A DNA stretch of 64,000 nucleotides from an uncultured Proteiniphilum sp. Its GTDB lineage: Bacteria; Bacteroidota; Bacteroidia; Bacteroidales; Dysgonomonadaceae. The stretch covers positions 181 through 64,180 of the forward strand of contig CAZRRC010000007.1 in NCBI GenBank assembly GCA_964602395.1. Reading direction: 5' to 3'. Position 1 is the stretch's first letter. Every line of letters begins with the position of its first letter. Made by a program: the position numbers and the translations under genes. The notes beneath the pieces were generated by a model, which was not told where the DNA came from, made no database searches, and saw only the letters and a list, made by a program, of their open reading frames with translations. Shown in pieces: positions 1 through 64,000 of the stretch.

Positions 1-2013
1 GAGCAGGCAGGCATCCTTCCACCAGACGGCATCACGCGACTGTATCTGCAGGCGCGACTGTACATGGCGAAACCGGTCGTTGTCGACAAAAGGCTCCATC
101 CGGTTCCATATTTTCTGGAACTCCCGTACCTGCTGCACGCCACCATCGTAGCGGTAGCAGAGTTCATCCCACAAGGTACGTCCGTTTCTCATGGAGTGGT
201 CCCAGGGGACATGGTGAAACCAGAGCAACAGTTCCTCGGGACAGCTCTCCCGATCGTTGAATTGTTCACGTAGCGGTGAGCAGTATTGCGAAACGGCATC
301 GCTGCCGGCCGTGGTCCGGTCAAATCCAATTCCTTCGGGGCTTGCATTGTGATAGTAGGGCGGCAGCCAGTCGGGTCTGGCGCCGGGTATGTCACACCAA
401 GGCTCCGGGCCGTAGTGATGATCCCAGGCAAAGATATGATGCAAACCAAGTGGCATCATATAGTCGACCGCCGTTTCCCACGAACGGAGCATCATCTCCT
501 TCACGGGTTCTTCAAAGGCCGGTTCACCGGTAAAGGTCATCCCGATCCACTCATTAGCAATTTCTTCAGCTGTGAGGGTGTGGTCCCAAGCCAGGCGACC
601 GAAGGCATACCAGTTGGCTTGCGCGAAATGGTGCCCGCACCAGTTTGCATCCTGTCCGATGTTGGCAACACCTGCGATGGCGCTCAGACGGTGTGGATAG
701 ACCGATCCATCGGTGCTGCGGGCTACGGTGGTTTGCGCTCCCTTACAATGGGTGTCGCTCTCCAGAAATTCCTTCCATTGTGGGGCGAGGAAAACCAGGT
801 GATTGGAAAAGCCGAGGTACTCCTGGGTGATCTGCAGCTCCGGCATGAGTGGCGTTTGCTGCATGGATCCAAACAGGGGACTGAAAGGCTCACGCGGTTG
901 AAAGTCCACCGGCCCGTTCTTGACTTGGATGATCACGTTGTCGTGAAATGCTCCGTCCAGCGGTTTGAACTCCAGGTAGGCCTGTTTTGCCCGGTCCTCG
1001 GGCGTGGGATTGTAGACAAAGGCGCGCCACATTACAATGCCACCGTATGGCTTGAGTGCATCGGCCAGCATGTTGGCTCCTTCGGCATGAGTCCGACCGT
1101 AATCCTGTGGGCCGGGCTGACCTTCGGAGTTGGCTTTCACCAGGAATCCGCCAAAGTCGGGGATCAGCCGATAGATCTCTTTTGTTTTTTCCTGCCACCA
1201 TTTTTGTACTTGAGGGTTCAGCGGGTCGGAATCGTTCAGGCCACCCAATATTTTGGGGGAGGAGAAGTTCACCGACAGGTATACCCTGATGTGGTAGGGT
1301 CGCAGGATATCGGAGATCACTTTTACTTTTTCCAGATAGCTGGCAGTCAGTATGTCGGGGGAGGCATTCACGTTATTGAGCACCGTGCCGTTGATGCCGA
1401 TGGAGGCGTTGGCACGGGCATATTCCCTGTAGCGGGGTGATATCTCTTCCGGCAATTGATCCCACTGCCAGATGGAGTGACCGGCATAACCGCGTTCCAC
1501 CGTTCCGTTGAGATTGTCCCAGTGATTCAGGATGCGAATGTCGTAACGTGGCTGCTCGCTGATGTGGAGTGTCGAAAGGTCACTGCCTGTCTGTATCAGT
1601 CGCAGGAGGTGGTATACTCCGTAGAGCAATCCCCCCTCACCGGCAGACGCAACTAGCGTGACCCTTTTTTTGCCTTGCATCACTGTGCGGATAATGTATC
1701 CCTCCTTACCCAGCTCCCGCAGTTCTTTGGCGTTTATTATTTTTCTTATCTCTCCGTTTTTCGGGGTGCCAATCAGCAGGGTATGACCTGTCGACTGGCT
1801 CGTTTCGGATAGACTGCTGCCAGCCATCATGGTCCACGCCTCCTGAAACTGCTGCAGGGCAAATGATTCCTTGTCGCCGCTCACGGCCGTGAAGGAGGGG
1901 AGGACTGCTGCCTCACATGGCTGAAAGCGAAGCCACAAACGACTGTCGTCCTCAGCTCGTATCAGTCCACTGGAGACAATGCAGAGCCATATGGTGAAAA
2001 TAATTCGCCTCAT
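1..2013 (-). CDS. aguA: GH67 alpha-glucuronidase (3' end runs off the window; not in the ORF track)
   Basis: Manual translation from ATG at 2013, which overlaps the GH43_1 TGA: MRRIIFTIWLCIVSSGLIRAEDDSRLWLRF (signal peptide plus typical GH67 start). In-frame IQVKNGPVDFQPREP near 890-935 and RDAVWWKDACLL at the window edge. Frame was spot-checked, not translated end to end. Confidence 0.93.
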   Translation of the reverse strand, partial: MRRIIFTIWLCIVSSGLIRAEDDSRLWLRFQPCEAAVLPSFTAVSGDKESFALQQFQEAWTMMAGSSLSETSQSTGHTLLIGTPKNGEIRKIINAKELRELGKEGYIIRTVMQGKKRVTLVASAGEGGLLYGVYHLLRLIQTGSDLSTLHISEQPRYDIRILNHWDNLNGTVERGYAGHSIWQWDQLPEEISPRYREYARANASIGINGTVLNNVNASPDILTASYLEKVKVISDILRPYHIRVYLSVNFSSPKILGGLNDSDPLNPQVQKWWQEKTKEIYRLIPDFGGFLVKANSEGQPGPQDYGRTHAEGANMLADALKPYGGIVMWRAFVYNPTPEDRAKQAYLEFKPLDGAFHDNVIIQVKNGPVDFQPREPFSPLFGSMQQTPLMPELQITQEYLGFSNHLVFLAPQWKEFLESDTHCKGAQTTVARSTDGSVYPHRLSAIAGVANIGQDANWCGHHFAQANWYAFGRLAWDHTLTAEEIANEWIGMTFTGEPAFEEPVKEMMLRSWETAVDYMMPLGLHHIFAWDHHYGPEPWCDIPGARPDWLPPYYHNASPEGIGFDRTTAGSDAVSQYCSPLREQFNDRESCPEELLLWFHHVPWDHSMRNGRTLWDELCYRYDGGVQQVREFQKIWNRMEPFVDNDRFRHVQSRLQIQSRDAVWWKDACLL

Positions 2014-2990
2014 TTTTTGGCCGTTCCTTCAATGGTTTGTATGGTTCCGTCGGCGTTGTACGTCAGTTCCACCACCTTGAGACTTCTAAGCCAGGTTTGA
2101 CCTCCGGAGGGTACGCAATCGTGGTGAAACAGGTACCATTTCCCCTTGAACTCCACAATGGAATGATGGGTTGTCCATCCCACCACCGGTGTAAGGATTA
2201 CTCCCTGGTAGGTAAAGGGGCCATAAGGATTGTCGCCCGTAGCATAGCATAGCAGATGGGTGTCGCCGGTGGAGTAGGAGAAATAGTACTTCCCGTTGTA
2301 ATAATGCATCCAGGATGCCTCAAAGAAGCGGCGTTGGGTATCGCCCGCTGTCAGTGGTTCACCTTTTTCGTCGAGGATCACCAGGTCACGCGGTTCTTCG
2401 GCGAACTCCAGCATATCTTCACGCAGTCGCACCACCTTGGGACAGAGAGCCAGTTCGTCGCCTTGGGGTAACACCGCACATTCGAGTGCTTTGTTGTTGC
2501 GGTAGCGTTGCAGTTGACCACCCCATAGTCCTCCAAAGTACATATAATGTGCTCCATCCTGGTCATGCCACAATGCCGGGTCCATGCTGTAACTCCCTTT
2601 TATTGGGTGTTCCCGTGGAATGAAAGGTCCTTCTGGCTTGTCGCTGATGGCTATGCCGATGCGGAAAATGTCGTTTTTATCCTTTAGTGGAAAATACATA
2701 TAATATTTTCCGTTTTTGTAAGCCACATCGCAGTCCCATAGCTGTCGACCAGCCCATGGTATATCTTCGGTGCGAAGCACCACACCGTGGTCGGTTACCT
2801 CTCCCTGTTCCACGTCTTCCAGAGAGAAAACATGGTAATCTTTCATGTTGAAGTGGTCGCCGTTGTCGTTCTCCGGTATGCCGCTCTCCCAGTCGTGTGA
2901 GGGGTAAATGTAAAGTCGTCCGTTAAAAATATGTACCGACGGGTCTGCCATATAATCACCTGGCACGAGGTATCTTGCTTCTTTCATCAT
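2010..2990 (-). CDS. xynB: GH43 subfamily 1 beta-xylosidase/alpha-L-arabinofuranosidase, cytoplasmic
   Basis: YMADPSVHIFNGRLYIYPSHD, LWDCDVA, YSMDPA, FFEASWMH, WTTHHSIVEF motifs; no signal peptide; GH10-GH43_1 pair next to a sugar transporter as in Bacteroides/Prevotella xylan operons. Confidence 0.92.
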   Translation of the reverse strand: MMKEARYLVPGDYMADPSVHIFNGRLYIYPSHDWESGIPENDNGDHFNMKDYHVFSLEDVEQGEVTDHGVVLRTEDIPWAGRQLWDCDVAYKNGKYYMYFPLKDKNDIFRIGIAISDKPEGPFIPREHPIKGSYSMDPALWHDQDGAHYMYFGGLWGGQLQRYRNNKALECAVLPQGDELALCPKVVRLREDMLEFAEEPRDLVILDEKGEPLTAGDTQRRFFEASWMHYYNGKYYFSYSTGDTHLLCYATGDNPYGPFTYQGVILTPVVGWTTHHSIVEFKGKWYLFHHDCVPSGGQTWLRSLKVVELTYNADGTIQTIEGTAKK

Positions 2991-3006
2991 ATTGATATTT
3001 TAGATG

Positions 3007-4128
3007 TTATTTTTTTGTCAGATCAATCAATTGTTGTACGACTGGCTTGGCCTGATAGTCTCGACCGAAGAGCAGCGGATAATCGGTTCTTCCCGCTATG
3101 GGCCAGTCGTTTCGCCATGTGTCGTTATCGGTCACCCCCCATAGGGTCACCCTGCTTATTTTGTTGCTGTGCTTCAGAAACAGGCTGAAAAAGTCACTGT
3201 ACCGTTTGTTGAAAGCAGCTTCCACCTCTGCAGGCAGTCCTGCTGCATAGGGGTTCATCTTTTCCTGATATTCGGCTGTGAGCGATACCTCTGCCGTCTC
3301 TTCTGCAGGGAAGGGGAGAAGCGTGATATCCATCTCGGTGATCATCACCTTCACACCGAGTGCAGCAAATGCTTCGATGCTTTTCTCAAACTCGTTGATA
3401 TCGGGGTTGTCCATTCCCATATGCCCCTGCATACCGATGCCGTCCACGCGGATGCCTTCGGCCTGTAGCTGTTTCACCAGCTCCACCACGCTGTTGCGTC
3501 TGCCTTCCTGCGACATGCCATAGTCGTTGTAATAAAGCTCCGCTTCGGGATCTGCCTCATGAGCAAACTGAAAGGCCAGCTTGATATAGTCGTCGCCGAC
3601 GATTTCTTTGAACTTGGTATTGCGCCAGCTGCCATCGTCGAGGATCGCCTCGTTCACCACATCCCATCCGTGCACACGTCCCTTGTAGCGACCTACCACT
3701 GTCTGGATATGATTTTTCATCCGTTCAATCATCACCTCGCGTGACACATCCTCCCCCTTTTCGTTGGTGAAGAACCAGTCGGGTGCCTGTGAGTGCCAGA
3801 TTAGCGTATGACCGGTGATGTGCATGTTATTCTCTTCTCCAAACTGAACGAAATGATCCGCTTCATCGAAGAAGAAAACTCCTTCTATTGGTTGAATATG
3901 CATGCTTTTCATGCAGTTCTCCGCCACGATGGCGTTGAAATGTTGCCGGATAATTCCGATACCCAAACTATCGGTTCCGAGGTTGTGTGCGACATTGAGC
4001 GCAGTTCCGATCAGAAACTTATCCTGATAAGCCTTCTTCAGTGAAGGTGCTTCTTCGTTTTGGGGTGTGCTGCAACTCAGCAGAAGTGCCCCCGCGATTG
4101 TGGCAAGCCACGTCGTTGTTGATTTCAT
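3007..4128 (-). CDS. xynA: GH10 endo-1,4-beta-xylanase, single-domain lipoprotein
   Basis: VAENCMK, GHTLIWHSQ, WDVVNE (acid/base), YNDY, GMQGH, MITEMD (nucleophile). Lipobox LLLSC fits a start at ATG 4128; ORF-track start is 4167, and ATG 4155 is an alternative. Confidence 0.95.
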   Translation of the reverse strand: MKSTTTWLATIAGALLLSCSTPQNEEAPSLKKAYQDKFLIGTALNVAHNLGTDSLGIGIIRQHFNAIVAENCMKSMHIQPIEGVFFFDEADHFVQFGEENNMHITGHTLIWHSQAPDWFFTNEKGEDVSREVMIERMKNHIQTVVGRYKGRVHGWDVVNEAILDDGSWRNTKFKEIVGDDYIKLAFQFAHEADPEAELYYNDYGMSQEGRRNSVVELVKQLQAEGIRVDGIGMQGHMGMDNPDINEFEKSIEAFAALGVKVMITEMDITLLPFPAEETAEVSLTAEYQEKMNPYAAGLPAEVEAAFNKRYSDFFSLFLKHSNKISRVTLWGVTDNDTWRNDWPIAGRTDYPLLFGRDYQAKPVVQQLIDLTKK

Positions 4129-4147
4129 GTGATTTTTAATTACATTG

Positions 4148-5557
4148 TTATTCATCTCTTGTTTCAATTTCCAGATTGATCTGGTCGATCACATCATCCT
4201 CGAGTTCATACTTCGAGATGATAAACATGGCGAGGAGCAGCAGCATGGCAGGGATTACTGCCACGAGCCAGAGGATACCCTGCTCTACGATGGGTGTTTG
4301 TGATACGGCATTCTTTTCGTCGAATCCCACAAATGCCAGTACAAAGCCCGGCACCACACCTCCCAGGGCCATACCTGCCTTGAAGAAGATGCCGGTAAGG
4401 GCGTTCACGATGCCCGAAATGCGACGTCCGGTTTTATGCTCTCCGTAGGAGATCACTTCCGGCACGAGTGCCCACATATAACCGGTGGCGACAATCACGC
4501 CGGTCGACTTGATAAACTGGGCTACCAACACCAGCCACACCTGTGTTTTCAGGGCGGGGATGACAGAGATAGCATACAGCATGGCCATACCGAAAATGGC
4601 GACCGAGAGGAAAACATAAAACATCTGTTTCTTTCCGATGGCTCTTTTGATGGCTGGCACCATCGGCATAAAGATAAATGCCGGAATGGAACCCAGTGCC
4701 ATGAAGTAGGGTACCATATCGGGAGCGTAGACGTTGTAGATCATATAATAGGAGCCGGCAGAGTTGCCGATGGCCATCATGGCAAAGGCAGTAATGAAGA
4801 AGAAGGCCAGCACCCGCAACGGGCGATTTCGTCTGAACTCGGTCCAGAGGTCGGAGACCTTCACATCTTTGGTATCTTTCTCGTCCATCACTACCCGCTC
4901 TTTGGTCTGGGTATAGCAGAAAATAAGGAGAGCCAGTCCTGTGACCGCATAGATTGTCATGGTGATAAACCATGCATTTCCCGATTCGGGAGAGTTGATC
5001 CTGCCGTCGGGGGAGAGACTTTTCACAATAACAGGTATCCCGTAGGCTACGGCCAGCCCTCCCAGGTTTGCCAGGAACATGCGGGTGGCGGTGAGCTTGG
5101 TGATTTCGTCGGTGTCGCGTGTCAGGGAGGCATTGAGTGCACCGTAGGGTACATTGACCAGGGTATAGGCCATTGACATCCCTACGTAGGTGATGTAAGC
5201 ATAAAGTAGCGATCCGGAGAATCCGTTCCAGAAGCAGAGGATGGCAAAGCCGGTGAGGGGTAATCCACCTAGAATAAGCCATGAACGGTATTTGCCCATT
5301 TTGGGATTTTTCTTATCCACGAAGGCGCCCACGATAGGATCCCATACTACGTCGATCAGGCGTACAATGAGGAACATCACGGCAGCTGTGGCAGCCGGCA
5401 GTCCAAAAACGTTGGTATAGAAGATAAGGAGGTACATCGATACAGTTTGGTAGATCAGGTTCTGGGCCAGATCTCCCGATCCGAAGCCGATACGTTGTAC
5501 TGCAGACAGCTTGTAGAAGCCGCGTGATTCATTTTTTGTGACTGACTGTGGTTGCAT
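4148..5557 (-). CDS. xynT: GPH-family (MFS) xyloside/xylo-oligosaccharide:cation symporter
   Basis: About 12 hydrophobic segments; GFGSGDLAQNLIYQ, RLIDVVWDPIVGAFVDK, GKYRSW, NVPYGAL motifs of the MelB/XylP family. Confidence 0.88.
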   Translation of the reverse strand: MQPQSVTKNESRGFYKLSAVQRIGFGSGDLAQNLIYQTVSMYLLIFYTNVFGLPAATAAVMFLIVRLIDVVWDPIVGAFVDKKNPKMGKYRSWLILGGLPLTGFAILCFWNGFSGSLLYAYITYVGMSMAYTLVNVPYGALNASLTRDTDEITKLTATRMFLANLGGLAVAYGIPVIVKSLSPDGRINSPESGNAWFITMTIYAVTGLALLIFCYTQTKERVVMDEKDTKDVKVSDLWTEFRRNRPLRVLAFFFITAFAMMAIGNSAGSYYMIYNVYAPDMVPYFMALGSIPAFIFMPMVPAIKRAIGKKQMFYVFLSVAIFGMAMLYAISVIPALKTQVWLVLVAQFIKSTGVIVATGYMWALVPEVISYGEHKTGRRISGIVNALTGIFFKAGMALGGVVPGFVLAFVGFDEKNAVSQTPIVEQGILWLVAVIPAMLLLLAMFIISKYELEDDVIDQINLEIETRDE

Positions 5558-5575
5558 TTTTTATGTTATTTATGA

Positions 5576-7531
5576 TTAATTGTTTGTTTTCGGTATGGTC
5601 GCCTGAAAGGGTGAGGCGGGCAGCCCTTCCCTGTTTTTCAAGTTTGCTTCAATGGGGTTATTTCCCCATGCATAACGTACTTTCACCGGATGGCTGATTC
5701 TGTCGTTCCAAAGGATGACCTTATTCTGATCGATGACAGCTTTGGCCCACACGTAACTGCCATCGGCTTCCTGTAAAGCAAAGCCCTTCAGTTCTTCTAC
5801 CGTCATCAGGTTGTTGGTTCCCTCTTTAAAAGAGAGTATGACCCGGTTGCCCTCACGGAAGACCTGCTCAAAGAGTGGTCCATTGCTCACCAGCTCCTTC
5901 TCGTCGTAGGCGATTTGGCGTGCTTGCAGTGAAAGCCGTCTACCTACCTCCTTTTTGTTGAGGGGATGGATGTCGTTCCATTCTCCGATATCGGTAGTGA
6001 CGACCAGCCCGGTGTAGGGTACTTTTTGTGTAAGTTGCAGTTGTATTTCCCTCATTTCTGCCCATTCACTTTCTGCCGGCTGTGGGGGATCTTGCATAAA
6101 GCTGGCTAGCTGCACAATCAGGAAAGGCAGCTCCTGCTGTTGCCAGAGGGTGCGCCAGTTACAAATCAACGATTCCATCAGTCCGGAATATTCATTGTAT
6201 CGACCGGTATTTGATTCACCCTGGTACCAGAGAACACCCTTGAGGCCCCAGTTCTTTAGGGGGTGAATCATGGCGTTGTAGAGACCGGTGGGTTTGTATT
6301 GAAAGAAGGTTTCCCCGGGCAACACTGGCATGGAGGTTCCTTGCTTGTATTTCCATATCCCCTCCAGGCATATCTCCTGCTTTTGCTCATCATGGAACAC
6401 TATTTTATAGGGCTTCTCCTCCACAAAGTGGGGAGTTCCGACGTAGCTGATCAGTCGCACCGTGATGTTGTTCTTTCCCGCTTTCAGCAGTCCGGCAGGA
6501 ATCTGATAGATGCGGGGAGGATACTGGTAGGCGGTGGTACCCACAAAATGACCGTTGACAAAAACCGAGTCGGCATCCACAATGCAGCCCATCCTAAGTG
6601 TGGCTGTTTTACCAGCAAGCTGTTCCGATACGGTGAAATCTTTCCTGAACCAGTGTGATCCGTTGATCGAATTCAGGCCATCGTTGCCCCAGTCTAGTGA
6701 AAAAAGATTCACATTTTTCCAGGTGGCATCGTCATGATCGGGTGCATACCAGGGGTGGTCTTTCTTTAATCCTTGATCATTCAGAAACAGCACGCTGTTC
6801 CATCGCTGTCGACGTGCACGATCAAGCTCACGAATGCTTTTCACGTGATTGTCGTCGCGGTAAATCGTTCTCTCATTGAGGTGAACCGGGAAGGCGGAAA
6901 GACCTTCTTCGCTGATCCAGGCCTCAGCAGGTGAGCCACCCACGCTGGCATTAAGCAAACCCACCGGTACGCCTGTTTTTTCATACAATTCCCGCGCGAA
7001 GAAATAGGCCACAGCCGAGAAGGAGAGTGCATTCTCGGGTGTGAGTGGTTGCCATGAGGCGGGTCGGATCTCATCGAGGGGATGATGAAAATTGTAGGTA
7101 AGGGGCACCTTCAGGTGGCGGATCATCGGGTTGCTGTACTGCTCCACCTCTGTCCGGTAGAGGTCCATGACCCGGCTTACGGGCAGTTCCATGTTCGACT
7201 GTCCGGAGCAGAGCCAGACGTCACCAATTAGGATGTTGCTGACCAGGATATCGTTTACCGACATCTGAAAGGGACCACCTGCCTGCTGTGGGGGCAGCAC
7301 GGTTTCCCAGTTTCCGCGGGTATCGGCTGTTGTGCTGAATGTTTGATTCAGAAACTGAATGGTGATGGTCTCACCCGGGTCGGCACTTCCCCAGAGGGTG
7401 ATCTCCCGGTCGCGTTGTAACACCATGCCGTCGGACACCAGTTGTGGCAATGTCACTTTTGCTTCGGAGGGCTGTACAGCAAGCAGTGCCAGAAGAAGGA
7501 AAGTCAGCGTTGTATGTTGTCTCTTCATCAT
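5576..7531 (-). CDS. CE20-type / sialate-O-acetylesterase-like SGNH esterase with inserted beta-sandwich (putative acetyl-xylan/xyloglucan esterase)
   Basis: Signal peptide; SDGMVLQRD; GDVWLCSGQSNME (Ser nucleophile); WYQGESN; DIHP (Asp-x-His). The SGNH domain is split by a jelly-roll insert (HWFRKDF...DADSVFVNG), the CE20 architecture. Confidence 0.85.
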   Translation of the reverse strand: MMKRQHTTLTFLLLALLAVQPSEAKVTLPQLVSDGMVLQRDREITLWGSADPGETITIQFLNQTFSTTADTRGNWETVLPPQQAGGPFQMSVNDILVSNILIGDVWLCSGQSNMELPVSRVMDLYRTEVEQYSNPMIRHLKVPLTYNFHHPLDEIRPASWQPLTPENALSFSAVAYFFARELYEKTGVPVGLLNASVGGSPAEAWISEEGLSAFPVHLNERTIYRDDNHVKSIRELDRARRQRWNSVLFLNDQGLKKDHPWYAPDHDDATWKNVNLFSLDWGNDGLNSINGSHWFRKDFTVSEQLAGKTATLRMGCIVDADSVFVNGHFVGTTAYQYPPRIYQIPAGLLKAGKNNITVRLISYVGTPHFVEEKPYKIVFHDEQKQEICLEGIWKYKQGTSMPVLPGETFFQYKPTGLYNAMIHPLKNWGLKGVLWYQGESNTGRYNEYSGLMESLICNWRTLWQQQELPFLIVQLASFMQDPPQPAESEWAEMREIQLQLTQKVPYTGLVVTTDIGEWNDIHPLNKKEVGRRLSLQARQIAYDEKELVSNGPLFEQVFREGNRVILSFKEGTNNLMTVEELKGFALQEADGSYVWAKAVIDQNKVILWNDRISHPVKVRYAWGNNPIEANLKNREGLPASPFQATIPKTNN

Positions 7532-7869
7532 TTTTTTGTTTCGCTTTGCAGGGTGCCCAGATAACTCTGCCTTAACCCGAAGAAATGGATCATGATCTTT
7601 TGCAGGTCGTTGCCGGCAATCACAGCACCTGCTCCTGTAAGAGTGGAAATCAGTGTAGAAGCGAAGCCGGTTGCTTTTTTCGTATCGCGCTTCTGGTTTT
7701 GTATGGTATGGAGTATCTCGCTTTCATCTACCGGATCAAAGAGAAGAGGGTGGGCGCGTTCCTGGTTTATCCAAGTGAAACCACCCTCCTTCCTTTGCAA
7801 CACGAAATATTCGAAAGCATATAGCAATGAGGATATCAAAAATCCGATAACAAATAATGAAATTCGCAT
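7528..7869 (-). pseudogene. GH115 alpha-glucuronidase remnant with a large in-frame internal deletion
   Basis: 113 aa: signal peptide, then GH115-like N-terminus (FVLQ..GFTWI..PLLFDPVDESEILHTIQNQKRDTKKATG..AVIAG) joined directly to LQKIMIHFFGLRQSYLG, which resembles the GH115 C-terminal consensus LQK(I/L)xIDxGGL(K/R)xSYLGP. Position upstream of esterase-MFS-GH10-GH43_1-GH67 fits a GH115 slot. Confidence 0.75.
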
Positions 7870-7959
7870 GGGTCGATCGGTCAGTTGCTTTTCAAATCAA
7901 TGGCAAACATTGATTGTGGACGTACACAATTATTCTTTAAATGAAATATTTATATCAAA

Positions 7960-7967
7960 CAAAGTTA
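7960..7967 (-). promoter_or_regulatory. Bacteroidetes primary-sigma -7 promoter element (TAACTTTG) for the distal GH115-remnant to GH67 operon
   Basis: Exact TAnnTTTG on the minus strand about 90 bp upstream of the ATG at 7869, in an AT-rich spacer; no canonical -33 TTTG. Confidence 0.6.
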
Positions 7968-8022
7968 GGTATAATTTTCTAAACGATGTATGGATAATCG
8001 GGATTAATTATTGAAATTTTGT

Positions 8023-8055
8023 ATAAGCAACATAAACTATGTTTATGTTGCTTAT
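8023..8055. terminator. Perfect 15-bp inverted repeat (hairpin terminator or operator)
   Basis: ATAAGCAACATAAAC-TAT-GTTTATGTTGCTTAT, located between the CE15 fusion stop and the next promoter; no clear U-tract on the minus strand. Confidence 0.55.
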
Positions 8056-8058
8056 TTT

Positions 8059-8158
8059 GCCAGTCAATTCATTGTGCATAATCTGTGTTGGGGGGGGGTG
8101 ATTGATTCTTACCAGTCGATCCATTGCATATAATCAGTGTTGGCAAAAGGATGAATCT
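8059..8158 (-). repeat. Degenerate tandem copy (about 52 bp offset) of the 3' end of the CE15 fusion gene
   Basis: Gene end CAT CCT TTT GCC AAC ACT GAT TAT ATG CAA TGG ATC GAC TGG TAA is followed by CAC C8 AAC ACA GAT TAT GCA CAA TGA ATT GAC TGG CAA (NTDYMQWIDW versus NTDYAQ*IDW). Confidence 0.75.
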
Positions 8159-10694
8159 CTACGTTCGTCTCTGTTTCGCAATCTCCCAGCAGGAATTTAT
8201 CGATAAAAGCCTCAACTTCCGGTCGTTGTTGTTCGGGGAGGATGCAATGTCCGTGGTTCCCAACGATGGAGAATCCGAACCTATCGGCAATATCGAATGT
8301 TTCCCAGACCCGTTTGGCGGCTTTGCACGATACATAGCCCGACTCGTCGGCAAGCCATTTATAGTCGGGGTTTCCCAGGCAGAGCAATGCACGTGGTGCA
8401 ATCATCGACAAGAGTTCGTGGTGATCGAAGGGCAACTTGTTGACATGGTCTGAAAATTGAAACATCTCCTCCATAAACCATACATGGCTGGTTCTGGCCA
8501 GTGTCTCCACTTCACCCAGTGTTTCGGAAACACGCCATGCTGCCGCTCCGCCACCACCCGATTCCTGTGCGATGGTGAGGGCGATGCGTTCGTCGAATGC
8601 TGCCGCATAGATTGCCATTTTACCGGCAAAGGAACAGCCGGTGATGGCCAGGTGTTGCAGATCGATGGGTAGTTTGTCGGCTACGAGTTCCAGCCCGTCG
8701 ATCAGGCGGCTCACCCCCCACGACCAGGCGCTGTAGGCTCCCATATGGATTAATTCGGGATAGAGTCGATTGATTGGTTCTTCACCTCTTTTTTGCTGCC
8801 AGGCCATCACCTGGGGGAAGTTAAAAGCAATTTGTGCGATATTGCGGGAAGAGAAGAGGTCGGGTGGAAGGCTTCCAGCACCAAAACCAATTCCGATTAC
8901 AGCAGGGAAAGGACCCTCGCCCTGTGGCAGAATTACATGGGAGGTGAGGGTCAGCGTCTCCCCATTCACCGTGATCTGCACGCGTAAGGTGTCATTTTGG
9001 TAGTCGGCAGTGATGGTGTCGGGTCGTTCCGGCTTTTTGCCGATTTCGTAATGTTGGATTTCCGCACCGATCTCCATTCTTCTGCGTGCCCAGTCCCCGA
9101 AGTGGGTGGATCGTCCACTGCCGTCGGACCAGGCAAAGGGATCGGGTAGTTTTTCTATTACGGGTAATTCCTCCAGTGAGGGGAGAAAGAACTCAAAAGG
9201 GGATACCGAACTTTCGGTAGAATAGACCAGAGGTATATCCGACGTTTGGTGGTGAGTGGCAGGAGGAACTTCGAGTATGATTCTTTTATAACTTGTCAGA
9301 TTGGGAATTCCGCAATCGGTTATTTCACAAACAATATGGATACTTTTCCCCGCCATGTCTGAGGGGATCTTTATTGTTGCCAGTGGGGTATTGGCATGCT
9401 CTATCTCTATCCCTTCCGAATAGGTGCCTGCCTCGGGCAACAAAAGCCATTGATAAACCAATTGATCACCGTCGGGATCATATGAGGCAGAGGCGTCCAA
9501 AACAATTTCCTCTCCTTGTTGCGGCGTAATGGATAATATTTCCTTGTCGTTCTTTCCATTGACAACCACTACCGGATTTCGGTTACCCTTGCCCTCTTTG
9601 GCCCAGTCCATGCGGGCAGCAAAATTATTGAAGGTGGCAGGATAAAAGTAAGCTTCGTACTTTTCGGATGTTTCTTTTGCCTTTCCTGTATGGTTTGTAA
9701 AGCAAAGGGTTACTTGATCCATTCCCAATCCCCACTCAAAGTATCCTCCCCAGCCAATCTGTCCCGGCTTTCCCGGATCATTCAGACCATTTGGCATGAG
9801 ATGTAGGAAGGACGGTGTATCGCCCTCAACCCCATATTTGTTCTTGGGGTAGATCATCCCGAGGTGACCATGATTTTGAATATGGGTTGCATATTCATCC
9901 CATTTCCCGGCACCAATTCCATTCTGTGAAAGCCATGCACTCTCATCCCAGATAAAGAGGAGTTCTTTTTCGAATTCACGGCGCATCCATTGGTGAGAGC
10001 TGAACGGATAGTTGGTGTGTCGTTCTCCCCAGGGAACATCCTGGTCGGTAATGGTATAGACGCGCAGTTTATTTAAGAAGTCATCTAGTTCCTTTTCCGT
10101 CCGTTCCTGTTTCACACGCCAAAGGGCCTGAGCCAGTGTGTTTCCCCCTCCCCAGACAGCAACCCAAATAGGGCGTTCGTCGGCTTCATCCACCAGCTGA
10201 ATGATAAAATCACTTCCTTGTGAATGGTTGTTTTTTCCAATCTCTCCGTATCCCAAATTCAAACTTCCCGGCATGACCCGCTTCCGTAAATAGCCTGCAC
10301 TGGGCCAGTAGCCTATTTGCTGCTGTCCGTTTTCCACTTCCGGTGCAAGAAAGCTCTTTTGTTCCGATCGTTTCTTCAGGTTGGGCAGGTCTTTTTCATA
10401 TGCATTGATCGTCCGGTGTAGAATCTCCATCCAGGAAAGGGGATAAGTCCGTCCGCTGCTGTTCCAGCCTCCGGAAGCAATCAACGCTTCAATCTCAAAC
10501 AGATCCGCATGCACAAGCAGGCGTATCATGGATTGCATGTCATCAGGCTCCACATCTCCTGGAGCAATATCAGTTAAAATAACGATCCGGGGTTTAAGCG
10601 GTACAGAGGTGGAATCTTTTGGGTTACTTGCTGCATAGGATACCTGTGTCATGGTAACCAGGCACAAAATAGACAAAAAATATTTTGTAATCAT
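8109..10694 (-). CDS. Secreted fusion: DUF1593 (Sde182 nucleoside-hydrolase-like) + Ig-like domain + CE15 glucuronoyl-esterase-family domain
   Basis: N-terminal RIVILTDI..EPDDMQSMIRLL, EGDTPSFL, GWGG (DUF1593); LDASASYDPDGDQL Ig-like module; C-terminal LPDPF, AWSWGVSRLIDGL, TGCSFAGK, QESGGGG, LPFDHHEL, HGHC (CE15). The signal peptide fits ATG 10694; the ORF-track start 10754 is a TTG. Confidence 0.85.
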   Translation of the reverse strand: MITKYFLSILCLVTMTQVSYAASNPKDSTSVPLKPRIVILTDIAPGDVEPDDMQSMIRLLVHADLFEIEALIASGGWNSSGRTYPLSWMEILHRTINAYEKDLPNLKKRSEQKSFLAPEVENGQQQIGYWPSAGYLRKRVMPGSLNLGYGEIGKNNHSQGSDFIIQLVDEADERPIWVAVWGGGNTLAQALWRVKQERTEKELDDFLNKLRVYTITDQDVPWGERHTNYPFSSHQWMRREFEKELLFIWDESAWLSQNGIGAGKWDEYATHIQNHGHLGMIYPKNKYGVEGDTPSFLHLMPNGLNDPGKPGQIGWGGYFEWGLGMDQVTLCFTNHTGKAKETSEKYEAYFYPATFNNFAARMDWAKEGKGNRNPVVVVNGKNDKEILSITPQQGEEIVLDASASYDPDGDQLVYQWLLLPEAGTYSEGIEIEHANTPLATIKIPSDMAGKSIHIVCEITDCGIPNLTSYKRIILEVPPATHHQTSDIPLVYSTESSVSPFEFFLPSLEELPVIEKLPDPFAWSDGSGRSTHFGDWARRRMEIGAEIQHYEIGKKPERPDTITADYQNDTLRVQITVNGETLTLTSHVILPQGEGPFPAVIGIGFGAGSLPPDLFSSRNIAQIAFNFPQVMAWQQKRGEEPINRLYPELIHMGAYSAWSWGVSRLIDGLELVADKLPIDLQHLAITGCSFAGKMAIYAAAFDERIALTIAQESGGGGAAAWRVSETLGEVETLARTSHVWFMEEMFQFSDHVNKLPFDHHELLSMIAPRALLCLGNPDYKWLADESGYVSCKAAKRVWETFDIADRFGFSIVGNHGHCILPEQQRPEVEAFIDKFLLGDCETETNVEIHPFANTDYMQWIDW

Positions 10695-10766
10695 ATCGGC
10701 ATGATGTTTGATATTCATATTGTAAATGTAGTGGCTATTTTTATAAAGCAGCAAACCGTGGCTGTA

Positions 10767-13517
10767 TTATTCAGATACCAGCATCAAGTTGCTCTCTTTC
10801 AGCCCCGGCGAAGTAGCCTTGATTGTGATGCTACCCGGTTTGCCTGCTTCACTTCTGACTATCACCAGGCATTGTCCGCTAAATGTCTCTCTTATGGAGG
10901 AAGGGAAAGGAGTCATGTCGGCCGGATTGCCGTTGTCGGTCGCCACAATCTCACCAGCTCCCTCAATTGTAAAATGAACGGGATAGACAGCATCTGGCAC
11001 AAGGAGTCCATTACGGTCGGTTACTTTTACGGTCACGAAAGCGAGATCATTTCCATCGTCAGCAATTGTTTTCCTGTCGGTTTCCAGTAGTAGTGACTCG
11101 GCTACATCCGTAGTTTGCACCACGTCCTCCGCCCATTTTTCACCATTTTTGTAGGCGATTGCCTTCAGTTCACCCGGTTCGTAACGGATGTCATCCCACC
11201 GGAGCCGGTATTCGAATTCACCCTTTTTCTTTCGTCCGAGCGACCTGCCATTCAGGAACAGTTCAGCCTCATCGCCGGAGGTAAAGAGATGTACCGGTGT
11301 GATCTGACCACTCCGGCAGGGCCAGTTCCAGTGGGGCAGGATATGCACCATGGGCAGCTCGGGCCGCCAGCGCGACTGGTAGAGATAGAAACGGTCTTTT
11401 TTGAATCCTGCCAGGTCGATGATGCCGCAGTAGGAGCTCCGTGCTGAATAGTAGGGGGTGGGCTCTCCCAGATGATCCCATCCCGTCCAGACGAATCCAC
11501 CGGCCACAAAGGGATGTTTGTCCTGCATCATGAATACTTTGTCGGGCGACGAGCCAAAGTCTACCGCATAGAGTTCGTAGGCGCTGACCTGTGCATTTTT
11601 TGCATCTCCTCCCTGGCCCTCCCGCACCGGAGAACTCATTTTCTCCGTAACAGGGAAAAGGTAGATCCCCCTGCTACTGAAGGAGGAAGCCACCTCGCTA
11701 CCAATAATTACCTTTTTGGGGAAGGTAGTGTGAAAATAATCATATTGGGGTGTCGTGCGGATCCGATCAGTTCCCTCAAATTCAGGCTCCTGTCGGATAC
11801 CCTCTCCCTGGTAGTTGAGACCGATCACATCGGGAACACGGGGGAAAGGCATATCCGGCTTGGCGTAGTTCAAGGAGAGGGTCGTGGGGCGTGTGGAGTC
11901 TTCCTCTTTGATAATCTCGTTTAGCCATTCTGCTATTGCTGCACCTTCTTCGTCGGTGTATTGTTCACCCACTTCGTTGCCATAGCTCCACATGATGATC
12001 GAGGGATGGTTTCTGTCGCGGCGTACGAAGGAGCGGGTGTCGGCTTCAGCCCATTCTGTAAAAATCAGGTGAAAGTCGTGCGGTGTCTTTTTCCTTTCCC
12101 AGGAATCGAAGATTTCGTTTACTACCAGGAATCCCATTCGGTCGGTCAGCTCCAGCAACTCCGGTGCAGGTGGGTTGTGGGCCATGCGGATGGCATTGCA
12201 TCCCATCTCCTGCAATAATTCAAGTTGACGTTCAGCGGCACGCCGGTTGAAGGCTGCACCCAGTGCACCCAGATCGTGATGCTGGTTCACCCCTTGGAGC
12301 CTGATGACTTCACCGTTCACCAGCACACCCCGTTGCGGATCTAATTGCAGATCACGGATGCCAAAGTTGGTTTCATAACGGTCGATTGTCCTGCCATTTT
12401 GCTGCAAGGTGGTGATGGCCTGGTAAAGGTGAGGTGTCTGGGAGGGCTTTGGCCCCCACAGTCTTGGGCTTCTTATCACTGTGGTGTGTTTGCTTTTACT
12501 GCTCTCCCCTGCATCAAGTGAAATTGTCGAAGTAGGAAAACGGGCAATGCTTTTTTTCCCTTTTATACCCAGGCTGTCTAGCTCATAGATCTCTGTTTCG
12601 ATCACGACTGTCACATCCGATTCCGATTCGTTGTCTACGTTTACTTCCAGGTCGACCGTTGCTGAGGATGCGGAGATCTCTCTCGCCGTCACAAAAGTTC
12701 CCCACTGACCCATGTGCACCGGGTGGGTTTTGATCAGCCAAACATTGCGGTAGATTCCAGCACCTGGGTACCAGCGGGAGGAGTGGTTGGGGTTGTCGAG
12801 GCGGATAGCCAGCTGGTTCTCTTTCCCATAGAGAATATAGGGTGTCAGATCGAGCCGCCAGGAATTATAACCATAGGGCCAACCGCCCACCAGGGTGCCG
12901 TTGAGCCAAACCATGGCATAGGACATGGCGCCCTCCACGTCAAGAAAAATGGAGCGTCCTTCGTCTGTAGCAGGAATGGAAATTTTCTTTCTGTACCAGG
13001 CCACACCCTGTACAGGGAGACGACCCATTCCACCACCCACTTCCGGATTGTCTCCTTCATAAAATGGACCTTTGATGGCCCAGTCGTGAGGCAAATCGAC
13101 CTTCTCCCAATTAGAGTCATCGAAATCATGTTGTACGAAAGGAAAATCTTTTCCAGGCGCTTCACCTTCGGGGCGGAGATAATGTTTTTCAGAATCTTTG
13201 ATAAAATGATTTGCCGTGGGCAGGATCCATGGCTTTAATACCGCTTCGGAAGAGCCCCTTTCAACCGCTTCTGTAGGTTTAGCATCTGCTATCAGATACT
13301 CCCGGGCCTCTTCAATGGCAGGCCGTACATCATAGTTGAGTGGGTCAATCTTTTCCGTTATATCGTATCTGTAAAAAGACCAACTATCGTTGAGAGAGAT
13401 CTTCTCCCGATCGATGGATCTTTTTTGTGGAATGAGGGAACAGGATCCAGTCAATACAGCAATAACAATTGTGAGCAGCGATCGCATTGTTATTCGGGCG
13501 AAAGAATGGGATGTCAT
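10767..13517 (-). CDS. GH2 glycoside hydrolase (beta-galactosidase-like), lipoprotein
   Basis: LPHDW, WYRK, FEG-like VEGAMSY, GVNQHHDLG, IRMAHNPP, WSYGNE (acid/base), IGSE (nucleophile), VWTGWDHLGEPTP; C-terminal DUF4982/Ig domains; lipobox LTGSC. Confidence 0.9.
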   Translation of the reverse strand: MTSHSFARITMRSLLTIVIAVLTGSCSLIPQKRSIDREKISLNDSWSFYRYDITEKIDPLNYDVRPAIEEAREYLIADAKPTEAVERGSSEAVLKPWILPTANHFIKDSEKHYLRPEGEAPGKDFPFVQHDFDDSNWEKVDLPHDWAIKGPFYEGDNPEVGGGMGRLPVQGVAWYRKKISIPATDEGRSIFLDVEGAMSYAMVWLNGTLVGGWPYGYNSWRLDLTPYILYGKENQLAIRLDNPNHSSRWYPGAGIYRNVWLIKTHPVHMGQWGTFVTAREISASSATVDLEVNVDNESESDVTVVIETEIYELDSLGIKGKKSIARFPTSTISLDAGESSKSKHTTVIRSPRLWGPKPSQTPHLYQAITTLQQNGRTIDRYETNFGIRDLQLDPQRGVLVNGEVIRLQGVNQHHDLGALGAAFNRRAAERQLELLQEMGCNAIRMAHNPPAPELLELTDRMGFLVVNEIFDSWERKKTPHDFHLIFTEWAEADTRSFVRRDRNHPSIIMWSYGNEVGEQYTDEEGAAIAEWLNEIIKEEDSTRPTTLSLNYAKPDMPFPRVPDVIGLNYQGEGIRQEPEFEGTDRIRTTPQYDYFHTTFPKKVIIGSEVASSFSSRGIYLFPVTEKMSSPVREGQGGDAKNAQVSAYELYAVDFGSSPDKVFMMQDKHPFVAGGFVWTGWDHLGEPTPYYSARSSYCGIIDLAGFKKDRFYLYQSRWRPELPMVHILPHWNWPCRSGQITPVHLFTSGDEAELFLNGRSLGRKKKGEFEYRLRWDDIRYEPGELKAIAYKNGEKWAEDVVQTTDVAESLLLETDRKTIADDGNDLAFVTVKVTDRNGLLVPDAVYPVHFTIEGAGEIVATDNGNPADMTPFPSSIRETFSGQCLVIVRSEAGKPGSITIKATSPGLKESNLMLVSE

Positions 13518-15136
13518 GATATTTTCAACAACAGGGAAATTTCATTTGGCATCTCCTCTTCCGGCAGTTCAACCATGAGTCCCTCGCTGTTTCTTTTAAA
13601 TTGAAGCACTTTATCACTTCCAACCAGCGACACTGAGTTGATCGCTCTTTCCATCAATGGATTTCCTTCCGACAGGGATCGAATAACCACCTTATTGTCT
13701 TCGGGGTGCGCCAGTATATGGGCATAGAGGTTGTCACCCTTGACCACAAAACGAATATCCGCCGAGGTGTAGGGAGCGTGTTTTCCTTCGTTAAAGCCCT
13801 GAGCTTGCAGAGGGTTGCTTGCTTCCGCCACGGGCCCTTCGCCAAAAATCTTCCAAGGACGTGTGCCGTAAACCCCTTCGCTGTTTACCGCCATCCAGGT
13901 TGCAATGTCTTCCAGTATCTTCCGTTCCTTGTCGTCTATCGTCCCGTCTCCTCTCTGCGGCACACTCAACAACAGATTGCCGTTTTTACTGATGATGTCA
14001 ATCAACATATGGACGACTGTTTTAGCCGATTTGTAACGGTCGTTGTCGTAATATGACTGGTTGTAATGCCACGATCCCAGGCAAGTGCATGTCTGCCATG
14101 GCTTCTCCTGTATCTGGTCGGGAACCCCTTTCTCCACATCCCAGACCAATGCATTCTTTTGTTCGTCGGACAAGATTTTAGCAAATACAACGGCTTTATT
14201 TTTACCTTTGTTCTCGCTCAAGCTTTTATTGTAAAAGTGAGCTACGGTACGCAAACCGGCATCACTCACAGGCCACAAAGGCATCGCTGTATCGTCGTAA
14301 TAAACCAGGTCGGGATTATACTGGTTGATCATATCCACCGTACGGTCAAAAAAATTCTGACTATATTCTTCCGAAGGAGGAAAAGCTCCATTTCCCCAGG
14401 CCCACTGGCCATGGATCGCGCTGTTGTCATGGCTCTCTTCACTCAACGGGTGGTCTTGTGCGTATAATTCCTGTGGATCATATCCGTTCCACCATTTCCC
14501 CCGGCCATCTTCTTTCGTCATTTTTCCGTCGTAGGGCACACCAGATAAGGGCCCTTCCTTGTCGGTGCGTTGTGCGGGTTCATACCAGCTCCAAGCATGT
14601 GCTGAATGAATGCTCACGCCAAAATACATCCCATATTTTCGTGCTACTTTTTCCCAGCCACCGACAATATCTTTTTCAGGTCCCATGTTTACTGCGTTCC
14701 ACTTGTGATGCCTGCTGTTCCAGTTATCAAAGTTGTCGTGATGATTGCCCAGGGAGAAAAAGTAGCGTGCTCCCGCGCGGTGGTACAGTTCCATTAATTC
14801 TTCGGGATTCCATTTGTCGGCCTTCCAGAGGTTGATTACATCCTTGAATCCAAATTCCGACGGATGCCCATAGTTTTCTACATGCCAGCGATAGATACGA
14901 CTCCCCTCCATATACATTTCCCGGGCGTACCAATCTCCTTGTCCGGGTTGACACTGTGGCCCCCAATGGGACCAGATTCCAAATTTGACATCCCGGAACC
15001 ATTCAGGTGCTTCTCCATACTGGGCAAGTGATTCCCATGTAGGTTCATAGATCCCTTCCATCATTTGCTCATGCTTTGGAGCACATGAAGTCAGGATTAA
15101 CCCTGATAATAAAATTGTAAAAAAACTGTTTTTCAT
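13514..15136 (-). CDS. GH29 alpha-L-fucosidase-family enzyme (possibly alpha-L-galactosidase), lipoprotein
   Basis: PEWFRDVKFGIWSHWG, HHDNFDNW, LVYYDD (nucleophile), WQTCT, DIISKNGNLLLSV; lipobox ILTSC. Confidence 0.9.
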   Translation of the reverse strand: MKNSFFTILLSGLILTSCAPKHEQMMEGIYEPTWESLAQYGEAPEWFRDVKFGIWSHWGPQCQPGQGDWYAREMYMEGSRIYRWHVENYGHPSEFGFKDVINLWKADKWNPEELMELYHRAGARYFFSLGNHHDNFDNWNSRHHKWNAVNMGPEKDIVGGWEKVARKYGMYFGVSIHSAHAWSWYEPAQRTDKEGPLSGVPYDGKMTKEDGRGKWWNGYDPQELYAQDHPLSEESHDNSAIHGQWAWGNGAFPPSEEYSQNFFDRTVDMINQYNPDLVYYDDTAMPLWPVSDAGLRTVAHFYNKSLSENKGKNKAVVFAKILSDEQKNALVWDVEKGVPDQIQEKPWQTCTCLGSWHYNQSYYDNDRYKSAKTVVHMLIDIISKNGNLLLSVPQRGDGTIDDKERKILEDIATWMAVNSEGVYGTRPWKIFGEGPVAEASNPLQAQGFNEGKHAPYTSADIRFVVKGDNLYAHILAHPEDNKVVIRSLSEGNPLMERAINSVSLVGSDKVLQFKRNSEGLMVELPEEEMPNEISLLLKIS

Positions 15137-15226
15137 TTTTTTATCCTTTTAATTGTTTTTCATTTCCGTAACGCTTTCCGTGCAACCTTACTGTGAGAGA
15201 AATACAAGCTATTGGTGGGGTGAGGG

Positions 15227-17707
15227 CTAAAACTTAATCACGATTTTCTGTCCTGTATAATCGACTACCCTGTCATACTTCTCAACTTTTTCCATTCCGT
15301 TCGCTCTGTTTTTTTCGACACGAAGAAGATGAAACTTTCTTTGTGTCAGCATACCTGGAAACGAACCATTGCGGCCACCGATCGTCAGCACTTTTTTTGC
15401 ATCATTCCAGGTAAACGTAATGGTTGAATAGATTCCTTTCTCGTAGTTGTAGTTGTCGTTTTCATCTTCATACAGGGTGAACTCCCCATCCGCACCTTCG
15501 TAAATCCTTATTTCCAGGTTGTCCCAGCTCTTCTCGGTGGCATATTGTACCTCAGGACCTATGGGAAGGATGGTTCCGGCTTTTATGTATAAGGGAATGA
15601 CATCAATGCTTGTTTCTTTTGAAATTTCCTTTCCACCTTCAAATCTTTCGTTCGTCCAGAAATCATACCATTCTGAACCTGTTGGAAGATAGAGGTCCGA
15701 GCTCTTTTTTGCAGTAAAGTCTACTTGCGCATCTTTTTTTATCCCTTCTCCATTTGTTCGTGTCCACCCTTCTTCTATGCTGGCATCTACAATTTTCTCG
15801 GGAGTATACTGTGCTTCTACTACTGGAGCAACCAGTATGGAATTGCCAAACATGAACTGGTGTTTAATGTCCCAGACATGCTTATCCTCTGCAAAATCCA
15901 TCGCCAGTGCGCGCATAAAACTTGATTGCTTATTGGTTACTTCCCATGCGGTAGAATAAATATAAGGCAACAGTGCATAACGTAAACGGATTGTACGTTC
16001 GATGGCATCATATATGGGCTCTCCTTTTTCCCCAAAATGATAAATCTCCCGTGAGAGATCAGTACCGTGAGAACGCATCATGGGGTTAAAAGCACCGAAT
16101 TGCATCCAGCGAACATACAATTCCTGAAACATTGGATTTCTGGATGCCGATCCGTCGTTCCATGACTTGTTGTAAGCACCTGCAAAAAAACCGCCAATAT
16201 CGCTGTTCCAGTGCGGGATGCCACACATGGAGAAATTAAGCCCTGCAGGAATTTGATTTCGAAAATTCTCCCACGACGTAAAGACGTCGCCCGACCATAC
16301 ATTGGCACCATAGCGTTGCTGACCGGCAAATCCCGATCGTGTGAGGATAAACACTCTCTTGTCGGAGGTAAGTGCCCGCTGATTATCGTAGACACCTCCT
16401 ACTGTTACCAGGGGATAGGCATTTCTCACCTTTCTGAAAGAGCCCATGGCAGTAGGTGTATCCATATCTGCCGGCTTGAAGCTTAAATGGTCCGGCTCTG
16501 TGGAGTCCATCCACCATCCGTCGATACCCAGTTTAAATAAGCCACTGTTGAGGTGATTCCAGTATATATCCCTTGCTTTAGGGTTGAAGGCATCATACAC
16601 GCGAACCCCCGAAGGATAATCCATGTTGGGTGGCCAGCTGGTGAGACCCGATTCGGGCCATGTGCTGAAATTGTATAACGCTCCAATTTCATCCAGTTTT
16701 CGGTACTGCTTTGTGGCAGGACCAAATGAAGACCAGATAGAAATGATCATGTGCGCATGCATATCATGGATCTCGTTTACCATCGCCTGCGGGTTGGGAA
16801 ACTCTTCGTTCAGAAATTCCATCGCATTCCACAAGTAGTTGCTGCCCCAGTATTGCCAGTCCTGAATGATCCCATCAAGCGGCACACCTAGCTCGCGGTA
16901 TTTTTTGACCACACCCACAGTTTCATTCTGACTTTTATAACGCTCTTTACTTTGCCAAAACCCATAGGTCCACAAAGGAAACATAGGAACCTGCCCGGTG
17001 AGGTCACGCATCTCCGCAATCACGCCATCGGCATCGCCTCCATACATAAAATAATAGTCGATGCATTCACCCACTTCAGAAAGAAAAGATGTTTCACCTG
17101 GATTGTCTGTAAAGGTGGTGGGCGAATAGTTGTCCCAGAAAAGGCCGTAACCTTTCACTGACTGGAAAAAAGTCACAAAATCCCAAGTGTTGTTTTGGAC
17201 CATCTGTACTTCCTGGTTGCGCTGAGACATCTTACCATTTTGAAGAATACCGAGACCGTAGATGGTTTCGTCCGGATCCAGCAGATAGGACTGCTTCACG
17301 CTATGGGTTTTTACTCCGGCATCGTCAAAGTCAGTGAAATTAGCACTGGCCTCTTTTTCAGTCAGGAGTAACTGCCCCTTTGTGTTTTTGAAAGTCACTT
17401 TTCCGCTTTGCAGATTCAAAGCTACTTCTACGCGTTTATTCTTTAACAGGAGTTCATCGCCTCTCTGTCTCGTTTTAAAAGTTACTTTTTCAGGTGTTTT
17501 GACAACGGACAAACTCTCTTTTTTTATATTTTTCCCTTCGGGTGATTTCACCACCCGCACAATGGATGGCCCGTAGAACTGGATCTCAATATCCATCGAT
17601 TTAACCTGAGCGCTCACTCCCTTTTCGGTATTTTTATACGATTGAGCAGAGCCTGGAGTTGAAAATAACATCAAAGCGCAAAGCGCGACAGCAATTTTTT
17701 TCATCAT
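15227..17707 (-). CDS. GH31 alpha-xylosidase-like glycoside hydrolase
   Basis: PMFPLWTYGFWQSKERY, DGIIQDWQYW, WWMDSTEP (nucleophile), WSGDV, WNSDIGGF (acid/base), C-terminal DUF5110. The signal peptide fits ATG 17707; the ORF-track start 17791 overlaps the neighbouring gene. Confidence 0.92.
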   Translation of the reverse strand: MMKKIAVALCALMLFSTPGSAQSYKNTEKGVSAQVKSMDIEIQFYGPSIVRVVKSPEGKNIKKESLSVVKTPEKVTFKTRQRGDELLLKNKRVEVALNLQSGKVTFKNTKGQLLLTEKEASANFTDFDDAGVKTHSVKQSYLLDPDETIYGLGILQNGKMSQRNQEVQMVQNNTWDFVTFFQSVKGYGLFWDNYSPTTFTDNPGETSFLSEVGECIDYYFMYGGDADGVIAEMRDLTGQVPMFPLWTYGFWQSKERYKSQNETVGVVKKYRELGVPLDGIIQDWQYWGSNYLWNAMEFLNEEFPNPQAMVNEIHDMHAHMIISIWSSFGPATKQYRKLDEIGALYNFSTWPESGLTSWPPNMDYPSGVRVYDAFNPKARDIYWNHLNSGLFKLGIDGWWMDSTEPDHLSFKPADMDTPTAMGSFRKVRNAYPLVTVGGVYDNQRALTSDKRVFILTRSGFAGQQRYGANVWSGDVFTSWENFRNQIPAGLNFSMCGIPHWNSDIGGFFAGAYNKSWNDGSASRNPMFQELYVRWMQFGAFNPMMRSHGTDLSREIYHFGEKGEPIYDAIERTIRLRYALLPYIYSTAWEVTNKQSSFMRALAMDFAEDKHVWDIKHQFMFGNSILVAPVVEAQYTPEKIVDASIEEGWTRTNGEGIKKDAQVDFTAKKSSDLYLPTGSEWYDFWTNERFEGGKEISKETSIDVIPLYIKAGTILPIGPEVQYATEKSWDNLEIRIYEGADGEFTLYEDENDNYNYEKGIYSTITFTWNDAKKVLTIGGRNGSFPGMLTQRKFHLLRVEKNRANGMEKVEKYDRVVDYTGQKIVIKF

Positions 17708-17769
17708 TTTATGGTATCTGTTTTTCAATGTTTGGTCTTTTATCAGTTCATTGCATCCAAGTAAAGGGT

Positions 17770-19140
17770 CTATTTTGAAAATTGCCACCAATCAAAATTG
17801 AATAGCTCTTTTTCTCCCCTGAAGACAAAATAAACATCATGCACTCCCTTCACCTTTTCCACCGGAGCGGAGAATGTCTTCCAAAAACCAGCTTCCCGCG
17901 AAGAATTTACGTCAACGGTGGCAATGAGAGGACCGTCTATTTTGTCGACATGGATTTCGATTTTCCCTCCGTTAACTGGTGAAATACTCACCTCGATCGA
18001 TTTTGCCCCGTTTGCAAAATCAACGCCTTTTACCAGCATATAGTCGCCATGGTTAATGGATGTTACATACAAATGATCGGCTATTTTCCTGCCCCTGTCC
18101 CAGTCGAAGTCGCCTTCCCATTCGGTTTCGAAGTGTGTTTTTAGGCCTTCACTCCAGGCCATCGTTTCCGCTTCAACCCGTTTAAAGGGGTTCAATGTTC
18201 CTACTTGTGCAGGACCTTCAACTGACCAGTAGCTGCGGTTTTGTATGGTTCCATCGGTGTGATACACCATTTCATCCATATCAACCGAACGTCGTTCATA
18301 AAATTTGCTTGTAGATTGTTTAAGGAGATCGTAACTATGTCCAAAACAATATGATTTTCCTTTGAATTCAATGATGCCAGGGTGATTTCCACGGGTTTTT
18401 TCCGAAGCATCCACAATCATCCCTTTATATTCCCATGCTCCCGTGGGTGAAGTACTCATGGCATAACCAATACCTTCAGGGCAGCAGGTGGAGGCATATG
18501 CCATGTAATAAATACCATTGCGTTTCCACACCCACGGTCCTTCCTGGTAGTTTGCAGGAGTGGTGGGATCTTGCATGATCTCACCCGAGTAGGAAATCAT
18601 ATCTTCGTTCAGTTTCACCCAATAGACCTGTGGATTACCCCAATACATATAGGCTTGCCCATCCTCGTCAATCAATATGGTTGGATCGATATCGTGGCTG
18701 CTGTTTTTGATCAAAGGCTTCCCAAGCGGGTCTTTAAAAGGACCATAAGGAGTGTCGGCCACCAAAACACCAATACCAACTCCGCCTGGCATGGGGCAAT
18801 AGAGATAAAATTTCCCGTTGCGTTCGACACACTGCACTGCCCAGGCACCGTTCTCATAAGGAACCCAGGCGAAGTCCTTCAACGAGGCAACCACCCCATG
18901 TTCGGTCCAGTTTACCATATCGGTGGATGAATACAGCAGCCAGTCTTGCATTTTGAAACCCATGGCATCGTCCTCGTCGTGCGATGTGTATAAAAACACG
19001 GTATCGTTATACACCATGGGCGCGGGGTCGGCGGTGAACTTGGTTTGGACGATGGGCTTTTGTGCTCTGACCGGGAGTGTAGCGACAACTGCTGCACCAA
19101 TAAAGAGAATTTTATAAAATGTGTTTTTGATTCCGTTCAT
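17770..19140 (-). CDS. GH43 (subfamily 29-like) arabinoxylan arabinofuranosidase/xylosidase + CBM6
   Basis: FTADPAP, AWAVQC, DIDPT, YQEGPW, GNHPG; C-terminal RVEAET...HDVYFVF..FNFDWWQF CBM6; signal peptide. Confidence 0.88.
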   Translation of the reverse strand: MNGIKNTFYKILFIGAAVVATLPVRAQKPIVQTKFTADPAPMVYNDTVFLYTSHDEDDAMGFKMQDWLLYSSTDMVNWTEHGVVASLKDFAWVPYENGAWAVQCVERNGKFYLYCPMPGGVGIGVLVADTPYGPFKDPLGKPLIKNSSHDIDPTILIDEDGQAYMYWGNPQVYWVKLNEDMISYSGEIMQDPTTPANYQEGPWVWKRNGIYYMAYASTCCPEGIGYAMSTSPTGAWEYKGMIVDASEKTRGNHPGIIEFKGKSYCFGHSYDLLKQSTSKFYERRSVDMDEMVYHTDGTIQNRSYWSVEGPAQVGTLNPFKRVEAETMAWSEGLKTHFETEWEGDFDWDRGRKIADHLYVTSINHGDYMLVKGVDFANGAKSIEVSISPVNGGKIEIHVDKIDGPLIATVDVNSSREAGFWKTFSAPVEKVKGVHDVYFVFRGEKELFNFDWWQFSK

Positions 19141-19172
19141 TGTACGCTATTTATTTATGAGCTTCGCTAACT

Positions 19173-21560
19173 TTATTGTTTCAGCAACCGAACAAAGTAT
19201 ACAGCCCCCGCGGTATTGCCGGGCAAGGACTGAAACCTGACTCTTATTTTTTCTTTTTCTTTTACCATCCTGTTAGGGATGACATAGGTCACATCAAAGA
19301 ACCTTGATTGGTTCCAGCGGCCAGTATTGTCTTCGGTCAACAACTTTTCATCATCGATGTAGATGTCAAATTTGCGACCTCCCCATTCAGCGCCCCAATA
19401 GCGCACCATAAGGCTGAGGCTGGTTTCTGAATTGGTCTTCATCTCATAGCTGAAATAACCCTCCTCCTTCGCATCGCGATAGAATTCGTTGTTGCTGTTG
19501 CCCGAGGTGGAATGTTCTTTTTCGATGACATGATCTGTTTCCGGTTGTTGTTCTCCGGTTGCCACAAAATCGACGGTGCGTTTTTCGATGGCAATCTTTT
19601 CTTGTTCGATTGCCGTCAGGGAGTCCTTGTAGGTGCTGAATCCCTTGTTTGTAAGTGCCAGCCAGTAGATCATATACCGGGAATCGTGTATTTTTGCGAA
19701 GGGCTCCAGTGTAATGTCCATCGGATTTTCCATTTTGGCACCCAGCTTGAAATGCATGGGCTTATCCTTTATCGGTACCAATTTGTCGGCGATATTTTGG
19801 ATCTCGTCTTCAACCAGGATGGGAGCCTGGTCGACAGGCAACATCTTCCCTCCCGGGTATTGTGCCCATCGCCCATCATCGGCAAGCAAACCGCTTAAAT
19901 CGTCGGTACCGGTTCTCGCACCCAATAAGATGGGACCGCGCATAAAAGCAATGTAATTGTCTACATTGGGCAGATGTACCACGCTGTTGTGCATAGGCAG
20001 CTCCACCTTCACCACATCTCCTTTTTCCCATCTCCTGTTGATACAGATGTAGGAGGAGGGGAGCGAAGCGTACTGAATTTCTCTCCCGTTCACGCTGACT
20101 TTCAAGGCTCCCTCTTTCACCCATTCGGGATAGCGGATCATAAAGGGAAAGCTCGATGATCCTTTTGTGACAGTAAGCGTTGTGCCTTCCTCGGATGGGA
20201 AATTTGTCTCCTGTCTGATGCTGATTTTTTTCTTCTTCCAGTTGAGCTCGGAGGCGATGAAGAGGTTCAGGAACAGTGAATCGCCAGAGTGGGTATAGAT
20301 AAACTGATTGTATTTACTGTGATTTTCCATGCCCGTGCCCACACAGCACCACATGGCATTGTTGGGGGTAGAATAAACCCGATAATGACGAGGACGTGCC
20401 GTGGTGAAATAAACATAACCTCCATGTCCCGGGTGTTGAGTTGACAGAATGTGGTTGAACAGTGTGCGTTCATAGTAATCGGCATAATGTGCCGACGGAC
20501 TCATGCGGAACAGATCTTCGGTCAATTTCAGCATGTTATAGGAGTTACAGGTCTCCGGACCGTCTACGTCATTGATATAATCGCCACAAGATGCAATGCC
20601 TGGAAAGTGTTCCCGGCGACTATTCCCTCCAAAAGCCAAAGTGCGGTTCTTCACAATAGTCTCCCAGGAGAAGCGTCCCGCGTTTTCATATGTTTTGTCG
20701 CCGCTCAGTTCCGCAATCCTGGTAAAGCCGATAAACTTGGGTATTTGCGTGTTGGCATGCTTGTTGTCAAGGTTGTCGATCCTCCGTGATAACGGTTCAA
20801 GAAACTGCTTGTGCGAGAATCTCCTGGCTGTCGCCAGATATTTCTCGTTGCCGGTTATCTGGTAAGCATCGGCAAAGATCTCGTTCATACCTCCGTGTTC
20901 CATGTTGAGCATCAATTGCATCTGCTCATCGGTAAGGGCAGCGGTAATATCGATACCCCAATCACAAAACTGTAAAAAGAGCGATTTAGCCTCTTCGTTG
21001 TTTGCATAAAGCCAGGCATCCCGTAGGCCGGCATACATTTTGTGCAGGTTGTAAAAGGGAGCCCATGCCGAGTGGTACAAGCCAAAGTCGCCTTTCCTGA
21101 ACGCCTGCCACAATGCCGAGCTGTTGGGAAACCCTCCGATGTAGCCGGTACCCCATTCCGCATTGTTCACCCCATTTGCCTCAAGGCAGATCTTCAGTTC
21201 CGAAATCATCTGTTCCATCCTCTTTTTGCAGGTTGCATTACTGGTAGCCGCATAGTTGATTGCCATGGCAGAGAGGTAGTGGCCTGCTATATGACCGTCC
21301 AGACCCTCCCAATTGGGATAACTCATTGCCTTCTGCGGCAGACCGGCTACTTTGCGATAGGGTGCCAGTAAGCGATCCACGTCGTACTGTAAAAGGACCT
21401 GCAAGTTTAGATCACGTGCATCTTTGAATGGCCCCTGGAGCAGCGTTACATCCGATACTGGAAATTCGTTGTCGTATAATTTCTCCTGTGCTTGTACGAA
21501 TCCCAAACAGATAAAAAGAGAAAGAAGCAACGTGACATTTATTCTTATCATTCTCTCCAA
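19173..21560 (-). CDS. GH146/GH127-type beta-L-arabinofuranosidase (DUF1680)
   Basis: GHIAGHYLSA, EHGGMNE, HANTQIPK, ETCNSYNMLK (about 20541-20555) and WCCVGTG (about 20340) Zn/Cys active-site motifs; C-terminal DUF6805-like domain as in BT0349-type GH146; signal peptide. Confidence 0.85.
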   Translation of the reverse strand: MERMIRINVTLLLSLFICLGFVQAQEKLYDNEFPVSDVTLLQGPFKDARDLNLQVLLQYDVDRLLAPYRKVAGLPQKAMSYPNWEGLDGHIAGHYLSAMAINYAATSNATCKKRMEQMISELKICLEANGVNNAEWGTGYIGGFPNSSALWQAFRKGDFGLYHSAWAPFYNLHKMYAGLRDAWLYANNEEAKSLFLQFCDWGIDITAALTDEQMQLMLNMEHGGMNEIFADAYQITGNEKYLATARRFSHKQFLEPLSRRIDNLDNKHANTQIPKFIGFTRIAELSGDKTYENAGRFSWETIVKNRTLAFGGNSRREHFPGIASCGDYINDVDGPETCNSYNMLKLTEDLFRMSPSAHYADYYERTLFNHILSTQHPGHGGYVYFTTARPRHYRVYSTPNNAMWCCVGTGMENHSKYNQFIYTHSGDSLFLNLFIASELNWKKKKISIRQETNFPSEEGTTLTVTKGSSSFPFMIRYPEWVKEGALKVSVNGREIQYASLPSSYICINRRWEKGDVVKVELPMHNSVVHLPNVDNYIAFMRGPILLGARTGTDDLSGLLADDGRWAQYPGGKMLPVDQAPILVEDEIQNIADKLVPIKDKPMHFKLGAKMENPMDITLEPFAKIHDSRYMIYWLALTNKGFSTYKDSLTAIEQEKIAIEKRTVDFVATGEQQPETDHVIEKEHSTSGNSNNEFYRDAKEEGYFSYEMKTNSETSLSLMVRYWGAEWGGRKFDIYIDDEKLLTEDNTGRWNQSRFFDVTYVIPNRMVKEKEKIRVRFQSLPGNTAGAVYFVRLLKQ

Positions 21561-21648
21561 TTTTAATGAATGTTTGCTTCCTGCTTTTCAACCATTTGCG
21601 AATAAAGAATTGTGGGGTTACTCACAACAGGATGAACCGGGAAATGCT

Positions 21649-23595
21649 TTATTGTTTGATAACTAATCCGCCCTTTGGCTGGAGTATGACGGTCATCTTG
21701 CCGTCTTGATTGATTTTGCTGCTGGTGACAAGTGCCTCCCGATCGCTGTTGTCGGAATAGATATTCACTTTTTTCCCTGCAACCATGGGCAGGTTAAGCT
21801 CCAGCTCCAGCGGCTGTTCCAAGGCATTCACCCCGGCAACGTACCATTGTTCCCCGTGGCGACGGGCGATTACCGTATACTTGCCTGGATAGCCGTCAAT
21901 ATACAATGTTTCATCCCAGGTGGTGGGGATCTCTTTCATAAAGCTGATCAGCGATGCAGGTGTGTCAGTCAGGTTGTTGGGTGTCAGTGCAAACATCTGC
22001 ACCGGGTTTTGAAAGAGGATGCTGGTAGCAATCTGAAATACATCAGTGGTAAGTCGTTGTTGTCCTCTGTTGTTTCCCTTGTTGAGGAATTTATTCATAA
22101 AGACCCCTCCGAACTCCATGCTGCCTACGGTGTTGCGGATAAAAGGGTGCAAGGTGGCGTAAAAAGCTTCCTTCTCTCGCACATCCTGCGAGAAAATCAA
22201 CATTTCGGAAGCGAGAACTGCCTCGCTACCCACAAAGTTGGGGTACATCCGTTCCCATCCTCGTGGAAGGGTGCAGCCGTGGAAGATGATCATCAGTCCG
22301 TAGTCATTGGCATCGGAGAGAATATCTTCGTAAAAACGCATGGTCTCTTGCTTGTCGCCACCGAAGAAATCGACTTTCAGGCCCTTAACTCCCACTTTTT
22401 TCAGCCATTTCATCTCCTCTTTTCTAGCGATGGAGGTGCTAATCCTGTTTCTGGGCCCTTGCGGCGCATCATTGAAGCCTCCGTTGGAGTTATACCAAAG
22501 GAACACGTCTACATTCTTAGAATGGGCATACTGGATCAGTTCCTCCATCTTCTCGTAACCGATGTTGGAATCCCACAAAGCGTCTATCAGAATATATTCG
22601 TATCCCATTTCAGCCGCCAGGTCGATGTATCTCACCTGATCGTCCCAGTTCATGCTCTGGTCCTGCCAGACAATCCAGCTCCAGGTGCCCCTGCCATATT
22701 GATACTCCTGCGACGCTTTGTAAAGAGGCTCCACCAGGTCGAACGGGATAGTGGTCTCCACGATGGGTTTAAGGCTGTTCCCCACCGTGATGGTGCGCCA
22801 TGGAGTCACGCCGGGGAGCGGGATTTGTGCCCCGCTACTTCCAAATCCGTTGTTTTGTCTCATATCTGGATATTCAACCCTGTATAAGCCCTCTTTTGTA
22901 CCATCGCTCAGGTGGGAGGCACAGTACTGACTGGTTACGCCGGTTTCGGAGATCAGTGCCCAGCCGTCGTCCCCGACGCGAAAGAGGGCGGGAAAGACAT
23001 ATCCCAGCTGGCCATGGGTTGGTTTACCCACCGGTTCGTCGTTGGTGTAACCACTTTCATAGCTGGGGGAGGTCCTGGCAAAGGCACCCATAGCCCCCAT
23101 CATCGGGGAGAGAAAGGTCGTCGTAAATTCTGGGAACTTGAATCCAGTTATTTCTTTTTCTACTACGCACGCCTTCCTTTCACCCCAGTGAGGTAGCTCA
23201 TAACGGAATGCCACGTCGTTGTTGCTTACCTGGAAAACGATGTCCAGTCCTCGTTGCTTGTTATCTTCAAAGGAACAAATTAGCTTGTTGGCCTGATAGT
23301 GCACAGCCGAATGTTTGATTTTTTCCTGTGTGTAGCTTTTATCCACTGATGAGGTTGAAGAATTTTTGAATATCAGGCTTCTACTGAAATCCCCTTCGTT
23401 GGTAATTATTCCCAGGGGTGACTTTTCCAGGATGGTTTTGCCGGCATACTCCACGGCGTAAAACGGTTGACCCTCTTCGAGGTAGAGTCGAAGATGAACC
23501 TCTCCGTCAGGGCTGGTTAGTGTGGCTACCTGTGCCGTCAGAATATGTGTGGTGAGCACGAAAAGAACGGTGAGGCTAAGAAAAAGATATTTCAT
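21649..23595 (-). CDS. GH97 glycoside hydrolase (retaining alpha-galactosidase-type)
   Basis: SNNDVAFRY, TPWRTI, WSW, YILIDALW, GLKVDFF (Asp nucleophile of retaining GH97), FHGC, PTTWDET; signal peptide. Confidence 0.9.
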   Translation of the reverse strand: MKYLFLSLTVLFVLTTHILTAQVATLTSPDGEVHLRLYLEEGQPFYAVEYAGKTILEKSPLGIITNEGDFSRSLIFKNSSTSSVDKSYTQEKIKHSAVHYQANKLICSFEDNKQRGLDIVFQVSNNDVAFRYELPHWGERKACVVEKEITGFKFPEFTTTFLSPMMGAMGAFARTSPSYESGYTNDEPVGKPTHGQLGYVFPALFRVGDDGWALISETGVTSQYCASHLSDGTKEGLYRVEYPDMRQNNGFGSSGAQIPLPGVTPWRTITVGNSLKPIVETTIPFDLVEPLYKASQEYQYGRGTWSWIVWQDQSMNWDDQVRYIDLAAEMGYEYILIDALWDSNIGYEKMEELIQYAHSKNVDVFLWYNSNGGFNDAPQGPRNRISTSIARKEEMKWLKKVGVKGLKVDFFGGDKQETMRFYEDILSDANDYGLMIIFHGCTLPRGWERMYPNFVGSEAVLASEMLIFSQDVREKEAFYATLHPFIRNTVGSMEFGGVFMNKFLNKGNNRGQQRLTTDVFQIATSILFQNPVQMFALTPNNLTDTPASLISFMKEIPTTWDETLYIDGYPGKYTVIARRHGEQWYVAGVNALEQPLELELNLPMVAGKKVNIYSDNSDREALVTSSKINQDGKMTVILQPKGGLVIKQ

Positions 23596-23622
23596 GATCG
23601 ATTTGTTTTGTTTAGTTTTGTC

Positions 23623-25011
23623 TTAATTAGCGAACTTCCAGTAGTCGAAATACATCAGGTGACTTTTCGGATTCCCCCTGACAACAAAATAGAGATCATG
23701 TAGGCCCGTCACATTTGGTATATCTACGGTGACCAGCGCCCAGCGGTCACTTCCACCCGTGCGGGGAATGCGCATCGAGGCGATCTTTTCTCCCTCGGAG
23801 CTTCCCAGTCTTACTTCAAGGGTAACAGGGTCGTTGTGGGTGGTACCCACGCGTGCGGTAAATTTTATGGCTCCTTTCTTTTGGAAATCGACATCACGTA
23901 CTTTGATGTAGCTGCCATCCTTGTTGGCCGTCACAAATACCCCTACCTGGTCGTTTTGCGACGACTTGAACCCTTCGGAAAAGGCGATGGTTTCGGCCTG
24001 GTTCAACAGATAAGGATTCAGGGTAGTCAATCCCTGTTTGATTCCTTCGGTCATGTTCAGTTGTGGAATGGTGCCATCTGGGTTGAACCGGAGTTCTTCC
24101 ACCGCCACAGAACGGGTGAAGCCACCACCGCCTGGCAAGGCGCCGTTGTGATAGAAGAAGTAGGTCTTTCCACGAAAGTCGATGACCCCCGGATGGTTGG
24201 TGAATGCCTTTCCCTGTGCGGGCATCACCACGCCACCGTACTTCCAGGGTCCTTCTGGACTCCGACTGGTAGAATAGCCGATGTGTTCCGGCAGAGGACC
24301 ACCCGGCCAGAAGAGGTAGTAGAGATTATTTCTCTTGTAGAGCCAGGGTCCTTCCTCATAGAGGGTGCTACGCTGCGGATCTCCCTCTCTTTTCCCAAAT
24401 GACTCCTCCGTAAGGGGTACTTTCTCGATAGCCCCCTCAAATGAGATCATGTCTTCGTTCAGCTTCACATAATAGAGGTTGGGATTTCCCCAGTAAAGAT
24501 AGGCCTGCCCATCGTCATCGATGAAGACGGTGGGGTCGATATCTCCCCATTCGGTCTGTGCCAGCGGTTTTCCCAGTGGATCATAAAAAGGTCCCAGGGG
24601 AGTGTCGGCCACCGCCACACCAATAGCGCCCCGGTTATTTTCTCTCGAGATCATCGGCACATACATATAAAACTTGCCATTCCGCTCAATACACTGTGCT
24701 GCCCAGGCATCCCCTTTGGCCCATTCGAAGTCGCTGTATGAAAGAATCACTCCGTGGTCCGTCCAGTTGACCATGTCGTTGGTTGAGTATACCCGCCAGT
24801 CGTCCATGGTGAACCAGGTAGATGCGTCTGCATCGTGGGTGGTATAGAGGTAGAGCCGGTCGTTCCACACCATGGGGGCCGGATCGGCGGTATAGATTGT
24901 TTGGATGATTGGATTCTGTGCCATCGTGGGTTCAACGGCTACCAGCCGCGACAGAATAAGCAATAAAAGGAAGAAATAGGTACGTTTTGAAATAAAGTGA
25001 TTTATTTGCAT
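23623..25011 (-). CDS. GH43 (subfamily 29-like) + CBM6
   Basis: YTADPAP, DAWAAQC, DIDPT, YEEGPW, TNHPG; C-terminal CBM6 (NQAET...HDLYFV...FDYWKF); signal peptide. Confidence 0.9.
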
Positions 25012-25068
25012 GGATGTTTTGTTATCGTGTGAAATGAAATGTATCGGTCGACGTTTTAAAAAAATGGG

Positions 25069-26235
25069 TCAGTGAAACAATAGCTGTGCATACTGATAGA
25101 GCGACCTTCGCCAGGTGAGCCACTCATGTGCCGTCTTGGGCGACTCGTAATAATGGTGTCGAATACCCTGCTTCTGCAGCATTCTGCGAAAAGCATTGAT
25201 CGATTGAGGAAAGACTTCGGGCTCGGTGGTGCCCACACCCAGCCAAAGCACCCTGATTTGTTCGTTGACATGGTTTCCATCACGGAAGGCACCCCCCAGG
25301 AAGCTCTCCGTATCAATATCGGCTGCACTGGGGTAATTGGCTGTGCAGCTGAATCCTCCGTAGTAGGCAAACGTGTTGAGGTTGTTCATGATGATGCGCA
25401 TGGTCTGGTTGGCACCCATCGAGAGGCCGGCAATGGCACGGCTTTCGCGATGATTGATGGTACGGAAGCGGCGGTCGATCATTGGGATGATCTCGCCGAT
25501 CATCACCTCCTCAAATACCATGGCAGGGCGGGTGGGGTTCGAGACCACCTGTTGCTCCTTCGGTCTGAAAGCATAACCGTTGTCCATTACGATGATCATT
25601 GGCTTGGCCTTGCCTTCCGCAATCAGGTTATCAAGAATAAGCCCGGCTTTACCTTGTCCTGCCCATCCGGTCTCATCTTCGAAACTGCCATGTTGCAGGT
25701 AGAGTACGGGATAACGCTTTTCACCAGAAGTGTCGTAACAGGGTGGGGTGTAGACAAAACAACGGCGCCATGCACCGGTAATTTTCGAGTGGTAGTTAAG
25801 CTCGCTGACTTGTCCATGCGGCACATCCTTCAGTGCATAGAACGCCTGATCATGGGCTGGTACCTCGATCCCGCTGCCCCAGCGTCCTGCGCCATAGAAG
25901 TAGCGGGTTCCCGGATCAGGTACCGAAGCCCCGTCGATATTGAGCTGGTAATAGTGAAAGCCCTCCTCCTGGGGAGCCGACTCACCAGTCCAGACTCCTT
26001 GTTCGTTTTTTTTCAGGTCATACTTCACACCCCCGATATCCAACTGTACGTACTTCGCATCGGGTGCTGCAAGCTGAACCCTTACTCTCCCTTCTGAGTT
26101 GACTTGCGGAAATTGTTTTCCAGGTTGATTTACTTCAGAAGGACTGAAATCCTCCCTTACTGGGCTCTGGGCTTGGGTACTGCCGAAAACCAGAAGAGCC
26201 ATCAGATTTAAGATCCAATAATTTCTGCTGTTCAT
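25069..26235 (-). CDS. CBM48-like + CE1 esterase (feruloyl/acetyl xylan esterase)
   Basis: N-terminal sugar-binding module (GFHYYQLNIDGASVPDP); YTPPCY, YPVLYLQHG, GLSMG nucleophile elbow, HEWLTWRRSL catalytic His; signal peptide. Confidence 0.88.
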   Translation of the reverse strand: MNSRNYWILNLMALLVFGSTQAQSPVREDFSPSEVNQPGKQFPQVNSEGRVRVQLAAPDAKYVQLDIGGVKYDLKKNEQGVWTGESAPQEEGFHYYQLNIDGASVPDPGTRYFYGAGRWGSGIEVPAHDQAFYALKDVPHGQVSELNYHSKITGAWRRCFVYTPPCYDTSGEKRYPVLYLQHGSFEDETGWAGQGKAGLILDNLIAEGKAKPMIIVMDNGYAFRPKEQQVVSNPTRPAMVFEEVMIGEIIPMIDRRFRTINHRESRAIAGLSMGANQTMRIIMNNLNTFAYYGGFSCTANYPSAADIDTESFLGGAFRDGNHVNEQIRVLWLGVGTTEPEVFPQSINAFRRMLQKQGIRHHYYESPKTAHEWLTWRRSLYQYAQLLFH

Positions 26236-26242
26236 GGTGTTT

Positions 26243-27973
26243 TTATTTATGGTCCGCTATCACATCATTTTTCGAGGTGGCATGTAATCCGATCAGGTTT
26301 CCTGTAAAGCCGCCCGCTACATCTGTGGAGAGGATGTCTCCCGAGTGTGTTCCCCCCAGGTTCTGGAAGTTCTTTCCGTCGGTCGCATAATTGAAGCGGT
26401 ATGCATCACCTTGGGCAGTAATCTGTAGTGAGAGGGGTTTGTTTGTCTCAACAGGCAGGCTGGCGAGTACAGTGGAGGAACCTCTCTCAGTGCGCTGCAG
26501 TACAAGATAATCCTGATTACCTTTTCGGGTGATACCGAAAAGGTAATAGAAACGCTCACTCTGATAGCAAACCATCCCGGCCAGATCCGCTTCCGATGCA
26601 GGTTTATACTGCAGCGTGGTGGTGGCAGTGAAATATCTGTGTTGCTGGCGGTGGAAAAGGGTGGAAGTGGGGACTACCTCTTTCAGGTTTGCGGCAAAGG
26701 GCGTGATGGTGAGCCCCTTCTTGTCTGTTTTGATGAACTCCTCGCGGGGCCCCCTGACTCCTATCCAGCGATGGTCCAGTGCAGTCGATTGGAAATCATC
26801 CTGAAATATGAAATTGCCGTTGGGAAAGAATCCCTCCTTTCCTGTTAGGTTCACAACTCCTTCCGGCATCTTCAACTTGGGAGACAACGGTATCAATCCG
26901 TTCTCAAAAACGGGATATGTGCCACTCCAGTCAACAGGCAGGATAAAGGTCTCACGACCGGTATTGACCCTGTTTTGTTCATTGGGCCGAATGGCAAGGA
27001 ATACACCGTAATATTTTCCATCGGGACCCTCCACTAGATCGGCATGTCCTGCCCAGTCTACCTTATTTTCCCGGTCAGGGTGCAGGTAACGCTGCGACAG
27101 AATGGGGTTGTTGTCTGCCGGTTTATAGGGTCCCTTGGGATGATCACTGGTAAAGATCACTTCGCTGTGCCAATCGCCGGTACCTCCTTCGGCACACATC
27201 AGGTAATAGATTCCGTTCCGTTTATAGATATGAGGTGCCTCGATCCAGATTGGTTTCTGGGTGATGTCGACTCCACCGTCCACGATAATCCGGTCGCTGC
27301 CCGCCACCACCTGATCCTTCTCCAGATCATATTCCCAGATTTTGATTACCCGATGTCCCTCATAGAGCGCTTTACCTCTGTCGGGAGCATCGTTGTGGAT
27401 CACATAAGCTTTGCCGTCATCATCAAAAAACAGAGAAGGATCGATGCCGCCGAAATTCAGTTTCTGCACTTCGCTCCATCCCTTGAAGGGATCTTTTGTT
27501 TTAACCACCATATTACCGACATCTCCGGAAAACTGGGTGGTGATCATGTAAAAAGTATCGTTATAGGGGTTATATTTGATTGCAGGTGCGTAGATTCCTG
27601 CACTGATACCGCAATCATGCACGATCAACTGGGATTTCCGGTCGAGCACGTGGCCGATCTGTTTCCAGTTTACCAAATCCCGTGAGTGGAAGATGGGTAC
27701 ACCCGGGAACATGGCGAAGGAGGAGGATACCAGGAAGTAATCATCCCCCTTCCGGGTAATGGAGGGGTCGGGATAACATCCCTGAAGTATCGGGTTATAG
27801 AATTCATCCGCTTCCAACGGGTAGTTTTTGTAAACGGGATCTTCACCCTGATAGATAAATTGTGTGAAAACGGGATGGTTAGTGATTCCATTGTTCCCTG
27901 CACTGAGTCTGCTAAAGGTAAACACACAGGATAATGTTGTCAGCAGAAAAAGAAAAGTCATTTTTTGTTTCAT
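26243..27973 (-). CDS. GH43 (subfamily 12-like) alpha-L-arabinofuranosidase/beta-xylosidase with C-terminal beta-sandwich
   Basis: FYNPILQGCYPDPSI, SSFAMFPGVP, GIYAPAI, GIDPSLF, WIEAPH, GHADLV. Probable ATG at 27973 or 27982; the ORF-track start 28084 falls inside the promoter. Confidence 0.9.
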   Translation of the reverse strand: MKQKMTFLFLLTTLSCVFTFSRLSAGNNGITNHPVFTQFIYQGEDPVYKNYPLEADEFYNPILQGCYPDPSITRKGDDYFLVSSSFAMFPGVPIFHSRDLVNWKQIGHVLDRKSQLIVHDCGISAGIYAPAIKYNPYNDTFYMITTQFSGDVGNMVVKTKDPFKGWSEVQKLNFGGIDPSLFFDDDGKAYVIHNDAPDRGKALYEGHRVIKIWEYDLEKDQVVAGSDRIIVDGGVDITQKPIWIEAPHIYKRNGIYYLMCAEGGTGDWHSEVIFTSDHPKGPYKPADNNPILSQRYLHPDRENKVDWAGHADLVEGPDGKYYGVFLAIRPNEQNRVNTGRETFILPVDWSGTYPVFENGLIPLSPKLKMPEGVVNLTGKEGFFPNGNFIFQDDFQSTALDHRWIGVRGPREEFIKTDKKGLTITPFAANLKEVVPTSTLFHRQQHRYFTATTTLQYKPASEADLAGMVCYQSERFYYLFGITRKGNQDYLVLQRTERGSSTVLASLPVETNKPLSLQITAQGDAYRFNYATDGKNFQNLGGTHSGDILSTDVAGGFTGNLIGLHATSKNDVIADHK

Positions 27974-28081
27974 TCCGGTCATACTACGAGCTGTTGAATT
28001 ATTCTTTCCAATGGCAATCGTGACCTGATCAGCCACCATGATAGTGTCAAAAAAGGTCATTTTTGCCGGATAACGTTGCAA

Positions 28082-28089
28082 CAAATGTA
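28082..28089 (-). promoter_or_regulatory. -7 promoter element (TACATTTG) for the central GH43_12 to CE15 operon
   Basis: Exact TAnnTTTG on the minus strand between the HTCS stop and the GH43_12 ATG. Confidence 0.6.
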
Positions 28090-28159
28090 TGATTCTGTTT
28101 GAAAACCGAATCCTGATTTTGAACAGTTAATTCTCTTTTTTAGGTAAATCGTCCTTATT

Positions 28160-31100
28160 TCACAGCTTGGATGGAGATTTTCCGAAATGAGCCTTAAAAG
28201 CGGCACTAAAGTATTTTACACTCGAGAATCCGCACAATTCACTCACTTCAGTAATGGTGTACTTCCCCGACTGGATGAGTTTGAGTGCATGATTCAACCG
28301 GATGCTCTTAATGAAGTCGATCGGAGAGAGGTCGGTCAACGATTTGATCTTTTTATAAAGCAATGAGGAGCTGACATTCATCTCCGAAGCAAAGGTATCT
28401 TTATTAAATAGTTCATTGTCCATATGTGCATGCACCACACTCACCGCTTTCTTGACAAACTGATCGTCGAGTTCATTCAGATAAATGGATTCGCTCTCAT
28501 CTTCGTCGATGAGCCGGAGTGCTTTTTCTCTGACAATCTTCCTGTTTTGGATGATATTGGATATGCGTTGATGGAGTAAAGTCATATCGAATGGCTTGGT
28601 TAGATAATCATCAGCACCCAAACCCAGTCCGTGTAATTGTTGTGATTTCTCATTTAAGGCTGTCAGCAGAATGACCGGTATATGGGCTGTTTCAAACGTG
28701 GACTTGATGAGCCGGCACAATTCAAAACCATCCATATGGGGCATCATGATATCCGAGATAACCACATCGGGGATTTTAGTTTGTATCATATTCCAGGCTT
28801 CGACCCCATCTTTTGCAGTGATAATTTTGTATTTGCTCTGCAGTGACTGTTGGAGGAACACTTTTAAGTCTTCGTTGTCTTCCACAATGAGGAGATGCTC
28901 ACTCTTGTCGTTCTCCTGTGTATTTGCAAGAGTTGGTTCCTCCATGGCGCTGGTGAGTGATAGCGGAGACACATTCTGGGGTACCGTACCGGATAATCGG
29001 GGAGAGGAGATGGGTACCTCTTTATAGGGTATGGTGATGCGGAAAAGAGAACCTTCATTCTCCCTGCTCTCCAATGATACGGAACCACCGTGCATGGACA
29101 CATAATTCTTCACCAGAAGCAGGCCGATCCCTGAACCCACGATGGTGGAATTGACTGCGTTGTCGCCCCTGTAGAACTCTCTAAAGAGCTTCCTACTGGC
29201 ATTTTCGGAAATACCCAGACCATGATCCCGCACCGTCAGTATCCATTTGTGGGCATCGCAGGTCAGATCAATTTCAATCTTTCCCCCGGGATGCGAATAT
29301 TTAATGGCATTGGATATCAGATTGTCGGTCACTTTCTCAATTTTCAGTTCATCCACAGCAGTCACATAGGACTCCCGGTTGGAGGTAAACCGAAGCTTCA
29401 TGTCATTTTTTCTTGCAGCAGCCTCAAACATCGATTTCCGTTGGCTGATAATTTTTACCACATCGGCCATCACAAAAAACACCTGCCCTTTTCCAATATC
29501 AACTTTTTGAAAATCGAGAAGCTGATTGGCCACATAGGAAAGACGTGAGGACTGTTCCGTGGCCAGATTGAGATAGTAACGACCATCGACTGAGAGTGCT
29601 TTTTCCTTGTGCAGCTCCTCAATAGGAGCGTTAATCAGGGTGAGAGAAGTGCGGATGTCGTGCGCCATATTGGTGAAAAAGCGGATCTTATCTTCTGCAT
29701 GGTGTTGCTTGATGCGGTTGATGTAGAAGTGTAGTGTGAAAGCCAGTATACCCACACCCAATGTAAATAATATCAGACGGAACCAAAATGTGTTCCACCA
29801 GGGAGGGGTAATGTGAATCTGTAAGGATCGCTCGTTGATAATCTGTTTCAGTGTGCTGTCGTACATCCTGATTTTCAGCGAATAGTTTCCGCTGGGCATA
29901 CTTGCGTAAGTTATTGCGCGTAAATTGGCCGGCTCTGTCCATGCATCGTCAATACCTTCCATTTTCCAGGAGAATTTGGAGTAGAGGGAGGTTGTGCCGA
30001 TAGGCAGAAATTCAAGTGTCAGGGTATTCTGATCATATTTCAGTGATATATTTTGTAATTCATCCAGCGGTGAATTGATCGAAATAAGGGGGTTATTCCG
30101 CAGTGTCCGACCAGAGATCACGATATCCTGAAAAAAAATTCTCCCCGTAGAAGAGGAAAGAAGCACCGCATCAGGCTCGAACATGAGCGCCCCCCTGCTG
30201 GTACCCCATATCTGTTGTCCGTTTGTAAGCTTAATGGAAGAATTCTGGTTGAATGAGACGTTGAAATAGTGGGGAAGTGAGGAGAATACCATCACATTCT
30301 TCTCCTCGATATCGAATTTGCAGAGACCCGATTCGGTACCCAGCCATAGATATTTTCCTTCTCTGAGGATGCTGTTTACATAGTTTGAAGGCAAACCATC
30401 CCCGGTGGTAAACTTTTCAGTCGAGTTGTCTCTCAGATTGTATCGCAACAGACCATCGCCTGACGTGGCCATCCATACATCATCCCCAATGATGACCAGA
30501 TCATAGAGGAGGTAACCATCTAGAATTGTACGTGTCTCGCCAGATTGCTTGTCCATCAAGGACAATCCGTACGTACAGGCCAGCAGGAGGTTGCCAGGGG
30601 AGTGTTCTGCAAATGCATAGACCGGCTGAAAAGGATATGCAACAAAGCGTTTTTCACTTTCAACATAACGAAAAATTTGTCCCAGCGGGCTTCCCATCCA
30701 GAGATTACCGAGACTGTCTTTAAAAATATCAAAGATAAAATCGTTGGTTAGGTTGGAATTGGATATGTCACTGGCATAATGAGCGATTTCCCTGCCCGTT
30801 TTCCCGTCGATGATATAGACTCCCGACGAATAGGTGCCTGCCCAGATATTTCCATTGCGGTCTTCACACAGGGAGAGAAAAACCTGAGCCTGATCCTGCA
30901 GGTTTTGATAATAGGTGTGCCAGCTGTCGGTGGCGACGTTCCAACAGCTCACACCGTTATTGGTTGCAAACCAAATATTTCCTCTGCTGTCTTCTAACAC
31001 TTTGTTTACATCGTCGTTACCCAGTGAGTTGGGGTGATTGATCTGATGGGTGATTAGTGAGACATCGGCCAATCTCTGATCAAAATAAGATAATCCCCCG

Positions 31101-32047
31101 CTGAAGGTGCAGACCCACACACGTTTGTGCGGATCCAGGAAAATGTCATAGACCCCATTCCCCTTCAGCGAGAGCGGATTGTCGGCATTTTCTTTATAAA
31201 TATTCAAGAGCGTGTGACCGTCCTTTGTCAATTCCCAAATTCCTTGTCCGTCAATTCCGACCATTACCGTGGAATCTGTGTTTGCCACAATGGCATTGAT
31301 AGGTTGTTTTGGGAAAGGACTCACCTGCGATTTGGTCATGATATTCCTGGAAATATCATAGAGATACAACCCGTGGGAGTTTGTCCCTACCCACAACATT
31401 TCATCCGGTTTGTTGTAGTAAAGTTTGGTGACTTTAATTGTGTTGTTGTCGCTGTATTTGAAGATCTGCCGACTGGAGAGCGTGTGGATGTTCATCATCC
31501 AGAAACCGTTGTTGGCAGCCATCAGCAGATGGGTGTCATCATACCAGGTCAAGTCGTGAACATCCGCGTATTTCTCTTTCCCTAACTTTATCAGCTTATT
31601 ATCCTGGAATTTATATAAGCCGGAAGATGCAGCGATCAGGATTGCGCCGTTGTTGTCGATTGCAATCCTATTTAGAACTAAGTGGCTGTCTTTGAGTGGT
31701 TTGCGAATATCAATTATCAGGTCAAACCGGTCATATACAGCATTGTAATGAAATATCTGCCCGTTGTTGGTAAATGCCAGCAACGAATCTTTTTCGTATA
31801 ATAGTTTCGTATAAATAATATTGGGCGTTTCATAGGGTAACTGATAGATATGATGACTACTGTCGGTCAACCGTAACACGCCCGCTTTCGAAGATGCCCA
31901 GATAAATCCGTTTTTGTCTTTACATACAGAAGCCATTTCTCTCAGGCTTATTCCGTGAATGCTGTTGATGTCATAGAATTTTACATTCGAGGAATAGCTG
32001 CAAAAAACAGAAAAAAGGAAAGCAATAAAGATGTATCTGATTTTCAT
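28160..32047 (-). CDS. Hybrid two-component system sensor-regulator (XynR-like)
   Basis: Beta-propeller Reg_prop repeats, Y_Y_Y domain, transmembrane helix (PPWWNTFWF), HisKA FFTNMAHDIRTS, HATPase NLISNAIKY/GSGIGL, receiver ISDIMMP, AraC HTH GFSSVKYFS. Probable ATG at 32047 or 32059; ORF-track start is 32167. Confidence 0.95.
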   Translation of the reverse strand: MKIRYIFIAFLFSVFCSYSSNVKFYDINSIHGISLREMASVCKDKNGFIWASSKAGVLRLTDSSHHIYQLPYETPNIIYTKLLYEKDSLLAFTNNGQIFHYNAVYDRFDLIIDIRKPLKDSHLVLNRIAIDNNGAILIAASSGLYKFQDNKLIKLGKEKYADVHDLTWYDDTHLLMAANNGFWMMNIHTLSSRQIFKYSDNNTIKVTKLYYNKPDEMLWVGTNSHGLYLYDISRNIMTKSQVSPFPKQPINAIVANTDSTVMVGIDGQGIWELTKDGHTLLNIYKENADNPLSLKGNGVYDIFLDPHKRVWVCTFSGGLSYFDQRLADVSLITHQINHPNSLGNDDVNKVLEDSRGNIWFATNNGVSCWNVATDSWHTYYQNLQDQAQVFLSLCEDRNGNIWAGTYSSGVYIIDGKTGREIAHYASDISNSNLTNDFIFDIFKDSLGNLWMGSPLGQIFRYVESEKRFVAYPFQPVYAFAEHSPGNLLLACTYGLSLMDKQSGETRTILDGYLLYDLVIIGDDVWMATSGDGLLRYNLRDNSTEKFTTGDGLPSNYVNSILREGKYLWLGTESGLCKFDIEEKNVMVFSSLPHYFNVSFNQNSSIKLTNGQQIWGTSRGALMFEPDAVLLSSSTGRIFFQDIVISGRTLRNNPLISINSPLDELQNISLKYDQNTLTLEFLPIGTTSLYSKFSWKMEGIDDAWTEPANLRAITYASMPSGNYSLKIRMYDSTLKQIINERSLQIHITPPWWNTFWFRLILFTLGVGILAFTLHFYINRIKQHHAEDKIRFFTNMAHDIRTSLTLINAPIEELHKEKALSVDGRYYLNLATEQSSRLSYVANQLLDFQKVDIGKGQVFFVMADVVKIISQRKSMFEAAARKNDMKLRFTSNRESYVTAVDELKIEKVTDNLISNAIKYSHPGGKIEIDLTCDAHKWILTVRDHGLGISENASRKLFREFYRGDNAVNSTIVGSGIGLLLVKNYVSMHGGSVSLESRENEGSLFRITIPYKEVPISSPRLSGTVPQNVSPLSLTSAMEEPTLANTQENDKSEHLLIVEDNEDLKVFLQQSLQSKYKIITAKDGVEAWNMIQTKIPDVVISDIMMPHMDGFELCRLIKSTFETAHIPVILLTALNEKSQQLHGLGLGADDYLTKPFDMTLLHQRISNIIQNRKIVREKALRLIDEDESESIYLNELDDQFVKKAVSVVHAHMDNELFNKDTFASEMNVSSSLLYKKIKSLTDLSPIDFIKSIRLNHALKLIQSGKYTITEVSELCGFSSVKYFSAAFKAHFGKSPSKL

Positions 32048-32145
32048 TCGCAATTTCATTCTTGTGCACAGGCGATCAATTATCCGGAAGCTCTTATGAC
32101 TCATTTTCGGAGATAAACCTATGCAGATGGTCCACAAGCAGACTT

Positions 32146-32153
32146 CAAAGATA
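32146..32153 (-). promoter_or_regulatory. -7 promoter element (TATCTTTG) for the HTCS gene
   Basis: Exact TAnnTTTG about 90-100 bp upstream of the likely ATG, with a TTG element 21 nt upstream as a possible -33. Confidence 0.6.
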
Positions 32154-32223
32154 ATAAAATTTGTCAAAGCATCACAACAATGAACTAATTCATTGGAGTC
32201 ACAGGCTTCCGGATATCATTCGC

Positions 32224-35200
32224 TTATTTTTTTATCTGATCATAGGCAACTCCGCTGTTTTTGATGTGAAAATAATCGAACGAAACATCGAAAGGCGTCT
32301 CCGGTTTGGTGGTATCGGAATCAAACCAGAAGGTGCTGGTCATGCTCTGCGTGATGATCCCGTCGCAGGCAATCAGGCCAACTTTGATGTCCCGTAGGGT
32401 GGCATCTACACTCCCGAGCTGTTTATACTCCTTTCCGTCAAGCGAGTAGTAGGCTGTAAAGTGAGCACCTGCTTTTGTGAGCCGCAGGTATAGGGGTTGT
32501 TCACCGGTAATCATCTCCGCCAGGTCAAAAGTAGCCACCGATCGAGCGATGTCATTTTCTTCCAATAGCAGCTCAACGGTACCCGGTTGGGGCTCTTTCT
32601 GGCGGGTGGTTTTGGTCACCGCACGAAGCATCAACTTCACGAAGTTGTGGTCGTCCTGCCAGGCAGTGATTCCCGCATTTTCCGGTTGTGAGGGAGCCCT
32701 TGAACCAACCAGTTTTGTCTCCACGGTCCAGTCGTTATTGGCACTCTGCAGTAGCAGGTTGCGGACGTTGTTGCTTTGCTCTGAGATGTCTCCTTTTTCG
32801 GTGGTAATGGTGAGTGAACCCGGGTTGGATGTGAAGGAATGATTTTCTTTGTTTTCCTTGATCCATTCCCACTGTGAACCGATGTAACTGTTGTTGAACT
32901 CATCGCTCACAGCCGAGCGGTCGAAGTTAAGGTAGTAACAGTTCTCTTCCATCGTATGGTAATCAATAAAACGTACAATGGTTGTGCCGGGAATTGTAGA
33001 GGCCTGTTCAATCTCCACGCCCGTAGTTTCACTCATTGCTGCCGCTTCTACCACGGGAATGGCCGACTGATCCTTCATCAGGAAGCTGTATGCCTTCACT
33101 TCCGGCTTGAACTGAATAAGAGGCTTGCCGTTCACTAAGATTGAGGCGGGTGTTAGATTGGGAATCACCTTGACTGGATAACTGTCGGATGCGGTGGAGC
33201 CGTTGTAGGTGGCATAGGCGGAGATGGAAGCAACACCCGGTTGCAATGCCGTGATGGTTCCGTTTTGATCCACTGTAGCCACCGAAGGGTTGTTGCTTTT
33301 ATATCGGATCTGCAATTGTGCTGGAGAGACAAAGCTGTCGTCCTTCAATGTGGCTGATACATGGATTCCAGTTGTTTCTCCCGGTTGCAGGATCATCTTC
33401 TCGACCTCGGCAACTACGGTTTCCACCGTTTCCCTGAATTGTCCTTTCATTTCCGCTTCTACCACCCCCCGGATGTCACTTGAAGAGGCACCCACCTCAA
33501 AGACGTGGGTGCCCTGGTCGAAGGTGATGCGTTTACTTCTCTCGTCCCAGTACCACAGATCGGCGCAATCGATGTCGATGGAAACGGTTTGGGTTTGCCC
33601 CGCGGGAATGGTTACCCGCTTAAATCCTTTCAGTCGCTTGAGGGGCCGTCCCTTTGCTGTGGCGTCGTGTGTTCTCTGATAGATCTGCACAATCTCGTCG
33701 CCATCCATCTTTCCGCTGTTGGTTACATCTGCGGTAATCGTAATGCGGTCATAGGGCGTGATCTCTTTTTTGCTGATGCTGAAATCACTATAGTCGAAAG
33801 TGGTGTAGGAGAGGCCATGCCCGAACTCGTAGGAGACCTCCTTGTCGAAATACCAGTAGGTTCTGCCGTTCCTGGTTTCATCTCCCCGCAGCGAATAGTC
33901 GCCAAATTCAGGAAGATCATTCACGGAGCGATACCAAGTCACACTGCTCTTACCACCCGGATTAACCTCGCCAAAGAGGATTTTAGCCATGGCTGCTCCC
34001 TGTGCTTGGCCATTGTAACCTGTATAAATCAAGCCCGGGATGTACCGGTTTTGCTTGATCTCTTCCACCTCCACCATACCCATGGACTGCAATACCACGA
34101 TGGTGTTGGGATTGACAGCAGCGACCGACCGGATGAGCTGCATCTGGTTGCCCGGCAAGGAGAGTGAAAAACGGTCGGACTCCTCTCTACCGGTATTTTG
34201 GTCTGTACCCACGAAAATGAGTGCCACATCGGCAGAGGCCACTCTTTTTAGCATGTCCGCGTCTACCGACTCGGCTTGTGGCTCACGGAATACAAAGTAG
34301 AGATCCTGTGATCCTGCGATCCCCAGCCTGTTTACCTTAAGTGCAATCCTTGTCCCTCTACCAAAGGAATGGGGGCCGCCGCCCTCGATGGTTTTCGATG
34401 CAATGACATTTCCTGTAGCAGCACCTACCCTTACTTCGAGGGTACCTCCATTCTGTACCACGTTCAGTTGCAGGATCAATGAATCAAGGTGGGTGATGTC
34501 GATATTTTTATAGGCTGTCCAGTCACCATCTTTGATACCTTGCAGTGTGAGATTCCCAAATCGCGTTGCAGAGATGATCCCGGGAGCGGCAGCATCATAA
34601 GCCGTGGCAGCATAATCCCTGCTTTCACCGTTGCTGTTGCGTGTGGTGAAATTGCGCAACACAAAAAAATCTGTTTTACGGCTGGTATTGCCTCCTTCTG
34701 CATGAAACAGTTCGATGGGGAGATGGTGTTGTTCGATGTAGTTGCGCAATCCCTGAAGATGAGAGATGCTATAGTGTTCCTCTATCGGGCCGGAGTAATC
34801 ACCTAGTTCCATCCGGTTGGCTTGTGGCCCCAATACCGCTATGGTTCGTATTTTCTCCGTAGATAGGGGTAACGCTTTGATGCCAGTGGTTGCCACCGGT
34901 TCATTTTTCAGCAGGACAGGACTCTTTGTCGCAATCTCCAGCGCAAGTTCATTGTGAGCAGGATCGTTGATGATATCAGGTCTGAGCCTGGAGTAAGGAA
35001 CCACTGTGGGAGGATCAAACTCGCCCAGCCGCATACGGATGGTCATCATGTTGATCAATGCCTTGTCGATATTCGCCATGGTAATCAATCCCCTGTTCAA
35101 TGCCTCGAGGGCGTTGCTCTGATATTCCCCACCGCAGTCGGAGTCCACACCTGCCTTCAGACCGGCAGCTGTAGCCTCCACGCCATCTTTCAAAAAGTGA

Positions 35201-36072
35201 TGCCCTTGAAATATATCGGAAATAGCACCACAGTCGCCGGTCACATAGCCCTTCATCCCATAGGTTTTCCTTGCAATGGAGTCGACCAGGAAAGTACTGG
35301 CTGATACCGGTACTCCGTTCACGGCATTATAGGCCGTCATGATGGAAGGGAGGTTTTCTTTTTCAATCAGTGCCTTGTAGGGGGCGAGGTAGTACTCGCG
35401 CATATCCCGTTCGTCGAGTTCCGAGTTTCCGTTGTGGCGGTTGTATTCGCTGTTGTTGGCGATGTAATGCTTGCCGGTAGGTACTGTTTTCAGGTATCTG
35501 GGATCATCACCCATCATCCCTTTCACAAAACCGTTAGCCAGTTCGGAGACTAGGAAGGGATCTTCGCTGTAGCTCTCTGCTGTTCGTCCCCAACGGGGAT
35601 CTCTTGCCGGTTCGATGACCGGTGACCAGTAGGTAAGTGTGAAGATGCGTTCGTTGTTGAATCCTCGTGCTTCATCCGCAATTACGGATGCCTCCTTCCG
35701 AATCAGCTCCGGGTCCCAAGTGCTGCCCACGGCGATGCTGTTGGGAAAGGAGGTGGCTGTCATTCCAGCGTTGTCGTTTCTGCCAACTACACCGTGCAAT
35801 GCTTCTCCCCATACGTCATACTTGTTGATTCCCAGCCGGGGTACCGGTGACATGGTATTCCCCAGCAACGTTTGTTTTTCCTCGGGTGTCAGGCGCGAGA
35901 CAAGATCGGTTGCCCGCTCTTCAAAGGAGTAAGCGGTGTTCAGGTAGATGGGAAGCATGTTTTTTCCCTTGTTGGAAGGTTGGGCAATGAGGCCATTGAA
36001 AGAAAAAACAAGCAGAAGTATGCAAAAAGTGAATAATCTTATGATTGTGTTGTCTATAGTGTCCTGTTTCAT
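32224..36072 (-). CDS. Multimodular GH3 beta-xylosidase (CBM6 insert, Fn3, Ig-like, C-terminal ConA-like domain)
   Basis: WGEALHG, RDPRWGRTAESYSEDP, KHY, TGDCGA (nucleophile), GREESDR (acid/base); CBM6-like insert about 34285-34660; Fn3-like; Big_2; C-terminal SDEF..W.W...lectin-like domain; signal peptide. Confidence 0.92.
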   Translation of the reverse strand: MKQDTIDNTIIRLFTFCILLLVFSFNGLIAQPSNKGKNMLPIYLNTAYSFEERATDLVSRLTPEEKQTLLGNTMSPVPRLGINKYDVWGEALHGVVGRNDNAGMTATSFPNSIAVGSTWDPELIRKEASVIADEARGFNNERIFTLTYWSPVIEPARDPRWGRTAESYSEDPFLVSELANGFVKGMMGDDPRYLKTVPTGKHYIANNSEYNRHNGNSELDERDMREYYLAPYKALIEKENLPSIMTAYNAVNGVPVSASTFLVDSIARKTYGMKGYVTGDCGAISDIFQGHHFLKDGVEATAAGLKAGVDSDCGGEYQSNALEALNRGLITMANIDKALINMMTIRMRLGEFDPPTVVPYSRLRPDIINDPAHNELALEIATKSPVLLKNEPVATTGIKALPLSTEKIRTIAVLGPQANRMELGDYSGPIEEHYSISHLQGLRNYIEQHHLPIELFHAEGGNTSRKTDFFVLRNFTTRNSNGESRDYAATAYDAAAPGIISATRFGNLTLQGIKDGDWTAYKNIDITHLDSLILQLNVVQNGGTLEVRVGAATGNVIASKTIEGGGPHSFGRGTRIALKVNRLGIAGSQDLYFVFREPQAESVDADMLKRVASADVALIFVGTDQNTGREESDRFSLSLPGNQMQLIRSVAAVNPNTIVVLQSMGMVEVEEIKQNRYIPGLIYTGYNGQAQGAAMAKILFGEVNPGGKSSVTWYRSVNDLPEFGDYSLRGDETRNGRTYWYFDKEVSYEFGHGLSYTTFDYSDFSISKKEITPYDRITITADVTNSGKMDGDEIVQIYQRTHDATAKGRPLKRLKGFKRVTIPAGQTQTVSIDIDCADLWYWDERSKRITFDQGTHVFEVGASSSDIRGVVEAEMKGQFRETVETVVAEVEKMILQPGETTGIHVSATLKDDSFVSPAQLQIRYKSNNPSVATVDQNGTITALQPGVASISAYATYNGSTASDSYPVKVIPNLTPASILVNGKPLIQFKPEVKAYSFLMKDQSAIPVVEAAAMSETTGVEIEQASTIPGTTIVRFIDYHTMEENCYYLNFDRSAVSDEFNNSYIGSQWEWIKENKENHSFTSNPGSLTITTEKGDISEQSNNVRNLLLQSANNDWTVETKLVGSRAPSQPENAGITAWQDDHNFVKLMLRAVTKTTRQKEPQPGTVELLLEENDIARSVATFDLAEMITGEQPLYLRLTKAGAHFTAYYSLDGKEYKQLGSVDATLRDIKVGLIACDGIITQSMTSTFWFDSDTTKPETPFDVSFDYFHIKNSGVAYDQIKK

Positions 36073-36108
36073 TTTTATTTCTTATTTAGGATGGTTGTGA
36101 CCGGTTGA

Positions 36109-36116
36109 CAAATATA
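36109..36116 (-). promoter_or_regulatory. Possible internal -7 promoter element (TATATTTG) upstream of GH3
   Basis: Exact TAnnTTTG directly after the GH95 stop and 37 nt before the GH3 ATG; could occur by chance in AT-rich DNA. Confidence 0.35.
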
Positions 36117-38543
36117 TTATTGTTTTCTTTCGATGCGATACTTTTGTCCCGCACGGGTCTGGAGATCATATTCAAAAACTTCACGTAGAGCATCTCTCTC
36201 AGTCATTACTGCTTCATCGCTGATCAGCGGTGTTTTCACTGTCGCTTTCTGAAAGAGTGGATTGGGGTTCTCATCGGATGCCGGGGTCAATCCTTTTCCT
36301 TCCAGCGGCACGTAGGAACGGATGCGCAGGTTCCCTCCCAAATGCGAGGTGAAGATGGCTTTTTGTAATTGTCCCTCTCTCCATTCCATCGCCACCTCAA
36401 ATCCTCCGCGGGCTACAATGCCCGAAACCGACCCACTCTTCCAGTTCTCCGGCAACGCTGGCAATAGGTGTACGGCCTTGTCGTGGCTCTGCAGCAACAT
36501 CTCCGCCACACCCGCAGTCAGCCCGAAGTTGCCGTCGATCTGGAAGGGGGGATGGGCCGTGAAGAGATTGGGGTAGGTTCTCCCGTTCCTATTTCCATCG
36601 CGTCCGGCAAGTGTCAGCATGTGCTGGATGATCTTGTAGGCATGATCTCCGTCTAGAAGACGCGCCCAGAGGTTTACCTTCCAGCCGATGGACCAGCCAG
36701 TGGCCTGGTCGCCGCGATAGCGCAGCGACTGTTTGGCAGCTTCAAACAGTTGGGGAGTGGAGTAGGGTGATATTTGGTTTCCCGGGTAAAGACCATAGAG
36801 GTGCGACACATGGCGGTGCTCGTTTTTGGGATCATCCAGATCTTCCAGCCACTCCTGCAACTGCGCATGTTTGCCGATCTGCATGGGAGGCAGTCTGTCG
36901 GACATCCGACGCAGCTGCTCACTGTATCCGGGATCCTTTCCCAGCAGATCGGCCACTACAGCCGTATTGTGGAATAGATCGAACAGCAACTGGTTGTCCA
37001 TGGTGGTACCGGCAGTCACAGGTCCCTGTTCCGGTGAAACTGAGGGTGACACCACCATCCAACCATTTTCGGGATGGGGTATCAGTGTGGAGAGGAAAAA
37101 GTCAGCTGCTCCCTTCATAACCGGGTAGTATTGTTCCAGGAAGGTTTTGTCACCGGTGAAGAGGTAGTGTTCCCAAAGGTGCTGACAGAGCCAAGCTCCC
37201 CCCGTAGGCCACATACCGGCAGCGGCGTAATCTACCGGGCCGGTGATTCTCCAGATGTCGGTGTTGTGGTGTACCACCCACCCGTCGGCGTTGTACATGG
37301 TGCGTGCGGTTTGTTGTCCCGTACGACTCAGCTCTTCCATCATCCGGAAGAAAGGCTGATGGGTTTCCGTGAGATTGGTCACCTCAGCGGGCCAGTAGTT
37401 CATCTCGGCATTGATGTTGAGCGTGTACTTGCTATCCCATGCCGGGTTGGTGCTGTTGTTCCATATACCTTGCAGATTGGCCGGCTGTCCCCCCGGTTGT
37501 GAGGAGCAGATTAAGAGGTAACGTCCGAACTGGGTTAACAGTGTTACCAGGGCCGGATCCTGACTGTGGGCAAATGATGCGATTCGCTGTGTGGTGGTCA
37601 GCTGTTGGGCGTCTGCCGCTTGTCCAAGATTGAGATTGAACCGTTGAAACTGTCGGACATAGATATCCCTATGGCTTTTGATCGCTTTGTTATAGGGCTT
37701 TCTGAGAACGGCATTCAGCAAACCAGTGGCTATAGTCGTCGGATTCCTGTCCAGGGTTTGATAATCGCGGAAGCTGGTTCCTATCGACAGGTAGAGTATG
37801 GCTTCCGTAGCATGGGTGACACGAATCCTCTCCTCATTCACTTCCACCGATCCGCCTTTCTGTCTGACCGTGGTTTGGATCTCATAGTCAATTTTTCCGA
37901 GGATGCCTTCATGGTCACCTCCCCGTCCTTTCAATACCAATCTGTCATCTTGTTTTGAGACGGTGTGTTTTGACGGATTCCGAAAAGTGGCTTCAAATGA
38001 GATACTTCTTTTTTTATCGGCTGTCAAGCGCAAGATGATCACGTCATCGGCGAAAGAGGTGAAGAGTTCACGGGTATAGGTGATACCCTCTACGGTATAG
38101 CGTGTGGTGGCAACAGCTCTTTCCAAATCCAGCTCACGGTAATAATGGTTGTAATTGTTGTGGCCTTCAAAATGAAGTATCAGGCTACCGGCAGTCTGGT
38201 AAGGCATACCATGGGGTCCCCCGAAGAAGGTTTCGTTGATTCGTTTGTCGGCTTCTCCATACTCTTTCCCGAAGATCAAATCATGCACTTCACCCAGTGC
38301 TCCGGCCGCTTTCGGGTTGTCGTTCCGATGCGGTGATCCCCCCCAGATGGTCTCTTCGTTGAGTTGAATTTCCTCTTCGGATGGGTTGCCATAGACCATT
38401 GCCCCAAGCCTGCTATTGCCTAAGGGGAGTGCTTCCTCCCATATTTTCGCTGGTGTGTCGTACCATAGCTTCAGATCCTGTGCAGGCAGATGAAAAGCAA
38501 AAAGGATCGTCAATGAGGTGATGATAAGTTGTATTTTGTTCAT
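36117..38543 (-). CDS. GH95 alpha-1,2-L-fucosidase / alpha-L-galactosidase
   Basis: [51 protein letters not shown]; signal peptide. Confidence 0.93.
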
Positions 38544-38553
38544 TGTTTACGTT

Positions 38554-40473
38554 TTATTTGATGATCGCTACAAAGCCGCCGCGGGGCAGGCATTCCACTT
38601 CAATGGTATCGGAAAAATCAGTCAGTGAAGATTCCTCTGTGATGGTAAAATTTCTATCATCTGTTCCATCACTGAAAATGGTGATGGTCTTGTGGATCCC
38701 AGCGAGTGCGGCCGGAGAGAACGTCAGGGTAAGAGGTTCTTTTGTACCGTTGATACCAGCTACATACCAGCTATCCCCTTTGCATCTGGCTAGTACCACC
38801 GACTCACCCGGGTAGCCGGCAAGCAGTTTTGTTTCATCCCATGTTGTGGGTAACCCGGATAGAAATGTCCGGATCGGTGCCGGTAGAGAGCGGTAGGATT
38901 CGGGGCGGTCGGGCATGTGTTGCAGTGCCGACTCAAAAAGGATGGTCAGTGCCAGCTCATGGCCGTGGGAGGTGATATGGTGATGTTGTGAGTCGTTGAA
39001 GGTACCGGGTGTGTAATCCATCGGTCCCACAACGTTTCTGGTGAAGGGAAGTGTGGTGTTGTGTCTGGCGGCTTTGCCGGTTAACAAGGGTCGGTTGTTG
39101 TACCATTCCGCACCATAAACTGCTTCCATGGTCATCATATGGGGGTAGGTACGCTGCCATCCACGGGGCAATGTCGCACCATGGAAATTGATGAGTAGCT
39201 GAGAGTCGATTGCATCTTCCAGAAGATCGATGTAATAATTCATCTCCTTGTGACCGTCACCATTGAAGAAATCCACCTTGATGCCGGAGACACCCATCTC
39301 TTTTAGTTTGCTGTATTCGTTGACCCGACTCTCTTTCTCGTTCAGCACAAATAGGGGTCCGGGTGCACCCTCGCCGTTCCAGCTGGTGGATGAGTTGTAC
39401 CACAACAGGGTCTGAATGCCTTTTCCCGCAGCATACTGGACTGCATCGTTAACATTTCCGCCATTGGCCATCTCATTCCATTTCCAGTCGATCAGGTTGT
39501 AGGGCCATCTCATCTCCGCTGCTAGGTCGATATACTTCTTTACGATCTGATAGTCATTAGAACCGTTGTTGTGTGCCCAGTAAATCCAGGCAGCAGGACC
39601 CGGCCTGATCCAGTCGCAGTCGTTTACCTTTGAAGGTTCTGATACGTCGGTGACCAGTGTGGACTCTACTACATCAGCCAGGTTCCCGATAATCATCAAT
39701 CGCCAGGGTGACTCCCAGTCACCACTCACGGGTAGTTCTTTATCGGCCAGCTCCAGCCAATAAGCACTGCTATCGGCTTCATTGTTCAGATGTGAGCCAC
39801 ACTGATCCCTGCCTATATTGGCTTCAGTGATCAATACAAAGATAGAGTCGGCCGGCTCCAGCAGCAATGGATAGGCCCAGCGGTAATTGATCCGATTGGA
39901 GCGAAGATCCGGCTCGGGTATCCCGCTGCACGTAAGGTCATAGAAACCTTCGTAGTCGATTTTCAATGGCTGAATCCATCGTTTTACACCTTCCGCAATG
40001 GGATAGATGGTAGCTTCTTTCGTAATAACCTCCCCTTCACTTTTGCTGGTAAAACGATAACGGAAAGCCACGCCGTCATTGTAGGTACGTACCTCGAGAT
40101 GCAATTTTTCACCTGCGGGGTTTTCAAAAGTGTACACCTGTTCCATGGCCTGATTACGGCATAGGCGTTTCTTGCCGCTGATCATGGTGTATTCTTCACT
40201 GATCGTTACGGGCGTGGAAACTGCGATCAGCCTCAGGCTGTCACTCAGGTTCTGCCTGTTGCTGCGGACTCCTGTCAGCAGATTTTCAAAAAGGGTATGG
40301 CTGTTGCTGGCTTCCTGGAAAGTGATGGTCAGGGAAGGCCAACCAAAAGAGTCTCCCTTTGTGCAGTATAACACAGCTTCAATATTCCCATTTGGTGAGG
40401 TGAGCCGATTCTGGCCGGTAACAAGGGGTGTGGTCATGGCAAGCAGCAGTGCCGGAAATAAGATTCGTCGCAT
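38554..40473 (-). CDS. GH97 glycoside hydrolase (retaining type), second paralog
   Basis: YNDGVAFRY, SPWR, WIYW, GIKVDFF, INFHGA, GPMDYTPG, LPTTWDET; signal peptide. Confidence 0.9.
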   Translation of the reverse strand: MRRILFPALLLAMTTPLVTGQNRLTSPNGNIEAVLYCTKGDSFGWPSLTITFQEASNSHTLFENLLTGVRSNRQNLSDSLRLIAVSTPVTISEEYTMISGKKRLCRNQAMEQVYTFENPAGEKLHLEVRTYNDGVAFRYRFTSKSEGEVITKEATIYPIAEGVKRWIQPLKIDYEGFYDLTCSGIPEPDLRSNRINYRWAYPLLLEPADSIFVLITEANIGRDQCGSHLNNEADSSAYWLELADKELPVSGDWESPWRLMIIGNLADVVESTLVTDVSEPSKVNDCDWIRPGPAAWIYWAHNNGSNDYQIVKKYIDLAAEMRWPYNLIDWKWNEMANGGNVNDAVQYAAGKGIQTLLWYNSSTSWNGEGAPGPLFVLNEKESRVNEYSKLKEMGVSGIKVDFFNGDGHKEMNYYIDLLEDAIDSQLLINFHGATLPRGWQRTYPHMMTMEAVYGAEWYNNRPLLTGKAARHNTTLPFTRNVVGPMDYTPGTFNDSQHHHITSHGHELALTILFESALQHMPDRPESYRSLPAPIRTFLSGLPTTWDETKLLAGYPGESVVLARCKGDSWYVAGINGTKEPLTLTFSPAALAGIHKTITIFSDGTDDRNFTITEESSLTDFSDTIEVECLPRGGFVAIIK

Positions 40474-40485
40474 GATATTACTTTA

Positions 40486-43113
40486 TCAATCAATTTTTAT
40501 GTTTTTTTCCCTGCCGTGATAGGTAATTGTGACCGTTGTTTCATTCACATTGGCGTCGTTTTCACAGGCAGGCTTTACCAATCGCAGACGAAAGGTCTGG
40601 CTTTGTTTCATTCCCGGAAATGTTCCTTCTCTATTTGCGATGGTTAAGGTCGATTCCGAATCATCCCAGCTCAACCCGATGGTGCTGAAGAGACCTTCTT
40701 CATAGTGGTAATTATCCCCCTCGTCTTCATAGAGGGTGTAAGAGGCATCACCTCCCGGATAAATACAAATTTCCATGGGTTCGTCTGTCTGTTCGGATGT
40801 GTATTGTCGGGTGGGTCCCAACGGAATGATGGATCCTGCCCTGACAAAAAGGGGTATGGCGGTGAGATCGACGGGCACTTCGATGAATCTCCCTCCCTCA
40901 TGTAGCTTGCCGCTCTGGAAGTCTATCCACCCCTTCTCCTGCTTGGGGAGATAGAGCGACCACTTTTTTACATCCGGTTCGGTAACAGGACATATAAGGA
41001 GAGAGGGACCGAACATGAATTGATGCTTTTGTTCCAATGCTGCAGGATCATCGGCAAAGTCCATCACCAGCGGACGCATCAGGGTGGAACCCTTCATGCT
41101 GACACGCGATGCTTCCGAGTAGATGTAGGGGAGCAGCCGGTAGCGCAGATCGAGGGTCTGTGACACCACCTTTTCCACCTCTTCACCATAACGCCAGGGT
41201 TCGGTGTTACTCATGTATCCATGTACCCTTAACAGCGGGAAGAAGACGGCAGTCTGGAACCAACGGATAAACATTTCGTGATAGGCGGTGTTGGAGTACT
41301 GGTCCGCGAGCCGGAAGAAGCCGCCCGCATCGTAGGTCCACCAGGGCAGTCCTGTACTCATCTGTCCCAGCCCTGCGGTGATCTGTCGGCGCAGGGTCTC
41401 CCAGTCGTGTCCCACATCGCCCGACCAGGTGGCGGTTCCATACCGCTGCATGCCGGAAAAGGCACTGCGTGTAAGAATGAAGGCACGCCGGCCGAGGTCA
41501 TCCCTGCGCAGGCCCTCATAGACCGTCCTGTTCACATAGAGCGGGTAAACATTGCGCAGCAGTTCACCGGGCAGTGTGCCGTTGAGAATCTTTCGGTTCC
41601 TGAGATCATCGTTCTCCGGCTCAGTGGCATCCAGCCACCAGGCATCGATACCGTAGGGTAGCATCTTTCCGGAGAAGTGATTCCAGTAGGCTGTTGCCGC
41701 ATCAGGGTTGAAAAAGTCAATCCAATCGCTGCCTGGGATATAATAGCCATTTGCTTCCATCTCTTTGCCGACAGCTGACTGTTTGTCAATTTTCGACCAG
41801 ACAGAAATCATCATGCGCATGTTCATCTCGTGAAGCTGTCGCACCATCTCCGCCGGATCGGGATAGCGTTCCTCATCAAACCGCATGGCATTCCATCCGT
41901 GCCTACCCCAGTATTGCCAGTCTTGTACAATCACATCGATGGGGAGACCCTTCTGCCGGAAGGTGCGGGCATTCTCCAGCAGTTCCTCCTGCGTTTGGTA
42001 ACGTTCCCGGCAATGAATATATCCAAATGCCCAGATCGGCAACATGGGTGCCGGTCCGGTCAGCTCCCGGTAGCTGGCAATCACCTCATCACCGTTGCCG
42101 GCAAAAATGGTATAATCGAGTGCCTCTGCCACCGGGGAGGAGAGGACAGTTTCATCGGTGACCTTTCTCCAGTAGAGCTCGGGACGGTCCTGCTCTTCTC
42201 CCTCCATGGTTATTTGATGGCTTCCTGCCGACAACGTAGCGATAAGTGAGGTGGTAGGAGGCAGCCAGATGTTGTTCACATCGATCAGTGTGTCGCCGTC
42301 GATCACCAGGTGATGCTTCCGAGCCATTGTCTGCCCTACGTCGAGTAGCAGGGCGTAACTACCATCAGCAGGAAGTGTCAGTGTACCGGTAAAGCGCTTC
42401 ATACACCTGGTTTCCCGTCGGTTACCGCTGGTGCCGGTTGCATCCACTGTAACACTCTCTACCTGGTTCTCATCCCGATGCAATGGCAGTACATTCTCAG
42501 CTGGATTGAAGTCAGTGAGCCCGTAGTTGTTCCACAACAGGCCATACCCACGACTAGAAAGGATGAAAGGAATGGCTATCTGGCTGTTTACTTGGGTGAG
42601 TCGACGGGATAATCCCCTGATGTTGAGGTGCCCGTCCTGAAACTGTCCCGTCCCAAACAGGTATTCTCCTGGAGGAGAATCAAACCGCTGCATCACTTTG
42701 TTGACTGCGAGATTATCGATGCTGTCTATCTCCAGGATACGTCCTTCTGCTTTTTCGCTCAACAACAGATTTCCTTGCTGATCGGTGAAACAGAGGATTC
42801 TCTTTTCCTTGTTGAAAACGGCAACGATACTCTCCATCTTCAGGGTGATTGTTTCGGCATCGTGCATAACCTGATAGGCAGGTATTTTTACCTTTTCACA
42901 GTAGATCAGCTCGTCCGGGTAGAGATGCAATTCTTTTTTTCTGAAAGAAACACGGATGGTGCGCTCATTCAAAGGTATGAGATGGAGTACGCCGCCATCG
43001 GTCTCTATCCTCACTCCTTTTCCGGTATCCTGAAATTGAGACCAGGGAGAGGAGGTGAATGAAAAGAGGATCAAACAGCAGAAAAAGAGTAAAACAGTTT
43101 TACAGCGTGACAT
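40486..43113 (-). CDS. GH31 alpha-xylosidase-like enzyme with a PA14-like insert
   Basis: PMLPIWAFGYIHCRERY, VQDWQYW, WWLDATEP, WSGDV, WWTYDAGGF; about 110-aa insert at 42165-42495; ATG 43113 (the ORF-track start 43137 is a TTG). Confidence 0.9.
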   Translation of the reverse strand: MSRCKTVLLFFCCLILFSFTSSPWSQFQDTGKGVRIETDGGVLHLIPLNERTIRVSFRKKELHLYPDELIYCEKVKIPAYQVMHDAETITLKMESIVAVFNKEKRILCFTDQQGNLLLSEKAEGRILEIDSIDNLAVNKVMQRFDSPPGEYLFGTGQFQDGHLNIRGLSRRLTQVNSQIAIPFILSSRGYGLLWNNYGLTDFNPAENVLPLHRDENQVESVTVDATGTSGNRRETRCMKRFTGTLTLPADGSYALLLDVGQTMARKHHLVIDGDTLIDVNNIWLPPTTSLIATLSAGSHQITMEGEEQDRPELYWRKVTDETVLSSPVAEALDYTIFAGNGDEVIASYRELTGPAPMLPIWAFGYIHCRERYQTQEELLENARTFRQKGLPIDVIVQDWQYWGRHGWNAMRFDEERYPDPAEMVRQLHEMNMRMMISVWSKIDKQSAVGKEMEANGYYIPGSDWIDFFNPDAATAYWNHFSGKMLPYGIDAWWLDATEPENDDLRNRKILNGTLPGELLRNVYPLYVNRTVYEGLRRDDLGRRAFILTRSAFSGMQRYGTATWSGDVGHDWETLRRQITAGLGQMSTGLPWWTYDAGGFFRLADQYSNTAYHEMFIRWFQTAVFFPLLRVHGYMSNTEPWRYGEEVEKVVSQTLDLRYRLLPYIYSEASRVSMKGSTLMRPLVMDFADDPAALEQKHQFMFGPSLLICPVTEPDVKKWSLYLPKQEKGWIDFQSGKLHEGGRFIEVPVDLTAIPLFVRAGSIIPLGPTRQYTSEQTDEPMEICIYPGGDASYTLYEDEGDNYHYEEGLFSTIGLSWDDSESTLTIANREGTFPGMKQSQTFRLRLVKPACENDANVNETTVTITYHGREKNIKID

Positions 43114-43149
43114 ACTATTAAAAGCGGCTTTGTGCAAACTATACAGAGT

Positions 43150-46011
43150 TTATTTTTTCAGGATAGTGAGCATCTGATCGGCATAACGTTCTCCCAGCAT
43201 TCTGTAACCTTCGGCTGAAAAGTGCAGGTTGTCCGGTCCGTCTTTGCAGCCTGCTGAAGAGATGACATGGCTGTTGGGGATTACCTGTGGCAAGGTCTGG
43301 ATGATCTCGTTCATGGACGCGCAGACACCTCCCTGATCGGCATGCACCACCTCCCCTGCAAGCAGTGGTACGGAGTTGGGAGCCAGTCCCACATCCCTGA
43401 GGAGCGTGTCATATACTTTTTTTACCTTCAGTGGCCATTCTTTGTCACCGGTATTGGATTCACCCTGATGTAGCAGAATCCCCTTGATGATGCCACCCTG
43501 CTGCCGTGCAAGACGGGCCATCTCCACCAGGCGCTGATAAGGATTGCCATCATACTCCGCGACCATGTTCTTCAGCCAGTCGGGAGAGGTGGTCACATAT
43601 TCCTGGTAGTGTTCCTTGTCGAAGAGCTCAATCTTACATCCACCCACTGCCACATTGATGACACCCACCGAGATGTGGGCGGGCAGTTCAGCGGTCATCT
43701 TTCGCCCGAAATAGTCGACCGGTCCGAGGCCTGTATGACAGCGCACAAGCGGCGGGATGGCTTTATACCACATACCTTTTACCCTTCCCAGATTTTCACA
43801 GTCAATGGTCTGCATCATCTGGAAACGATTGTCGATGTTGGTGGTATCTTCCGGTTTGAACCGTACGTGACCTTCCATATTCGATTGTCCCAGACAGAGA
43901 TAGACATGCATCTCTTCCTTTTCTGTTTCAAACTGAATCTGGTATGTTTTGACCACGCCGTTGTAGTTGAATTCCACCTTGGCACTACCTGTGAGAGCGT
44001 TGGCTTGTGTAATGTTTACTTTCACCTTCTTGTGATTGGAGGAGGCAGTCACTGTGGGCAGCGTGGTTGTCCCGTAAGGCAGTGTATAGGTGGCCTCATA
44101 CAGATTATAGCCAACAATGCCATTGGCATTGGTCGATCTGACAGGATATTCCGGTAGCTCTATCTCCTTCCCATTGACGGCAATGGAAACTGAGGGAATC
44201 ACCGGAGGAGCAATTTTCTTCTTTTTTGAACTGAAGCCAAGCCCTGTTAAATCAAAAAGTTCGGTTGATTCCGGCCCTTCTGCTACCAGGAAGATAGCAT
44301 GCTTCCTATCGAGGTGATCCACATAGCGGGCTACATCGATGGTGAACTGTGTCATTTTTTCTGCAGAATTTGCCGGAACAACAATTTCCCCAATTTTGGT
44401 TCCTTTCCAGGTTTCATTTTCCCAGGGACCATCCAACCACACACTGACCTTGAACGATTCCAATGTTTTGGGTGTCAGGAAGAGGTTGAAGGCAGTTTTG
44501 TTCCCTTTTTTTGTTCCCTTAAAAGATTTCAATCCTTTGGTATCCTTTTTGATTCCACCAAAACCAAAGTATTTGTATCCGATGACATGACCATTTTTGA
44601 CGTTGCCAATGGGCATGTGGTTGTTCCAGATATCCCAAGCGTCATGCTGGATGGTGACATCGGAAAGATAGCAGGCATACCCTGCAGAGTAATACTGATA
44701 AGGGTCAAGGCCGTAGATATGAAAACCTTCCGAAGTAACCTCCGCACCCTTGTATTCTCTTCCGTTGCTGTCCTTGGCGTGCCATATCTGGTCTTCGGTG
44801 TAGGGATCGTAAGCCCTGATGGTGACCATACCACCTTCCGAAACCGGCTTCTCATCCCATTCCACCTTCAGGGGAGCCACCATGGGCTGGCGCGCAAAGC
44901 CAAAGCCTCTAGGCGGTCTGTGGTAGAAGACGTACCACTGGTCGTTAATCAGCTCGATGCTGCCATGCGTATTGTGACCGGCATAGGAGGTCTCGATGGC
45001 CGATCCATCTTTGTTGAGTACAGGAGCCCGTGAATCGACCAGTACTCCACCGCTTCTCCAGGGACCCAGGGGGGAATCGCCCACGGCATAGCGCAGGGTA
45101 GAGTTGGAGCTGCCCACCCCATACTCGGGGCCCGAATAGCCGCTGAAAACGGTGACATACTTGTTCCCTACCTTGCGGATGGAGGATGCTTCAAAAAAGT
45201 TGAATGTTTTCAAATCCTGATCTGGATAGATCTGCGGGTAACGGGTACCTTCCGGATCGCGGATCATGCCATAACGAGCACTGGCGGGAAGAAAGTAGCT
45301 GATCACTTCTGTGCCGGGCCTGAGGGAATACATGGTCTGCTGATCCAGCTGAGCGGCCAGTGACCGCTGGAACCCCCAGTATCCGTAAGCCCTAAAGCCA
45401 ATCTCGTAATCGGGATCGGCTGGATCAGTAACATATTCAATATAAACAGCGGGATCAAAGCCCAGGATACTTCCAGAAATTGTGCTTTTACCATCTTCGG
45501 TCAGGTTGATGGGGGTGAAAGGACCATCGGGACGGCTGCCTTTGGCAACCATTGCCTCTCGGCGTGGACCGCGGCTGTGCGGATAGAGATAGTACTCTTT
45601 TGTGCCATCCTTTTTTTTCACTTCTACCAGATCAGGCGCATACATTACATCCCATTGACCATCAATCTGGTAGGTAAAGATTGGGCCTTCATCTCTCCAC
45701 TGGCTGAGATCCTCTACGGGTGCCGACCACATTCTGATATCCGGTCCGCAATAACTGGTGAACCGCAGGTCGTGTGAGCCGATGATGTAGGCCCGGTATT
45801 TACCTGGATTATCGGGATCCTCGAACACACGGGGCTCCCCATCGGGCAAATGCTCCCACAGAGGCAGATAGGGGTTCCCGGCTGCTTTATGGATAAATTT
45901 CGATTGTTGTGCCATTAACTCCGGAATGGAGAAGATACAGATGACCAAACAGATTCCCATGAGAATTTGTTTGTGTAACAAAGCGTTCAGATTTTTCATA
46001 AACAGAATCAT
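43150..46011 (-). CDS. Bifunctional GH43 + CBM-like + Ig-like + CE6 acetyl xylan esterase
   Basis: N-terminal NPYLPLWEHLPDGEPRVF, GFDPA, FFEASS, HNTHGS (GH43); C-terminal YLCLGQSNMEG, VAVGGC, LHQGESN, DNLHF (CE6 SGNH) at about 43153-43915; signal peptide. Confidence 0.88.
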   Translation of the reverse strand: MILFMKNLNALLHKQILMGICLVICIFSIPELMAQQSKFIHKAAGNPYLPLWEHLPDGEPRVFEDPDNPGKYRAYIIGSHDLRFTSYCGPDIRMWSAPVEDLSQWRDEGPIFTYQIDGQWDVMYAPDLVEVKKKDGTKEYYLYPHSRGPRREAMVAKGSRPDGPFTPINLTEDGKSTISGSILGFDPAVYIEYVTDPADPDYEIGFRAYGYWGFQRSLAAQLDQQTMYSLRPGTEVISYFLPASARYGMIRDPEGTRYPQIYPDQDLKTFNFFEASSIRKVGNKYVTVFSGYSGPEYGVGSSNSTLRYAVGDSPLGPWRSGGVLVDSRAPVLNKDGSAIETSYAGHNTHGSIELINDQWYVFYHRPPRGFGFARQPMVAPLKVEWDEKPVSEGGMVTIRAYDPYTEDQIWHAKDSNGREYKGAEVTSEGFHIYGLDPYQYYSAGYACYLSDVTIQHDAWDIWNNHMPIGNVKNGHVIGYKYFGFGGIKKDTKGLKSFKGTKKGNKTAFNLFLTPKTLESFKVSVWLDGPWENETWKGTKIGEIVVPANSAEKMTQFTIDVARYVDHLDRKHAIFLVAEGPESTELFDLTGLGFSSKKKKIAPPVIPSVSIAVNGKEIELPEYPVRSTNANGIVGYNLYEATYTLPYGTTTLPTVTASSNHKKVKVNITQANALTGSAKVEFNYNGVVKTYQIQFETEKEEMHVYLCLGQSNMEGHVRFKPEDTTNIDNRFQMMQTIDCENLGRVKGMWYKAIPPLVRCHTGLGPVDYFGRKMTAELPAHISVGVINVAVGGCKIELFDKEHYQEYVTTSPDWLKNMVAEYDGNPYQRLVEMARLARQQGGIIKGILLHQGESNTGDKEWPLKVKKVYDTLLRDVGLAPNSVPLLAGEVVHADQGGVCASMNEIIQTLPQVIPNSHVISSAGCKDGPDNLHFSAEGYRMLGERYADQMLTILKK

Positions 46012-46044
46012 AAAAGCGTTTAGATATTGTATTGACTATTTTCG

Positions 46045-47328
46045 TTATTTTTCCAAGGAGAGGTTTGCTTCGGGGGAGATGATCCTATATGTGCCGCTCA
46101 GGTGCATCCATGCAAACATTCGCAATAAACCGTCGTAGTAAGCATCGAAGTAGCCATCCTCATAAGGTTCATGGCGGCTGTTCCAAAAATGTTCCACAAA
46201 CTCCCGGCTCTTTTCGTGTGAACAAACCAATGATATGGCCGCCGAGCTGGCCACCAGACCGAGCGAGTGACGCAGTTTCTTATAGCCACCGGCACCCAGG
46301 ATTTCAGACACTTCACTCCCATCCACATTGTACTGATCCACGAAGGTCTCCAGACCTTTTGCGTACAGGAAATTCTGAATCGTATGTCCATATTGCTGCT
46401 GCCACTCCCTGTCTTCGCAAGCCCAGGAATAATCGAGGGCGATATTCATAGGGACACGCCATGAGTCGAACCTGAATGCATCACCGATGATGCGTCCACT
46501 GTTGAGTAGCGATCCGTCGTAGTGACTATAGTCGGGGTTTAACCCTGTTTCGGGATGAATGACTTTTTTCAGGTAATCACGGCTTATTTGGGCACACTCC
46601 CTCCAGTAATCGGATCTTCCATCTTCGGCCCATTGAGCCCACACTTCGTAGAAGGCTGGAACATGATAGGAGGGATCTGTAAAACTGGCTGCAAATCCTA
46701 CGGGTACAAAAGTGATCAACTGCTTTTCGGGATGTATCAGCGGCGTTACGCCGTTATCTCCGGTTTTGTCCATGGAGTTGTTGAGAATGAACTGTGCTTC
46801 GGAAAGATAATCGATGCCGGTTTCATTTCCCCAGAGGTTGGAAGCAAAGATCAGGGACGTGACAAAATATAACTCTCCATCGGAAGCAGGACCTTCTGAA
46901 TTGGGTGTACCGTCTGTACGGCAGCTCCAACGAAAGTATGCTTTCATCGGTCCTTCCTGATGTTGCATGTAATGCTTCGACCAGCGCCAAAGACGATCGA
47001 ATATCTCTTTTTTATCGAACTGCACGGCAATCATCATACCATAAGACATACCTTCCGAGCGTACATCATTATTTTTGATGTCGGAAATGTAGGCCATGGA
47101 ATCTCCTGCTTCAAAATATATTTTCTGTGGACCTTCGAACAAGTCGGAGAATGCTTCTTTCATTTTGGCATCTATCTCACGTTGTTTGTAGCCCATTTCA
47201 ACAAGCAGATTGCGGTACTCTCCCGTTTCAAAGGCCCCTTTCTCCCAGGGTTTCAGAGCTGCGGATGTGCAATGGGTCAATAGCAAGCAACCTATTAAAA
47301 TGAGCAGTTGAAAAAATTTGATGTTCAT
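46045..47328 (-). CDS. rex8A: GH8 reducing-end xylose-releasing exo-oligoxylanase (Rex-like)
   Basis: DVRSEGMSYGM (acid Glu), PASDGE, TDPSYH, FRFDSWR, YYDGLL; GETGEYRNL-type N-terminus of Bacteroidetes Rex; possible lipobox LLTHC. Confidence 0.87.
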   Translation of the reverse strand: MNIKFFQLLILIGCLLLTHCTSAALKPWEKGAFETGEYRNLLVEMGYKQREIDAKMKEAFSDLFEGPQKIYFEAGDSMAYISDIKNNDVRSEGMSYGMMIAVQFDKKEIFDRLWRWSKHYMQHQEGPMKAYFRWSCRTDGTPNSEGPASDGELYFVTSLIFASNLWGNETGIDYLSEAQFILNNSMDKTGDNGVTPLIHPEKQLITFVPVGFAASFTDPSYHVPAFYEVWAQWAEDGRSDYWRECAQISRDYLKKVIHPETGLNPDYSHYDGSLLNSGRIIGDAFRFDSWRVPMNIALDYSWACEDREWQQQYGHTIQNFLYAKGLETFVDQYNVDGSEVSEILGAGGYKKLRHSLGLVASSAAISLVCSHEKSREFVEHFWNSRHEPYEDGYFDAYYDGLLRMFAWMHLSGTYRIISPEANLSLEK

Positions 47329-47393
47329 AATGTGATATGGTTTCTTGTTGTGCCTCCAATGTGGATCGGCATCATCGTTCTTTATGCTGGTGC

Positions 47394-48977
47394 TTATTTA
47401 TTCGTAATTTGCTCTTCGATCCGGTAGTAATCGAAATTGGCATAACCTCCCGTTTCTTTGGTAGCACAGTAGGTCAGTCCAAAGCGATATCCCATGAAAT
47501 GGGGTAGGGTATAGGCCATCTGTAGTGTGTTACCGATGGGCTCCCAGTTCAACCCATCGAGGCTGTAGAAAAAGGTGGCTTTGTCTGTTCGTCCAGTGAA
47601 GTCACATTCTATCTTCAGGTGAACGCCATTCTGGATGAGAGGAAGGGATGCGATCTCCAGAGGCTCTTCGTCTTCGCCATTGATCATCACGATGTTCTGT
47701 TGGTTGTTCTCTTTCTTTACGCCTACGAAGGCATATTTTTTCTGCAGGGCAATCATGCCTGCATAGTCACCATCCTTCATGCCGTTGACCTCCACGAATG
47801 TAGATGCCGCAGAAACAGGACCGAAGGTGCGCTGAGTCAATGTGTTTCTTACCTGCAGGAGGAATTTATCTATTCTTCCGCTTGTCAGCCGGAGATATCC
47901 CGGTGAATCGGATAGCGACCAGTAACGATTGTCAGGGTTGTGATTCCACTGCCAGCATAGGGGCAGCGGATCATCGTCGGGCATACGGTTGAACTCGTCA
48001 GATGCTACGATTCCCCATACTCCTATTTGCTCCGCTGTGGTGATATCCAGTGTGTCGGGAACAGTTCCATTTACACCCAGCACCGGCCAGTCGTTCTCCC
48101 ACTTCATCGGCATCAGATAGGGAATCCGTCCCACAGCTCCGTAATCGCGAAACATATAGGCATACCACTCACCCTGGGGTGTATCAATGATGCTGCCCTG
48201 TGCAATGCCGCGATCTCTTAGCACCACTTTACCCTCATAGGGTCCGGTAATCTCTTTCGCACGATGCACGATCACTGTCCGCATGTCGTTGGGGGGCCAG
48301 GTGATGTTAAAAAGGTAATAATACCCATTGTGTTTTACCATCTGTGATCCCTCTGCAGGAAGGCCGACTCTTTCTGATGCTACGAGGCTGGCTTTGGGTA
48401 TGATCACTTTGTTGATCCCATTTTCTTTTAAACCGGAGACCTCAGTTGTAAGCTCTGCAATACGAATATCACCTGCACCGTAGATCATATAAACCTTGCC
48501 ATCTTCATCGAAGAAAAGTGTATGGTCATGCAATACAGGTTCAAAGCTCTTCTCCTTCCACTCCCCTTTTTCGATATGGTCTGTGGTATATACATGTGTT
48601 TTACCCGAGGTGGCAGAAAAGGTAGAGACGTAGAATAATCCGTTGTGAAAGCGAATGCTACTGGCCCATGAGCCAGCGCCATAGGCATTATTGCCATTCT
48701 CAAGCCGCAATTTTTCGTTGTCGGCAAGTGTGTCATAGGCATAGCTGACCAGTTTCCAGTTTACCAGGTCTTTTGATTTCATGATAGGGAGTCCGGGACT
48801 CATGTGCATGGTGGTACTGCTCATGTAATAGGTGTCTCCCACGCGCACCATGGCTACGTCGGGTACGTCAGCCCAGATAATCGGATTGGTAGCTTTCGTT
48901 CCATCACCCTCTATTGTTCCGCTGAATAGTGCGAAAACGGTGAAGAACAATAGCAATAATTGAAAAAGTTGTTTCAT
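47394..48977 (-). CDS. GH43 (subfamily 10-like) arabinoxylan arabinofuranohydrolase (AXH-d3 type) with C-terminal beta-sandwich
   Basis: NPIIWADVPD, SSTTMHMSPG, GSWASS, HDHTLFF, AEGSQ, AQGSII, WQWNHNP; signal peptide. Confidence 0.85.
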   Translation of the reverse strand: MKQLFQLLLLFFTVFALFSGTIEGDGTKATNPIIWADVPDVAMVRVGDTYYMSSTTMHMSPGLPIMKSKDLVNWKLVSYAYDTLADNEKLRLENGNNAYGAGSWASSIRFHNGLFYVSTFSATSGKTHVYTTDHIEKGEWKEKSFEPVLHDHTLFFDEDGKVYMIYGAGDIRIAELTTEVSGLKENGINKVIIPKASLVASERVGLPAEGSQMVKHNGYYYLFNITWPPNDMRTVIVHRAKEITGPYEGKVVLRDRGIAQGSIIDTPQGEWYAYMFRDYGAVGRIPYLMPMKWENDWPVLGVNGTVPDTLDITTAEQIGVWGIVASDEFNRMPDDDPLPLCWQWNHNPDNRYWSLSDSPGYLRLTSGRIDKFLLQVRNTLTQRTFGPVSAASTFVEVNGMKDGDYAGMIALQKKYAFVGVKKENNQQNIVMINGEDEEPLEIASLPLIQNGVHLKIECDFTGRTDKATFFYSLDGLNWEPIGNTLQMAYTLPHFMGYRFGLTYCATKETGGYANFDYYRIEEQITNK

Positions 48978-50941
48978 ATGCTTATATTGTTAGATTGGAT
49001 TGTCATAAGATATACATTTTTGATGACAATCGGTTTATTTCCTGATGACCAGAAACCGATGATGTAGATGTGGGAGGGGTTTAGTTTGACCTGTTGATTT
49101 CCCACCTGTTTGTACATGTTGTGCAGGTCGACCGTCACACGGCGTCCGTTGCCAAAATCGTATAGCGCTGGTTGTGACCAGTAATTATTTTCATCGAAGA
49201 TGCGGAAGGAGACACCCGAATCGTTGTCGTTATCTAGCTCCGCTACCAGGTATTGGTAGCCGGAGAGATCCACTCCCTTGTTGTACCACCATCCACCGAA
49301 GCCCCATTGACCGGTAATCAATGTTTTTGTCTCGTTGTCGAACGATCCCTCTCCAAAAATGGAGGGGTTGAACATGGTCGATGTAAGAGGAAAGGTGCTG
49401 GCCCGTATGGTGACCACCGCTTCCCGTGTTACACCGTCAGTTGAGGTGTAGGAGGCAGTAACAGTTGCTGTTCCGTCTTTCAGTGCATGCACAATACCCT
49501 TGTCGGTAATCAGCAGGATCGACTCATTGGAAACATGGAAGCGGGTATCGGCCGTTACATAGCGGGTAGAACCGTCGGAAAATGTGGCCAACGTAATCAA
49601 ATAACGTTCTCCCCCAGTCAGAATTTCCAGTGAATGGTCTACGCCCATGATCTCCAGTTTTTCCAGTGCTGCAGATGTTCCTGTACTTCCTGACATATAT
49701 TCTTTAAACCAGTGATAGATGGGCCATGGACATGCCTCCGGGTCGTTGAGAAAAGTATATTGTCCCGGTTTGCCTGGAGTGTTGCTGAAAGCGGCCAGCC
49801 TATGGCATTCGGTGAAAAGGAGCCAACTTACATTTCCCGTCATGTCGACAATGTATTTGAAATTGGCACCGAATCCGGGACCACCTACTGTGCCGGTAAA
49901 GCTTTTACCCCAGGAGGCTTCGTGTTTTTTTGGAGCCCAGTCCATTTCGGTTACCATCACCGGTGCAAAATCGGCTACCGGCTTTATTTGTGCATTCCAG
50001 CCCTGCTGGAAACTCTCATACCCACCACCCATCGTACCGCCCAGCTCCGGACTTGCTTCTTCGGTATCACTTCCGTACCAGCCAGGATATGCGTGCACGG
50101 CATAACCAATGTTGGTTCCTTCCACCGGATTGTTGGCAAAGCCGCTGAAGGAGGACTGATAGGCCAGTCCCGGTACCCAGATGATGTTGTTGGCATGGGC
50201 TCTTATTTTATCTACGATGCGCTGACAGAATGATTTCATCTGGTCGAAGTGTCCCTGCCCGTTGCTGGCATAAGATCCTTCGGGACCCAGTATGTTGATC
50301 GGCTCGTTGGCCAATTCGAACATGATGCCGGGATTGTTTTTGATTTTTGGATGTGCCGAGACCGTGCTCCATACCTCTTCCAGGAACAGGTTGTAGTCAT
50401 CTCCCACAGCAATTTTTTCGGGGGCTACACCGGGTGGACGAAACACCACATACAACCCTTTATCATTGGCATATTCTGCCATTGGGATGAACACCTCATC
50501 CAGATATTTTTTAAAGCGTGAGATTGAAAAACGTTCATGTCCTTCATACCGGACAGATGGTTTGGAAGGGTCGTCACTCCAGTAGGGATCCATGTGCATC
50601 CGGACAAAGTTCATTTTCCATCCGGCAGAAAGAATGCCATCAATCATCATCTTGTTGTAACGGAGACATCCTGCCACATCGTGGTTTCCCCATGCATTCT
50701 GATTGAAAAAAGGACTGTAGGTTTGTGCGAATCCATGCAAGTTGATTACCTGTCCCTCGTTGTTCTTTAGGTATCTTCCAGCAATATAAAGCTGAGGCAA
50801 TCCGGTCTCCGGTTTTGGAACCACAGGGGGAATAACCGGCTTCTCTTCCTTTTTGTTCTCTTCTTCTATGGGCAACGGGGTGTCGGCACAGGAGGAGAGG
50901 AGCAGACCGGATAGCATGAAAAGCATAAACAGGTAATGCAT
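48974..50941 (-). CDS. GH5 subfamily 21 endo-xylanase, lipoprotein with Ig-like and CBM-like C-terminal domains
   Basis: NLHGFAQTYSP, VRMHMDPYW, FELANEP (acid/base), HAYPGW, VTEMDW (nucleophile); lipobox LSSC followed by acidic residues. Confidence 0.87.
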   Translation of the reverse strand: MHYLFMLFMLSGLLLSSCADTPLPIEEENKKEEKPVIPPVVPKPETGLPQLYIAGRYLKNNEGQVINLHGFAQTYSPFFNQNAWGNHDVAGCLRYNKMMIDGILSAGWKMNFVRMHMDPYWSDDPSKPSVRYEGHERFSISRFKKYLDEVFIPMAEYANDKGLYVVFRPPGVAPEKIAVGDDYNLFLEEVWSTVSAHPKIKNNPGIMFELANEPINILGPEGSYASNGQGHFDQMKSFCQRIVDKIRAHANNIIWVPGLAYQSSFSGFANNPVEGTNIGYAVHAYPGWYGSDTEEASPELGGTMGGGYESFQQGWNAQIKPVADFAPVMVTEMDWAPKKHEASWGKSFTGTVGGPGFGANFKYIVDMTGNVSWLLFTECHRLAAFSNTPGKPGQYTFLNDPEACPWPIYHWFKEYMSGSTGTSAALEKLEIMGVDHSLEILTGGERYLITLATFSDGSTRYVTADTRFHVSNESILLITDKGIVHALKDGTATVTASYTSTDGVTREAVVTIRASTFPLTSTMFNPSIFGEGSFDNETKTLITGQWGFGGWWYNKGVDLSGYQYLVAELDNDNDSGVSFRIFDENNYWSQPALYDFGNGRRVTVDLHNMYKQVGNQQVKLNPSHIYIIGFWSSGNKPIVIKNVYLMTIQSNNISI

Positions 50942-50955
50942 AGGTGAATGGATTT

Positions 50956-50994
50956 AAAAAAAGAGGACAAGGCATTTGAACTCCTTGCCCTCTT
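50956..50994 (-). terminator. Rho-independent terminator after xyn10C
   Basis: Minus strand AAGAGGGCAAGG-(10 nt loop)-CCTTGTCCTCTT followed by TTTTT; 12-bp stem with one G-U pair. Confidence 0.8.
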
Positions 50995-51013
50995 ACTGAA
51001 TGAAAAGAAATCG

Positions 51014-53230
51014 TTATTTGCCAGCTAGCCCGTCGGCAAATCCCGCGTATGTATGCTTGCGGCTTAGACCGCCTTCGGTCCAGAGACCAACAGGCTGACC
51101 ACCTCGCCATGAGGAATCTTTGGGACTGTCTGTGGGACACCACTGAGCAATACCGTAGCGTTGGTTGACCGGGATTATCTCAAAATATTTTTTGATGATG
51201 AATTTGTAGTACTCAGCCATGGCCTTATGTTGTGCATCGGTCATCTCTTCTGTCAGCACTGTATTTCCATCTGCATCGACAAATCCCATATCCAGTTCGG
51301 TGATTCTGACCAGTTTGCCTGTCTGAGCCATCAGTTCATACATTTTTACGATGTGCTCTTCCTTGCTAGCCTGCACGTCAGGGTTCATATGGTAGGAAAC
51401 GTGCATTTGTGTTCCAATACCATCGATGACCGTTTCACCATCGGCTTCCCACTTTTCAATCCATTGGATCAGGCTCTTCAACTTCTGGTTGTCATCCCAG
51501 TCAGACTCCAGGTTATAGTCGTTGATGAACAGCTTCATATTTGCCGGTCCGTGTGTGCGTGCCAGCTTCACTGCTGTGCGTACATAGTTGTCACCCAGAT
51601 AATCCTGCCAGTAAAAATTGTTCTTGGCGTCGTTTTCCGACACGTTCTTTACTGACTGGAGGTCGTAGAGGCCGTCGCCGTTACCATCGGCACCGGAGAG
51701 AGGTTCGTTTACCACATCCCAAGCAAGCACATAGCCTTCTGTGGCGGTCATCATGCCTTCAATCCATCTGTCCATGGCCCAGGTGAGGGTATCGGCTTTC
51801 TCTTCCGGCGTGAGCGGAATTTTGTTGCCTGATTCTTCGATTTCCCACACAATGTCATCGAAATAATAGGTGTTGGCTTCCTTGAATTCAGAGAGGTTGA
51901 AAGCGATGGTACTCATCCCTTCCTGTGTCCCCTGAATAGATCCGGCGTTTTTGTATTCTACCCATTCTGTTGTAAAGTTGGGGCTTCCCACCATGGCCCA
52001 ATGCAGGTATTCACCCGGTTGTTTATGAGCCTGTGATGTCGCCGAGGCGGGCTTTTCTGCACGGATCTTCATGCTGAAGCGATAATTGTCTCCGGCTTTG
52101 AGTATCCGGGGTATTCTCACGAAAAACTGTGTGTCCCAGCTATTTGCGGGGTCGTCGCCTGACTTCACTACTATGGCTTTTCCCACTCCGTCTGCCCCTG
52201 TTCCTGCTGCTCCAATTGTGGCCGGTTTGGGGCCATTAGTCTTCTCTGTTGCAATTAAGCTCGAGAGATCACTTCCTTCTACGTCGCTGTTGCTTACGAA
52301 ATTTGTCCACCAGGTAGCAGGACCACCTGCGACCGATATCACTTTAAATGAATATGCATGCCAGCCCGGTTTGTTCCAGCCTGTTAAAATTTCCTCGTCA
52401 AATGATCCGTTTTCAATCAGATTTTCTTCTGATCCGGCTGCCGTCAGTACCATATCATCGAAGAAGAGCTCTCCTTCAAAGGTGCCGAAGCAGAACTGAA
52501 GGGTTGTTGCGTTCATTGAAGGAGTAAAGGTGACAGAAGTCTCGCCCCAGTTTTCACCGAAAGCAATATCGGGTCCATAATTGGTTGTAGCACCATTGGT
52601 TCTCCAGAAAGCTACTGTAAAGGGCTTGGATGCCTTTGCTCGCATTTTGATGGTATACTCCACTCCCTGGGTTAAGGGAGTAGGCAACACATAATTCAAC
52701 TGCCAGTCCCAGATGTTGGCATTGGCATTGGGTGTGGTGACTTGTAAGGCATTATTTGCATCGTCGGGATCAATCTCAATTTCCTTGTCAGCAATGATGC
52801 CATTCAGGTATTTGTTGTTCTGTTGAGCATGCCATACAAGAGTATGCCCATAGATAGAGATGTCAGCTGCTTTGGCTGCTCCAACAAACTGTACTACCTG
52901 TGCGAAGTCCATCGAACCATCATCTTTCACCACAGAACCGTATTTCATGGCGTTTCCAGCGGTGATCTCATCAAAATTGGAGTTGATGAGGCGGTACATC
53001 ATTCCCTGTTTGCTATATTCGCTTGCGGTCACACCGGCACCCAGTTTAAAGCCCGGATTGGCGCTTCTGTCGATATAGGATTTCAGGGCATCGTACTCGT
53101 TGAGATATTCCATGCCTGCAATTGATTCCGGCTTTTCTACATCGAAGAGTAGTTTGGTATCATCCACGCACGAAACGGCTATTGCCAACAACAGGAATAT
53201 CACTCCTAAAACGTTGATTGTATGTTTCAT
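51014..53230 (-). CDS. xyn10C: Surface GH10 endo-xylanase interrupted by two CBM4 modules (Xyn10C type)
   Basis: Lipobox AVSC; TAGNAMK and GHTLVWH, then two CBM4-like modules (about 51830-52780), then WDVVNEP, INDYNLE, GTQMH, RITELD; both catalytic Glu are intact. Confidence 0.93.
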   Translation of the reverse strand: MKHTINVLGVIFLLLAIAVSCVDDTKLLFDVEKPESIAGMEYLNEYDALKSYIDRSANPGFKLGAGVTASEYSKQGMMYRLINSNFDEITAGNAMKYGSVVKDDGSMDFAQVVQFVGAAKAADISIYGHTLVWHAQQNNKYLNGIIADKEIEIDPDDANNALQVTTPNANANIWDWQLNYVLPTPLTQGVEYTIKMRAKASKPFTVAFWRTNGATTNYGPDIAFGENWGETSVTFTPSMNATTLQFCFGTFEGELFFDDMVLTAAGSEENLIENGSFDEEILTGWNKPGWHAYSFKVISVAGGPATWWTNFVSNSDVEGSDLSSLIATEKTNGPKPATIGAAGTGADGVGKAIVVKSGDDPANSWDTQFFVRIPRILKAGDNYRFSMKIRAEKPASATSQAHKQPGEYLHWAMVGSPNFTTEWVEYKNAGSIQGTQEGMSTIAFNLSEFKEANTYYFDDIVWEIEESGNKIPLTPEEKADTLTWAMDRWIEGMMTATEGYVLAWDVVNEPLSGADGNGDGLYDLQSVKNVSENDAKNNFYWQDYLGDNYVRTAVKLARTHGPANMKLFINDYNLESDWDDNQKLKSLIQWIEKWEADGETVIDGIGTQMHVSYHMNPDVQASKEEHIVKMYELMAQTGKLVRITELDMGFVDADGNTVLTEEMTDAQHKAMAEYYKFIIKKYFEIIPVNQRYGIAQWCPTDSPKDSSWRGGQPVGLWTEGGLSRKHTYAGFADGLAGK

Positions 53231-53257
53231 ATTTGTAATCTTTTACTTTTTAGCAGT

Positions 53258-54286
53258 TTAATCGTTTAATACCGGGGTAAACCACTCTGCCTTTACACCT
53301 CTGTCTCTCACGACCAGTGTGTCCTTGGTGGCCACCTGGATGTCACCATAATTGACGGTGTAATCGAGATACAATACATCCCTGTCCTTGTTGCCCCAGC
53401 TTTCTTTATCGCCCTTGGGTACGAACTTTCCGCTACCGGTGGCAGCTATACCATCTGTTTCGGAGGAAACCGTGCAGTCGCCCTGTTCATTAAAGGTAAG
53501 CAGCATCACACTGTTGCGGGTTACATTGTTCATGTCCTTAGTCTGATGAGTCCATGCAATGGTATTGAGAGAGCGGGTGACGATGTCATCAATAACTTCA
53601 TCATTCTCGATATAGGCAGCACGGCGGCTTTTGGTGCCACTCTGGCCTCCTGAAATCACATCTACTCCCCTGCGCAGGTAGTTGGCATCGTACGGGTTGA
53701 TATATTTCACTGCATAGAGTACATAATCCTTGGGCTGTATATCCCAGTCGGCAGATACGCCACGCTTTGGATTGTCGACGAGCGGCGTACCGGAGAGAAT
53801 AGAGTCGGCATTTACCACACCTGTCATGACCACCGGAATCACATAGGTGTTTACCAGTGACTTGGGATCGTTGAAGAAAGCACTGGTCAGCTGAACGGTT
53901 ACCCCACCGAGAATGCTACCCTTCTCAATCGTAATTTTGTCGGACGAGAGAGAATAGTAGTTGGAGGGCATTGGCAGCACTTCTTGGTCGGTTTCGTCGA
54001 AGATCAGTCCATCGCACAATGAGTTGTCGACCCGTATACCGATTTCCACATCCTTGTTGTTGGAATAAACCCCTCCCATGGTTGCCATGATCTGGCACTT
54101 GTACTCGTTGTCGAGGCTTGTGTCGAACACATCCTCGCCAAGTACGATGGTACGGACGGGACTCTGATAGGCAAAATAAACAGCTGAGTATTCGTAATCG
54201 GGAAACTCCCACTCCCCATTTTCACAGGAAGTAAACAACCCGGTGAATATTGCTGCCAATAGTGTGACTGTTAATATCTTTTTCAT
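53258..54286 (-). CDS. Surface glycan-binding lipoprotein (DUF1735/BT_3987-like + DUF5627; XusE position)
   Basis: Lipobox FTSC; YFAYQSPVRTIVLGED, YVIPV, KDYVLYAVKYINP; lies between susD and xyn10C. Confidence 0.8.
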   Translation of the reverse strand: MKKILTVTLLAAIFTGLFTSCENGEWEFPDYEYSAVYFAYQSPVRTIVLGEDVFDTSLDNEYKCQIMATMGGVYSNNKDVEIGIRVDNSLCDGLIFDETDQEVLPMPSNYYSLSSDKITIEKGSILGGVTVQLTSAFFNDPKSLVNTYVIPVVMTGVVNADSILSGTPLVDNPKRGVSADWDIQPKDYVLYAVKYINPYDANYLRRGVDVISGGQSGTKSRRAAYIENDEVIDDIVTRSLNTIAWTHQTKDMNNVTRNSVMLLTFNEQGDCTVSSETDGIAATGSGKFVPKGDKESWGNKDRDVLYLDYTVNYGDIQVATKDTLVVRDRGVKAEWFTPVLND

Positions 54287-54315
54287 ATGAATTTTTTTTA
54301 TAGTTCAATACTGTC

Positions 54316-56103
54316 TTACCATCCTTTATTTTGAAGTAATTCGCTGAATTTTATCACTTCACCGTAGGGAATGGGACCATAATACATATAATCCTGATAG
54401 GCGCGTCTTTCCACCTGAGGTAGCACGGTATATGCACCACCAGTGATACTCATCCCTTTTGCCGGTTCGGTGATATCCTTCTTCCAGCGACGCAAGTCCC
54501 AGAAACGGAATCCTTCAAAACAGAGTTCGATACGGCGTTCATTGTGAATCAGCTCACGCATTTTCTCCTTGTCGCCTTTGACCGATTCCAGATAGGTGTC
54601 GGTGGTGTTCACTCCGATCCCGGCTCTCTGACGGATCGCCTTGATTACCTCGTATGCCGAGTATCCGTTGGATCCTTTTCCTGTGGGACCCCATGCCTCG
54701 TTGGCAGCTTCCGCATAGCCCAAGAATATCTCGGTATAGCGGATAAAGGGCTTATAGTGGTAAGCAGGTGTCTCGGAGTCGGGGTTTGCATTGACCGACT
54801 GGTTCAGTAATTTCTTCATATAATAACCGGTACGGGTAGAGGTCTCGGTCCTGTTCAGTGCATTGTTGTCACTGCCGTCGGCAGCAGTGGTGATGGTGCT
54901 GTTTTGTGGACCGGCCTTGCTTCCGTTATAAAGGATATAAAGAGCAAGCCGTGAATCTCTGTTAGCATAGGGGTTGTTCGGGTCATATCCGCTTTCGGGA
55001 TGAGTGATGGGCAACCCGTTGGCCATGGGGAAAGCATCCACCAGATTTTGGGTGGGGTTCACCCGCCCGCTACCGAAGAGCGTGGGAGGATAGTTGTCCC
55101 GTTCCAGTGTGAGATTGTTCTCCTTGTTACCGCGCCAAAGCATCTCTTTGGGATTTACTCCGGCCGGGAGATTCTGGATGGCACTGCTGTTTTCATACCA
55201 TTTATTGCCATTGGGGTCGACTTCTGCAATTGGGTTACTTCCCAATCCGTTCAGTACCTCTGCCATGGAATTGGCAGCTTCCTCCCATGTCACTCCTGAT
55301 CCACTGTTATAAGCAGGACTAGCTGCCAGCAGAGCGGCCTGGGCACGTACTGCTTTGGCAATTCGGGCGCTCATCCTGTTCTTGGCATTGTCACCAAACA
55401 CACGGGTATACTGACCGGCAGATACACCCTTTGCCCGATACTTAGCCGGCACTTGGCTGTCGTCATCAATGACGCCATAATCTTCCGGCAGGAGCATCAG
55501 TGCAGAGTCCACGTCGGCATTGAGTTGGGCAATGCATTCCTGAAACGTATTGCGTGGCAGATTAAATTCAGAGTTGAGGTCCTCCGGTTCGGTTATGATG
55601 GGAACTCCGAGAAGTTGCCCGTCATCACTCCACCCTGCATGGTTGAGCAGAAGATGGTACATGTAGAGTGCACGCATTCCAAAAGCATCGCCTTTCATGC
55701 GGTCTTTGAACATATCGGCCACGAGTGGATCTTCAGCCCATTTTACTCCGTCGGCTACATCGATGAATTGGTTGAGGTACTGCCATGAGGCACGCAGATA
55801 TTGCCATCTATCCATGGGATTGTTGTTTGCTCTCCATGAACCGGTAGCCATAAGACGATGACCGTTATTGGGATTATTTGATACGGCATCGTCGGTAGCT
55901 ACATCACTGAAAGACCAGGATCCCACCGGATTGCTGATATATGCATGGCCGAGCAGTCCGGTAGCCCATGCCGGCATATTGTACAAGTCACTGTTGTCTT
56001 TGTGATTCTCAATTGCAGGCTCGAACATGTCCTGACAACCTGTTTGAACCAATAGGAGCAGCGCGAACAGTGCAATGATGGATATTTTGTTTCTATTCTT
56101 CAT
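54316..56103 (-). CDS. susD: SusD/RagB-family glycan-binding lipoprotein (second pair)
   Basis: Lipobox QTGC; SDVATDDA, DSRL, TGYYMKK, IRYTEIFLGYAEAANE, ERRIELCFEGFRFWDLRRW. Confidence 0.95.
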   Translation of the reverse strand: MKNRNKISIIALFALLLLVQTGCQDMFEPAIENHKDNSDLYNMPAWATGLLGHAYISNPVGSWSFSDVATDDAVSNNPNNGHRLMATGSWRANNNPMDRWQYLRASWQYLNQFIDVADGVKWAEDPLVADMFKDRMKGDAFGMRALYMYHLLLNHAGWSDDGQLLGVPIITEPEDLNSEFNLPRNTFQECIAQLNADVDSALMLLPEDYGVIDDDSQVPAKYRAKGVSAGQYTRVFGDNAKNRMSARIAKAVRAQAALLAASPAYNSGSGVTWEEAANSMAEVLNGLGSNPIAEVDPNGNKWYENSSAIQNLPAGVNPKEMLWRGNKENNLTLERDNYPPTLFGSGRVNPTQNLVDAFPMANGLPITHPESGYDPNNPYANRDSRLALYILYNGSKAGPQNSTITTAADGSDNNALNRTETSTRTGYYMKKLLNQSVNANPDSETPAYHYKPFIRYTEIFLGYAEAANEAWGPTGKGSNGYSAYEVIKAIRQRAGIGVNTTDTYLESVKGDKEKMRELIHNERRIELCFEGFRFWDLRRWKKDITEPAKGMSITGGAYTVLPQVERRAYQDYMYYGPIPYGEVIKFSELLQNKGW

Positions 56104-56130
56104 GATTGAATATTTTTACGAATAATGTCA

Positions 56131-58968
56131 TTAAAATGTGCCTCTTACGCCAATGTTGTAAAGACGTGTCTGAGGCGCACTTCCTACATTCATTTCAAAA
56201 TGTTTGCGTTCCTTAGAGATGGTCAGCAAGTTATAACCACTTACGTAGAGGCTGACGCCTTTGACAAACGATCCTTGAAAAGCTGTTTCTGGCAAATCAT
56301 AGGTAAATTGTACCTGTGACAGGTTCAAACGGTCAGCATCATACATCCAGAAGTCGGAATAGCGGAAGTTGTTATCACCACTAGTGGTGGTAAGACGCGG
56401 ATAAGTAGCGCTGTTTTTCGTCTCCTCTGTCCAACGATTGCGTACGATCTCGGAATACTTGTTGTCGCTACGTACCCAATAATAGGAACTGTTTTTGATA
56501 CCTTGTCCGCCCATGTATCCGTCGGCCATGGCAAAGAAAGTAAAATTACGCCATTTGGCTGTAAAGTTGAGACCCAGACGGAAGGGAGTGTCCCAGCGGC
56601 CAAGAAATACCTCGTCGTTGGAGTCGATGGTATTGTCACCGTTCTGATCCTTATACTTGATGTCACCTGGTTTTGTTTCTCCAAACTGTTGTGAAGGAGA
56701 ATTGTCGATATCGGCTTGATCAGCGAAGAAGCCGAGATTCTGTAGTCCCCAGAGTGCGTTAAGTGGACGGCCAATCCTGGTCTGATAGGCATACTCGTAG
56801 CTTTCGTCGCGTTTGGCTGCCTCTGTTTTGGAGTACATACCACTGACACCCAGTGTCAGATCTACCTCGTTCACCTTTTTGTTCAGGTAAAGGCTAAAAT
56901 CGAATCCGCTGCGATCATCGATATTGTAATTCACGTAGGGAATGATCGAGGAAGTAGGATAGCCAACCTGAGTGAAATAGATGGGATAGAGTGAATTAAC
57001 ACGTGCGATATCCCCATCCATCTTGCCTGCAAAGTAGTTCAGGTCGAACGAGAGTAATTTATCCCAGAGTGATCCACGCAGTCCCAGGTTTAGTTCTTTT
57101 CTCTTGACAAAGGTCATGTTCGGGTTTTCACCTCGCTGGAACTCGGTGGCTGCTTCACCTCCTAGATCGGCCCAGGAGTACCATCCCCCGCGCTGCAGTA
57201 TCGATTTGTAGAGATAGTATCCCATCTCGTTATCATCGGTTGAGATATCTAAATCCTGACTAATGATACCTCCAGAAACAGTCAGCATCAGGTCGTCAAA
57301 AGCAGTATCCCCGAAGAAATCTTCTTTCATAGGACGCCAGCCAAATGTGACAGTGGGTGAAAAACCAAGCCTGTTTCCTTCGGGCAATTTGGCAGAGTAG
57401 GGAAGTGCAGCACTGAAGTCAAAGTAATATTTTTGTTGGAAATTGTAGGAAGCCTGTAGACCCAGGTTCACATTGGTCAACCGGTGATACTCTCCGCTCT
57501 CCTGTCGTTGCCACGCATTGGCTACCAGCATAGCGAACAGGTTATGGTCACTCTGGAAAGTGCGTGTATAGTCGAACTGACCAGATACATTGTAGGTATA
57601 CCGATAAGCTGAGTTGCTGATTGTCTCATTTCCAGATTTTTTATCTGTACCATATTGGGTGACACTGGCAATCATGTCACTGCCTGCATAATTGGTCCAC
57701 AATGGCTCGAAGGTTGCATATTCATTGGTGTAACCCTGATTGTAGGTCGACGCATAGTCGATGCCATACTTGGCACGGAAATGCAACCCTTCTAGCAACG
57801 ATTTCAGATTGAGGTCGAAACGACTGTTGAACTGAAACTGACGGCTTACAAACTTGTCGTTACCTGCCGCGTAGGCATCGGCAATGGGGTTCGTGGGGTT
57901 GAGCTGGGTTCCACCCAGAAAGTAGTTACCTCCAATCAGATGATTACTTGCATTGATAGTGGCCCATGAGGGGATGTCGTTTTCCTCCAGATAAGTAAGC
58001 GGAATGAGTGGTGCTACCCGGTTTGGACGAAGAGTAGCTGCGTTTGACCACCAGTCACCGCGGGCATTATAGGAGTCATAAAAGGTGACGTTCGCATCGG
58101 CCTGCACCTTGAGATATTCACGCAGGTTGACATCGAGGTTCCCACGTACAAACAGTCGGCTGACATAGTTGTCGGCGTTGTTCCCTACTTGGAGAAGGGT
58201 GTTCTCACGGGAATAGCCGGTGGTGGTATAGTAGGTCACCCGCTGATTACCACCGGAGATCTCCGCGATTGCCTCCGATCTGTTGTAGGCGTTGCGAAGA
58301 TAATCTGATGAATACATATCCAGATCCGGAAAACGATAAGGATTCTCTCCGGAAGCATGACGGTAAATATTCTCCACGCTGTAATTGGGATCCAGTCCGT
58401 CGTTCACTCGTGCTTCGTTGTATAGTGTCATGTATTCAGCCGATCCCAGATATTTTGGGAAAGATTTGGGTGTATGCATTCCGGAATTGGCACGGATACG
58501 AATAACAGGATCACCTATTTTCCCACGTTTGGTGGTGATCTGTATCACTCCCTTGGCAGCACGACTGCCGTAGAGTACTACTGCGGCCGGTCCTTTCAGT
58601 ACGGTGATATGCTGAATTTCTGTTGGGAGTACGTTGTTGGCATCACGGACCATTCCGTCGATGACCACCAGGTATTCATCCATGCCCCAGATATTTCCGT
58701 TCACACCTCCTGTCATATTCTCCACGAAGTTCAGACTATAGGTTGTGTAAGCTTTGTTTGTCATCTCTTCCACATCTATGACAGAGATGCCCCCCAGGAG
58801 GTCTTGTTTGTCCATGGTGCGAAAAGCGACCTCCACTTTTTTGTGCAGCGTATCGTTTTCCAATGTCACTTCATCTGTGTAACCCAATTGGGCGGTAGCT
58901 TGTAGTGTATTGAAAACAAAAACGATACAAATGGCGAGACCAATATATATATGTTTCATTCTTCTCAT
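56131..58968 (-). CDS. susC: SusC-family TonB-dependent transporter (second pair; short N-terminus)
   Basis: ITVLKGPAAVVLYGSRAAKGVIQITTKRG plug motif; GENPNMTF, KPGDIKYKDQNGD; C-terminal RLYNIGVRGTF. Confidence 0.95.
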   Translation of the reverse strand: MRRMKHIYIGLAICIVFVFNTLQATAQLGYTDEVTLENDTLHKKVEVAFRTMDKQDLLGGISVIDVEEMTNKAYTTYSLNFVENMTGGVNGNIWGMDEYLVVIDGMVRDANNVLPTEIQHITVLKGPAAVVLYGSRAAKGVIQITTKRGKIGDPVIRIRANSGMHTPKSFPKYLGSAEYMTLYNEARVNDGLDPNYSVENIYRHASGENPYRFPDLDMYSSDYLRNAYNRSEAIAEISGGNQRVTYYTTTGYSRENTLLQVGNNADNYVSRLFVRGNLDVNLREYLKVQADANVTFYDSYNARGDWWSNAATLRPNRVAPLIPLTYLEENDIPSWATINASNHLIGGNYFLGGTQLNPTNPIADAYAAGNDKFVSRQFQFNSRFDLNLKSLLEGLHFRAKYGIDYASTYNQGYTNEYATFEPLWTNYAGSDMIASVTQYGTDKKSGNETISNSAYRYTYNVSGQFDYTRTFQSDHNLFAMLVANAWQRQESGEYHRLTNVNLGLQASYNFQQKYYFDFSAALPYSAKLPEGNRLGFSPTVTFGWRPMKEDFFGDTAFDDLMLTVSGGIISQDLDISTDDNEMGYYLYKSILQRGGWYSWADLGGEAATEFQRGENPNMTFVKRKELNLGLRGSLWDKLLSFDLNYFAGKMDGDIARVNSLYPIYFTQVGYPTSSIIPYVNYNIDDRSGFDFSLYLNKKVNEVDLTLGVSGMYSKTEAAKRDESYEYAYQTRIGRPLNALWGLQNLGFFADQADIDNSPSQQFGETKPGDIKYKDQNGDNTIDSNDEVFLGRWDTPFRLGLNFTAKWRNFTFFAMADGYMGGQGIKNSSYYWVRSDNKYSEIVRNRWTEETKNSATYPRLTTTSGDNNFRYSDFWMYDADRLNLSQVQFTYDLPETAFQGSFVKGVSLYVSGYNLLTISKERKHFEMNVGSAPQTRLYNIGVRGTF

Positions 58969-58986
58969 TTTTTAATTGTCATTTTG

Positions 58987-60861
58987 TTACCAACCCGGGT
59001 TTTGGTAGAACTCCGGATACATGCTTACGTCGTCTGTATTGAAGGGCAGCCAGTAATGCTTGTTGGTAAGATTCCGTGTTTGGATTACCTCTTCTTTGAA
59101 ATTCAGAACAGCATTCTCCTTTGGATTTGCTTTTGGATCAAGTACTGCTGCGCGGTCAAATTCCTGTTTGGTCTTGATGTTAAATGGATATTCAGTAAGC
59201 AGAAGCCAACGACGGAGGTCATTGAAGCGGTGTCCCTCAAAGGATAGTTCTACAGCACGCTCACGGCGTAATTCGCTCATAAATCCTTCCAGGCTGGCGA
59301 TGTACTTGTCCGCAAGGGGTGCCACACCAGCACGCTCACGGATCGTGTTCAACGCTTCTGAGGCATTCTTGGCGAAATTTGATGATTTTCCAGACGGAGA
59401 GCCGTAACCCTGTGCAGCAGCCTCGGCATACATCAGGTAGACATCTGCAAGGCGCATCCAGGATAAATGGAAGTGAGTGGAATAACTGTACCCGTAGGTA
59501 TTGTCCCATATATTAGCTCCCAGTGGTATGAACTTATAGTTCAAGTATCCGGTACGGCTAACGGTACGTGGATCATTGCTGTAATTTCCTCCGGTATAGA
59601 GATTGGCATACCGCCATACTTCGTCACTGGGATTGGTAATGGTTCCTGCTACCACTTTCACGCCGTCGTAGATGATGTCATTGTAAAAGCGGGGATCTCT
59701 GTCCTTCCAGGGATGTGTTTTGTCGAAGCCCGATTCCGAATCGTTGAGTGGCAAGCCGTTCGCCATACCATAATAGTTGACATAGTTTGCAGCCGGTGCC
59801 AGCACGATTCCGTCACCCTGAGCAATGGGCGATGGCTGGTAGGAGTTCATCTGGCGCCAATAGGAATCGGGTCCATATGTTGGGCTTCGTATGATTGCTT
59901 CGCTACCACCCGGCATCAGCCAGTTTTGCTGCATGGTATAGAACAGGGAAGAGTAGTCTTCAAAATCGACCAAGGCGTATTGTGTTTGACCACTTTCCAC
60001 CATACTCAGCAATTGCCCGAACGTATCGGCTGCCTTCTTGCACATCTCCGCATCGTAGGTGCGTGGACCATTGATGCCGTTTGCCATGAGCGGGCTTCCT
60101 GCATACAAATAGGTTTTGCCGAGCATGCCTAGTGCCCATATCTTGTTGGCACGAAGGGCATTATTGCCGGAGGTGCGGCGTCCAATTTCTGTCTCATCCC
60201 AATTCACAGGCAGGAGGTCTGCAGCTCTCTGGAAATCGGCAGCCATCTTCTCTGCATTTTCCCTGTAACTCTCACGGGGCAGTGTTAGGGGTTCATCGCT
60301 GGGAAGTACGGTCTCGATATAGGGAAGACCGCCCCAGTACTGCGTCAGTTGAAAGTAGAACCAGGCACGCATAAAATATAATTGTCCGGCAATGATATCT
60401 CTTTCATCCTGGCTCGCATCGGTCATTTTTCCGTCGGCAATAGCCTGCAGTCCCATATTGGCCACGCGAATACCATACCAGGAGCCGCCCCAGACCGATT
60501 TTGCAAAACGGTCTCCTCCGGCGCTCCAGTTGCGATCGAGAAAAGAGGCGTTATTGTTAATATAATCCCGATAATTGCCTCTGTCGATGCTGAATCCCAT
60601 CAGATACTCTCCGTTACCAATGGTCACCACTTCGTCTTCACCCCAGTTAAAGGAACTGACCCAGAAATGTTTTGCCAGGTCGGGAGTAAGGTGGTACATT
60701 CTTTCCACAAACCCCTGGAAGTTCCTGAAATTTTTATAGGCATCGTCCGGTGCAATCACCGAGTCGGGCGCCTTGTCAAGATAATCGGTGCAGGAAACGA
60801 CACTCAATAGGAGTGTGGTTGCCAGTGCGTATAGATAATAGCTAAATTTTGTCTTCATCAT
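58987..60861 (-). CDS. susD: SusD/RagB-family lipoprotein (first pair)
   Basis: Lipobox VVSC; DYLDKAP, RDPRF, TGYLNYKF, MRLADVYLMYAEA, ERAVELSFEGHRFNDLRRW, QNPGW. Confidence 0.95.
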   Translation of the reverse strand: MMKTKFSYYLYALATTLLLSVVSCTDYLDKAPDSVIAPDDAYKNFRNFQGFVERMYHLTPDLAKHFWVSSFNWGEDEVVTIGNGEYLMGFSIDRGNYRDYINNNASFLDRNWSAGGDRFAKSVWGGSWYGIRVANMGLQAIADGKMTDASQDERDIIAGQLYFMRAWFYFQLTQYWGGLPYIETVLPSDEPLTLPRESYRENAEKMAADFQRAADLLPVNWDETEIGRRTSGNNALRANKIWALGMLGKTYLYAGSPLMANGINGPRTYDAEMCKKAADTFGQLLSMVESGQTQYALVDFEDYSSLFYTMQQNWLMPGGSEAIIRSPTYGPDSYWRQMNSYQPSPIAQGDGIVLAPAANYVNYYGMANGLPLNDSESGFDKTHPWKDRDPRFYNDIIYDGVKVVAGTITNPSDEVWRYANLYTGGNYSNDPRTVSRTGYLNYKFIPLGANIWDNTYGYSYSTHFHLSWMRLADVYLMYAEAAAQGYGSPSGKSSNFAKNASEALNTIRERAGVAPLADKYIASLEGFMSELRRERAVELSFEGHRFNDLRRWLLLTEYPFNIKTKQEFDRAAVLDPKANPKENAVLNFKEEVIQTRNLTNKHYWLPFNTDDVSMYPEFYQNPGW

Positions 60862-60869
60862 ATATATAA

Positions 60870-63800
60870 TTATAACGAGATTCTCAATCCCAAATTGAAA
60901 CGTTTCTGTGTTGGATACGCCGTGTTGCCACCGGTATTCGATTCCCGGTCATCTGGCATATTCGTCCATAAAAACAGGTTGTTGCCATTTGCAAACACTT
61001 TCAGACTGTTCAATCCTACTTTCTTCAGCCACTCTTCCTGGTTAAAGGTATAAGAAAGTTCTGCATATTTCAGACGGAGGTATGATCCGTCATGCAGGAA
61101 ACGGGTTCCATTGGTGAATCCGCTGGGAATGGTTCCCCATCGGGGAAGCGGCACATCGGCATTTGGATTGTCTTTCGACCAGTATGTACCTTCATTGAAG
61201 GCCGTATTTTTTACACCGCCCAGACTCTGGAGCCCCACATAACGGGTGACATTGTTTACCCCGTAAAACTGAACAAAGAAACTCCATCCTTTATAATCTA
61301 CGCCAAACTGGCTGTTTATGGTGTTTTGTGGTACACCGGTAAAACCGTAAGGTATGTTGTCGAAGGTAGAGATAATCCCATCGGCATCATAATCGAGGAT
61401 GATGAAGTTACCGGGGATACGGGCATCATCAGACTCATCGTGACCTGTTGAACCATAGAGTTCATCCCAGTTGTTATAATAGCCGTAGTCTACATGTGCA
61501 TAGGTTTGATTAATTGATTTATTGGCAGACTTTTGGTACTCGGGCTTCAGCAGGGGATCATCTGCTTCGATGATTTTATTCTCAGCATGGGTGTAAAATA
61601 CATTTCCCCAGAGGCGCCATTCGCGGTTCAGCGGTTTGTTCCAGCGTAGTTCCAGCTCGTAACCTTTTGTTTTCACTTCACCCAGGTTGGCTGTTGGCGC
61701 TGTAGCTCCATAATAAGAGGGCACCGATCGTCTGTTACCTTCCAGCAGAATATTGGTTCTGTTTTCTCTGAAGAAATCAACTGATCCCGAGATTACTCCA
61801 CCGAACAATGCATAATCGGCGGCGATGTCCAGTTTGGTGGACACCTCCCATTGCACGTTGGGGTTGCCTACTTGTGATTCATAATACCACTGATAGGGGC
61901 TTTGAGTTGGGTTGATACCGGTAAGTGCCTGATTGAAGGCACCGCCATAACCCCAGGTATCCATATAGAGCCAGCGGTTGGCAAATTCATCCCATCCAAT
62001 TTTGTCATCTCCAATCTGGCCATAAGAACCTCTGAATTTTAGCATATCCAACCAATTTAGATCGAGACTCTTGATCAGTGGTTCTTCTGAGAACATCCAA
62101 CCGAGAGCTCCAGACTGGAAGAAAGCAAACCTGTGCTCAGGAGAGAATTTTTCCGATCCGTTGTAAGCTCCATTGTATTCCAGCATGTACCGTTTGGCAT
62201 AGTCGTAAGTGGTACGGAATACCCAGTTTTCACGATATATAGGCAGATTGTTACCTCTGGAATACTGTTCACGGCTAAAGTCGCCCATGACACCCACGGA
62301 GTGTTCTCCGAATGTATTTAAATAATTGAGCTGACCGGAGTAGTTTATTCTGCGATAAGTTTGACCATTGTCGACAGATCCGGCACCAGTCATCCAGGCG
62401 ATGTTGTTCTGATAGTCAAATTTGTTATTGCCATCTACCGTAACATCGGTAAATACCTGTCCTGTCTCTGGATCGACCCATTTATGGGGATTATCTTCCC
62501 AGTCGTTGGTGTCATCGATACCGCGGTTTATTTCGCGGAAACTATTGTCAAAGGCCAGTCTCCCTTGTGCGGAAAGTCCTTTAAGCAGGAATCCCAGATC
62601 CTGTTCCAGTGTAAAGTCGGTATTGAGGCGATCGTTGGTGGTGTATCCCACACCATTCACACTGATGTCCTCCATGGAGTTGGTGGATGCCTGGGTGGGG
62701 TTGGGGTGATAGTAGCCAAATGATCCGTCGCTGTATCTGGGTCTGAACGCGTCAGGGGCTATGCCGTAGAATGCGGACCAGACCAGGTTTTCATAAGCAT
62801 TATAGTTTGTTCCCTTCGAAACAGCATGAGATCCGGAGAGATTCACCCGGAGTGTAGTCGATTTGGTCAGAGAGAAGTCCATGTTGCTTCTCACGTTGAT
62901 CCGGTCGAATCCGAAACCAGTCTTGTATCCACGGTTGTTGTCGAAATTCTTGTAGATGTCCCCTTCATGGGCATAGTCTATACTGGCAAAATATTTCACG
63001 AAGCGGGTACCACCCGATACGTTGACGTTCGCATTATAGGAGGTAGCCACATCTTTCAGCAGTTCATCCACCCAGTCTACGTTGGGATAACGTTCAAACT
63101 CTTCCAGGTTGGCAGGAAAACGGTATTTGTTGATGATATCCTGAGGTTTGATATTCGCCCATTGCTGTGGTGCATAGCCCAGTTCGTTTTCGATCACCTT
63201 GTTGCGCAGCATCAGGGCATCGTAAGAGTCCATCAACTCGGGGAGCTTGGAGTAAGTCTTCAGGGTGGTACTTACGTTGATATCCACGTTGGCTTTCCCC
63301 TCTTCCCCACGTTTGGTGGTAATCAGGATGACCCCGTTGGCACCACGCACACCAAATACGGCTGTAGCGGATGCATCTTTCAGGACAGATATGGTTGCCA
63401 CTGAATTGATATCAATACCGCTCATGGGGCGTTCAATGCCGTCGACCAAAATTAAGGGTCCACTTCCGTTCCATGAGCTGACCCCACGAATGGTGATCTC
63501 GGGATCTTCTTCACCCGGTTTTCCGGTAGTAGTCATGGTCACCACGCCGGGGAGGTTACCTGTCAGAGCCTGTCCCAGACTGGTTACCCCTCCCGTACGT
63601 TCCAGTACTTTGCTGTTGGTTTGTGCAATTGCGCCCACCACACTCTCTTTTTTCTGCTGTCCAAAACCCACTACAACCACTTCTTCCAGCATTTCCGTGT
63701 CTTCGACCATGGTAATCGACAGGGTTGTTCTTCCATTCAGGATAATGGACTGAGGTTGCATACCCACGTAAGTGACAAGTAATGTCGCGTTCGCAGGAAC

Positions 63801-64000
63801 ATTGAACAAGGTAAACCGGCCATCCAGATCGGTGACAGTGCCGGTAGATTCGCCTTTTACCTGTACGGTCACCCCGATCAGGGGTTCACCGGATGCGTCA
63901 GACACATTGCCCCTGACGGTAATGTTCTGCGCGAAAATGGATAAGGAAAATGTGCATAGCAATGCAAGGCATATTCCTTTCAATAAATTAGAAATTTTTA
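60870..64000 (-). CDS. susC: SusC-family TonB-dependent transporter (first pair; true start probably outside the window)
   Basis: N-terminal CarboxypepD_reg-like domain, EEVVVVGFG, ISVLKDASATAVFGVRGANGVILITTKRG, C-terminal YPTQKRFNLGLRISL. The ORF-track start 63983 is a TTG, and the frame stays open to position 64000 (..KISNLLKGICL). Confidence 0.95.
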   Translation of the reverse strand, partial: KISNLLKGICLALLCTFSLSIFAQNITVRGNVSDASGEPLIGVTVQVKGESTGTVTDLDGRFTLFNVPANATLLVTYVGMQPQSIILNGRTTLSITMVEDTEMLEEVVVVGFGQQKKESVVGAIAQTNSKVLERTGGVTSLGQALTGNLPGVVTMTTTGKPGEEDPEITIRGVSSWNGSGPLILVDGIERPMSGIDINSVATISVLKDASATAVFGVRGANGVILITTKRGEEGKANVDINVSTTLKTYSKLPELMDSYDALMLRNKVIENELGYAPQQWANIKPQDIINKYRFPANLEEFERYPNVDWVDELLKDVATSYNANVNVSGGTRFVKYFASIDYAHEGDIYKNFDNNRGYKTGFGFDRINVRSNMDFSLTKSTTLRVNLSGSHAVSKGTNYNAYENLVWSAFYGIAPDAFRPRYSDGSFGYYHPNPTQASTNSMEDISVNGVGYTTNDRLNTDFTLEQDLGFLLKGLSAQGRLAFDNSFREINRGIDDTNDWEDNPHKWVDPETGQVFTDVTVDGNNKFDYQNNIAWMTGAGSVDNGQTYRRINYSGQLNYLNTFGEHSVGVMGDFSREQYSRGNNLPIYRENWVFRTTYDYAKRYMLEYNGAYNGSEKFSPEHRFAFFQSGALGWMFSEEPLIKSLDLNWLDMLKFRGSYGQIGDDKIGWDEFANRWLYMDTWGYGGAFNQALTGINPTQSPYQWYYESQVGNPNVQWEVSTKLDIAADYALFGGVISGSVDFFRENRTNILLEGNRRSVPSYYGATAPTANLGEVKTKGYELELRWNKPLNREWRLWGNVFYTHAENKIIEADDPLLKPEYQKSANKSINQTYAHVDYGYYNNWDELYGSTGHDESDDARIPGNFIILDYDADGIISTFDNIPYGFTGVPQNTINSQFGVDYKGWSFFVQFYGVNNVTRYVGLQSLGGVKNTAFNEGTYWSKDNPNADVPLPRWGTIPSGFTNGTRFLHDGSYLRLKYAELSYTFNQEEWLKKVGLNSLKVFANGNNLFLWTNMPDDRESNTGGNTAYPTQKRFNLGLRISL

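Follow-up and report, generated by a model that had tools for sequence, protein, structure and literature searches.

Does the 113-codon open reading frame at positions 7528-7869 of the window (the whole 64-kb stretch of DNA analysed here) encode a small protein in its own right, or is it what is left of a larger gene? The window is a single minus-strand xylan utilisation locus containing two SusC/SusD pairs, GH10, GH5, GH8, several GH43, GH3, GH31, GH95, GH97, GH127, GH29 and GH2 genes and a hybrid two-component regulator. The ORF lies on the same strand (ATG at 7869-7867, stop TGA at 7530-7528) and starts 240 bp downstream of an 881-aa gene (8109-10754, minus strand) that fuses Sde182 nucleoside-hydrolase-like domains to a CE15 glucuronoyl esterase. 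Its stop codon overlaps the start codon (ATGA) of the next gene, which encodes a SASA-type carbohydrate esterase of 651 aa (5576-7531, minus strand). After the esterase come an MFS transporter, GH10, GH43 and finally, at the low-coordinate end, a partial GH67 alpha-glucuronidase gene (1-2001, minus strand) that closes this string of genes and runs off the window.

By itself the 113-aa product stays below all Pfam, NCBIfam and PDB thresholds, so annotation pipelines leave it unnamed. A preliminary description of this DNA had predicted a "hypothetical protein" call, and the protein cluster to which the product belongs indeed carries neither a name nor a Pfam domain in the source databases. The only candidate Pfam identity, DUF7793, scored 18.4 bits against a cut-off of 26 in an alignment spanning the junction described below and was taken as a chance match. 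From the evidence that follows, we consider it very probable that the ORF is a pseudogene-like remnant of a gene for a periplasmic GH115 xylan alpha-1,2-glucuronidase, kept because it carries the promoter and start of the operon.

A scan of genome contigs with the neighboring esterase gave its best matches in Bacteroidetes bacterium GWC2_46_850 (85%) and Proteiniphilum sp. UBA1403 (77%). The former, a contig of a metagenome-assembled genome (MAG) referred to here as L012, encodes an intact GH115 of 829 aa (7510-9996) directly upstream of the orthologous esterase, with PF15979 at residues 181-513 and PF17829 at 660-824. This protein aligns end to end (E=1e-263) with BoAgu115A (BACOVA_03449; PDB 4C90/4C91), the GH115 xylan alpha-glucuronidase of Bacteroides ovatus PUL-XylL. 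The same order recurs in L014 and also in L001, where an intact GH115 again precedes the SASA esterase, MFS and GH10 genes; the esterase, MFS and GH10 genes of L012 and L014 share 84-85% DNA identity with the window. The nearest intact relative stands at 81-85% DNA identity to the window.

The preliminary description had read the ORF as the N-terminus of a GH115 fused to the last 25 or so residues, and had expected split matches to both termini. Both were found: by BLASTP, residues 1-87 of the product match residues 1-87 of the L012 protein (69% identity, E=6e-39), and residues 89-112 match residues 806-829 (79% identity, E=3e-9). At the DNA level the window aligns with L012 in two blocks, 7870-7612 with 7509-7767 (81%) and 7616-5004 with 9914-12528 (84%). 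The split homology recurs against a second intact-length GH115 copy, that of L001. The 5' piece of the ORF (codons 1-86, 7612-7869) encodes the signal peptide followed by ~65 residues from the start of the GH115 N-terminal domain; its counterparts are L012 7510-7767 (blastn identity 81-83%) and, by mapping onto 4C90, BoAgu115A residues ~14-99. The 3' piece (codons 87-113, 7528-7611) holds the last ~24-27 codons for the C-terminal domain (a beta-sandwich) in their original frame, where a 2-nt loss in the terminal A-run has shifted the stop from TAA to the overlapping TGA. Since the similarity is collinear at both ends, in the original frame and in the orthologous position, the ORF descends from a GH115 gene, yet it is no working GH115.

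Between the two pieces, 2,151 bp (717 codons) are absent from the interior of the gene, with the frame kept. In L012 numbering the missing residues are 88-805, which enclose all of PF15979; the claim that more than 2 kb had gone, catalytic barrel included, was therefore borne out. Of the N-terminal domain two-thirds are gone, the TIM barrel and the helical bundle are missing completely, and of the C-terminal beta-sandwich hardly anything is left. In the 113-aa product PF15979 gives no match even at E<=10, and PF17829, of which the last ~24 of ~165 domain residues are left, gives no Pfam match. In BoAgu115A the N-terminal domain (33-196) is followed by the TIM barrel (197-482), a helical bundle and then a beta-sandwich at the C-terminus, and the residues implicated in catalysis (Asp206, Asp332, His422 and Asp424) all lie in the barrel (PMC3879575). 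By the 4C90 alignment and the split matches all four map inside the deleted part and are absent from the remnant. With every residue implicated in BoAgu115A catalysis removed, the product cannot be a glycosidase and hence not an alpha-glucuronidase. Like BoAgu115A, the remnant keeps the signal peptide, the N-terminal domain's start and the region of the last beta-strand (LQKIMI..G..SYL); unlike it, the remnant is without 717 of 829 residues (counted on the intact ortholog), including the TIM barrel and all catalytic candidates.

The junction falls on a palindromic hexamer, GCCGGC, at 7612-7617 (GTGATTGCCGGCAACGACCTGCAAAAG in the window), and the two DNA alignments overlap there by CCGGC (7612-7616). 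This is the position that had been proposed earlier (GCCGGCA at about 7611-7617). In the intact gene of L012, CGGC or CCGGC occurs at both edges of the missing segment (edges marked by a slash): ...ATTGTCGGC/TCT... and ...ATCCCGGCA/TCG.... In full, the 5' edge reads ...GTAATTGTCGGC/TCT... and encodes IVGS; the 3' edge reads ...GATCCCGGCA/TCGTYCTGCAAAAG... and encodes PGIV. The microhomology between IAGT and PGIV codons that had been suggested comes close to this: the PGIV side is right, and on the other side the intact gene has IVGS in place of IAGT. Because the alignments overlap by CCGGC, the simplest history is a single deletion at 4-5 nt of microhomology.

A two-step origin would run differently: a 144-bp in-frame loss between the similar strand-coding motifs GTAATTGTCGGC and GTGATTGCCGGC, then a large deletion from CCGGCAGCGACCTGC to CCGGCATCGTCCTGC, at which 13 of 15 positions match. 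It draws on a third BLAST match, in which the window junction GTGATTGCCGGCAACGACCTGC and the intact gene's second motif share 21 of 22 positions; that internal site, at L012 7903, reads GTGATTGCCGGCAGCGACCTGC (VIAGSDL). However, this route needs two events instead of one, while the one-step alternative needs only two substitutions in 9 nt, unremarkable at 15-19% divergence, and we regard the two-step route as unlikely. At that divergence from the nearest intact copy, the alignments leave the exact breakpoint ambiguous and one step not separable from two. A further micro-alignment of the junction, with a 9-nt slippage of tandem GTCGGC copies and a blunt join after AAC, also needs two events and was not preferred.

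Could the junction be an assembly collapse or chimera, with an intact GH115 in the true genome? All that favors it is the presence of short GYCGGC repeats at the edges, but these span 4-6 nt, far below the word size of assemblers. At least 20 DNA metagenome runs contained 96-100% of the sampled 31-mers of 7300-8100; they belong to 11 studies and stem from wastewater, bioreactor, digester, compost, soil, manure and pig gut. Contigs from four studies span 7612-7617 without a joint, and the same contigs, aligned to the intact L012 gene, show one joint with the interior skipped. Four further assemblies encode a same-species allele of the remnant (P0001, 113 aa, 98% identical) followed by the esterase. 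The identical junction recurs in many independent runs and studies, in DNA as well as RNA. No contig joining window-like flanks to the GH115 interior was seen in those runs, although contigs can drop rare variants, among which an intact allele may be. No intact copy of the remnant allele was recovered, though the allele occurs in many metagenomes: contigs from four of them, searched with L012 at 80% likeness, yielded only short conserved pieces of unrelated GH115 genes. A scan of metagenome contigs with an alignment of the N-terminus brought up neither another window-type allele nor an intact relative that is closer, only the L012 duplicate (L014), two loci of the P0003 type described below and distant GH115 genes. 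Since independent assemblies from many studies cross the junction, assembly collapse, to which we would give a negligible chance, is excluded. The misassembly that the preliminary description had wished to see checked is thereby dealt with: the scar is real in the DNA of natural populations, and widespread.

We then consider what is retained around the scar. The former GH115 gene has kept its promoter and 5' leader region at 7870-8050 (minus strand), with a Bacteroidetes-type -7 motif, TAACTTTG, at 7960-7967 and a palindrome, TGTGTACGTCCACA, at 7915-7928 that is unique in the window. Metatranscriptome contigs covering 6963-7928, 7338-7904 and 7613-7928 pass through the remnant or into the esterase, and they end upstream at 7904-7928. 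The interval 7930-8120 was uncovered in all four RNA runs, and the CE15 gene beyond 8120 was covered in two of the four. We take the remnant to be the first cistron of a transcript shared with the esterase and probably also with the transporter, GH10, GH43 and GH67 genes; this RNA evidence consists of assembled contigs, in which DNA carry-over is possible, and the 5' end of the transcript is placed by contig ends only.

In related loci the same promoter region precedes three differing states of the gene. In the first, that of L013 (Proteiniphilum sp. UBA1403), GH115 is wholly lost: the esterase begins MRIYLFI-LFLSLLA, its signal peptide having been joined in frame to six or seven codons from the GH115 start. 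In the second state, named P0003-type after its protein product and found in L002-L007, L015 and L016, an N-terminal piece that is frameshifted and reaches the equivalent of window 7660 meets, at GGCTyyGCTC, a 104-bp stretch of the esterase (window 7215-7112). That esterase piece in turn abuts unrelated DNA, which carries UxuA, a sugar kinase and a xylose isomerase, and LacI-type regulators and GH42 lie upstream. L013 and L016 keep the 7870-8050 region with other, larger GH115 deletions, and the region also stands upstream of SusC in L012, where 1809-1957 is 66% identical to window 8049-7905, a homologous promoter region. In the third state, that of the intact loci L012 and L014, a SusC/SusD pair separates this region from GH115, so the window lineage is also without that pair; L001 aligns with L012 just upstream of GH115 on a contig too short to show SusC/SusD. 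The promoter and start region are spared in every deletion state, which fits the idea that a deletion persists only if it leaves expression of the downstream genes intact. The deletions of the window, L013 and the P0003-type loci may have arisen independently, or the two larger ones may have grown out of a window-type ancestor, the junction that would tell these histories apart having been removed by the larger deletions.

Relaxed constraint is evident in the retained codons. Their dN/dS (Nei-Gojobori) is 0.30 against L012 and 0.48 against L001. When the two intact copies are compared with each other, the same codons give 0.07; the esterase gives 0.12 and the MFS gene 0.03. Such ratios pool the time before and after the deletion and can neither date the event nor prove neutrality. 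The non-synonymous excess over the esterase is significant (Fisher p=0.007). A set of 34 positions has the same residue in L012 and BoAgu115A; L001 keeps all 34 of them and the window 23 (p=4e-4), 11 deeply conserved residues having been replaced in the remnant. Population variants also occur: P0001 differs from the window by L77R, H95N and two silent changes, and in a related strain that has this junction too, RNA contigs show L107Q (7550 A>T) and Q108stop (7548 G>A).

Full-length 113-aa homologs conserved in other taxa would have spoken for a protein family, as the preliminary description had recognized. The protein-database search with the 113-aa product found three relatives only: P0001, P0002 (the first fragment of the full-length GH115 on contig L001) and P0003, a fusion differing from that of the remnant. 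When 1.84 billion representative proteins were searched exhaustively with HMMER, no conserved N-plus-C family of ~113 aa emerged; the only matches were P0001 and P0003, besides four short fragments of GH115 N-termini. Taken together, the constraint, variant and family results point, at the level of sequence comparison, to a decaying remnant. That the ORF is still open is unsurprising for 113 codons. A single-sequence AlphaFold model of the product is of low confidence (pLDDT 57, pTM 0.27) and says little.

Two readings that grant the remnant a function of its own have to be weighed against these data. It might be a new small secreted protein, a signal peptide plus ~90 residues with a role of their own, for the signal peptide is retained, the ORF is open and transcribed, and dN/dS is below 1. 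Against this stand the lack of a homologous small-protein family beyond the same species, the low-confidence fold, the replacement of conserved GH115 positions, the nonsense variant and two amino-acid variants within ~1% divergence, and the further deletion of the region in sister lineages; we consider this reading very improbable. Somewhat less remote, though still improbable, is a role as a translated leader ORF, for which the remnant would be retained: its frame and stop/ATG overlap would preserve translational coupling or avoid polarity for the esterase and transporter genes. The ATGA overlap, an ORF open in both the window and P0001, co-transcription with the esterase, and the direct fusion of the L013 esterase to the GH115 start codon, which shows the dependence of the downstream gene on the start region, would all suit such a leader. 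Yet the overlap is not conserved, as the ORF of the related metatranscriptome contigs stops at codon 108 and leaves 18 nt to the esterase ATG, and the intact gene ends 2 nt before the ATG with no overlap; moreover, an in-frame junction is a one-in-three outcome, and sequence constraint is relaxed. A small residual role, as a translated leader or a secreted peptide, may nevertheless exist, given the intact frame in the window and P0001, the overlap with the esterase start and the dN/dS below 1.

A broader proposal joins the leader to repeated loss. It holds that the GH115 gene was repeatedly and independently purged in digester and wastewater Dysgonomonadaceae-like lineages, that it is selected against there, and that the 113-codon remnant was maintained as a translated leader keeping the esterase-transporter-GH10-GH43-GH67 genes expressed. 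The observation behind the purging part is that three different junctions lie behind one conserved promoter. For the proposal as a whole we see little likelihood.

The reading we prefer, a GH115 remnant kept for its promoter and start, runs as follows. A single internal deletion of 2,151 bp joined codon 86 in frame to the last ~27 codons; the short repeat CGGC/CCGGC would have given rise to it, through illegitimate recombination independent of RecA or through replication slippage. The 5' end would survive as the downstream genes need its promoter, candidate operator, leader and start codon, and the only deletions tolerated would be those sparing it. The in-frame state would be a one-in-three accident, or at most mildly favored by keeping ribosomes running to the esterase start. 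That GH115 itself could be lost would presumably reflect the continued presence of GH67 and the other genes of the xylan locus.

In kind, this is an ordinary microhomology deletion and gene decay, and no novel type of gene; the novelty lies only in having scar, junction and expression state resolved. As in other microhomology-mediated (illegitimate, RecA-independent) deletions in pseudogenes, direct repeats of 4-5 nt stand at both edges and one copy is left, and at GGCTyyGCTC the P0003-type allele is joined in a like manner. We see no difference in kind from such pseudogene deletions; the intact frame and the retained promoter make the scar mimic a gene to annotation pipelines. The ORF should therefore be flagged as a GH115 remnant rather than a hypothetical protein, and when xylan capacity is deduced from CAZyme counts the locus should receive no credit for GH115 activity.

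GH115 enzymes take internal glucuronic acid side chains off xylan and xylan oligosaccharides, in the periplasm, and GH67 enzymes remove terminal substitutions only. No second GH115 lies within the 64-kb window. The organism, which occurs in metagenomes from wastewater, biogas, compost and manure, is thus predicted to remove only terminal glucuronic acid from xylo-oligosaccharides, through GH67, and to leave internal substitutions in place, unless another GH115 lies outside the 64 kb.

Loss of GH115 from a xylan PUL follows a known pattern, GH115 being a variable component of Bacteroides xylan PULs; in the group-two PUL-XylL of B. ovatus and B. xylanisolvens, a GH5_21 gene replaces GH30_8, GH98 and GH115 (PMC4491172). 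The window shares with group-two PUL-XylL the character of a large xylan PUL, the presence of a GH5 gene (48974-50941; compared at the level of the GH5 family) and the lack of a working GH115. In contrast to group-two PUL-XylL, the loss here shows as a scar in which both ends of the gene survive and the junction is mapped, and not as a clean absence or replacement. It offers a clean example of how PULs shed genes, by a microhomology deletion whose survivors are the promoter and start region serving the downstream genes. The setting of the remnant, a xylan utilisation locus with GH10, GH43, GH31, GH95, GH97 and GH67, is like that of BoAgu115A (PMC4491172). XylS-like and XylL-like blocks lie side by side in Proteiniphilum acetatigenes (PMC4491172), an arrangement that the window resembles, and its nearest named relative is a Proteiniphilum MAG.

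The promoter region of the operon that includes the GH115 remnant and the SASA-type esterase gene contains a palindrome, TGTGTACGTCCACA (TGTGnACGTnCACA), at window positions 7915-7928, which is its single occurrence within the 64-kb window. The operon promoter region of all related loci keeps this palindrome. The locus with an intact GH115 gene from Bacteroidetes bacterium GWC2_46_850 (L012) has two copies (~1940 and ~2130), both upstream of SusC, and further copies lie at ~9950 in the Proteiniphilum sp. UBA1403 locus (L013) and at ~5950 in L016, a locus with another GH115 deletion. The edge of the palindrome in the window is the exact end point of RNA contigs. We regard the palindrome as a candidate operator for some regulator.

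What follows the promoter differs between the loci. Where GH115 is intact, the homologous promoter and the GH115 gene are separated by a SusC/SusD pair (L012 2258-7331 versus window 7870-8108), whereas in the window, L013 and L016 the promoter stands immediately before the GH115 start, with no SusC/SusD between them. The pair was thus either lost in the clade of the window, L013 and L016 or acquired in L012.

In L013, the excision of GH115 is complete: GH115 codons 1 to 6-7 (MRIYLFI; 9989-10030) are joined in frame to the esterase's own signal peptide, and the GH115 start codon now serves the esterase. In L016 (6001-6369), as well as in L002-L007 and L015, the 122-aa ORF P0003 is a triple chimera, in which a frameshifted GH115 N-terminus is followed by 104 bp of the esterase gene (GQSNM motif region) and then by unrelated sequence. 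P0003 is flanked upstream by LacI regulators and GH42 and downstream by UxuA, a kinase and xylose isomerase; in these loci, the same promoter region has been transferred to another context. The otherwise intact GH115 copy of the JGI contig L001 carries three single-base insertions relative to L012 (L001 positions 673, 1977 and 2367), two of them within homopolymer runs, which break the gene call into four ORFs. The esterase part next to it has zero such insertions. The insertions represent either sequencing errors or a separate decay route.

The window encodes a second SASA-domain protein of 953 aa (43150-46011, minus strand), with the esterase domain solely C-terminal (residues 701-948) and no Pfam match across the long N-terminal part. 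Within the esterase gene of the operon, pieces of unrelated contigs align in several runs to a 32-nt stretch (7188-7219) in the region of the CSGQSNME catalytic motif, a highly conserved motif common to other SASA/SGNH esterases. The same stretch is kept in the P0003 chimera.

In the 881-aa protein encoded at 8109-10754 (minus strand), the CE15 glucuronoyl esterase is fused with a nucleoside-hydrolase-like Sde182 domain at the N-terminus and with an Sde0182_C domain. The CE15 orthologs in L012 and L013 are standalone proteins of about 400 aa, so the Sde182-CE15 fusion belongs to the window lineage alone. Immediately beyond the CE15 stop, at ~8088-8100, the intergenic region contains a homopolymer of variable length, a run of about nine G (C on the coding strand). 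Metagenome contigs X3, X6 and X7 differ here by 2 nt from the window and contig X1.

Follow-up and report, generated by a model that had tools for sequence, protein, structure and literature searches.

DUF1593, a large family whose structure is known and whose function is unassigned, is recurrently fused to a well-understood enzyme domain, the CE15 glucuronoyl esterase, and this fusion is real. We studied it in a 64,000-nt stretch of DNA from an uncultured Proteiniphilum sp. (the window), in which one gene encodes an 861-aa protein with DUF1593 followed by CE15. Our best reading of the whole, on which our confidence is evenly divided, is that the protein is secreted and serves a PUL for complex xylan in an accessory role, combining two enzymes, CE15 and a catalytic DUF1593.

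The reading frame is open from 8109 to 10754 on the minus strand, with a TTG as its most upstream start and a further in-frame ATG at 10718; a protein translated from the ATG at 10694 is 861 aa long, as is the called protein (P0001). The gene and its parts are as follows.

8109-10694, minus strand: DUF1593-CE15 fusion gene, 861 aa, stop codon at 8109-8111
10626-10694, minus strand: putative signal peptide, residues 1-23 (MITKYFLSILCLVTMTQVSYA, followed by AS), assigned by eye; residues 2-21 form a helix in the model
9738-10589, minus strand: nucleoside-hydrolase-like domain of DUF1593 (PF07632), residues 36-319, Pfam E 1.2e-73
10539-10577, minus strand: acidic motif LTDI...EPDD, residues 40-52 (T41-D42 ... 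E49-P50-D51-D52 at 10539-10574), from alignment
9267-9509, minus strand: Sde0182_C beta-sandwich (PF21027), residues 396-476, Pfam E 6.1e-25
9240-9266, minus strand: fusion linker, residues 477-485, in ...EVPPATHHQTSD-IPLVY, pLDDT about 30
8112-9239, minus strand: predicted CE15 glucuronoyl esterase, residues 486-861, with the PF22244 GCE_fung core at residues 572-799, E 6.5e-70
8619-8639, minus strand: nucleophile motif G-C-S688-F-A-G-K, from alignment to 8TRX
8562-8564, minus strand: predicted catalytic acid Glu711 in AQESGGGG, from alignment to 8TRX
8244-8249, minus strand: predicted catalytic His816 and Cys817 in HGHC, from alignment to 8TRX

This map bears out the earlier note, which had described a single secreted polypeptide carrying DUF1593, an Ig-like domain and CE15 (one intact 861-aa ORF, with the domains identified by Pfam) and had placed the acidic motif, the Ig-like domain and the CE15 part correctly. 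Its term "Ig-like spacer" holds only for the presence of the domain: the PF21027 beta-sandwich is no spacer but an integral part of Sde_0182-type units, and was found in 120 of 120 homologues among the matches listed. The fusion protein is probably secreted, and a soluble periplasmic location is probable because the N-terminus carries no canonical lipobox. In the full-length AF2 model, residues 23-28, next to the putative cleavage site between SYA and AS, have pLDDT <50; this model (pTM 0.57) contains no confident packing between domains, and the linker comprises about 10 residues (VPPATHHQTSD, residues 476-486).

The gene had been placed inside a xylan PUL, and the window agrees with this: it holds two SusC/D pairs, an SGBP, an HTCS and an MFS transporter, all on the minus strand, together with co-oriented CAZymes that include xylanases. 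These CAZymes are two GH10, GH5, GH8, six GH43, GH3, GH95, two GH97, two GH31, GH127, GH29, GH2, a CE1-like enzyme, two SASA and GH67. The genes on either side of the fusion are listed here.

15227-17791, minus strand: GH31 alpha-xylosidase, like BoGH31A, upstream
13514-15136, minus strand: GH29, upstream
10767-13517, minus strand: GH2, beta-galactosidase-like, upstream
5576-7531, minus strand: SASA-type esterase, downstream
4148-5557, minus strand: MFS transporter, downstream
3007-4167, minus strand: GH10, downstream
2010-2990, minus strand: GH43, downstream
1-2013, minus strand: GH67 alpha-glucuronidase, downstream, cut by the window edge

Co-transcription we only infer, from the same-strand orientation and a 72-nt gap; scans with sigma-70 promoter and terminator models, which are not applicable to Bacteroidota, returned sites at a level not above that of shuffled sequence. 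Other genomes repeatedly show the same pairing of a GH2 gene with a DUF1593 gene after it. A plus-strand ORF at 286-1440 was rejected as a shadow of the opposite-strand GH67 gene.

Judged from its sequence, the C-terminal module is a complete fungal-type (CE15-B) glucuronoyl esterase. It scores 236 bits against PF22244 (Pfam cut-off 27), and in a PDB sequence search the protein matched 22 CE15 structures, led by PrCE15 of Piromyces rhizinflata (8TRX, E 4.8e-117, residues 485-859) and including Cip2 (3PIC, E 4.2e-66). Ser688, Glu711 and His816 align with Ser226, Glu249 and His355 of PrCE15, and C687 and C817, the partners of a predicted CE15-B disulfide whose role has been described for PrCE15 and FsCE15, have Cys225 and Cys356 as counterparts; the triad, the nucleophile motif and both cysteines are unchanged in all eight fusion proteins. 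With the PF22244 match, the triad and the cysteine pair all in place, the full CE15 domain previously claimed for this protein stands. The residue after the catalytic serine, which is Arg in many CE15s, is Phe in our protein and Tyr in PrCE15 by alignment; Phe for Arg counts against the CE15 reading, but PrCE15 with its Tyr is active, and this closest solved relative hydrolyses benzyl glucuronate.

PrCE15, Cip2 and StGE2 (4G4G) share with this module the alpha/beta-hydrolase fold, the Ser-His-Glu triad and the Cys-Cys bridge (predicted here), but their chains are the CE15 domain alone, whereas our CE15 makes up the C-terminal half of a fusion protein from a bacterium, through which the fungal-type CE15-B group gains a bacterial member. 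Like our protein, BeCE15A-Rex8A (7NN3, CE15-GH8) and R. flavefaciens CesA (CE3-CE15, 8TSE) combine CE15 with a second xylan accessory activity and are encoded in or near xylan loci; in contrast to both, the partner of CE15 here is a domain without known function. The CE15 would most likely work on imported xylo-oligosaccharides, where the loss of alcohol esters from their (4-O-methyl)glucuronic acid would open the way for the downstream-encoded GH67.

The N-terminal part was confirmed as DUF1593 by the Pfam scan, which matched PF07632 (Sde182_NH-like) over the full profile (positions 1-268 of 268, 248 bits) and PF21027 (Sde0182_C) over positions 1-83 of 83 (88 bits). Its sole PDB sequence match was 2YHG (residues 37-476, E 2e-71), the structure of Sde_0182, also called Cbm2C, from Saccharophagus degradans. 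An AF2 model of the DUF1593 unit (pLDDT 93.3, pTM 0.92) matched the two-domain fold of 2YHG by Foldseek (E 2.3e-48, TM 0.82/0.91, 34% identity), followed at fold level by YeiK (E 5.8e-5, TMt 0.51); the beta-sandwich also matched PKD/cadherin-like structures. A nucleoside-hydrolase-like fold with no assigned substrate, as the family had been described to us, is what these searches return: neither the literature searched nor the PDB yielded a characterised DUF1593, the same literature contained no paper tying a nucleoside hydrolase to polysaccharide utilization or CAZymes, and the DUF1593 gene is not mentioned in the published S. copri RNA-seq study and its supplement, the P. copri enzyme study or the B. 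intestinalis arabinoxylan study. The DUF1593 crystal structure dates from 2011.

Sde_0182, the founder of PF07632 and PF21027, has the same two-domain unit and shares the TD...PDD, WGGxNT, QD and EGDTP motifs with our protein. It differs in carrying an N-terminal CBM2 and Y94 module and no esterase, and it does not keep TITD and IWDES (WDES), two motifs of the type-1 units to which our protein belongs, so its specificity may be a different one. The acidic motifs TD...PDD, WGG.NT, QD and EGD.P are all present in our protein and invariant in 67 type-1 homologues, alongside an invariant His234, and the core acidic motifs are nearly invariant across 61 diverse family members. We infer that the acidic N-terminal motif corresponds to DXDXXXDD, with which nucleoside hydrolases bind Ca2+ and ribose. 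The inosine-uridine enzymes (YeiK/RihB, 3MKN) are alike at the fold level and also carry an acidic motif after the first strand, although the spacing here is TD-x8-PDD as against DXDXXXDD, and the extra beta-sandwich sits at the interface through which nucleoside hydrolases dimerise. Pfam returned no PF01156 (IU_nuc_hydro) match in the protein, and because the DUF1593 alignment, compared as a profile with E. coli RihC, showed no similarity to it (hhalign probability 0.1), the residue-level mapping, made by motif and secondary structure only, is provisional.

DUF1593 is probably an undescribed carbohydrate-active enzyme. Its fusions to CBM, GH, PL and CE domains, its PUL contexts and its invariant acidic motifs suggest that it is catalytic, and the proposal of an unclassified CAZyme in the earlier note is reasonable given the fusions to CBMs, GHs, PL1 and GDSL esterases and the detection of the founding member, Sde_0182, in the secretome of xylan-grown S. 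degradans. The chemistry that we propose is modelled on the nucleoside-hydrolase mechanism. The type-1 unit, consisting of the nucleoside-hydrolase-like domain and the beta-sandwich, would act as a catalyst and not as a binding module, its likely activity being that of a Ca2+-dependent hydrolase of the glycosidase type in which the acidic cluster D42, D51/D52, Q218-D219 and E290-G-D292 would hold two sugar hydroxyls and water. It would remove a small sugar decoration from plant-wall oligosaccharides; a sugar in 1,2-trans linkage whose diol can be chelated would suit this chemistry best. Extended to the family, which numbers 5,372 clusters at 50% identity when counted at E <= 1e-3, this would make a new Ca2+-dependent GH family on the nucleoside-hydrolase fold (at least 5,000 clusters at 50% identity), whose paralogues remove 1,2-trans sugars with a chelatable diol and whose type-1 members remove an unrecognised decoration common to xylan, xyloglucan and pectin oligosaccharides; we put this forward tentatively, as a conjecture on the doubtful side.

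If DUF1593 is an enzyme, it would bring a glycosidase mechanism on a fold that no classified GH family is known to use, and it could account for residual, undigested hemicellulose or pectin decorations. DUF1593 is frequent among glycan degraders from the gut, the rumen and the environment, with xylan loci of Segatella copri among its settings, and its fusions (CE15, GH43/PL1/GDSL/GH140) and recurrent neighbours make up a short, concrete list of candidate substrates. If it only binds, the finding shrinks to one more multidomain CE15.

Across the family, DUF1593 keeps varied company. At least one CAZyme neighbour was present in 43 of 80 scanned genome loci, with GH43(-CBM6) and GH2 the commonest immediate neighbours, and about half of the type-1 loci had no recognised CAZyme neighbour. 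The clade of our protein (at least 55-60% identity) also occurs in xyloglucan-like PULs and in pectin/apiose-like loci with GH140, and many of its copies in gut Bacteroidaceae are orphans that lie beside an AraC regulator among housekeeping genes. Because xylan loci have this clade in common with xyloglucan-like and pectin/apiose-like loci, the decoration removed would not be peculiar to xylan-lignin junctions. Other fusion partners of DUF1593 are GH43, PL1, GDSL esterase, GH140 and GH10. Proteins of 800-830 aa that at first appeared to join DUF1593 to a new domain were rejected as such, being tandem DUF1593-DUF1593.

DUF1593 might instead be non-catalytic, a Ca2+-dependent sugar-binding module that targets or retains substrates on behalf of partners such as CE15, GH43 and PL1; we consider this unlikely, though it is the alternative that we take most seriously. 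It draws on Sde_0182, which reportedly lacks nucleosidase activity, keeps Ca2+ and ribofuranose binding, and has been proposed to be a furanose-interacting module (review PMC8910321), and both the inactivity on nucleosides and the furanose proposal count against an enzyme, as do the missing WDES motif of Sde_0182, the type-1 loci with no recognised CAZyme beside them and the many copies amid housekeeping genes. Attachment to several different catalytic domains is likewise CBM-like, and many standalone copies have a lipoprotein-like N-terminus by alignment consensus, as in surface glycan-binding proteins. Against it, most members are standalone or have nothing but CBM, PKD or T9SS domains beside DUF1593, which leaves DUF1593 as the sole candidate catalytic part; CBM6, CBM35, CBM2, malectin or T9SS tails accompany it in proteins without another catalytic domain. 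The size of the unit, about 450 aa, and its deep acidic cluster, as invariant as His234, also argue against mere binding, and tandem and multiple paralogues occur in single loci, as in enzyme families.

A catalytic DUF1593 could also be imagined to work at the same junction as CE15, cleaving a bond specific to xylan-lignin linkages, for instance a phenyl glycoside or some other aryl-glycoside. Three facts would suit such an activity: nucleoside hydrolases cut glycosidic bonds whose leaving groups are aromatic, DUF1593 has CE15 as its fusion partner or neighbour in several lineages, and Sde_0182 is secreted on xylan. But CE15 is fused to or beside type-1 DUF1593 in only six of the 80 genome loci (L012-L017), the clade recurs in the xyloglucan-like, pectin/apiose-like and orphan AraC settings described above, the Prevotella fusions at 55% identity sit outside PULs, and a periplasmic enzyme would meet only imported oligosaccharides. 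The suggestion in the earlier note that DUF1593 acts on a glycosidic or aryl-glycoside bond of xylan or lignin-carbohydrate complexes is weakly supported, since the clade is specific neither to CE15 nor to xylan, and we regard the junction-specific version as improbable.

That the single ORF is a sequencing or assembly artefact joining two adjacent genes, as their separate arrangement at the same position in the nearest relatives might suggest, is effectively refuted and of negligible probability, because three independent contigs, from different samples and assemblies, encode exactly this 861-aa protein, which belongs to a cluster of 30 member sequences, a fused homologue of 80% identity comes from a MAG (L012) beside further fused clades, and the CE15 signal peptide is wholly absent at the junction, where a single frameshift error would not have deleted it. 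The fused homologues, which are single frames in other genomes, fall into three clades: that of L012 and P0002 (80%), Prevotella (about 55%) and P0013/P0016 (about 50%). In the closest relatives, at 78-86% identity (L003, L004, L016 and L017), the same two genes are adjacent and separate; their CE15 gene has its own signal peptide, the mature start IPLVY coincides with the fusion junction, and the linker stands where they have a stop codon, an intergenic spacer and the CE15 signal peptide. With fusion in three clades and adjacent separate genes in the nearest relatives, the association of DUF1593 with CE15 is more than chance. On these alignments the fusion is genuine, evolutionarily young and derived from neighbouring genes, which would have been joined in this lineage by loss of the stop codon, the spacer and the CE15 signal peptide. 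Such an origin implies that two accessory activities are expressed together and brought to one oligosaccharide pool; the bonds on which they act need not be the same.

Among the sugars that a type-1 unit or its paralogues might remove, the gene contexts are suggestive of a link to apiose. GH140 is unrelated to DUF1593 in fold and sequence, yet the two are fused in two of 61 multidomain representatives, and GH140 occurs together with DUF1593 paralogues in one PUL (L091). PF13204, the GH140 beta-D-apiofuranosidase family with BT1012 as a member, is absent from our protein, and no GH140 was found among the window genes scanned. No apiose-specific NCBIfam models exist; with NCBIfam, the kinase of a further locus (L010) scores as GlpK-like and its isomerase gives only a weak sulfoquinovose isomerase score, with relatives named only "L-fucose isomerase-like", and the apiose cluster of E. 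coli SE15 is matched at 36-47% identity. For a new GH family of the kind proposed, beta-D-apiofuranose is the closest stereochemical analogue of beta-D-ribofuranose. Some DUF1593 paralogues have GH140, PL1 and catabolic genes of the apiose type beside them, at what appear to be undescribed apiogalacturonan loci.

A single open reading frame on the minus strand spans 8109-10754 of the window, and its ATG at 10694 gives a protein of 861 residues, the length called in public assemblies (P0001). Pfam and PDB sequence matches agreed with the motif and domain coordinates proposed in the earlier note: residues 37-476 had a single match, 2YHG (a fragment of Sde_0182; E 2e-71), and residues 485-859 matched PrCE15 of Piromyces (8TRX, E 4.8e-117), with other CE15 enzymes also recovered. 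The supposed Ig-like spacer, however, belongs to the DUF1593 unit itself, as the second domain that all Sde_0182-type units have; the real linker between the DUF1593 unit and CE15 is about ten residues long and of low confidence in the full-length structure model, where the domain arrangement is not fixed.

Pfam domains of the target protein
Residues 36-319: PF07632, Sde182 nucleoside-hydrolase-like (E 1.2e-73)
Residues 396-476: PF21027, Sde0182 C-terminal beta-sandwich
Residues 572-799: PF22244, glucuronyl esterase, fungal type; CE15 (E 6.5e-70)

In the CE15 half, GCS688FAGK (the nucleophile motif), Glu711 (in AQESGGGG) and His816-Cys817 occupy the positions of the Ser-Glu-His triad and active-site disulfide described in PrCE15 and FsCE15, and none of these motifs varies among the eight aligned fusion proteins. 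PrCE15 hydrolyses benzyl glucuronate. At the level of sequence, the assignment of the C-terminal half as a putative glucuronoyl esterase is secure.

The fusion itself is well attested, with the identical protein found on three independent contigs and fused homologues in three clades, at 80% identity (P0002 and locus L012, Bacteroidales UBA4912), 52-56% (Prevotella spp., P0003-P0006, one cluster holding 786 sequences) and about 50% (P0013, P0016). ORF, domains, locus and recurrence thus all upheld the original observation. The relatives closest to the DUF1593 half, at 78-86% identity, have neighbouring but unfused DUF1593 and CE15 genes (L017; L003, Dysgonomonadaceae zrk40; L016; L004), with a short DUF1593 paralogue between the two in L016 and L004. 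A signal peptide precedes the CE15 of L017, whose mature N-terminus, EIPLVY, falls on the target's fusion junction. Together with the unfused neighbours, this indicates that the two halves were joined recently from adjacent genes, the stop codon, the spacer and the CE15 signal peptide having been lost. Fusion is a classic sign of a functional link, though here it is recent and limited to certain lineages, and the Prevotella fusions, at about 55% identity, lie amid housekeeping genes, outside PULs. Multidomain CE15 enzymes are already known, and the interest here lies in the uncharacterised partner family. CP070276.1 (L003), a complete genome, has its CE15 gene at 11545-12672, directly after the DUF1593 gene and in a different frame; this CE15 shares 83.5% identity with the C-terminal half of the target, and the gene table has no entry for it. 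Type-1 DUF1593, the clade containing the target, is often accompanied by a divergent second DUF1593 (P0039, P0044, P0049, P0045; L004, L016), either encoded next to it as a short protein of some 330-350 aa with the nucleoside-hydrolase-like domain only or present as a tandem fusion in proteins of 800-900 aa; the short paralogue (L004 11461-12510, L016 11437-12486) does not occur in the window.

Every large ORF in the window is on the minus strand, and together they form a complex-xylan PUL, the proposed setting being borne out by co-oriented SusC/D, HTCS, GH10, GH43 and GH67 genes.

Gene order of the PUL (all minus strand)
First block: two SusC/D pairs, SGBP, GH10-CBM4_9, GH5, GH43, GH8, SASA esterase, GH31, GH97, GH95, GH3, HTCS
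Second block: GH43, CE1-like esterase, GH43-CBM6, GH97, GH127, GH43-CBM6, GH31, GH29, GH2
Third block: target, 113-aa ORF, SASA esterase, MFS, GH10, GH43
1-2013: GH67 alpha-glucuronidase, truncated by the window edge

The three genes directly upstream of the target resemble XyGUL-type alpha-xylosidases, alpha-L-fucosidases or alpha-L-galactosidases, and beta-galactosidases. The GH31 among them is nearest to xyloglucan-type alpha-xylosidases (BoGH31A, E 1.6e-164), so the locus may unite enzyme sets for xylan and for xyloglucan-type side chains. The 72-nt gap on the target's upstream side makes co-transcription with the upstream gene plausible; scans with sigma-70 promoter and terminator consensus, which is inapplicable to Bacteroidota, found no more sites than in shuffled sequence. 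GH31 (15227-17791 and 40486-43137) and GH97 (21649-23595 and 38554-40473) are each duplicated in the PUL. The 113-aa ORF (7528-7869, minus) overlaps the SASA esterase start by 4 nt, has no Pfam match, and is also called as a gene (12824-13165) in L006, a metagenome contig 98-99% identical to the window. The window GH67, missing from the ORF list, is 97.5% identical to that of L006; the listed ORF at 286-1440 (plus) was rejected as its opposite-strand shadow. A stretch inside the GH10 gene measures ~526 nt in the window (3094-3620) and ~100 nt in L006 (17073-17174), where no GH10 gene is called; the cause is either gene decay at the strain level or a difference between the assemblies.

In the literature searched, we found neither the term 'DUF1593' nor a characterised relative. 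The passage on the 2011 structure of Sde_0182 in a review (PMC8910321) describes a nucleoside-hydrolase fold with Ca2+ retained, a beta-sandwich filling the nucleoside-hydrolase dimer interface, no activity as a nucleosidase and a suggested role in interacting with furanoses. The S. degradans genome paper includes Sde_0182 (Cbm2C; CBM2/PSL/Y94/PSL/UNK577) among the proteins that mass spectrometry identified in the culture supernatant after growth on xylan. An AF2 model of residues 24-480 (pLDDT 93.3, pTM 0.92) had 2YHG as its only strong match in the PDB to April 2026 (TM 0.82/0.91), the best other alpha/beta match, pyrimidine nucleosidase YeiK, being at fold level only.

Across 67 type-1 sequences the motifs T41-D42, E49-P-D51-D52, W181-G-G-x-N185-T186, T216-D-Q-D219, S232-S-H234, W249-D-E251 and E290-G-D292-T-P do not vary, and a diverse family set shows TD, DD, WGG, QD and EGDxP almost without exception. 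Because a profile comparison with RihC found no similarity, we only infer, from where they lie with respect to the first strand and helix of the model, that these may be counterparts of nucleoside-hydrolase Ca2+- and ribose-binding residues. The family comprises 5,372 clusters at 50% identity (E <= 1e-3); partners among 61 multidomain representatives were PKD-type domains (19), T9SS sorting tails (9), CBM6 (7), CBM35 (7 and 3), Big_7 (6), LamG (3), GDSL esterase (3), GH140 apiosidase (2), malectin (2), CBM2 (2), GH10 (1) and sulfatase (1), and closer homologues are fused to GH43 (P0026, P0028), a second DUF1593 or PL1. That DUF1593 is non-catalytic and serves in binding is a serious alternative; CBMs occur on DUF1593 proteins that have no other catalytic domain, which argues that DUF1593 itself is the catalytic part. 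For the DUF1593 half, the probable activity is that of a Ca2+-dependent, glycosidase-like hydrolase with unassigned specificity, and the target is best read, from its sequence, as a putative periplasmic bifunctional accessory enzyme.

A locus scan with one genome per species returned 80 loci. Clustering placed the target in the type-1 clade (>= 55-60% identity), which ranges over Bacteroidales, Prolixibacteraceae, Planctomycetota, Verrucomicrobiota and Lentisphaerota. The commonest of 134 distinct immediate-neighbour proteins were GH43 (13, nine with CBM6), AraC-type regulators (10) and GH2 (6), with CE15 and GH140 at two each. One or more recognised CAZymes lie within 10 kb in 43 of the 80 loci and two or more in 26, and Sus or HTCS genes are present in 17; these counts are lower bounds. 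Five arrangements recurred.

Recurrent gene arrangements
(a) Prevotella / S. copri xylan PULs: SusC-SusD-SGBP-GH10-GH43/CBM6-DUF1593-SASA-HTCS
(b) Xyloglucan-like PULs: SGBP_B_XBD, BACON-GH5, two GH43-CBM6 genes, (GH43-)DUF1593
(c) GH31-(GH29)-GH2-DUF1593, with or without CE15: the window; HTCS-GH31-GH2-DUF1593 in Phocaeicola
(d) Four to six DUF1593 paralogues in a block, some GDSL- or PL1-fused, with split transketolase, fucose-isomerase-like isomerase and ribose-type binding proteins; in L091, also two GH140 apiosidases, GH88/105 and GH28
(e) AraC-DUF1593 pairs amid housekeeping genes: Phocaeicola, Bacteroides

This variety indicates that type 1 is a widely used accessory module, specific neither to xylan nor to CE15. 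The earlier proposal of an unclassified CAZyme is reasonable, on the fusions, CBMs and motifs, but action on xylan-lignin or aryl-glycoside bonds finds little support beyond the fusion itself, given the broad clade context. In six loci of Phocaeicola, Bacteroides and Parabacteroides (L050, L046, L043, L051, L038, L021; near position 10000), an AraC-type regulator lies divergently upstream of type-1 DUF1593 amid Dus, PAP2, epimerase, MutS-like and RNase R housekeeping genes, suggesting a stand-alone unit under small-molecule regulation.

In its make-up, arrangement (d) recalls systems of the apiogalacturonan or RG-II type. Its catabolic genes are like the E. coli SE15 D-apiose cluster in composition (SBP-DUF2291-ABC-permease, kinase, split transketolase) and transporter order, at 36-47% identity; the kinase scores glycerol-kinase-like, relatives of the isomerase carry no specific name, and NCBIfam holds no apiose-specific models. 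beta-D-Apiofuranose has the C1-C3 configuration of beta-D-ribofuranose, with a cis-2,3-diol, and would fit a Ca2+-diol site of nucleoside-hydrolase ancestry. Since GH140 is also encoded in L091, its role and that of DUF1593 seem to be complementary, not identical. We know of no apiose in xylans, and apiose is a lead for some DUF1593 paralogue types, not for the target's function. The blocks in L091 (JBFYPG010000037.1, 154-22417), L087 (CAWALO010000022.1, 38-22256) and L010 (CAZVOA010000002.1, 1-22886) include GDSL-DUF1593 and PL1-DUF1593 fusions among their paralogues. In L087 and L010 the block is accompanied by split transketolase, the fucose-isomerase-like isomerase, an FGGY kinase, an ABC transporter and, with DUF2291, a ribose-type binding protein. 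We found no publication on such loci in the literature searched, and they may represent loci for apiogalacturonan or apiose use that have yet to be described.

Follow-up and report, generated by a model that had tools for sequence, protein, structure and literature searches.

An Arg directly after the nucleophilic Ser (Ser+1) is typical of CE15 enzymes, without being needed for membership of the family in CAZy (BeCE15A, OtCE15B, PrCE15 and Fl6 are all without it). The window analysed here, a stretch of 64,000 nucleotides from an uncultured Proteiniphilum sp., encodes a CE15 domain from which this Arg is absent and in which F709 stands in its place. Has this enzyme changed its specificity, has it lost its activity, or does it work without the Arg?

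On the plus strand, positions 8622-8639 read accggcaaaggaacagcc, the reverse complement being GGC TGT TCC TTT GCC GGT. The first-pass annotation had reported these codons correctly, without stating that they lie on the minus strand; within the minus-strand ORF 8109..10754 they encode G706-C707-S708-F709-A710-G711. The two other motifs that it had read, QESG (Q730-E731-S732-G733) and HGHC (H834-G835-H836-C837), were both found in the translation. Further in-frame starts are present upstream of the coding sequence (ATG at 10716-10718 and TTG at 10752-10754) and give a protein of up to 881 aa; residue numbers used here refer to this 881-aa frame. A database cluster of 30 member sequences (P0004, 861 aa) is 99% identical to the window protein.

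8109..10694, minus strand: gene of the two-module protein, translated into 861 aa from the ATG at M21 (ORF list and translation).
10632..10694, minus strand: predicted signal peptide MITKYFLSILCLVTMTQVSYA, followed by AS (type I, without lipobox; translation read by eye).

Homologous N-termini occur in three related loci (L001, L002 and L065). The predicted type I signal peptide without lipobox suggests that the two-module protein is probably periplasmic and soluble.

The C-terminal module matched the Pfam family PF22244 (GCE_fung) with 235.9 bits, for a cut-off of 27, and the structure 8TRX with an E-value of 6e-118 in a sequence search; nine solved CE15 structures matched it with E <= 1e-52. 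The AF2 model of the domain (pLDDT 91.2, pTM 0.92) was matched by Foldseek to 8TRX with a TM of 0.95 and an rmsd of 1.6 A, and to 3PIC, 6RTV and 4G4G with a TM of 0.84-0.86, the alpha/beta-hydrolase fold being superposable.

8112..9242, minus strand: CE15 domain of the fungal, disulfide-bearing type, residues 505-881 (Pfam, 8TRX, AF2, Foldseek).
8619..8639, minus strand: nucleophile elbow G706-C707-S708-F709-A710-G711-K712 (alignments, census, codon conservation).
Within 8619..8639, minus strand: S708, the nucleophile (alignment).
8628-8630, minus strand: F709 (TTT), which replaces the oxyanion Arg (HMMER and MAFFT alignments).
Within 8619..8639, minus strand: K712, the uronate-binding Lys, K217 in StGE2 (alignment).
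8562..8564, minus strand: E731, the catalytic acid in QESGGGG, Glu236 in StGE2 (alignment; invariant in all groups).
8505..8507, minus strand: E750, equivalent of StGE2 Gln259, a ligand of uronate O2/O3 (alignment).
8355..8357, minus strand: W800, equivalent of StGE2 Trp310, uronate binding (alignment).
8244..8249, minus strand: H836, the catalytic base, and C837, the partner of C707, within HGHC (alignment; both 100% conserved).

Every functional residue of StGE2 has a counterpart in the window CE15 except Arg214, which is replaced by Phe709. In HMMER alignments with 8TRX, 3PIC and 4G4G and in a MAFFT alignment, F709 lies opposite the Arg of Cip2 and StGE2 (StGE2 Arg214) and the Tyr of PrCE15. 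These alignments agree with the first-pass annotation, which had placed a Phe at the oxyanion Arg position and proposed a comparison with StGE2 and Cip2: in that comparison, the Phe stays opposite the Arg. The triad S708, E731 and H836, which aligns with StGE2 S213, E236 and H346, is invariant in all groups, and C707 and C837, aligned to StGE2 C212/C347, are predicted to form the fungal-type disulfide; the triad and Cys pair had rightly been read as intact. Cip2 (3PIC) and StGE2 (4G4G/4G4J) share with the window domain the fold, the acid on QESG, the Cys pair of the disulfide and the Lys/Trp uronate ligands. They differ in that Ser+1 is Arg, +2 is Asn, +5 is Gly and +8 is Val/Ile, by a Gln at position 750 where the window domain has Glu, and overall (37-39% identity).

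We then examined how widespread this elbow is. Of the 120 nearest database clusters, 110 have exactly GCSFAGK. In 24 related loci, the Phe codon is TTT or TTC and all the other motif codons drift synonymously; such synonymous-only drift indicates purifying selection on the elbow. Because the motif lies inside the GCE_fung match of 235.9 bits and is kept through these synonymous changes, it is not a product of chance. In a FastTree tree with the motif columns masked, the clade holding the query comprises 116 domains (113 with Phe and 3 with Tyr; support 0.999) and is nested in an aromatic-type (Tyr/Phe/Trp) clade of about 200 domains. Among about 150 clusters at 50% identity, the Ser+1 residue is Tyr in 94, Phe in 18 and Trp in 5. 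The aromatic-type clade is large and covers several phyla; in Planctomycetota, Phe-type domains are joined to GH10 xylanases. The uronate ligands K712, E750 and W800 are 95-100% conserved in the clade. As judged from these comparisons, Phe709 is no local oddity: it was inherited as the hallmark of a clade that is large and known from the literature. A literature search with the exact motifs GCSFAGK and GCSYAGK returned no match.

Moreover, group-wise residue frequencies showed that about nine positions co-vary with the switch from Arg to an aromatic residue (Leu603, Pro666, Tyr674, Gly687, Ala710, Met713, Phe/Tyr716, Gly734 and Glu750). The window CE15 matches BeCE15A and the clade consensus at L603, P666, Y674, G687, M713, the aromatic residue 716, G734 and E750. 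At positions 713 and 716, Arg-type enzymes have Gly and Val/Ala/Ile, respectively, whereas M713 and Y716 go with an aromatic residue at 709. All aromatic-type domains (100%) have Glu at position 750, where 73% of the Arg-type ones have Gln. The residue at 674 is Tyr in 95% of the domains of the Phe and Tyr types; Arg-type domains have Leu/Met there.

8607..8618, minus strand: M713 and Y716, in the helix after the elbow (group-wise residue frequencies and reference table).
8733..8735, minus strand: Y674, candidate member of a repacked active-site shell (residue frequencies).

A remodelled beta3 loop with a classical backbone oxyanion donor was also considered, as MAFFT flagged G627 and a loop longer than in Cip2 and StGE2. 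This was an alignment artefact: HMMER pairs G627 with a Gly of Cip2, and the median loop length is 22 in both Tyr- and Arg-type domains.

The replacement of the CE15 oxyanion Arg by Phe was already published in 2021, with reversion mutants, and the window CE15 is an ordinary new member of this known type. The published enzyme, BeCE15A, is the CE15 domain of BeCE15A-Rex8A from PUL 27 of Bacteroides eggerthii (Kmezik et al. 2021, PMC8417218); we identified it as database cluster P0370 by its S230/F231/E253 numbering. With its Phe231 at the Arg position, it bears out the earlier statement that aromatic-for-Arg variants with weak classical activity occur among CE15s of Bacteroidota PULs. PvCE15 and other pectin-PUL CE15s were discarded as the source of the aromatic variant, PvCE15 keeping its Arg265. 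By its sequence, the window CE15 is of the same Phe subtype as BeCE15A. The two domains are 63% identical over 379 residues, with the same GCSFAGKMA elbow, triad, Cys pair and co-varying residues, and both belong to two-module proteins encoded in complex glucuronoarabinoxylan PULs (GH10, GH43, GH67, GH31, GH95, GH97, CE1, GH5 and GH8). They differ in their partner, a C-terminal GH8 (Rex) in BeCE15A and an N-terminal nucleoside-hydrolase-like (NH-like) module here, where the GH8 is a separate gene (46045-47328). In addition, BeCE15A has QEPGGGG at the catalytic Glu (Pro in 33% of Phe-type domains) where the window domain has QESGGGG, and its host is a Bacteroides, that of the window a Dysgonomonadaceae-like bacterium.

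BeCE15A is a weak glucuronoyl esterase, not saturated at 40 mM; PrCE15 surpasses it in efficiency about 60-fold and the best glucuronoyl esterase (GE) about 500-fold. Its order of preference is BnzGlcA > AllylGlcA > MeGlcA >> MeGalA (PMC8417218). Restoration by an F-to-R mutant, the experiment suggested in the first-pass annotation, runs against the published result: F231R abolished the activity of BeCE15A, and F231Y was inactive as well (PMC8417218). The inactivity of both variants fits an epistatic shell.

Other CE15s without the Arg are of the Tyr type. PrCE15 from Piromyces rhizinflata (PDB 8TRX) has a kcat of 22 s-1 on BnzGlcA and no activity on MeGalA (Gruninger et al. 2024, PMC11345330). 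It is the best structural match to the window CE15, with an aromatic residue at Ser+1, the disulfide and the equivalents of A710, M713, F716, G734, Y674, P666, L603 and E750. It differs by its Tyr, a possible hydroxyl donor, its 48.7% identity and its eukaryotic host. Fl6 from Flavimarina sp. Hel_I_48, a bacterial, fungal-type CE15 from a glucuronoxylan PUL, has GE activity (PMC12247016) with a GCSYAGK elbow. The CE15 "feruloyl esterase" cited by a 2026 clade paper and a review of feruloyl esterases (FAE) is Fl6 according to CAZy; despite this label, phenolic-acid esters yielded no product in the primary paper (PMC12247016). OtCE15B from Opitutus terrae is likewise bacterial and fungal-type, with Tyr, almost no activity and another genomic context.

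The CE15 module could be catalytically crippled, either decaying or serving mainly to bind uronate or xylan. In the R268A variant of OtCE15A, kcat falls more than 80-fold and the acyl-enzyme is trapped (PMC8933493), so that a CE15 without the guanidinium should pay a price, and OtCE15B and BeCE15A are indeed very weak. However, the Ser, His and Glu of the triad and the two Cys are found without exception (100%) in more than 200 aromatic-type domains, the elbow drifts only synonymously within a large multi-phylum clade, PrCE15 turns over at the rate given above, and the preferences of BeCE15A are measurable and ordered. We consider a crippled module very improbable. Furthermore, the same genome carries two Arg-type CE15 paralogues; the Phe-type copy is therefore kept alongside Arg-type enzymes and is not a decayed sole copy.

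The genomic context bears on the substrate. The window holds a xylan PUL with GH67 (an alpha-glucuronidase), GH10, several GH43, a CE1-like esterase (25069-26235, Pfam "Putative esterase"), GH3, GH8, GH5, GH95, GH97, GH31, an HTCS, tandem SusC/D and two proteins with a SASA domain (acetylesterase family). The order GH2-CE15-(SASA)-MFS-GH10-GH43-GH67 recurs in at least nine other Bacteroidota loci. No member of the pectin-active families GH28, PL1/9/10, CE8 and CE12 was found within the 64-kb window. The locus is a glucuronoarabinoxylan PUL, not a pectin locus. A shift towards galacturonoyl or pectin esters, the example of altered specificity given in the first-pass annotation, is scarcely credible here. 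MeGalA is accepted by OtCE15A and by some CE15s from Bacteroidota pectin PULs (PMC10807430, PMC6069808), but those enzymes keep the Arg. BeCE15A acts on MeGalA about 100-fold less than on BnzGlcA, PrCE15 not at all, and the conserved GlcA ligands and the synteny with GH67, GH10 and GH43 also speak against such a shift.

The N-terminal two thirds of the window protein resemble the C-terminal region of Sde_0182 (PDB 2YHG; E-value of 2e-71 for window residues 57-496), with the acidic motif kept.

9738..10589, minus strand: Sde_0182 / nucleoside-hydrolase-like domain (PF07632, former DUF1593; Pfam, 248.4 bits).
10539-10571, minus strand: acidic motif D62..E69-x-D71-D72, similar to a Ca2+/ribose site (at least 95% conserved in 41 homologues).
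9267..9509, minus strand: Sde0182_C beta-sandwich domain (PF21027; Pfam, 88 bits; aligns with the C-terminal domain of 2YHG).
9240..9266, minus strand: fusion junction PPATHHQTS (comparison with sister genomes).

Sde_0182 itself carries CBMs where the window protein carries an esterase; it is described as inactive on nucleosides and thought to bind a furanose (Hehemann et al. 2011, as summarised in PMC8910321). The junction PPATHHQTS takes the place of two elements of the sister genomes: the stop codon that ends the NH-like gene and the signal peptide encoded by the CE15 gene. L065 has two separate genes (487 and 415 aa) with a 4-nt overlap, L002 has three genes and L001 one fused ORF of 853 aa. 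New here is the fusion of a CE15 to a Sde_0182-type module, for which sister genomes have a gene of its own beside the CE15 gene. A ghost copy of the 3' end of the gene was considered as a trace of the fusion; this relic is real and is absent from all 16 relatives compared, fused or unfused, and is therefore not linked to the fusion.

Beyond galacturonoyl esters, the first-pass annotation had evoked altered specificity for other esters. This part of its proposal keeps some ground, as the Phe type shows very little activity towards model substrates. The Phe clade would then hydrolyse, in complex xylan, an ester other than the lignin-glucuronoyl one, with a shell adapted to this substrate. GlcA esterified with a small alkyl group or a sugar is one candidate; the others are hydroxycinnamoyl esters and esters carried by side chains with a furanosyl residue. 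BeCE15A is very weak and unsaturable on all four GE model substrates; its authors and a 2023 review take this weakness as a hint of another true substrate, and the same review and a 2026 clade analysis suggest undiscovered natural substrates for CE15s without Arg. The fusion partners, a furanose-binding-type NH-like module here and an oligosaccharide-specific GH8 in B. eggerthii, point to oligosaccharides and not to polymeric lignin, and the PUL is aimed at feruloylated, highly branched arabinoxylan. Lys712, Glu750 and Trp800 are, however, strictly conserved across the clade, glucuronoyl esters are still what BeCE15A prefers among the substrates tested, Fl6 gave no product with phenolic-acid esters, and the CE1-like esterase and the two SASA proteins are candidates for the feruloyl and acetyl esters in the PUL. 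We regard this altered acyl specificity as unlikely. Quite unlikely as well is a more speculative proposal, in which an Arg-independent mechanism, with a repacked shell and another or no second oxyanion donor, would act on a new ester on complex arabinoxylan oligosaccharides, the lineage-specific NH-like fusion making a bifunctional enzyme for the recognition or cleavage of an esterified uronic acid side chain with furanosyl decoration. If true, this would be the first function assigned to the PF07632 family.

Sequence, alignment, fold, clade conservation, co-variation and synteny, together with the biochemistry of homologues, lead us to favour another reading, which we hold to be probable: the gene product is a two-module protein, secreted and probably located in the periplasm, the C-terminal module of which would be a competent aromatic-type CE15 without Arg, a glucuronoyl esterase in xylan breakdown. 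On a xylo-oligosaccharide bearing a (4-O-methyl-)glucuronoyl ester, Ser708 would attack the ester carbonyl, with His836 as the base, which the Cys707-Cys837 disulfide would keep in position and Glu731 would polarise. The uronate would be held by Lys712, Glu750 and Trp800, and the backbone NH of residue 709 would stabilise the oxyanion with no guanidinium involved. Phe709 would be an element of a co-evolved hydrophobic shell near the nucleophile and not a lesion, this shell probably shaping the pocket that receives the alcohol (aglycone) moiety. From this we infer that the natural substrate may be imported glucuronoarabinoxylan fragments, of which the enzyme would de-esterify the GlcA side chains before GH67 and GH10/GH43 finish the degradation. 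Three points stand against this glucuronoyl esterase reading: a periplasmic site would limit the substrates to fragments passing through SusC, a poor fit with bulky lignin esters; the sole characterised Phe-type enzyme, BeCE15A, is weak and unsaturable; and the R268A result for OtCE15A makes a loss of the guanidinium look expensive.

For the CE15 family, the state without Arg is the rule in a very large multi-phylum clade and not the exception of a few enzymes. The defined set of co-varying residues makes possible a rational multi-site swap to ask why single reversions failed. The Phe type is consistently found in glucuronoxylan core operons beside GH67, which narrows the search for its natural substrate. 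Finally, the NH-like fusion and the Arg-type paralogues in one genome offer a convenient side-by-side comparison of the enzyme types.

The codons GGC TGT TCC TTT GCC GGT, the reverse complement of plus-strand positions 8622-8639 (accggcaaaggaacagcc), encode G706-C707-S708-F709-A710-G711 of a minus-strand ORF (8109..10754; 881 codons counted from TTG), as the first-pass annotation had read them, and the QESG and HGHC motifs that it also listed were found at residues 730-733 and 834-837. The ATG at 10692-10694 is the likely start and gives 861 aa, the same length as the 99%-identical database cluster P0004.

Pfam domains of the minus-strand ORF (881-aa numbering)
Residues 56-339: Sde_0182 nucleoside-hydrolase-like (NH-like) domain, PF07632, 248 bits
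Residues 416-496: beta-sandwich companion of the NH-like domain, PF21027
Residues 592-819: fungal-type glucuronoyl esterase (GE) domain, PF22244, 236 bits

In the PDB sequence search, the N-terminal part matched 2YHG, and the C-terminal 380 residues best matched the Piromyces rhizinflata enzyme PrCE15 (8TRX; E 6e-118), followed by Cip2, StGE2, CuGE, FsCE15 and LfCE15C. For residues 502-881, AlphaFold2 gave a confident model (pLDDT 91.2, pTM 0.92) that superposes on 8TRX with a TM of 0.95 and an rmsd of 1.6 A. Read by eye, the protein seems to begin with a type I signal peptide that has no lipobox. Beyond the gene, 18 nt past its stop, lies a 35-nt relic copy of its final codons (8057-8091 vs 8109-8143; NTDYAQ*IDWQ vs NTDYMQWIDW*; 28 of 35 nt match, a score reached by 0 of 5000 shuffles). 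None of the 16 relatives examined has such a copy 3' of its CE15 gene; the relic is therefore lineage-specific, without tie to the domain fusion. A 113-codon minus-strand ORF (7528-7869) separates the CE15 gene from a SASA-type esterase gene.

The NH-like-CE15 fusion (gene 8109-10694, junction 9240-9266) is previously undescribed. In sister genomes, the NH-like protein is encoded by a separate gene immediately upstream of CE15. At locus L065 (10019-12726), the two genes (487 and 415 aa) overlap by 4 nt and the CE15 has its own signal peptide (...FQLTA|REIPLVY), while at L002 (10022-13831) a second NH-like gene sits between them. The window, locus L001 (10013-12574) and the proteins P0004 and P0012 have a single polypeptide, having lost the intervening stop codon as well as the signal peptide of the CE15. 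The NH-like domain of Sde_0182 reportedly shows no activity on nucleosides and has been proposed to bind a furanose (as summarised in PMC8910321). The family is highly conserved: across 41 homologues, 140 positions reach at least 95% identity, D62, E69, D71 and D72 among them. Stand-alone homologues neighbour GH31, GH97, GH127, GH43-CBM6 and GH95 genes.

We aligned the query with PrCE15, Cip2, StGE2 and BeCE15A, the CE15 domain of Bacteroides eggerthii BeCE15A-Rex8A (P0370).

StGE2 residues and their counterparts in the query
S213: S708
R214: F709
K217: K712
E236: E731
Q259: E750
W310: W800
H346: H836
C212 / C347: C707 / C837

The alignment with StGE2 and Cip2 thus bears out the claim that Phe occupies the place of the oxyanion Arg beside an intact triad. 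This Arg is the sole replacement among the mapped residues; the triad, disulfide cysteines and uronate ligands are kept, and a non-catalytic role of the CE15 domain is very unlikely. The fungal Gln at position 750 is Glu in bacterial GEs, e.g. PvCE15 Glu302. For BeCE15A, the published catalytic base is His357; in the H357-M358-H359-C360 motif of P0370, the residue aligned with StGE2 His346 and PrCE15 His355 is His359, which immediately precedes the disulfide Cys.

The window CE15 is an Arg-less CE15 of the BeCE15A type, a kind already known, and the two domains share 63% identity. P0370 was identified as the BeCE15A protein by its S230/F231/E253 numbering, which agrees with PMC8417218. Its Phe231 confirms what the first-pass annotation said of weakly active aromatic variants in Bacteroidota: activity falls from BnzGlcA (kcat/KM 0.075 s-1 mM-1) through AllylGlcA and MeGlcA to MeGalA, with no saturation at 40 mM (PMC8417218). 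The proposed Phe-to-Arg exchange is already published for this close homologue, where F231R and F231Y are both without activity (PMC8417218); activity was lost, not gained. Tyr-type enzymes include OtCE15B (18.6 s-1 M-1; PMC6069808), Fl6 of Flavimarina (GCSYAGK), which has GE activity (PMC12247016), and PrCE15, Tyr being found in 26 of 35 anaerobic-fungal GEs (PMC11345330). PrCE15 acts on BnzGlcA (Km 5 mM, kcat 22 s-1) and on neither MeGlcA nor MeGalA (PMC11345330). In OtCE15A, an Arg-type enzyme, the R268A exchange cuts kcat by a factor of more than 80 and leaves the acyl-enzyme trapped (PMC8933493).

Phe at Ser+1 is not peculiar to the window gene. Exact GCSFAGK was found in 110 of the 120 nearest 90%-identity clusters, the others including GCSYAGK in tandem-CE15 proteins and Arg in three domains only. 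Searched exhaustively, 1.84 billion representatives yielded 385 proteins (E <= 1e-30); among the best 150, Ser+1 is Tyr (94), Arg (21, restricted to about 45% identity or below), Phe (18), Trp (5) or, in a few, a small residue. In a FastTree phylogeny with motif columns masked, built from unevenly sampled database representatives, the query belongs to a clade comprising 116 domains (113 with Phe, 3 with Tyr; support 0.999), itself part of an aromatic clade of about 200. The nearest relatives are MAGs of the Dysgonomonadaceae genera Proteiniphilum, Petrimonas and Fermentimonas. GCSFAGK is constant in 24 related loci despite synonymous drift at each codon (Phe is TTT or TTC), and the clade keeps Phe although Tyr is one transversion away. 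Besides the Phe-type gene, the genome of the window (2.9 Mb; completeness 98%) carries two bacterial-type paralogues with Arg, GHSRQGK and GVSRLGK (contigs C181, 1532-1972, and C40, 1727-2170; loci L070 and L071), so that both types coexist. Other combinations occur within single proteins: among P0002-P0013, tandem-CE15 proteins of about 1350-1500 aa, several of which bear the names termite-gut Dysgonamonadaceae, 'Candidatus Ordinivivax' or Symbiothrix, pair two Tyr-type domains, P0009 and P0011 one Tyr-type and one Arg-type, and P0013 (797 aa) Arg-type and Phe-type. In P0122 (3132 aa), eight CE15 domains lie in tandem, and the Arg position of their elbows holds Val, Asn, Ala (five times) or Gly (GCSVAGK, GCSNNGK, GCSAxGK, GCSGSGK).

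Column-by-column comparison of Phe-, Tyr-, Trp- and Arg-type domains revealed a robust set of positions switching jointly with residue 709.

Co-varying positions (aromatic type; Arg type)
710: A; N/Y/W
713: M; G
716: F/Y; V/A/I
734: G; S/A
687: G; A
674: Y; L/M
666: P; S
603: L; F
750: E; Q

Residues 709, 713 and 716 share one face of the helix after the nucleophile elbow (208-219 of the model, domain numbering). The change from Arg to an aromatic residue is a repacked shell and not a point substitution, which may explain the dead BeCE15A variants. A beta3-loop difference between types, apparent at first, failed closer check. Rumen/gut Prevotellaceae and Bacteroidaceae MAGs (L061-L064) carry GCSYAGK domains with 49-51% identity to the query, and rumen-fungal PrCE15 shares the full bacterial aromatic-type residue set. 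Both observations would fit a bacterium-to-fungus transfer, as considered in PMC11345330.

Every large ORF of the window is on the minus strand, and together they make up one very large xylan polysaccharide utilisation locus (PUL).

Gene order in the window (all minus strand)
Block 1: GH67, GH43, GH10, MFS transporter, SASA-type esterase
Block 2: NH-like-CE15 gene
Block 3: GH2, GH29, GH31, GH43-CBM6, GH127, GH97, GH43-CBM6, CE1-like esterase, GH43
Block 4: HTCS regulator
Block 5: GH3, GH95, GH97, GH31, second SASA-type esterase, GH8, GH43, GH5, GH10-CBM4_9
Block 6: DUF5627 surface-glycan-binding-like protein, two SusD/SusC pairs

B. eggerthii PUL 27, which holds BeCE15A, has the same repertoire. 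Across 68 related loci, the order GH2-CE15-(SASA)-MFS-GH10-GH43-GH67 recurs with the Phe-type CE15, and Planctomycetota proteins join Phe-type domains to GH10 xylanases. The domain survey of large ORFs detected no pectin-active family in the 64 kb. Of the altered-specificity interpretation, the Phe register, the triad and the known weak variants stand, but the galacturonoyl shift does not: galacturonoyl or pectin specificity is very unlikely, given this gene content, the last place of MeGalA among BeCE15A substrates, the inactivity of PrCE15 on it, and the Arg kept in PvCE15 and pectin-PUL CE15s (PMC10807430).

The window enzyme is probably a functional Ser708/His836/Glu731 esterase that cleaves glucuronoyl esters in xylan fragments. 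Holding the oxyanion would fall to the Phe709 main-chain NH, with or without a second donor, and Phe709 itself would belong to a hydrophobic shell on the aglycone side. A 2023 review found Arg-less CE15s puzzling and suggested undiscovered substrates; the main rival, that the Phe-type clade in truth acts on a different ester of complex arabinoxylan oligosaccharides, appears rather unlikely. A GH2 gene (10767-13517; 916 aa, DUF4982 + GH2_C5) lies directly upstream of the window CE15, as in at least 12 loci with Phe-type CE15 from several Bacteroidota families (L003, L006, L008, L013-L016, L019, L021, L022, L028 and L051). The conservation of this gene pair may hint at the substrate of the esterase, which, on the glucuronoyl esterase reading, would act ahead of GH67.

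Follow-up and report, generated by a model that had tools for sequence, protein, structure and literature searches.

Seven intact, tightly packed genes occupy positions 10767-25011, end to end on the minus strand, of the 64-kb window (the whole stretch of DNA analysed), which belongs to a complex-xylan PUL of more than 64 kb in the genome of a Proteiniphilum-like digester bacterium of the Bacteroidales (a metagenome-type assembly). In the order of transcription they encode a GH43 enzyme with a CBM6 (copy A, 23623..25011; PF04616, 4e-55; CBM6, 1e-22), a GH97 with three GH97 Pfam domains (GH97_2, 21649..23595), a GH146 (19173..21560; PF07944, 5e-104, plus GH127M, DUF4986 and DUF6805), a second GH43-CBM6 (copy B, 17770..19140), a GH31 (GH31_2, 15227..17791), an alpha-L-fucosidase-like GH29 lipoprotein (13514..15136; PF01120, 3e-87) and a predicted GalB-type GH2 lipoprotein (10767..13517; NCBIfam NF041463). 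ORF calling and Pfam searches (E-values of 1e-43 to 1e-104 for the block genes) returned complete ORFs separated by -22 to 90 bp, bearing out the seven-gene accessory block described in the first-pass annotation. Export signals were found on all seven proteins: five SPI-type signal peptides, including one read at the N-terminus of copy A (both GH43-CBM6 copies are secreted), and two lipoprotein signals, with the lipoboxes LILTSC in GH29 and LTGSC in GH2. The true start of GH31_2 is likely residue 29/30, and GH146 likely starts at the Met at residue 4. The GC content is 0.445-0.48 over copy B, GH31_2 and GH29 and about 0.50-0.52 in the flanking genes. A scan for promoters and terminators yielded no operon boundaries. 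Gene order is kept in congeners, the core from copy A through GH97_2 and GH146 to copy B being conserved and the GH31_2/GH29/GH2 part variable.

Xylan-specific genes flank the block on both sides with gaps of no more than 90 bp, in agreement with the xylan-locus setting first assigned to it. Upstream are tandem SusC/D pairs, GH10, GH5, GH8, GH43 beta-xylosidases, CE6, GH95, GH3 and an HTCS; downstream are CE15, an MFS transporter, GH10, GH43 and GH67. A CE1-type esterase (25069-26235, minus strand) and a GH43 beta-xylosidase (26243-28084, minus strand), both assigned by Pfam, belong to the same gene string as the block, and are among the commonest neighbours of xylan-type GH146 genes in other genomes. 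The HTCS (hybrid two-component sensor; 28160..32167, minus strand, by Pfam) is the sole regulator found in the window, and its orthologues (80–88%) hold the same position in relatives. Farther upstream, a core side-chain trio on the minus strand, again recognised by Pfam, comprises GH95 of the alpha-L-galactosidase type (36117-38543), GH97_1 (38554-40473) and GH31_1 (40486-43137); GH95 scored 1012 bits against 4ufc and conserves Thr370, Asn372 and Asn374. The locus thus holds the gene set of a PUL-XylL-type system, i.e. SusC/D pairs, an HTCS, an endo-xylanase and GH31, GH97 and L-galactosidase-type GH95 together.

The second copies of GH31, GH97 and GH43-CBM6 noted earlier are real but deeply diverged (32–42% identity). 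Copies A and B of GH43-CBM6 are 42% identical. Copy A scored 763 bits against PDB 8hcj ('xylan 1,4-beta-xylosidase'), the next matches being 4nov and 3qed, and is probably a GH43_29-type side-chain beta-xylosidase/alpha-L-arabinofuranosidase; the tentative GH43_29 label is consistent with these nearest structures and with Ccel_1231 and Ccel_1235 of the xyl-doc cluster, for which a GH43_29-CBM6 architecture has been described. Orthologues of copy A (78–90%) occupy the same position in relatives, where those of copy B (78–90%) directly follow GH146; other families contain copy B orthologues at 63–84%. GH97_2 shares 32% identity with GH97_1 and 58% with the GH97 encoded at the arabinan locus of this genome. 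Its best structural match was PDB 5xfm (854 bits), then BT1871 alpha-galactosidase structures, and its best NCBIfam family was 'retaining alpha-galactosidase', with a score below the cut-off of that family; it is a putative retaining alpha-galactosidase/beta-L-arabinopyranosidase. GH31_2 shares 38% identity with GH31_1 and 44% with the BoGH31A orthologue found elsewhere in the genome. Xyloglucan alpha-xylosidases are longer proteins, which GH31_2 matches in the catalytic part only (552–562 bits). GH31_2 appears to be alpha-xylosidase-like, and its orthologues at 54–85% identity are in xylan-type loci.

The beta-L-arabinofuranosidase-type enzyme is supported as a GH146 rather than a GH127, since it scored 673 bits against BT0349 (5opj) and no more than 88 bits against GH127 structures, and has the domain architecture of BT0349; it scored 201 bits against 8k7x. 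Its Pfam domains (PF07944, PF20736, PF16375 and PF20620) follow the four-domain plan of BT0349, with a catalytic barrel, a middle domain, a beta-sandwich and a C-terminal jelly roll. Translation and alignment located the ETC motif at residues 336-338 (20547..20555, minus strand) and the CC motif at residues 405-406 (20343..20348, minus strand), both intact, as had been reported from the first reading. With Bll3HypBA1 as the alignment reference (PMC10850190), Glu336, Cys338, Cys405, Cys406 and Glu317 align to E723, C725, C804, C805 and E694, which would make Cys405 the nucleophile, Glu317 the acid/base and Glu336, Cys338 and Cys406 zinc ligands; the Cys3-Glu zinc site, the Cys nucleophile and the Glu acid/base are all in place. 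The enzyme keeps each of the 13 residues known from catalysis and the active site, and the subsite residues W84, W166, Y170, E221, H268, N270, T271 and Y384 are retained, including all those defined by mutagenesis in the characterised GH146 beta-L-arabinofuranosidases BT0349 (BtGH146) and Bll3HypBA1 (8k7x). The enzyme differs from these two in clade-specific substitutions adjoining catalytic residues (Arg315, which is two residues ahead of the acid/base, Tyr162, Asn266, Phe310 and Ala402) and in its genomic context, which is that of xylan and not of arabinan, RG-I or AGP.

The block GH146 was rejected as the BT0349 orthologue. The true orthologue is a paralogue in the genome's arabinan locus (contig C21; 947 bits to BT0349), among GH51, AraA and ribulokinase genes, and belongs to another clade. 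A tree of 99 GH146 proteins separated a Bacteroidota-wide block-type clade (83 proteins) from a BT0349-type clade (16 proteins) with SH-like support of 100. Among loci of at least 10 kb, xylan-type neighbours were present at 58 of 68 block-type loci and at 1 of 16 BT0349-clade loci. The block-type neighbours were CE1 (34/67), GH43-CBM6 (28/67), GH43 beta-xylosidase types (25/67), a CE6 fusion (21/67) and GH10/GH8/GH67/GH5 (13/67), and each such class was found at 0–1 of 15 BT0349-type loci. A set of 80 loci was picked by similarity to the query, near-relatives and short contigs included, and since neighbours were annotated by probing with proteins from the window alone, loci scored as marker-free may be under-annotated. 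When Bacteroidales were sampled evenly, xylan markers were present at 6 of 6 block-type loci and 0 of 10 BT0349-type loci. In many families of Bacteroidota, genes for CE1, CE6, beta-xylosidase, GH95, GH10, GH8 and GH67 are repeatedly found next to members of this GH146 clade, GH31_2 orthologues and the GH43-CBM6 types, a conserved, clade-specific association with xylan-type loci across the phylum that is absent from the BT0349-type GH146 clade. A set of GH146, GH31_2, GH29 and GH2 also recurs in other families and in xylan-type PULs, of which G156:C3 is an example; its GH29 and GH2 members are non-orthologous. A literature search found no report of expression or activity for the organism or for members of the xylan-type GH146 clade. 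The near restriction of this lineage to xylan clusters hints at a beta-L-arabinofuranose decoration of xylan that is absent from textbooks. Beta-L-arabinofuranose is barely documented in xylans, with one leaf arabinoxylan cited in PMC10850190.

GH29 belongs to its family by Pfam and by its nucleophile Asp281, which aligns to Asp264 of BpGH29, its best solved match (284 bits, a moderate match in two pieces). BpGH29 is the exo-alpha-L-galactosidase of a Bacteroides plebeius porphyran PUL (PDB 7ljj/7lk7), and its Asp327 fixes O6 of L-galactose (PMC9774334). The block enzyme keeps the nucleophile Asp and the O4-binding His, but Glu80 is changed to Asp and Asp327 to Cys350 (PWQTDTS in BpGH29 aligns to PWQTCTC), and Cys350 is invariant in all orthologues at 49–89% identity. 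With the O6-binding Asp replaced, GH29 was rejected as a BpGH29-type exo-alpha-L-galactosidase. GH29 enzymes with BpGH29-like motifs are found in xylan loci of other taxa, not in this one. Orthologues at 53–63% identity in other families are in pectin-like or orphan contexts, neighbours of GH29 orthologues including GH28, pectate lyase, GH78, GH35 and BT0349-type GH146, and an L-galactosidase-type GH95 with the conserved Thr370 is already present in the PUL core. The activity on L-galactose first proposed for GH29 is therefore weakened. GH2 scored 1495 bits against the GalB family NF041463 (cut-off 900; profile positions 1–869 of 869) and 591 bits against B. uniformis GH2A (5t98), and is best read as an ordinary GalB-type beta-galactosidase.

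Taken together, the block probably serves as an accessory debranching module in a locus for the use of complex heteroxylan of the glucuronoarabinoxylan type. The earlier proposal that it serves xylan side chains thus stands as regards xylan use, as opposed to a stray pectin cassette, and is weakened as regards L-galactose removal by GH29. We infer the cellular location, the order of action and all substrate linkages as follows. The seven enzymes would most likely be periplasmic, acting on decorated xylo-oligosaccharides imported via the tandem SusC/D pairs. GH146 would take off terminal beta-L-arabinofuranose caps, GH97_2 alpha-D-galactose or beta-L-arabinopyranose, GH31_2 alpha-D-xylose and GH2 beta-D-galactose, while GH29 may remove an alpha-L-fucose-configured cap, either L-fucose or possibly L-galactose. 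To our knowledge, L-fucose is not among the known xylan sugars. The stubs of beta-xylose and alpha-arabinofuranose thereby exposed could be cleared by the two GH43-CBM6 enzymes, and the beta-xylosidases of the locus and GH67 would then finish the backbone. The block may be co-regulated by the single HTCS.

It is unlikely that the block is instead a cassette from arabinan/AGP loci, devoted to side chains of pectic arabinan, AGP or RG that are bound to xylan or extracted along with it, and with no part in handling the xylan decorations themselves. The substrates of all characterised GH146 enzymes known to us are arabinan, AGP or of the extensin type, the genome's arabinan locus also pairs GH146 with GH97, and both the pectin-type neighbours of GH29 orthologues and the GC dip over copy B, GH31_2 and GH29 would suit such an origin. 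However, the HTCS gene is equally low in GC, and the block-type GH146 genes form a clade distinct from the arabinan one and almost never lie beside GH51/AraA-type arabinan genes without xylan genes. Their association with xylan genes spans many families, which marks it as ancient and conserved and not as the product of a local insertion.

Among the closest relatives of GH31_2, GH2 and GH29 with solved structures are xyloglucan-active enzymes (xyloglucan alpha-xylosidases, B. uniformis GH2A and a GH29 group with xyloglucan-active fucosidases), which counts against a role on xylan. The block might accordingly strip xyloglucan-type side chains, as a module carried in a xylan locus for co-occurring hemicellulose fragments: the adjacent GH31_2, GH29 and GH2 correspond exactly to the three linkages of the Fuc-Gal-Xyl ('F') chain, and GH146 and the GH43s would act on the beta-Araf-alpha-Araf-Xyl ('T'/'S') chains of arabinoxyloglucans, Araf-beta1,3-Araf being documented in that of tomato. 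We regard this as improbable, since a canonical xyloglucan locus is present elsewhere in the genome (contig C5), with HTCS, GH31, GH2, SusC/D, BACON-GH5 and GH43. The C5 GH31 scored 1411 bits against BoGH31A, whereas GH31_2 scored only 552 bits against 5jou, and identity to the C5 enzymes is only 44% for GH31_2 and 42% for GH2. The marks of a XyGUL (a BoGH31A-type alpha-xylosidase, BACON-GH5 and SusC/D) are found on C5 and not in the window, among whose ORFs no endo-xyloglucanase-type gene was recognised. The true orthologues of BT0349 and BoGH31A reside in separate arabinan and xyloglucan loci, and the neighbours of the GH146/GH31_2 lineages across phyla are feruloyl/acetyl esterases, beta-xylosidases, GH10, GH8 and GH67. 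There is also little to recommend the view that the duplicates serve mainly as redundant isozymes of GH31_1, GH97_1 and GH95 in the core, differing in kinetics or location and not in linkage. The locus does hold these families in duplicate, complex xylan is a heterogeneous material, and PUL-XylL has multiple GH43s with overlapping activity, but the paralogues are only 32–42% identical, every one of them represents a distinct orthologue group conserved across families, and the core has no counterparts of GH146, GH29 and GH2.

As a probable debranching module for heteroxylan, the block joins enzymes of this sort already published from complex xylan PULs (PMC4491172, PMC8040265, PMC6556953). PUL-XylL of B. 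ovatus (BACOVA_03417-03450; Rogowski et al. 2015, PMC4491172), which encodes a GH31, a GH97 and a GH95 active on corn xylan, is likewise a large complex-xylan PUL with tandem SusC/D pairs, an HTCS, GH43 arabinofuranosidases, GH43-CBM6 enzymes, GH3, esterases and a GH31 alpha-xylosidase adjoining a GH97 alpha-galactosidase, together with a GH95 alpha-L-galactosidase. As described, it lacks GH146, GH29 and GH2 as well as the second GH31, GH97 and GH43-CBM6 set, but has GH115 and GH98 and GH30 surface xylanases; neither GH98 nor GH30 was found among the ORFs of the window. Dysgonomonas mossii, of the same family (Dysgonomonadaceae), has a 39-gene predicted complex-GAX PUL (PUL 17, HMPREF9456_02254-02292; Kmezik et al. 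2021, PMC8040265) for which GH8, GH10, GH43, GH67, CE1, CE6 and GH146 are listed; its characterisation covered esterases only, and GH146 was grouped under alpha-L-arabinofuranosidases. The xyl-doc cluster of Ruminiclostridium cellulolyticum (Ccel_1229-1242), induced by straw and arabinoxylan (PMC6556953), belongs to a Firmicute with secreted, dockerin-bearing cellulosomal enzymes rather than a periplasmic Sus-like system. It includes a COG3533 (GH127/146-type) module fused to a xylan-binding CBM22, GH27, GH59, GH2, GH95, CE1 and CE6, of which COG3533, GH2, GH27 and GH95 are uncharacterised, and two GH43_29-CBM6 enzymes that release mainly xylose from arabinoxylan (PMC6556953). Its functional set nearly equals that of the block, with GH27 in place of GH97 and GH95 in place of GH29.

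The 64-kb window is a single minus-strand string of genes from a 2.9-Mb assembly in 197 contigs. When its 30 large ORFs were all scanned against Pfam, they gave, in order of transcription, two SusC/SusD pairs, a DUF5627 surface protein, GH10 with CBM4_9, GH5, GH43, GH8, a protein with a C-terminal CE6/SASA esterase, GH31, GH97, GH95, GH3 with CBM6, a hybrid two-component sensor (HTCS), a GH43 beta-xylosidase and a CE1-type esterase, then the seven genes treated here (GH43A-CBM6, GH97_2, GH146, GH43B-CBM6, GH31_2, GH29 and GH2), followed by a DUF1593-CE15 fusion, a SASA esterase, an MFS transporter, GH10, GH43 and GH67. The seven-gene block described in the first-pass annotation was confirmed: it fills 10767–25011 exactly, with all genes intact and intergenic gaps of -22 to 90 bp. 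SPI-like signal peptides are predicted on five of the block proteins and putative lipoboxes on GH29 and GH2.

The GH146 protein (19173–21560) scored 673 bits against BT0349 (PDB 5opj), the GH146 of an arabinan PUL, 201 bits against Bll3HypBA1, another characterised GH146, and at most 88 bits against GH127 structures; its Pfam domain set is that of BT0349. In an alignment anchored on the published Bll3HypBA1 residues (PMC10850190), it keeps the residues that bind zinc, the nucleophilic Cys and the acid/base Glu, as well as all eight subsite residues known from mutagenesis or pointed out for BT0349. It is not the orthologue of BT0349. The true BT0349 orthologue in this genome is a second GH146 (947 bits to BT0349) on contig C21 (L010:1557-19273), whose neighbours, namely three GH51-type genes, ribulokinase, AraA, GH97 and a double GH43, mark an arabinan locus. 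The GH97 of that locus is 58% identical to GH97_2, so that GH146 and GH97 are paired in both an arabinan and a xylan locus.

Two sets of loci, 80 from species-representative genomes and 20 from 200 evenly sampled Bacteroidales genomes, were annotated by tblastn, using the window proteins and the arabinan-locus proteins as probes. A FastTree phylogeny of 99 GH146 proteins separated, with SH-like support of 100, a window-type clade of 83 from a BT0349-type clade of 16. According to the sequence records, the window-type clade includes members from Dysgonomonadaceae, Prolixibacteraceae, Marinilabiliaceae, rumen Bacteroidales, Chitinophagaceae, Pedobacter, Leeuwenhoekiella and Cytophagales, and the active-site residues are conserved in 82–83 of its 83 proteins. 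At six positions (162, 266, 291, 310, 315 and 402), this clade is at least 90% conserved for a residue other than the BT0349-type consensus. Several of these positions lie 2–4 positions from catalytic or subsite residues; Arg315 (NSRREHF; Val in the BT0349-type) is two residues before the acid/base Glu, and Tyr162, Asn266 and Ala402 are likewise beside catalytic residues. GH146 genes 66–83% identical were also found on MAG contigs named Candidatus Paceibacterota, Bacillota, Butyrivibrio, candidate division KSB1 and Smithella (L012, L014, L015, L026 and L081), some of which also bear block neighbours. The GH146 protein of L012 is identical to that of a Bacteroidales MAG contig (L011), and mis-binning of Bacteroidota contigs seems to explain all five.

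In loci of at least 10 kb, CE1 genes accompany 34 of 67 window-type and 0 of 15 BT0349-type GH146 genes, GH43-CBM6 genes 28/67 and 1/15, GH43 beta-xylosidase types 25/67 and 1/15, CE6 fusions 21/67 and 0/15, GH31_2 orthologues 16/67 and 1/15, any GH29 16/67 and 0/15, and GH10/GH8/GH67/GH5 genes 13/67 and 0/15, respectively. Within the evenly drawn sample, xylan markers were present at all 6 loci with a GH146 at least 58% identical to the window gene and at none of the 10 BT0349-type loci. Congeners retain a core of GH43A-GH97_2-GH146-GH43B, with GH31_2, GH29 and GH2 variably present: genome G006 has the same block order without GH2, G024 has the core genes only, and G020 has additional GH43 genes and two different tandem GH29 genes. 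The combination of GH146, GH31_2, GH29 and GH2 is found again in other families, where the GH29 and GH2 are not orthologues of the window genes (L030, L049 and L150). Extension of one such locus (G156:C3) placed it within a xylan-type PUL that also encodes CE1, GH95, GH43 beta-xylosidase types, two GH43-CBM6 proteins and an HTCS.

Regarding the other block enzymes, GH97_2 scored 854 bits against PDB 5xfm, which we take to be BT3661, with the retaining alpha-galactosidase BT1871 as the next match. GH2 is above the curated NCBIfam cut-off for beta-galactosidase GalB, its nearest structure being B. uniformis GH2A; in the same database GH146, GH97 and GH31 had sub-threshold matches only, and no family was found for GH29 or GH43B. 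GH43A-CBM6 scored 763 bits against a structure deposited as a xylan 1,4-beta-xylosidase, and the clostridial GH43_29-CBM6 enzymes of the xyl-doc cluster release chiefly xylose from arabinoxylan (PMC6556953). Identities within the paralogue pairs are 32% for GH97 (the core copy at 38554–40473), 38% for GH31 (core copy at 40486–43137) and 42% for GH43-CBM6; the pairs are therefore old, and recent tandem duplication was ruled out as the source of the second copies.

Two other substrates were considered for the block. Xyloglucan-type side chains would suit its gene content, as GH31_2-GH29-GH2 fits a Fuc-Gal-Xyl chain and GH146 with GH43 fits arabinosylated chains. GH31_2 matches xyloglucan alpha-xylosidases over the catalytic part only. 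Its score to BoGH31A is 552 bits, however, whereas a GH31 (955 aa) encoded on contig C5 scored 1411 bits. This gene belongs to a canonical xyloglucan utilisation locus at approximately 21.6–43.4 kb of C5 (L157:1639-18927 and L158:3-3413), together with an HTCS, GH2, SusC, SusD, two proteins without a Pfam match, BACON-BACON-GH5 and a GH43 with GH43_C2, and because of it we consider xyloglucan the less probable substrate. Action on pectic or AGP side chains draws some support from the contexts of the GH29 orthologues, since those 53–63% identical, from other Bacteroidales families, lie outside xylan loci, either as orphans or adjoining GH28, pectate lyase, GH78, GH35 and BT0349-type GH146 genes; it is weakened by the separation of the two GH146 clades and by the conserved xylan neighbourhood.

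The first-pass interpretation is supported in part: the block is likely an accessory xylan side-chain module, but the idea that the GH29 acts on L-galactose is not supported. The best solved match of the GH29 is BpGH29, an exo-alpha-L-galactosidase (284 bits), the nearest alpha-L-glucosidase-like structure scoring far below it. In BpGH29, Asp327 fixes O6 of L-galactose (PMC9774334). The corresponding residue is Cys350 in the window protein and Cys in every orthologue of 49–89% identity, and an L-galactosidase-type GH95 (36117–38543), which retains Thr370 and scored 1012 bits against the alpha-L-galactosidase of B. ovatus, is already present in the PUL core. Together with the non-xylan contexts of the orthologues, both points speak against an L-galactose preference, which has no positive support for this gene. 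In other xylan loci there are GH29s of other types, bearing Glu or Asp at the O6-facing position and in some cases BpGH29-like in both motifs examined, so a GH29 role is recurrent there. The tandem GH29 genes of G020, a member of the same genus (L001:2951-6563), lie between GH31_2 and GH2; one is of the window type (89% identity, PWQTCTC) and the other, 42% identical, has Glu at this position (FQTETS). At locus L016 the FQTETS type fills the slot alone.

In B. ovatus PUL-XylL, GH31, GH97 and GH95 are established xylan debranching enzymes (PMC4491172), and GH146 is among the genes listed, by prediction only, for D. mossii PUL17 (PMC8040265). In R. cellulolyticum, the xyl-doc cluster, which is induced by straw and by arabinoxylan, contains two GH43_29-CBM6 genes together with GH27, GH59, GH2, GH95 and a COG3533 module that is fused to CBM22 (PMC6556953). 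Araf-beta1,3-Araf termini are on record for tomato arabinoxyloglucan and for a single leaf arabinoxylan (PMC10850190). Our literature search found no paper characterising a GH146 from a xylan locus, and no GH146 or GH29 in the B. intestinalis work on complex arabinoxylan. The useful outcome here is the delineation of the xylan-PUL GH146 clade and of the recurrent GH146/GH31/GH29/GH2 set, both bench-testable. We suggest, very tentatively, that window-type GH146 might be a dedicated 'xylan' beta-L-arabinofuranosidase. In concert with GH31_2 and with one GH29 and one GH2 enzyme, it would dismantle an undescribed oligomeric side chain that has a beta-L-Araf cap and includes alpha-Xyl, beta-Gal and a sugar of L-Fuc or L-Gal configuration. 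This chain would be frequent enough in natural heteroxylans for the enzyme set to have been retained in a clostridial xylan cluster and in the xylan PULs of many Bacteroidota.

Among hemicelluloses, the complex xylans of cereals (corn, sorghum and rice bran) resist degradation most, whether in feed, in biogas and biofuel production or in dietary fibre, and to our knowledge their rarer side chains are incompletely catalogued. If the clade removes beta-L-arabinofuranose from xylan oligosaccharides, a new linkage in xylan structure and a missing activity for enzyme cocktails would be gained; should it be inactive on xylan, the locus would simply be a further large xylan PUL that has additional exo-glycosidases. 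The comparison offers a concrete target, a separate and widespread clade whose active site is intact and in which clade-specific residues adjoin the acid/base.

A promoter and terminator consensus scan was uninformative, as counts did not exceed the shuffled expectation and the consensus does not cover Bacteroidota promoters. The TTG starts listed for GH31_2 (15227–17791) and GH146 look over-extended, since the signal peptides start at Met29/30 and Met4, respectively; with the corrected GH31_2 start, the apparent 22-bp overlap of GH43B and GH31_2 vanishes. GH43B, GH31_2 and GH29 (13514–19140) have a GC content of 0.445–0.476, versus 0.50–0.52 in the adjoining genes, and that of the HTCS region (28160–32167) is just as low (approximately 0.445).
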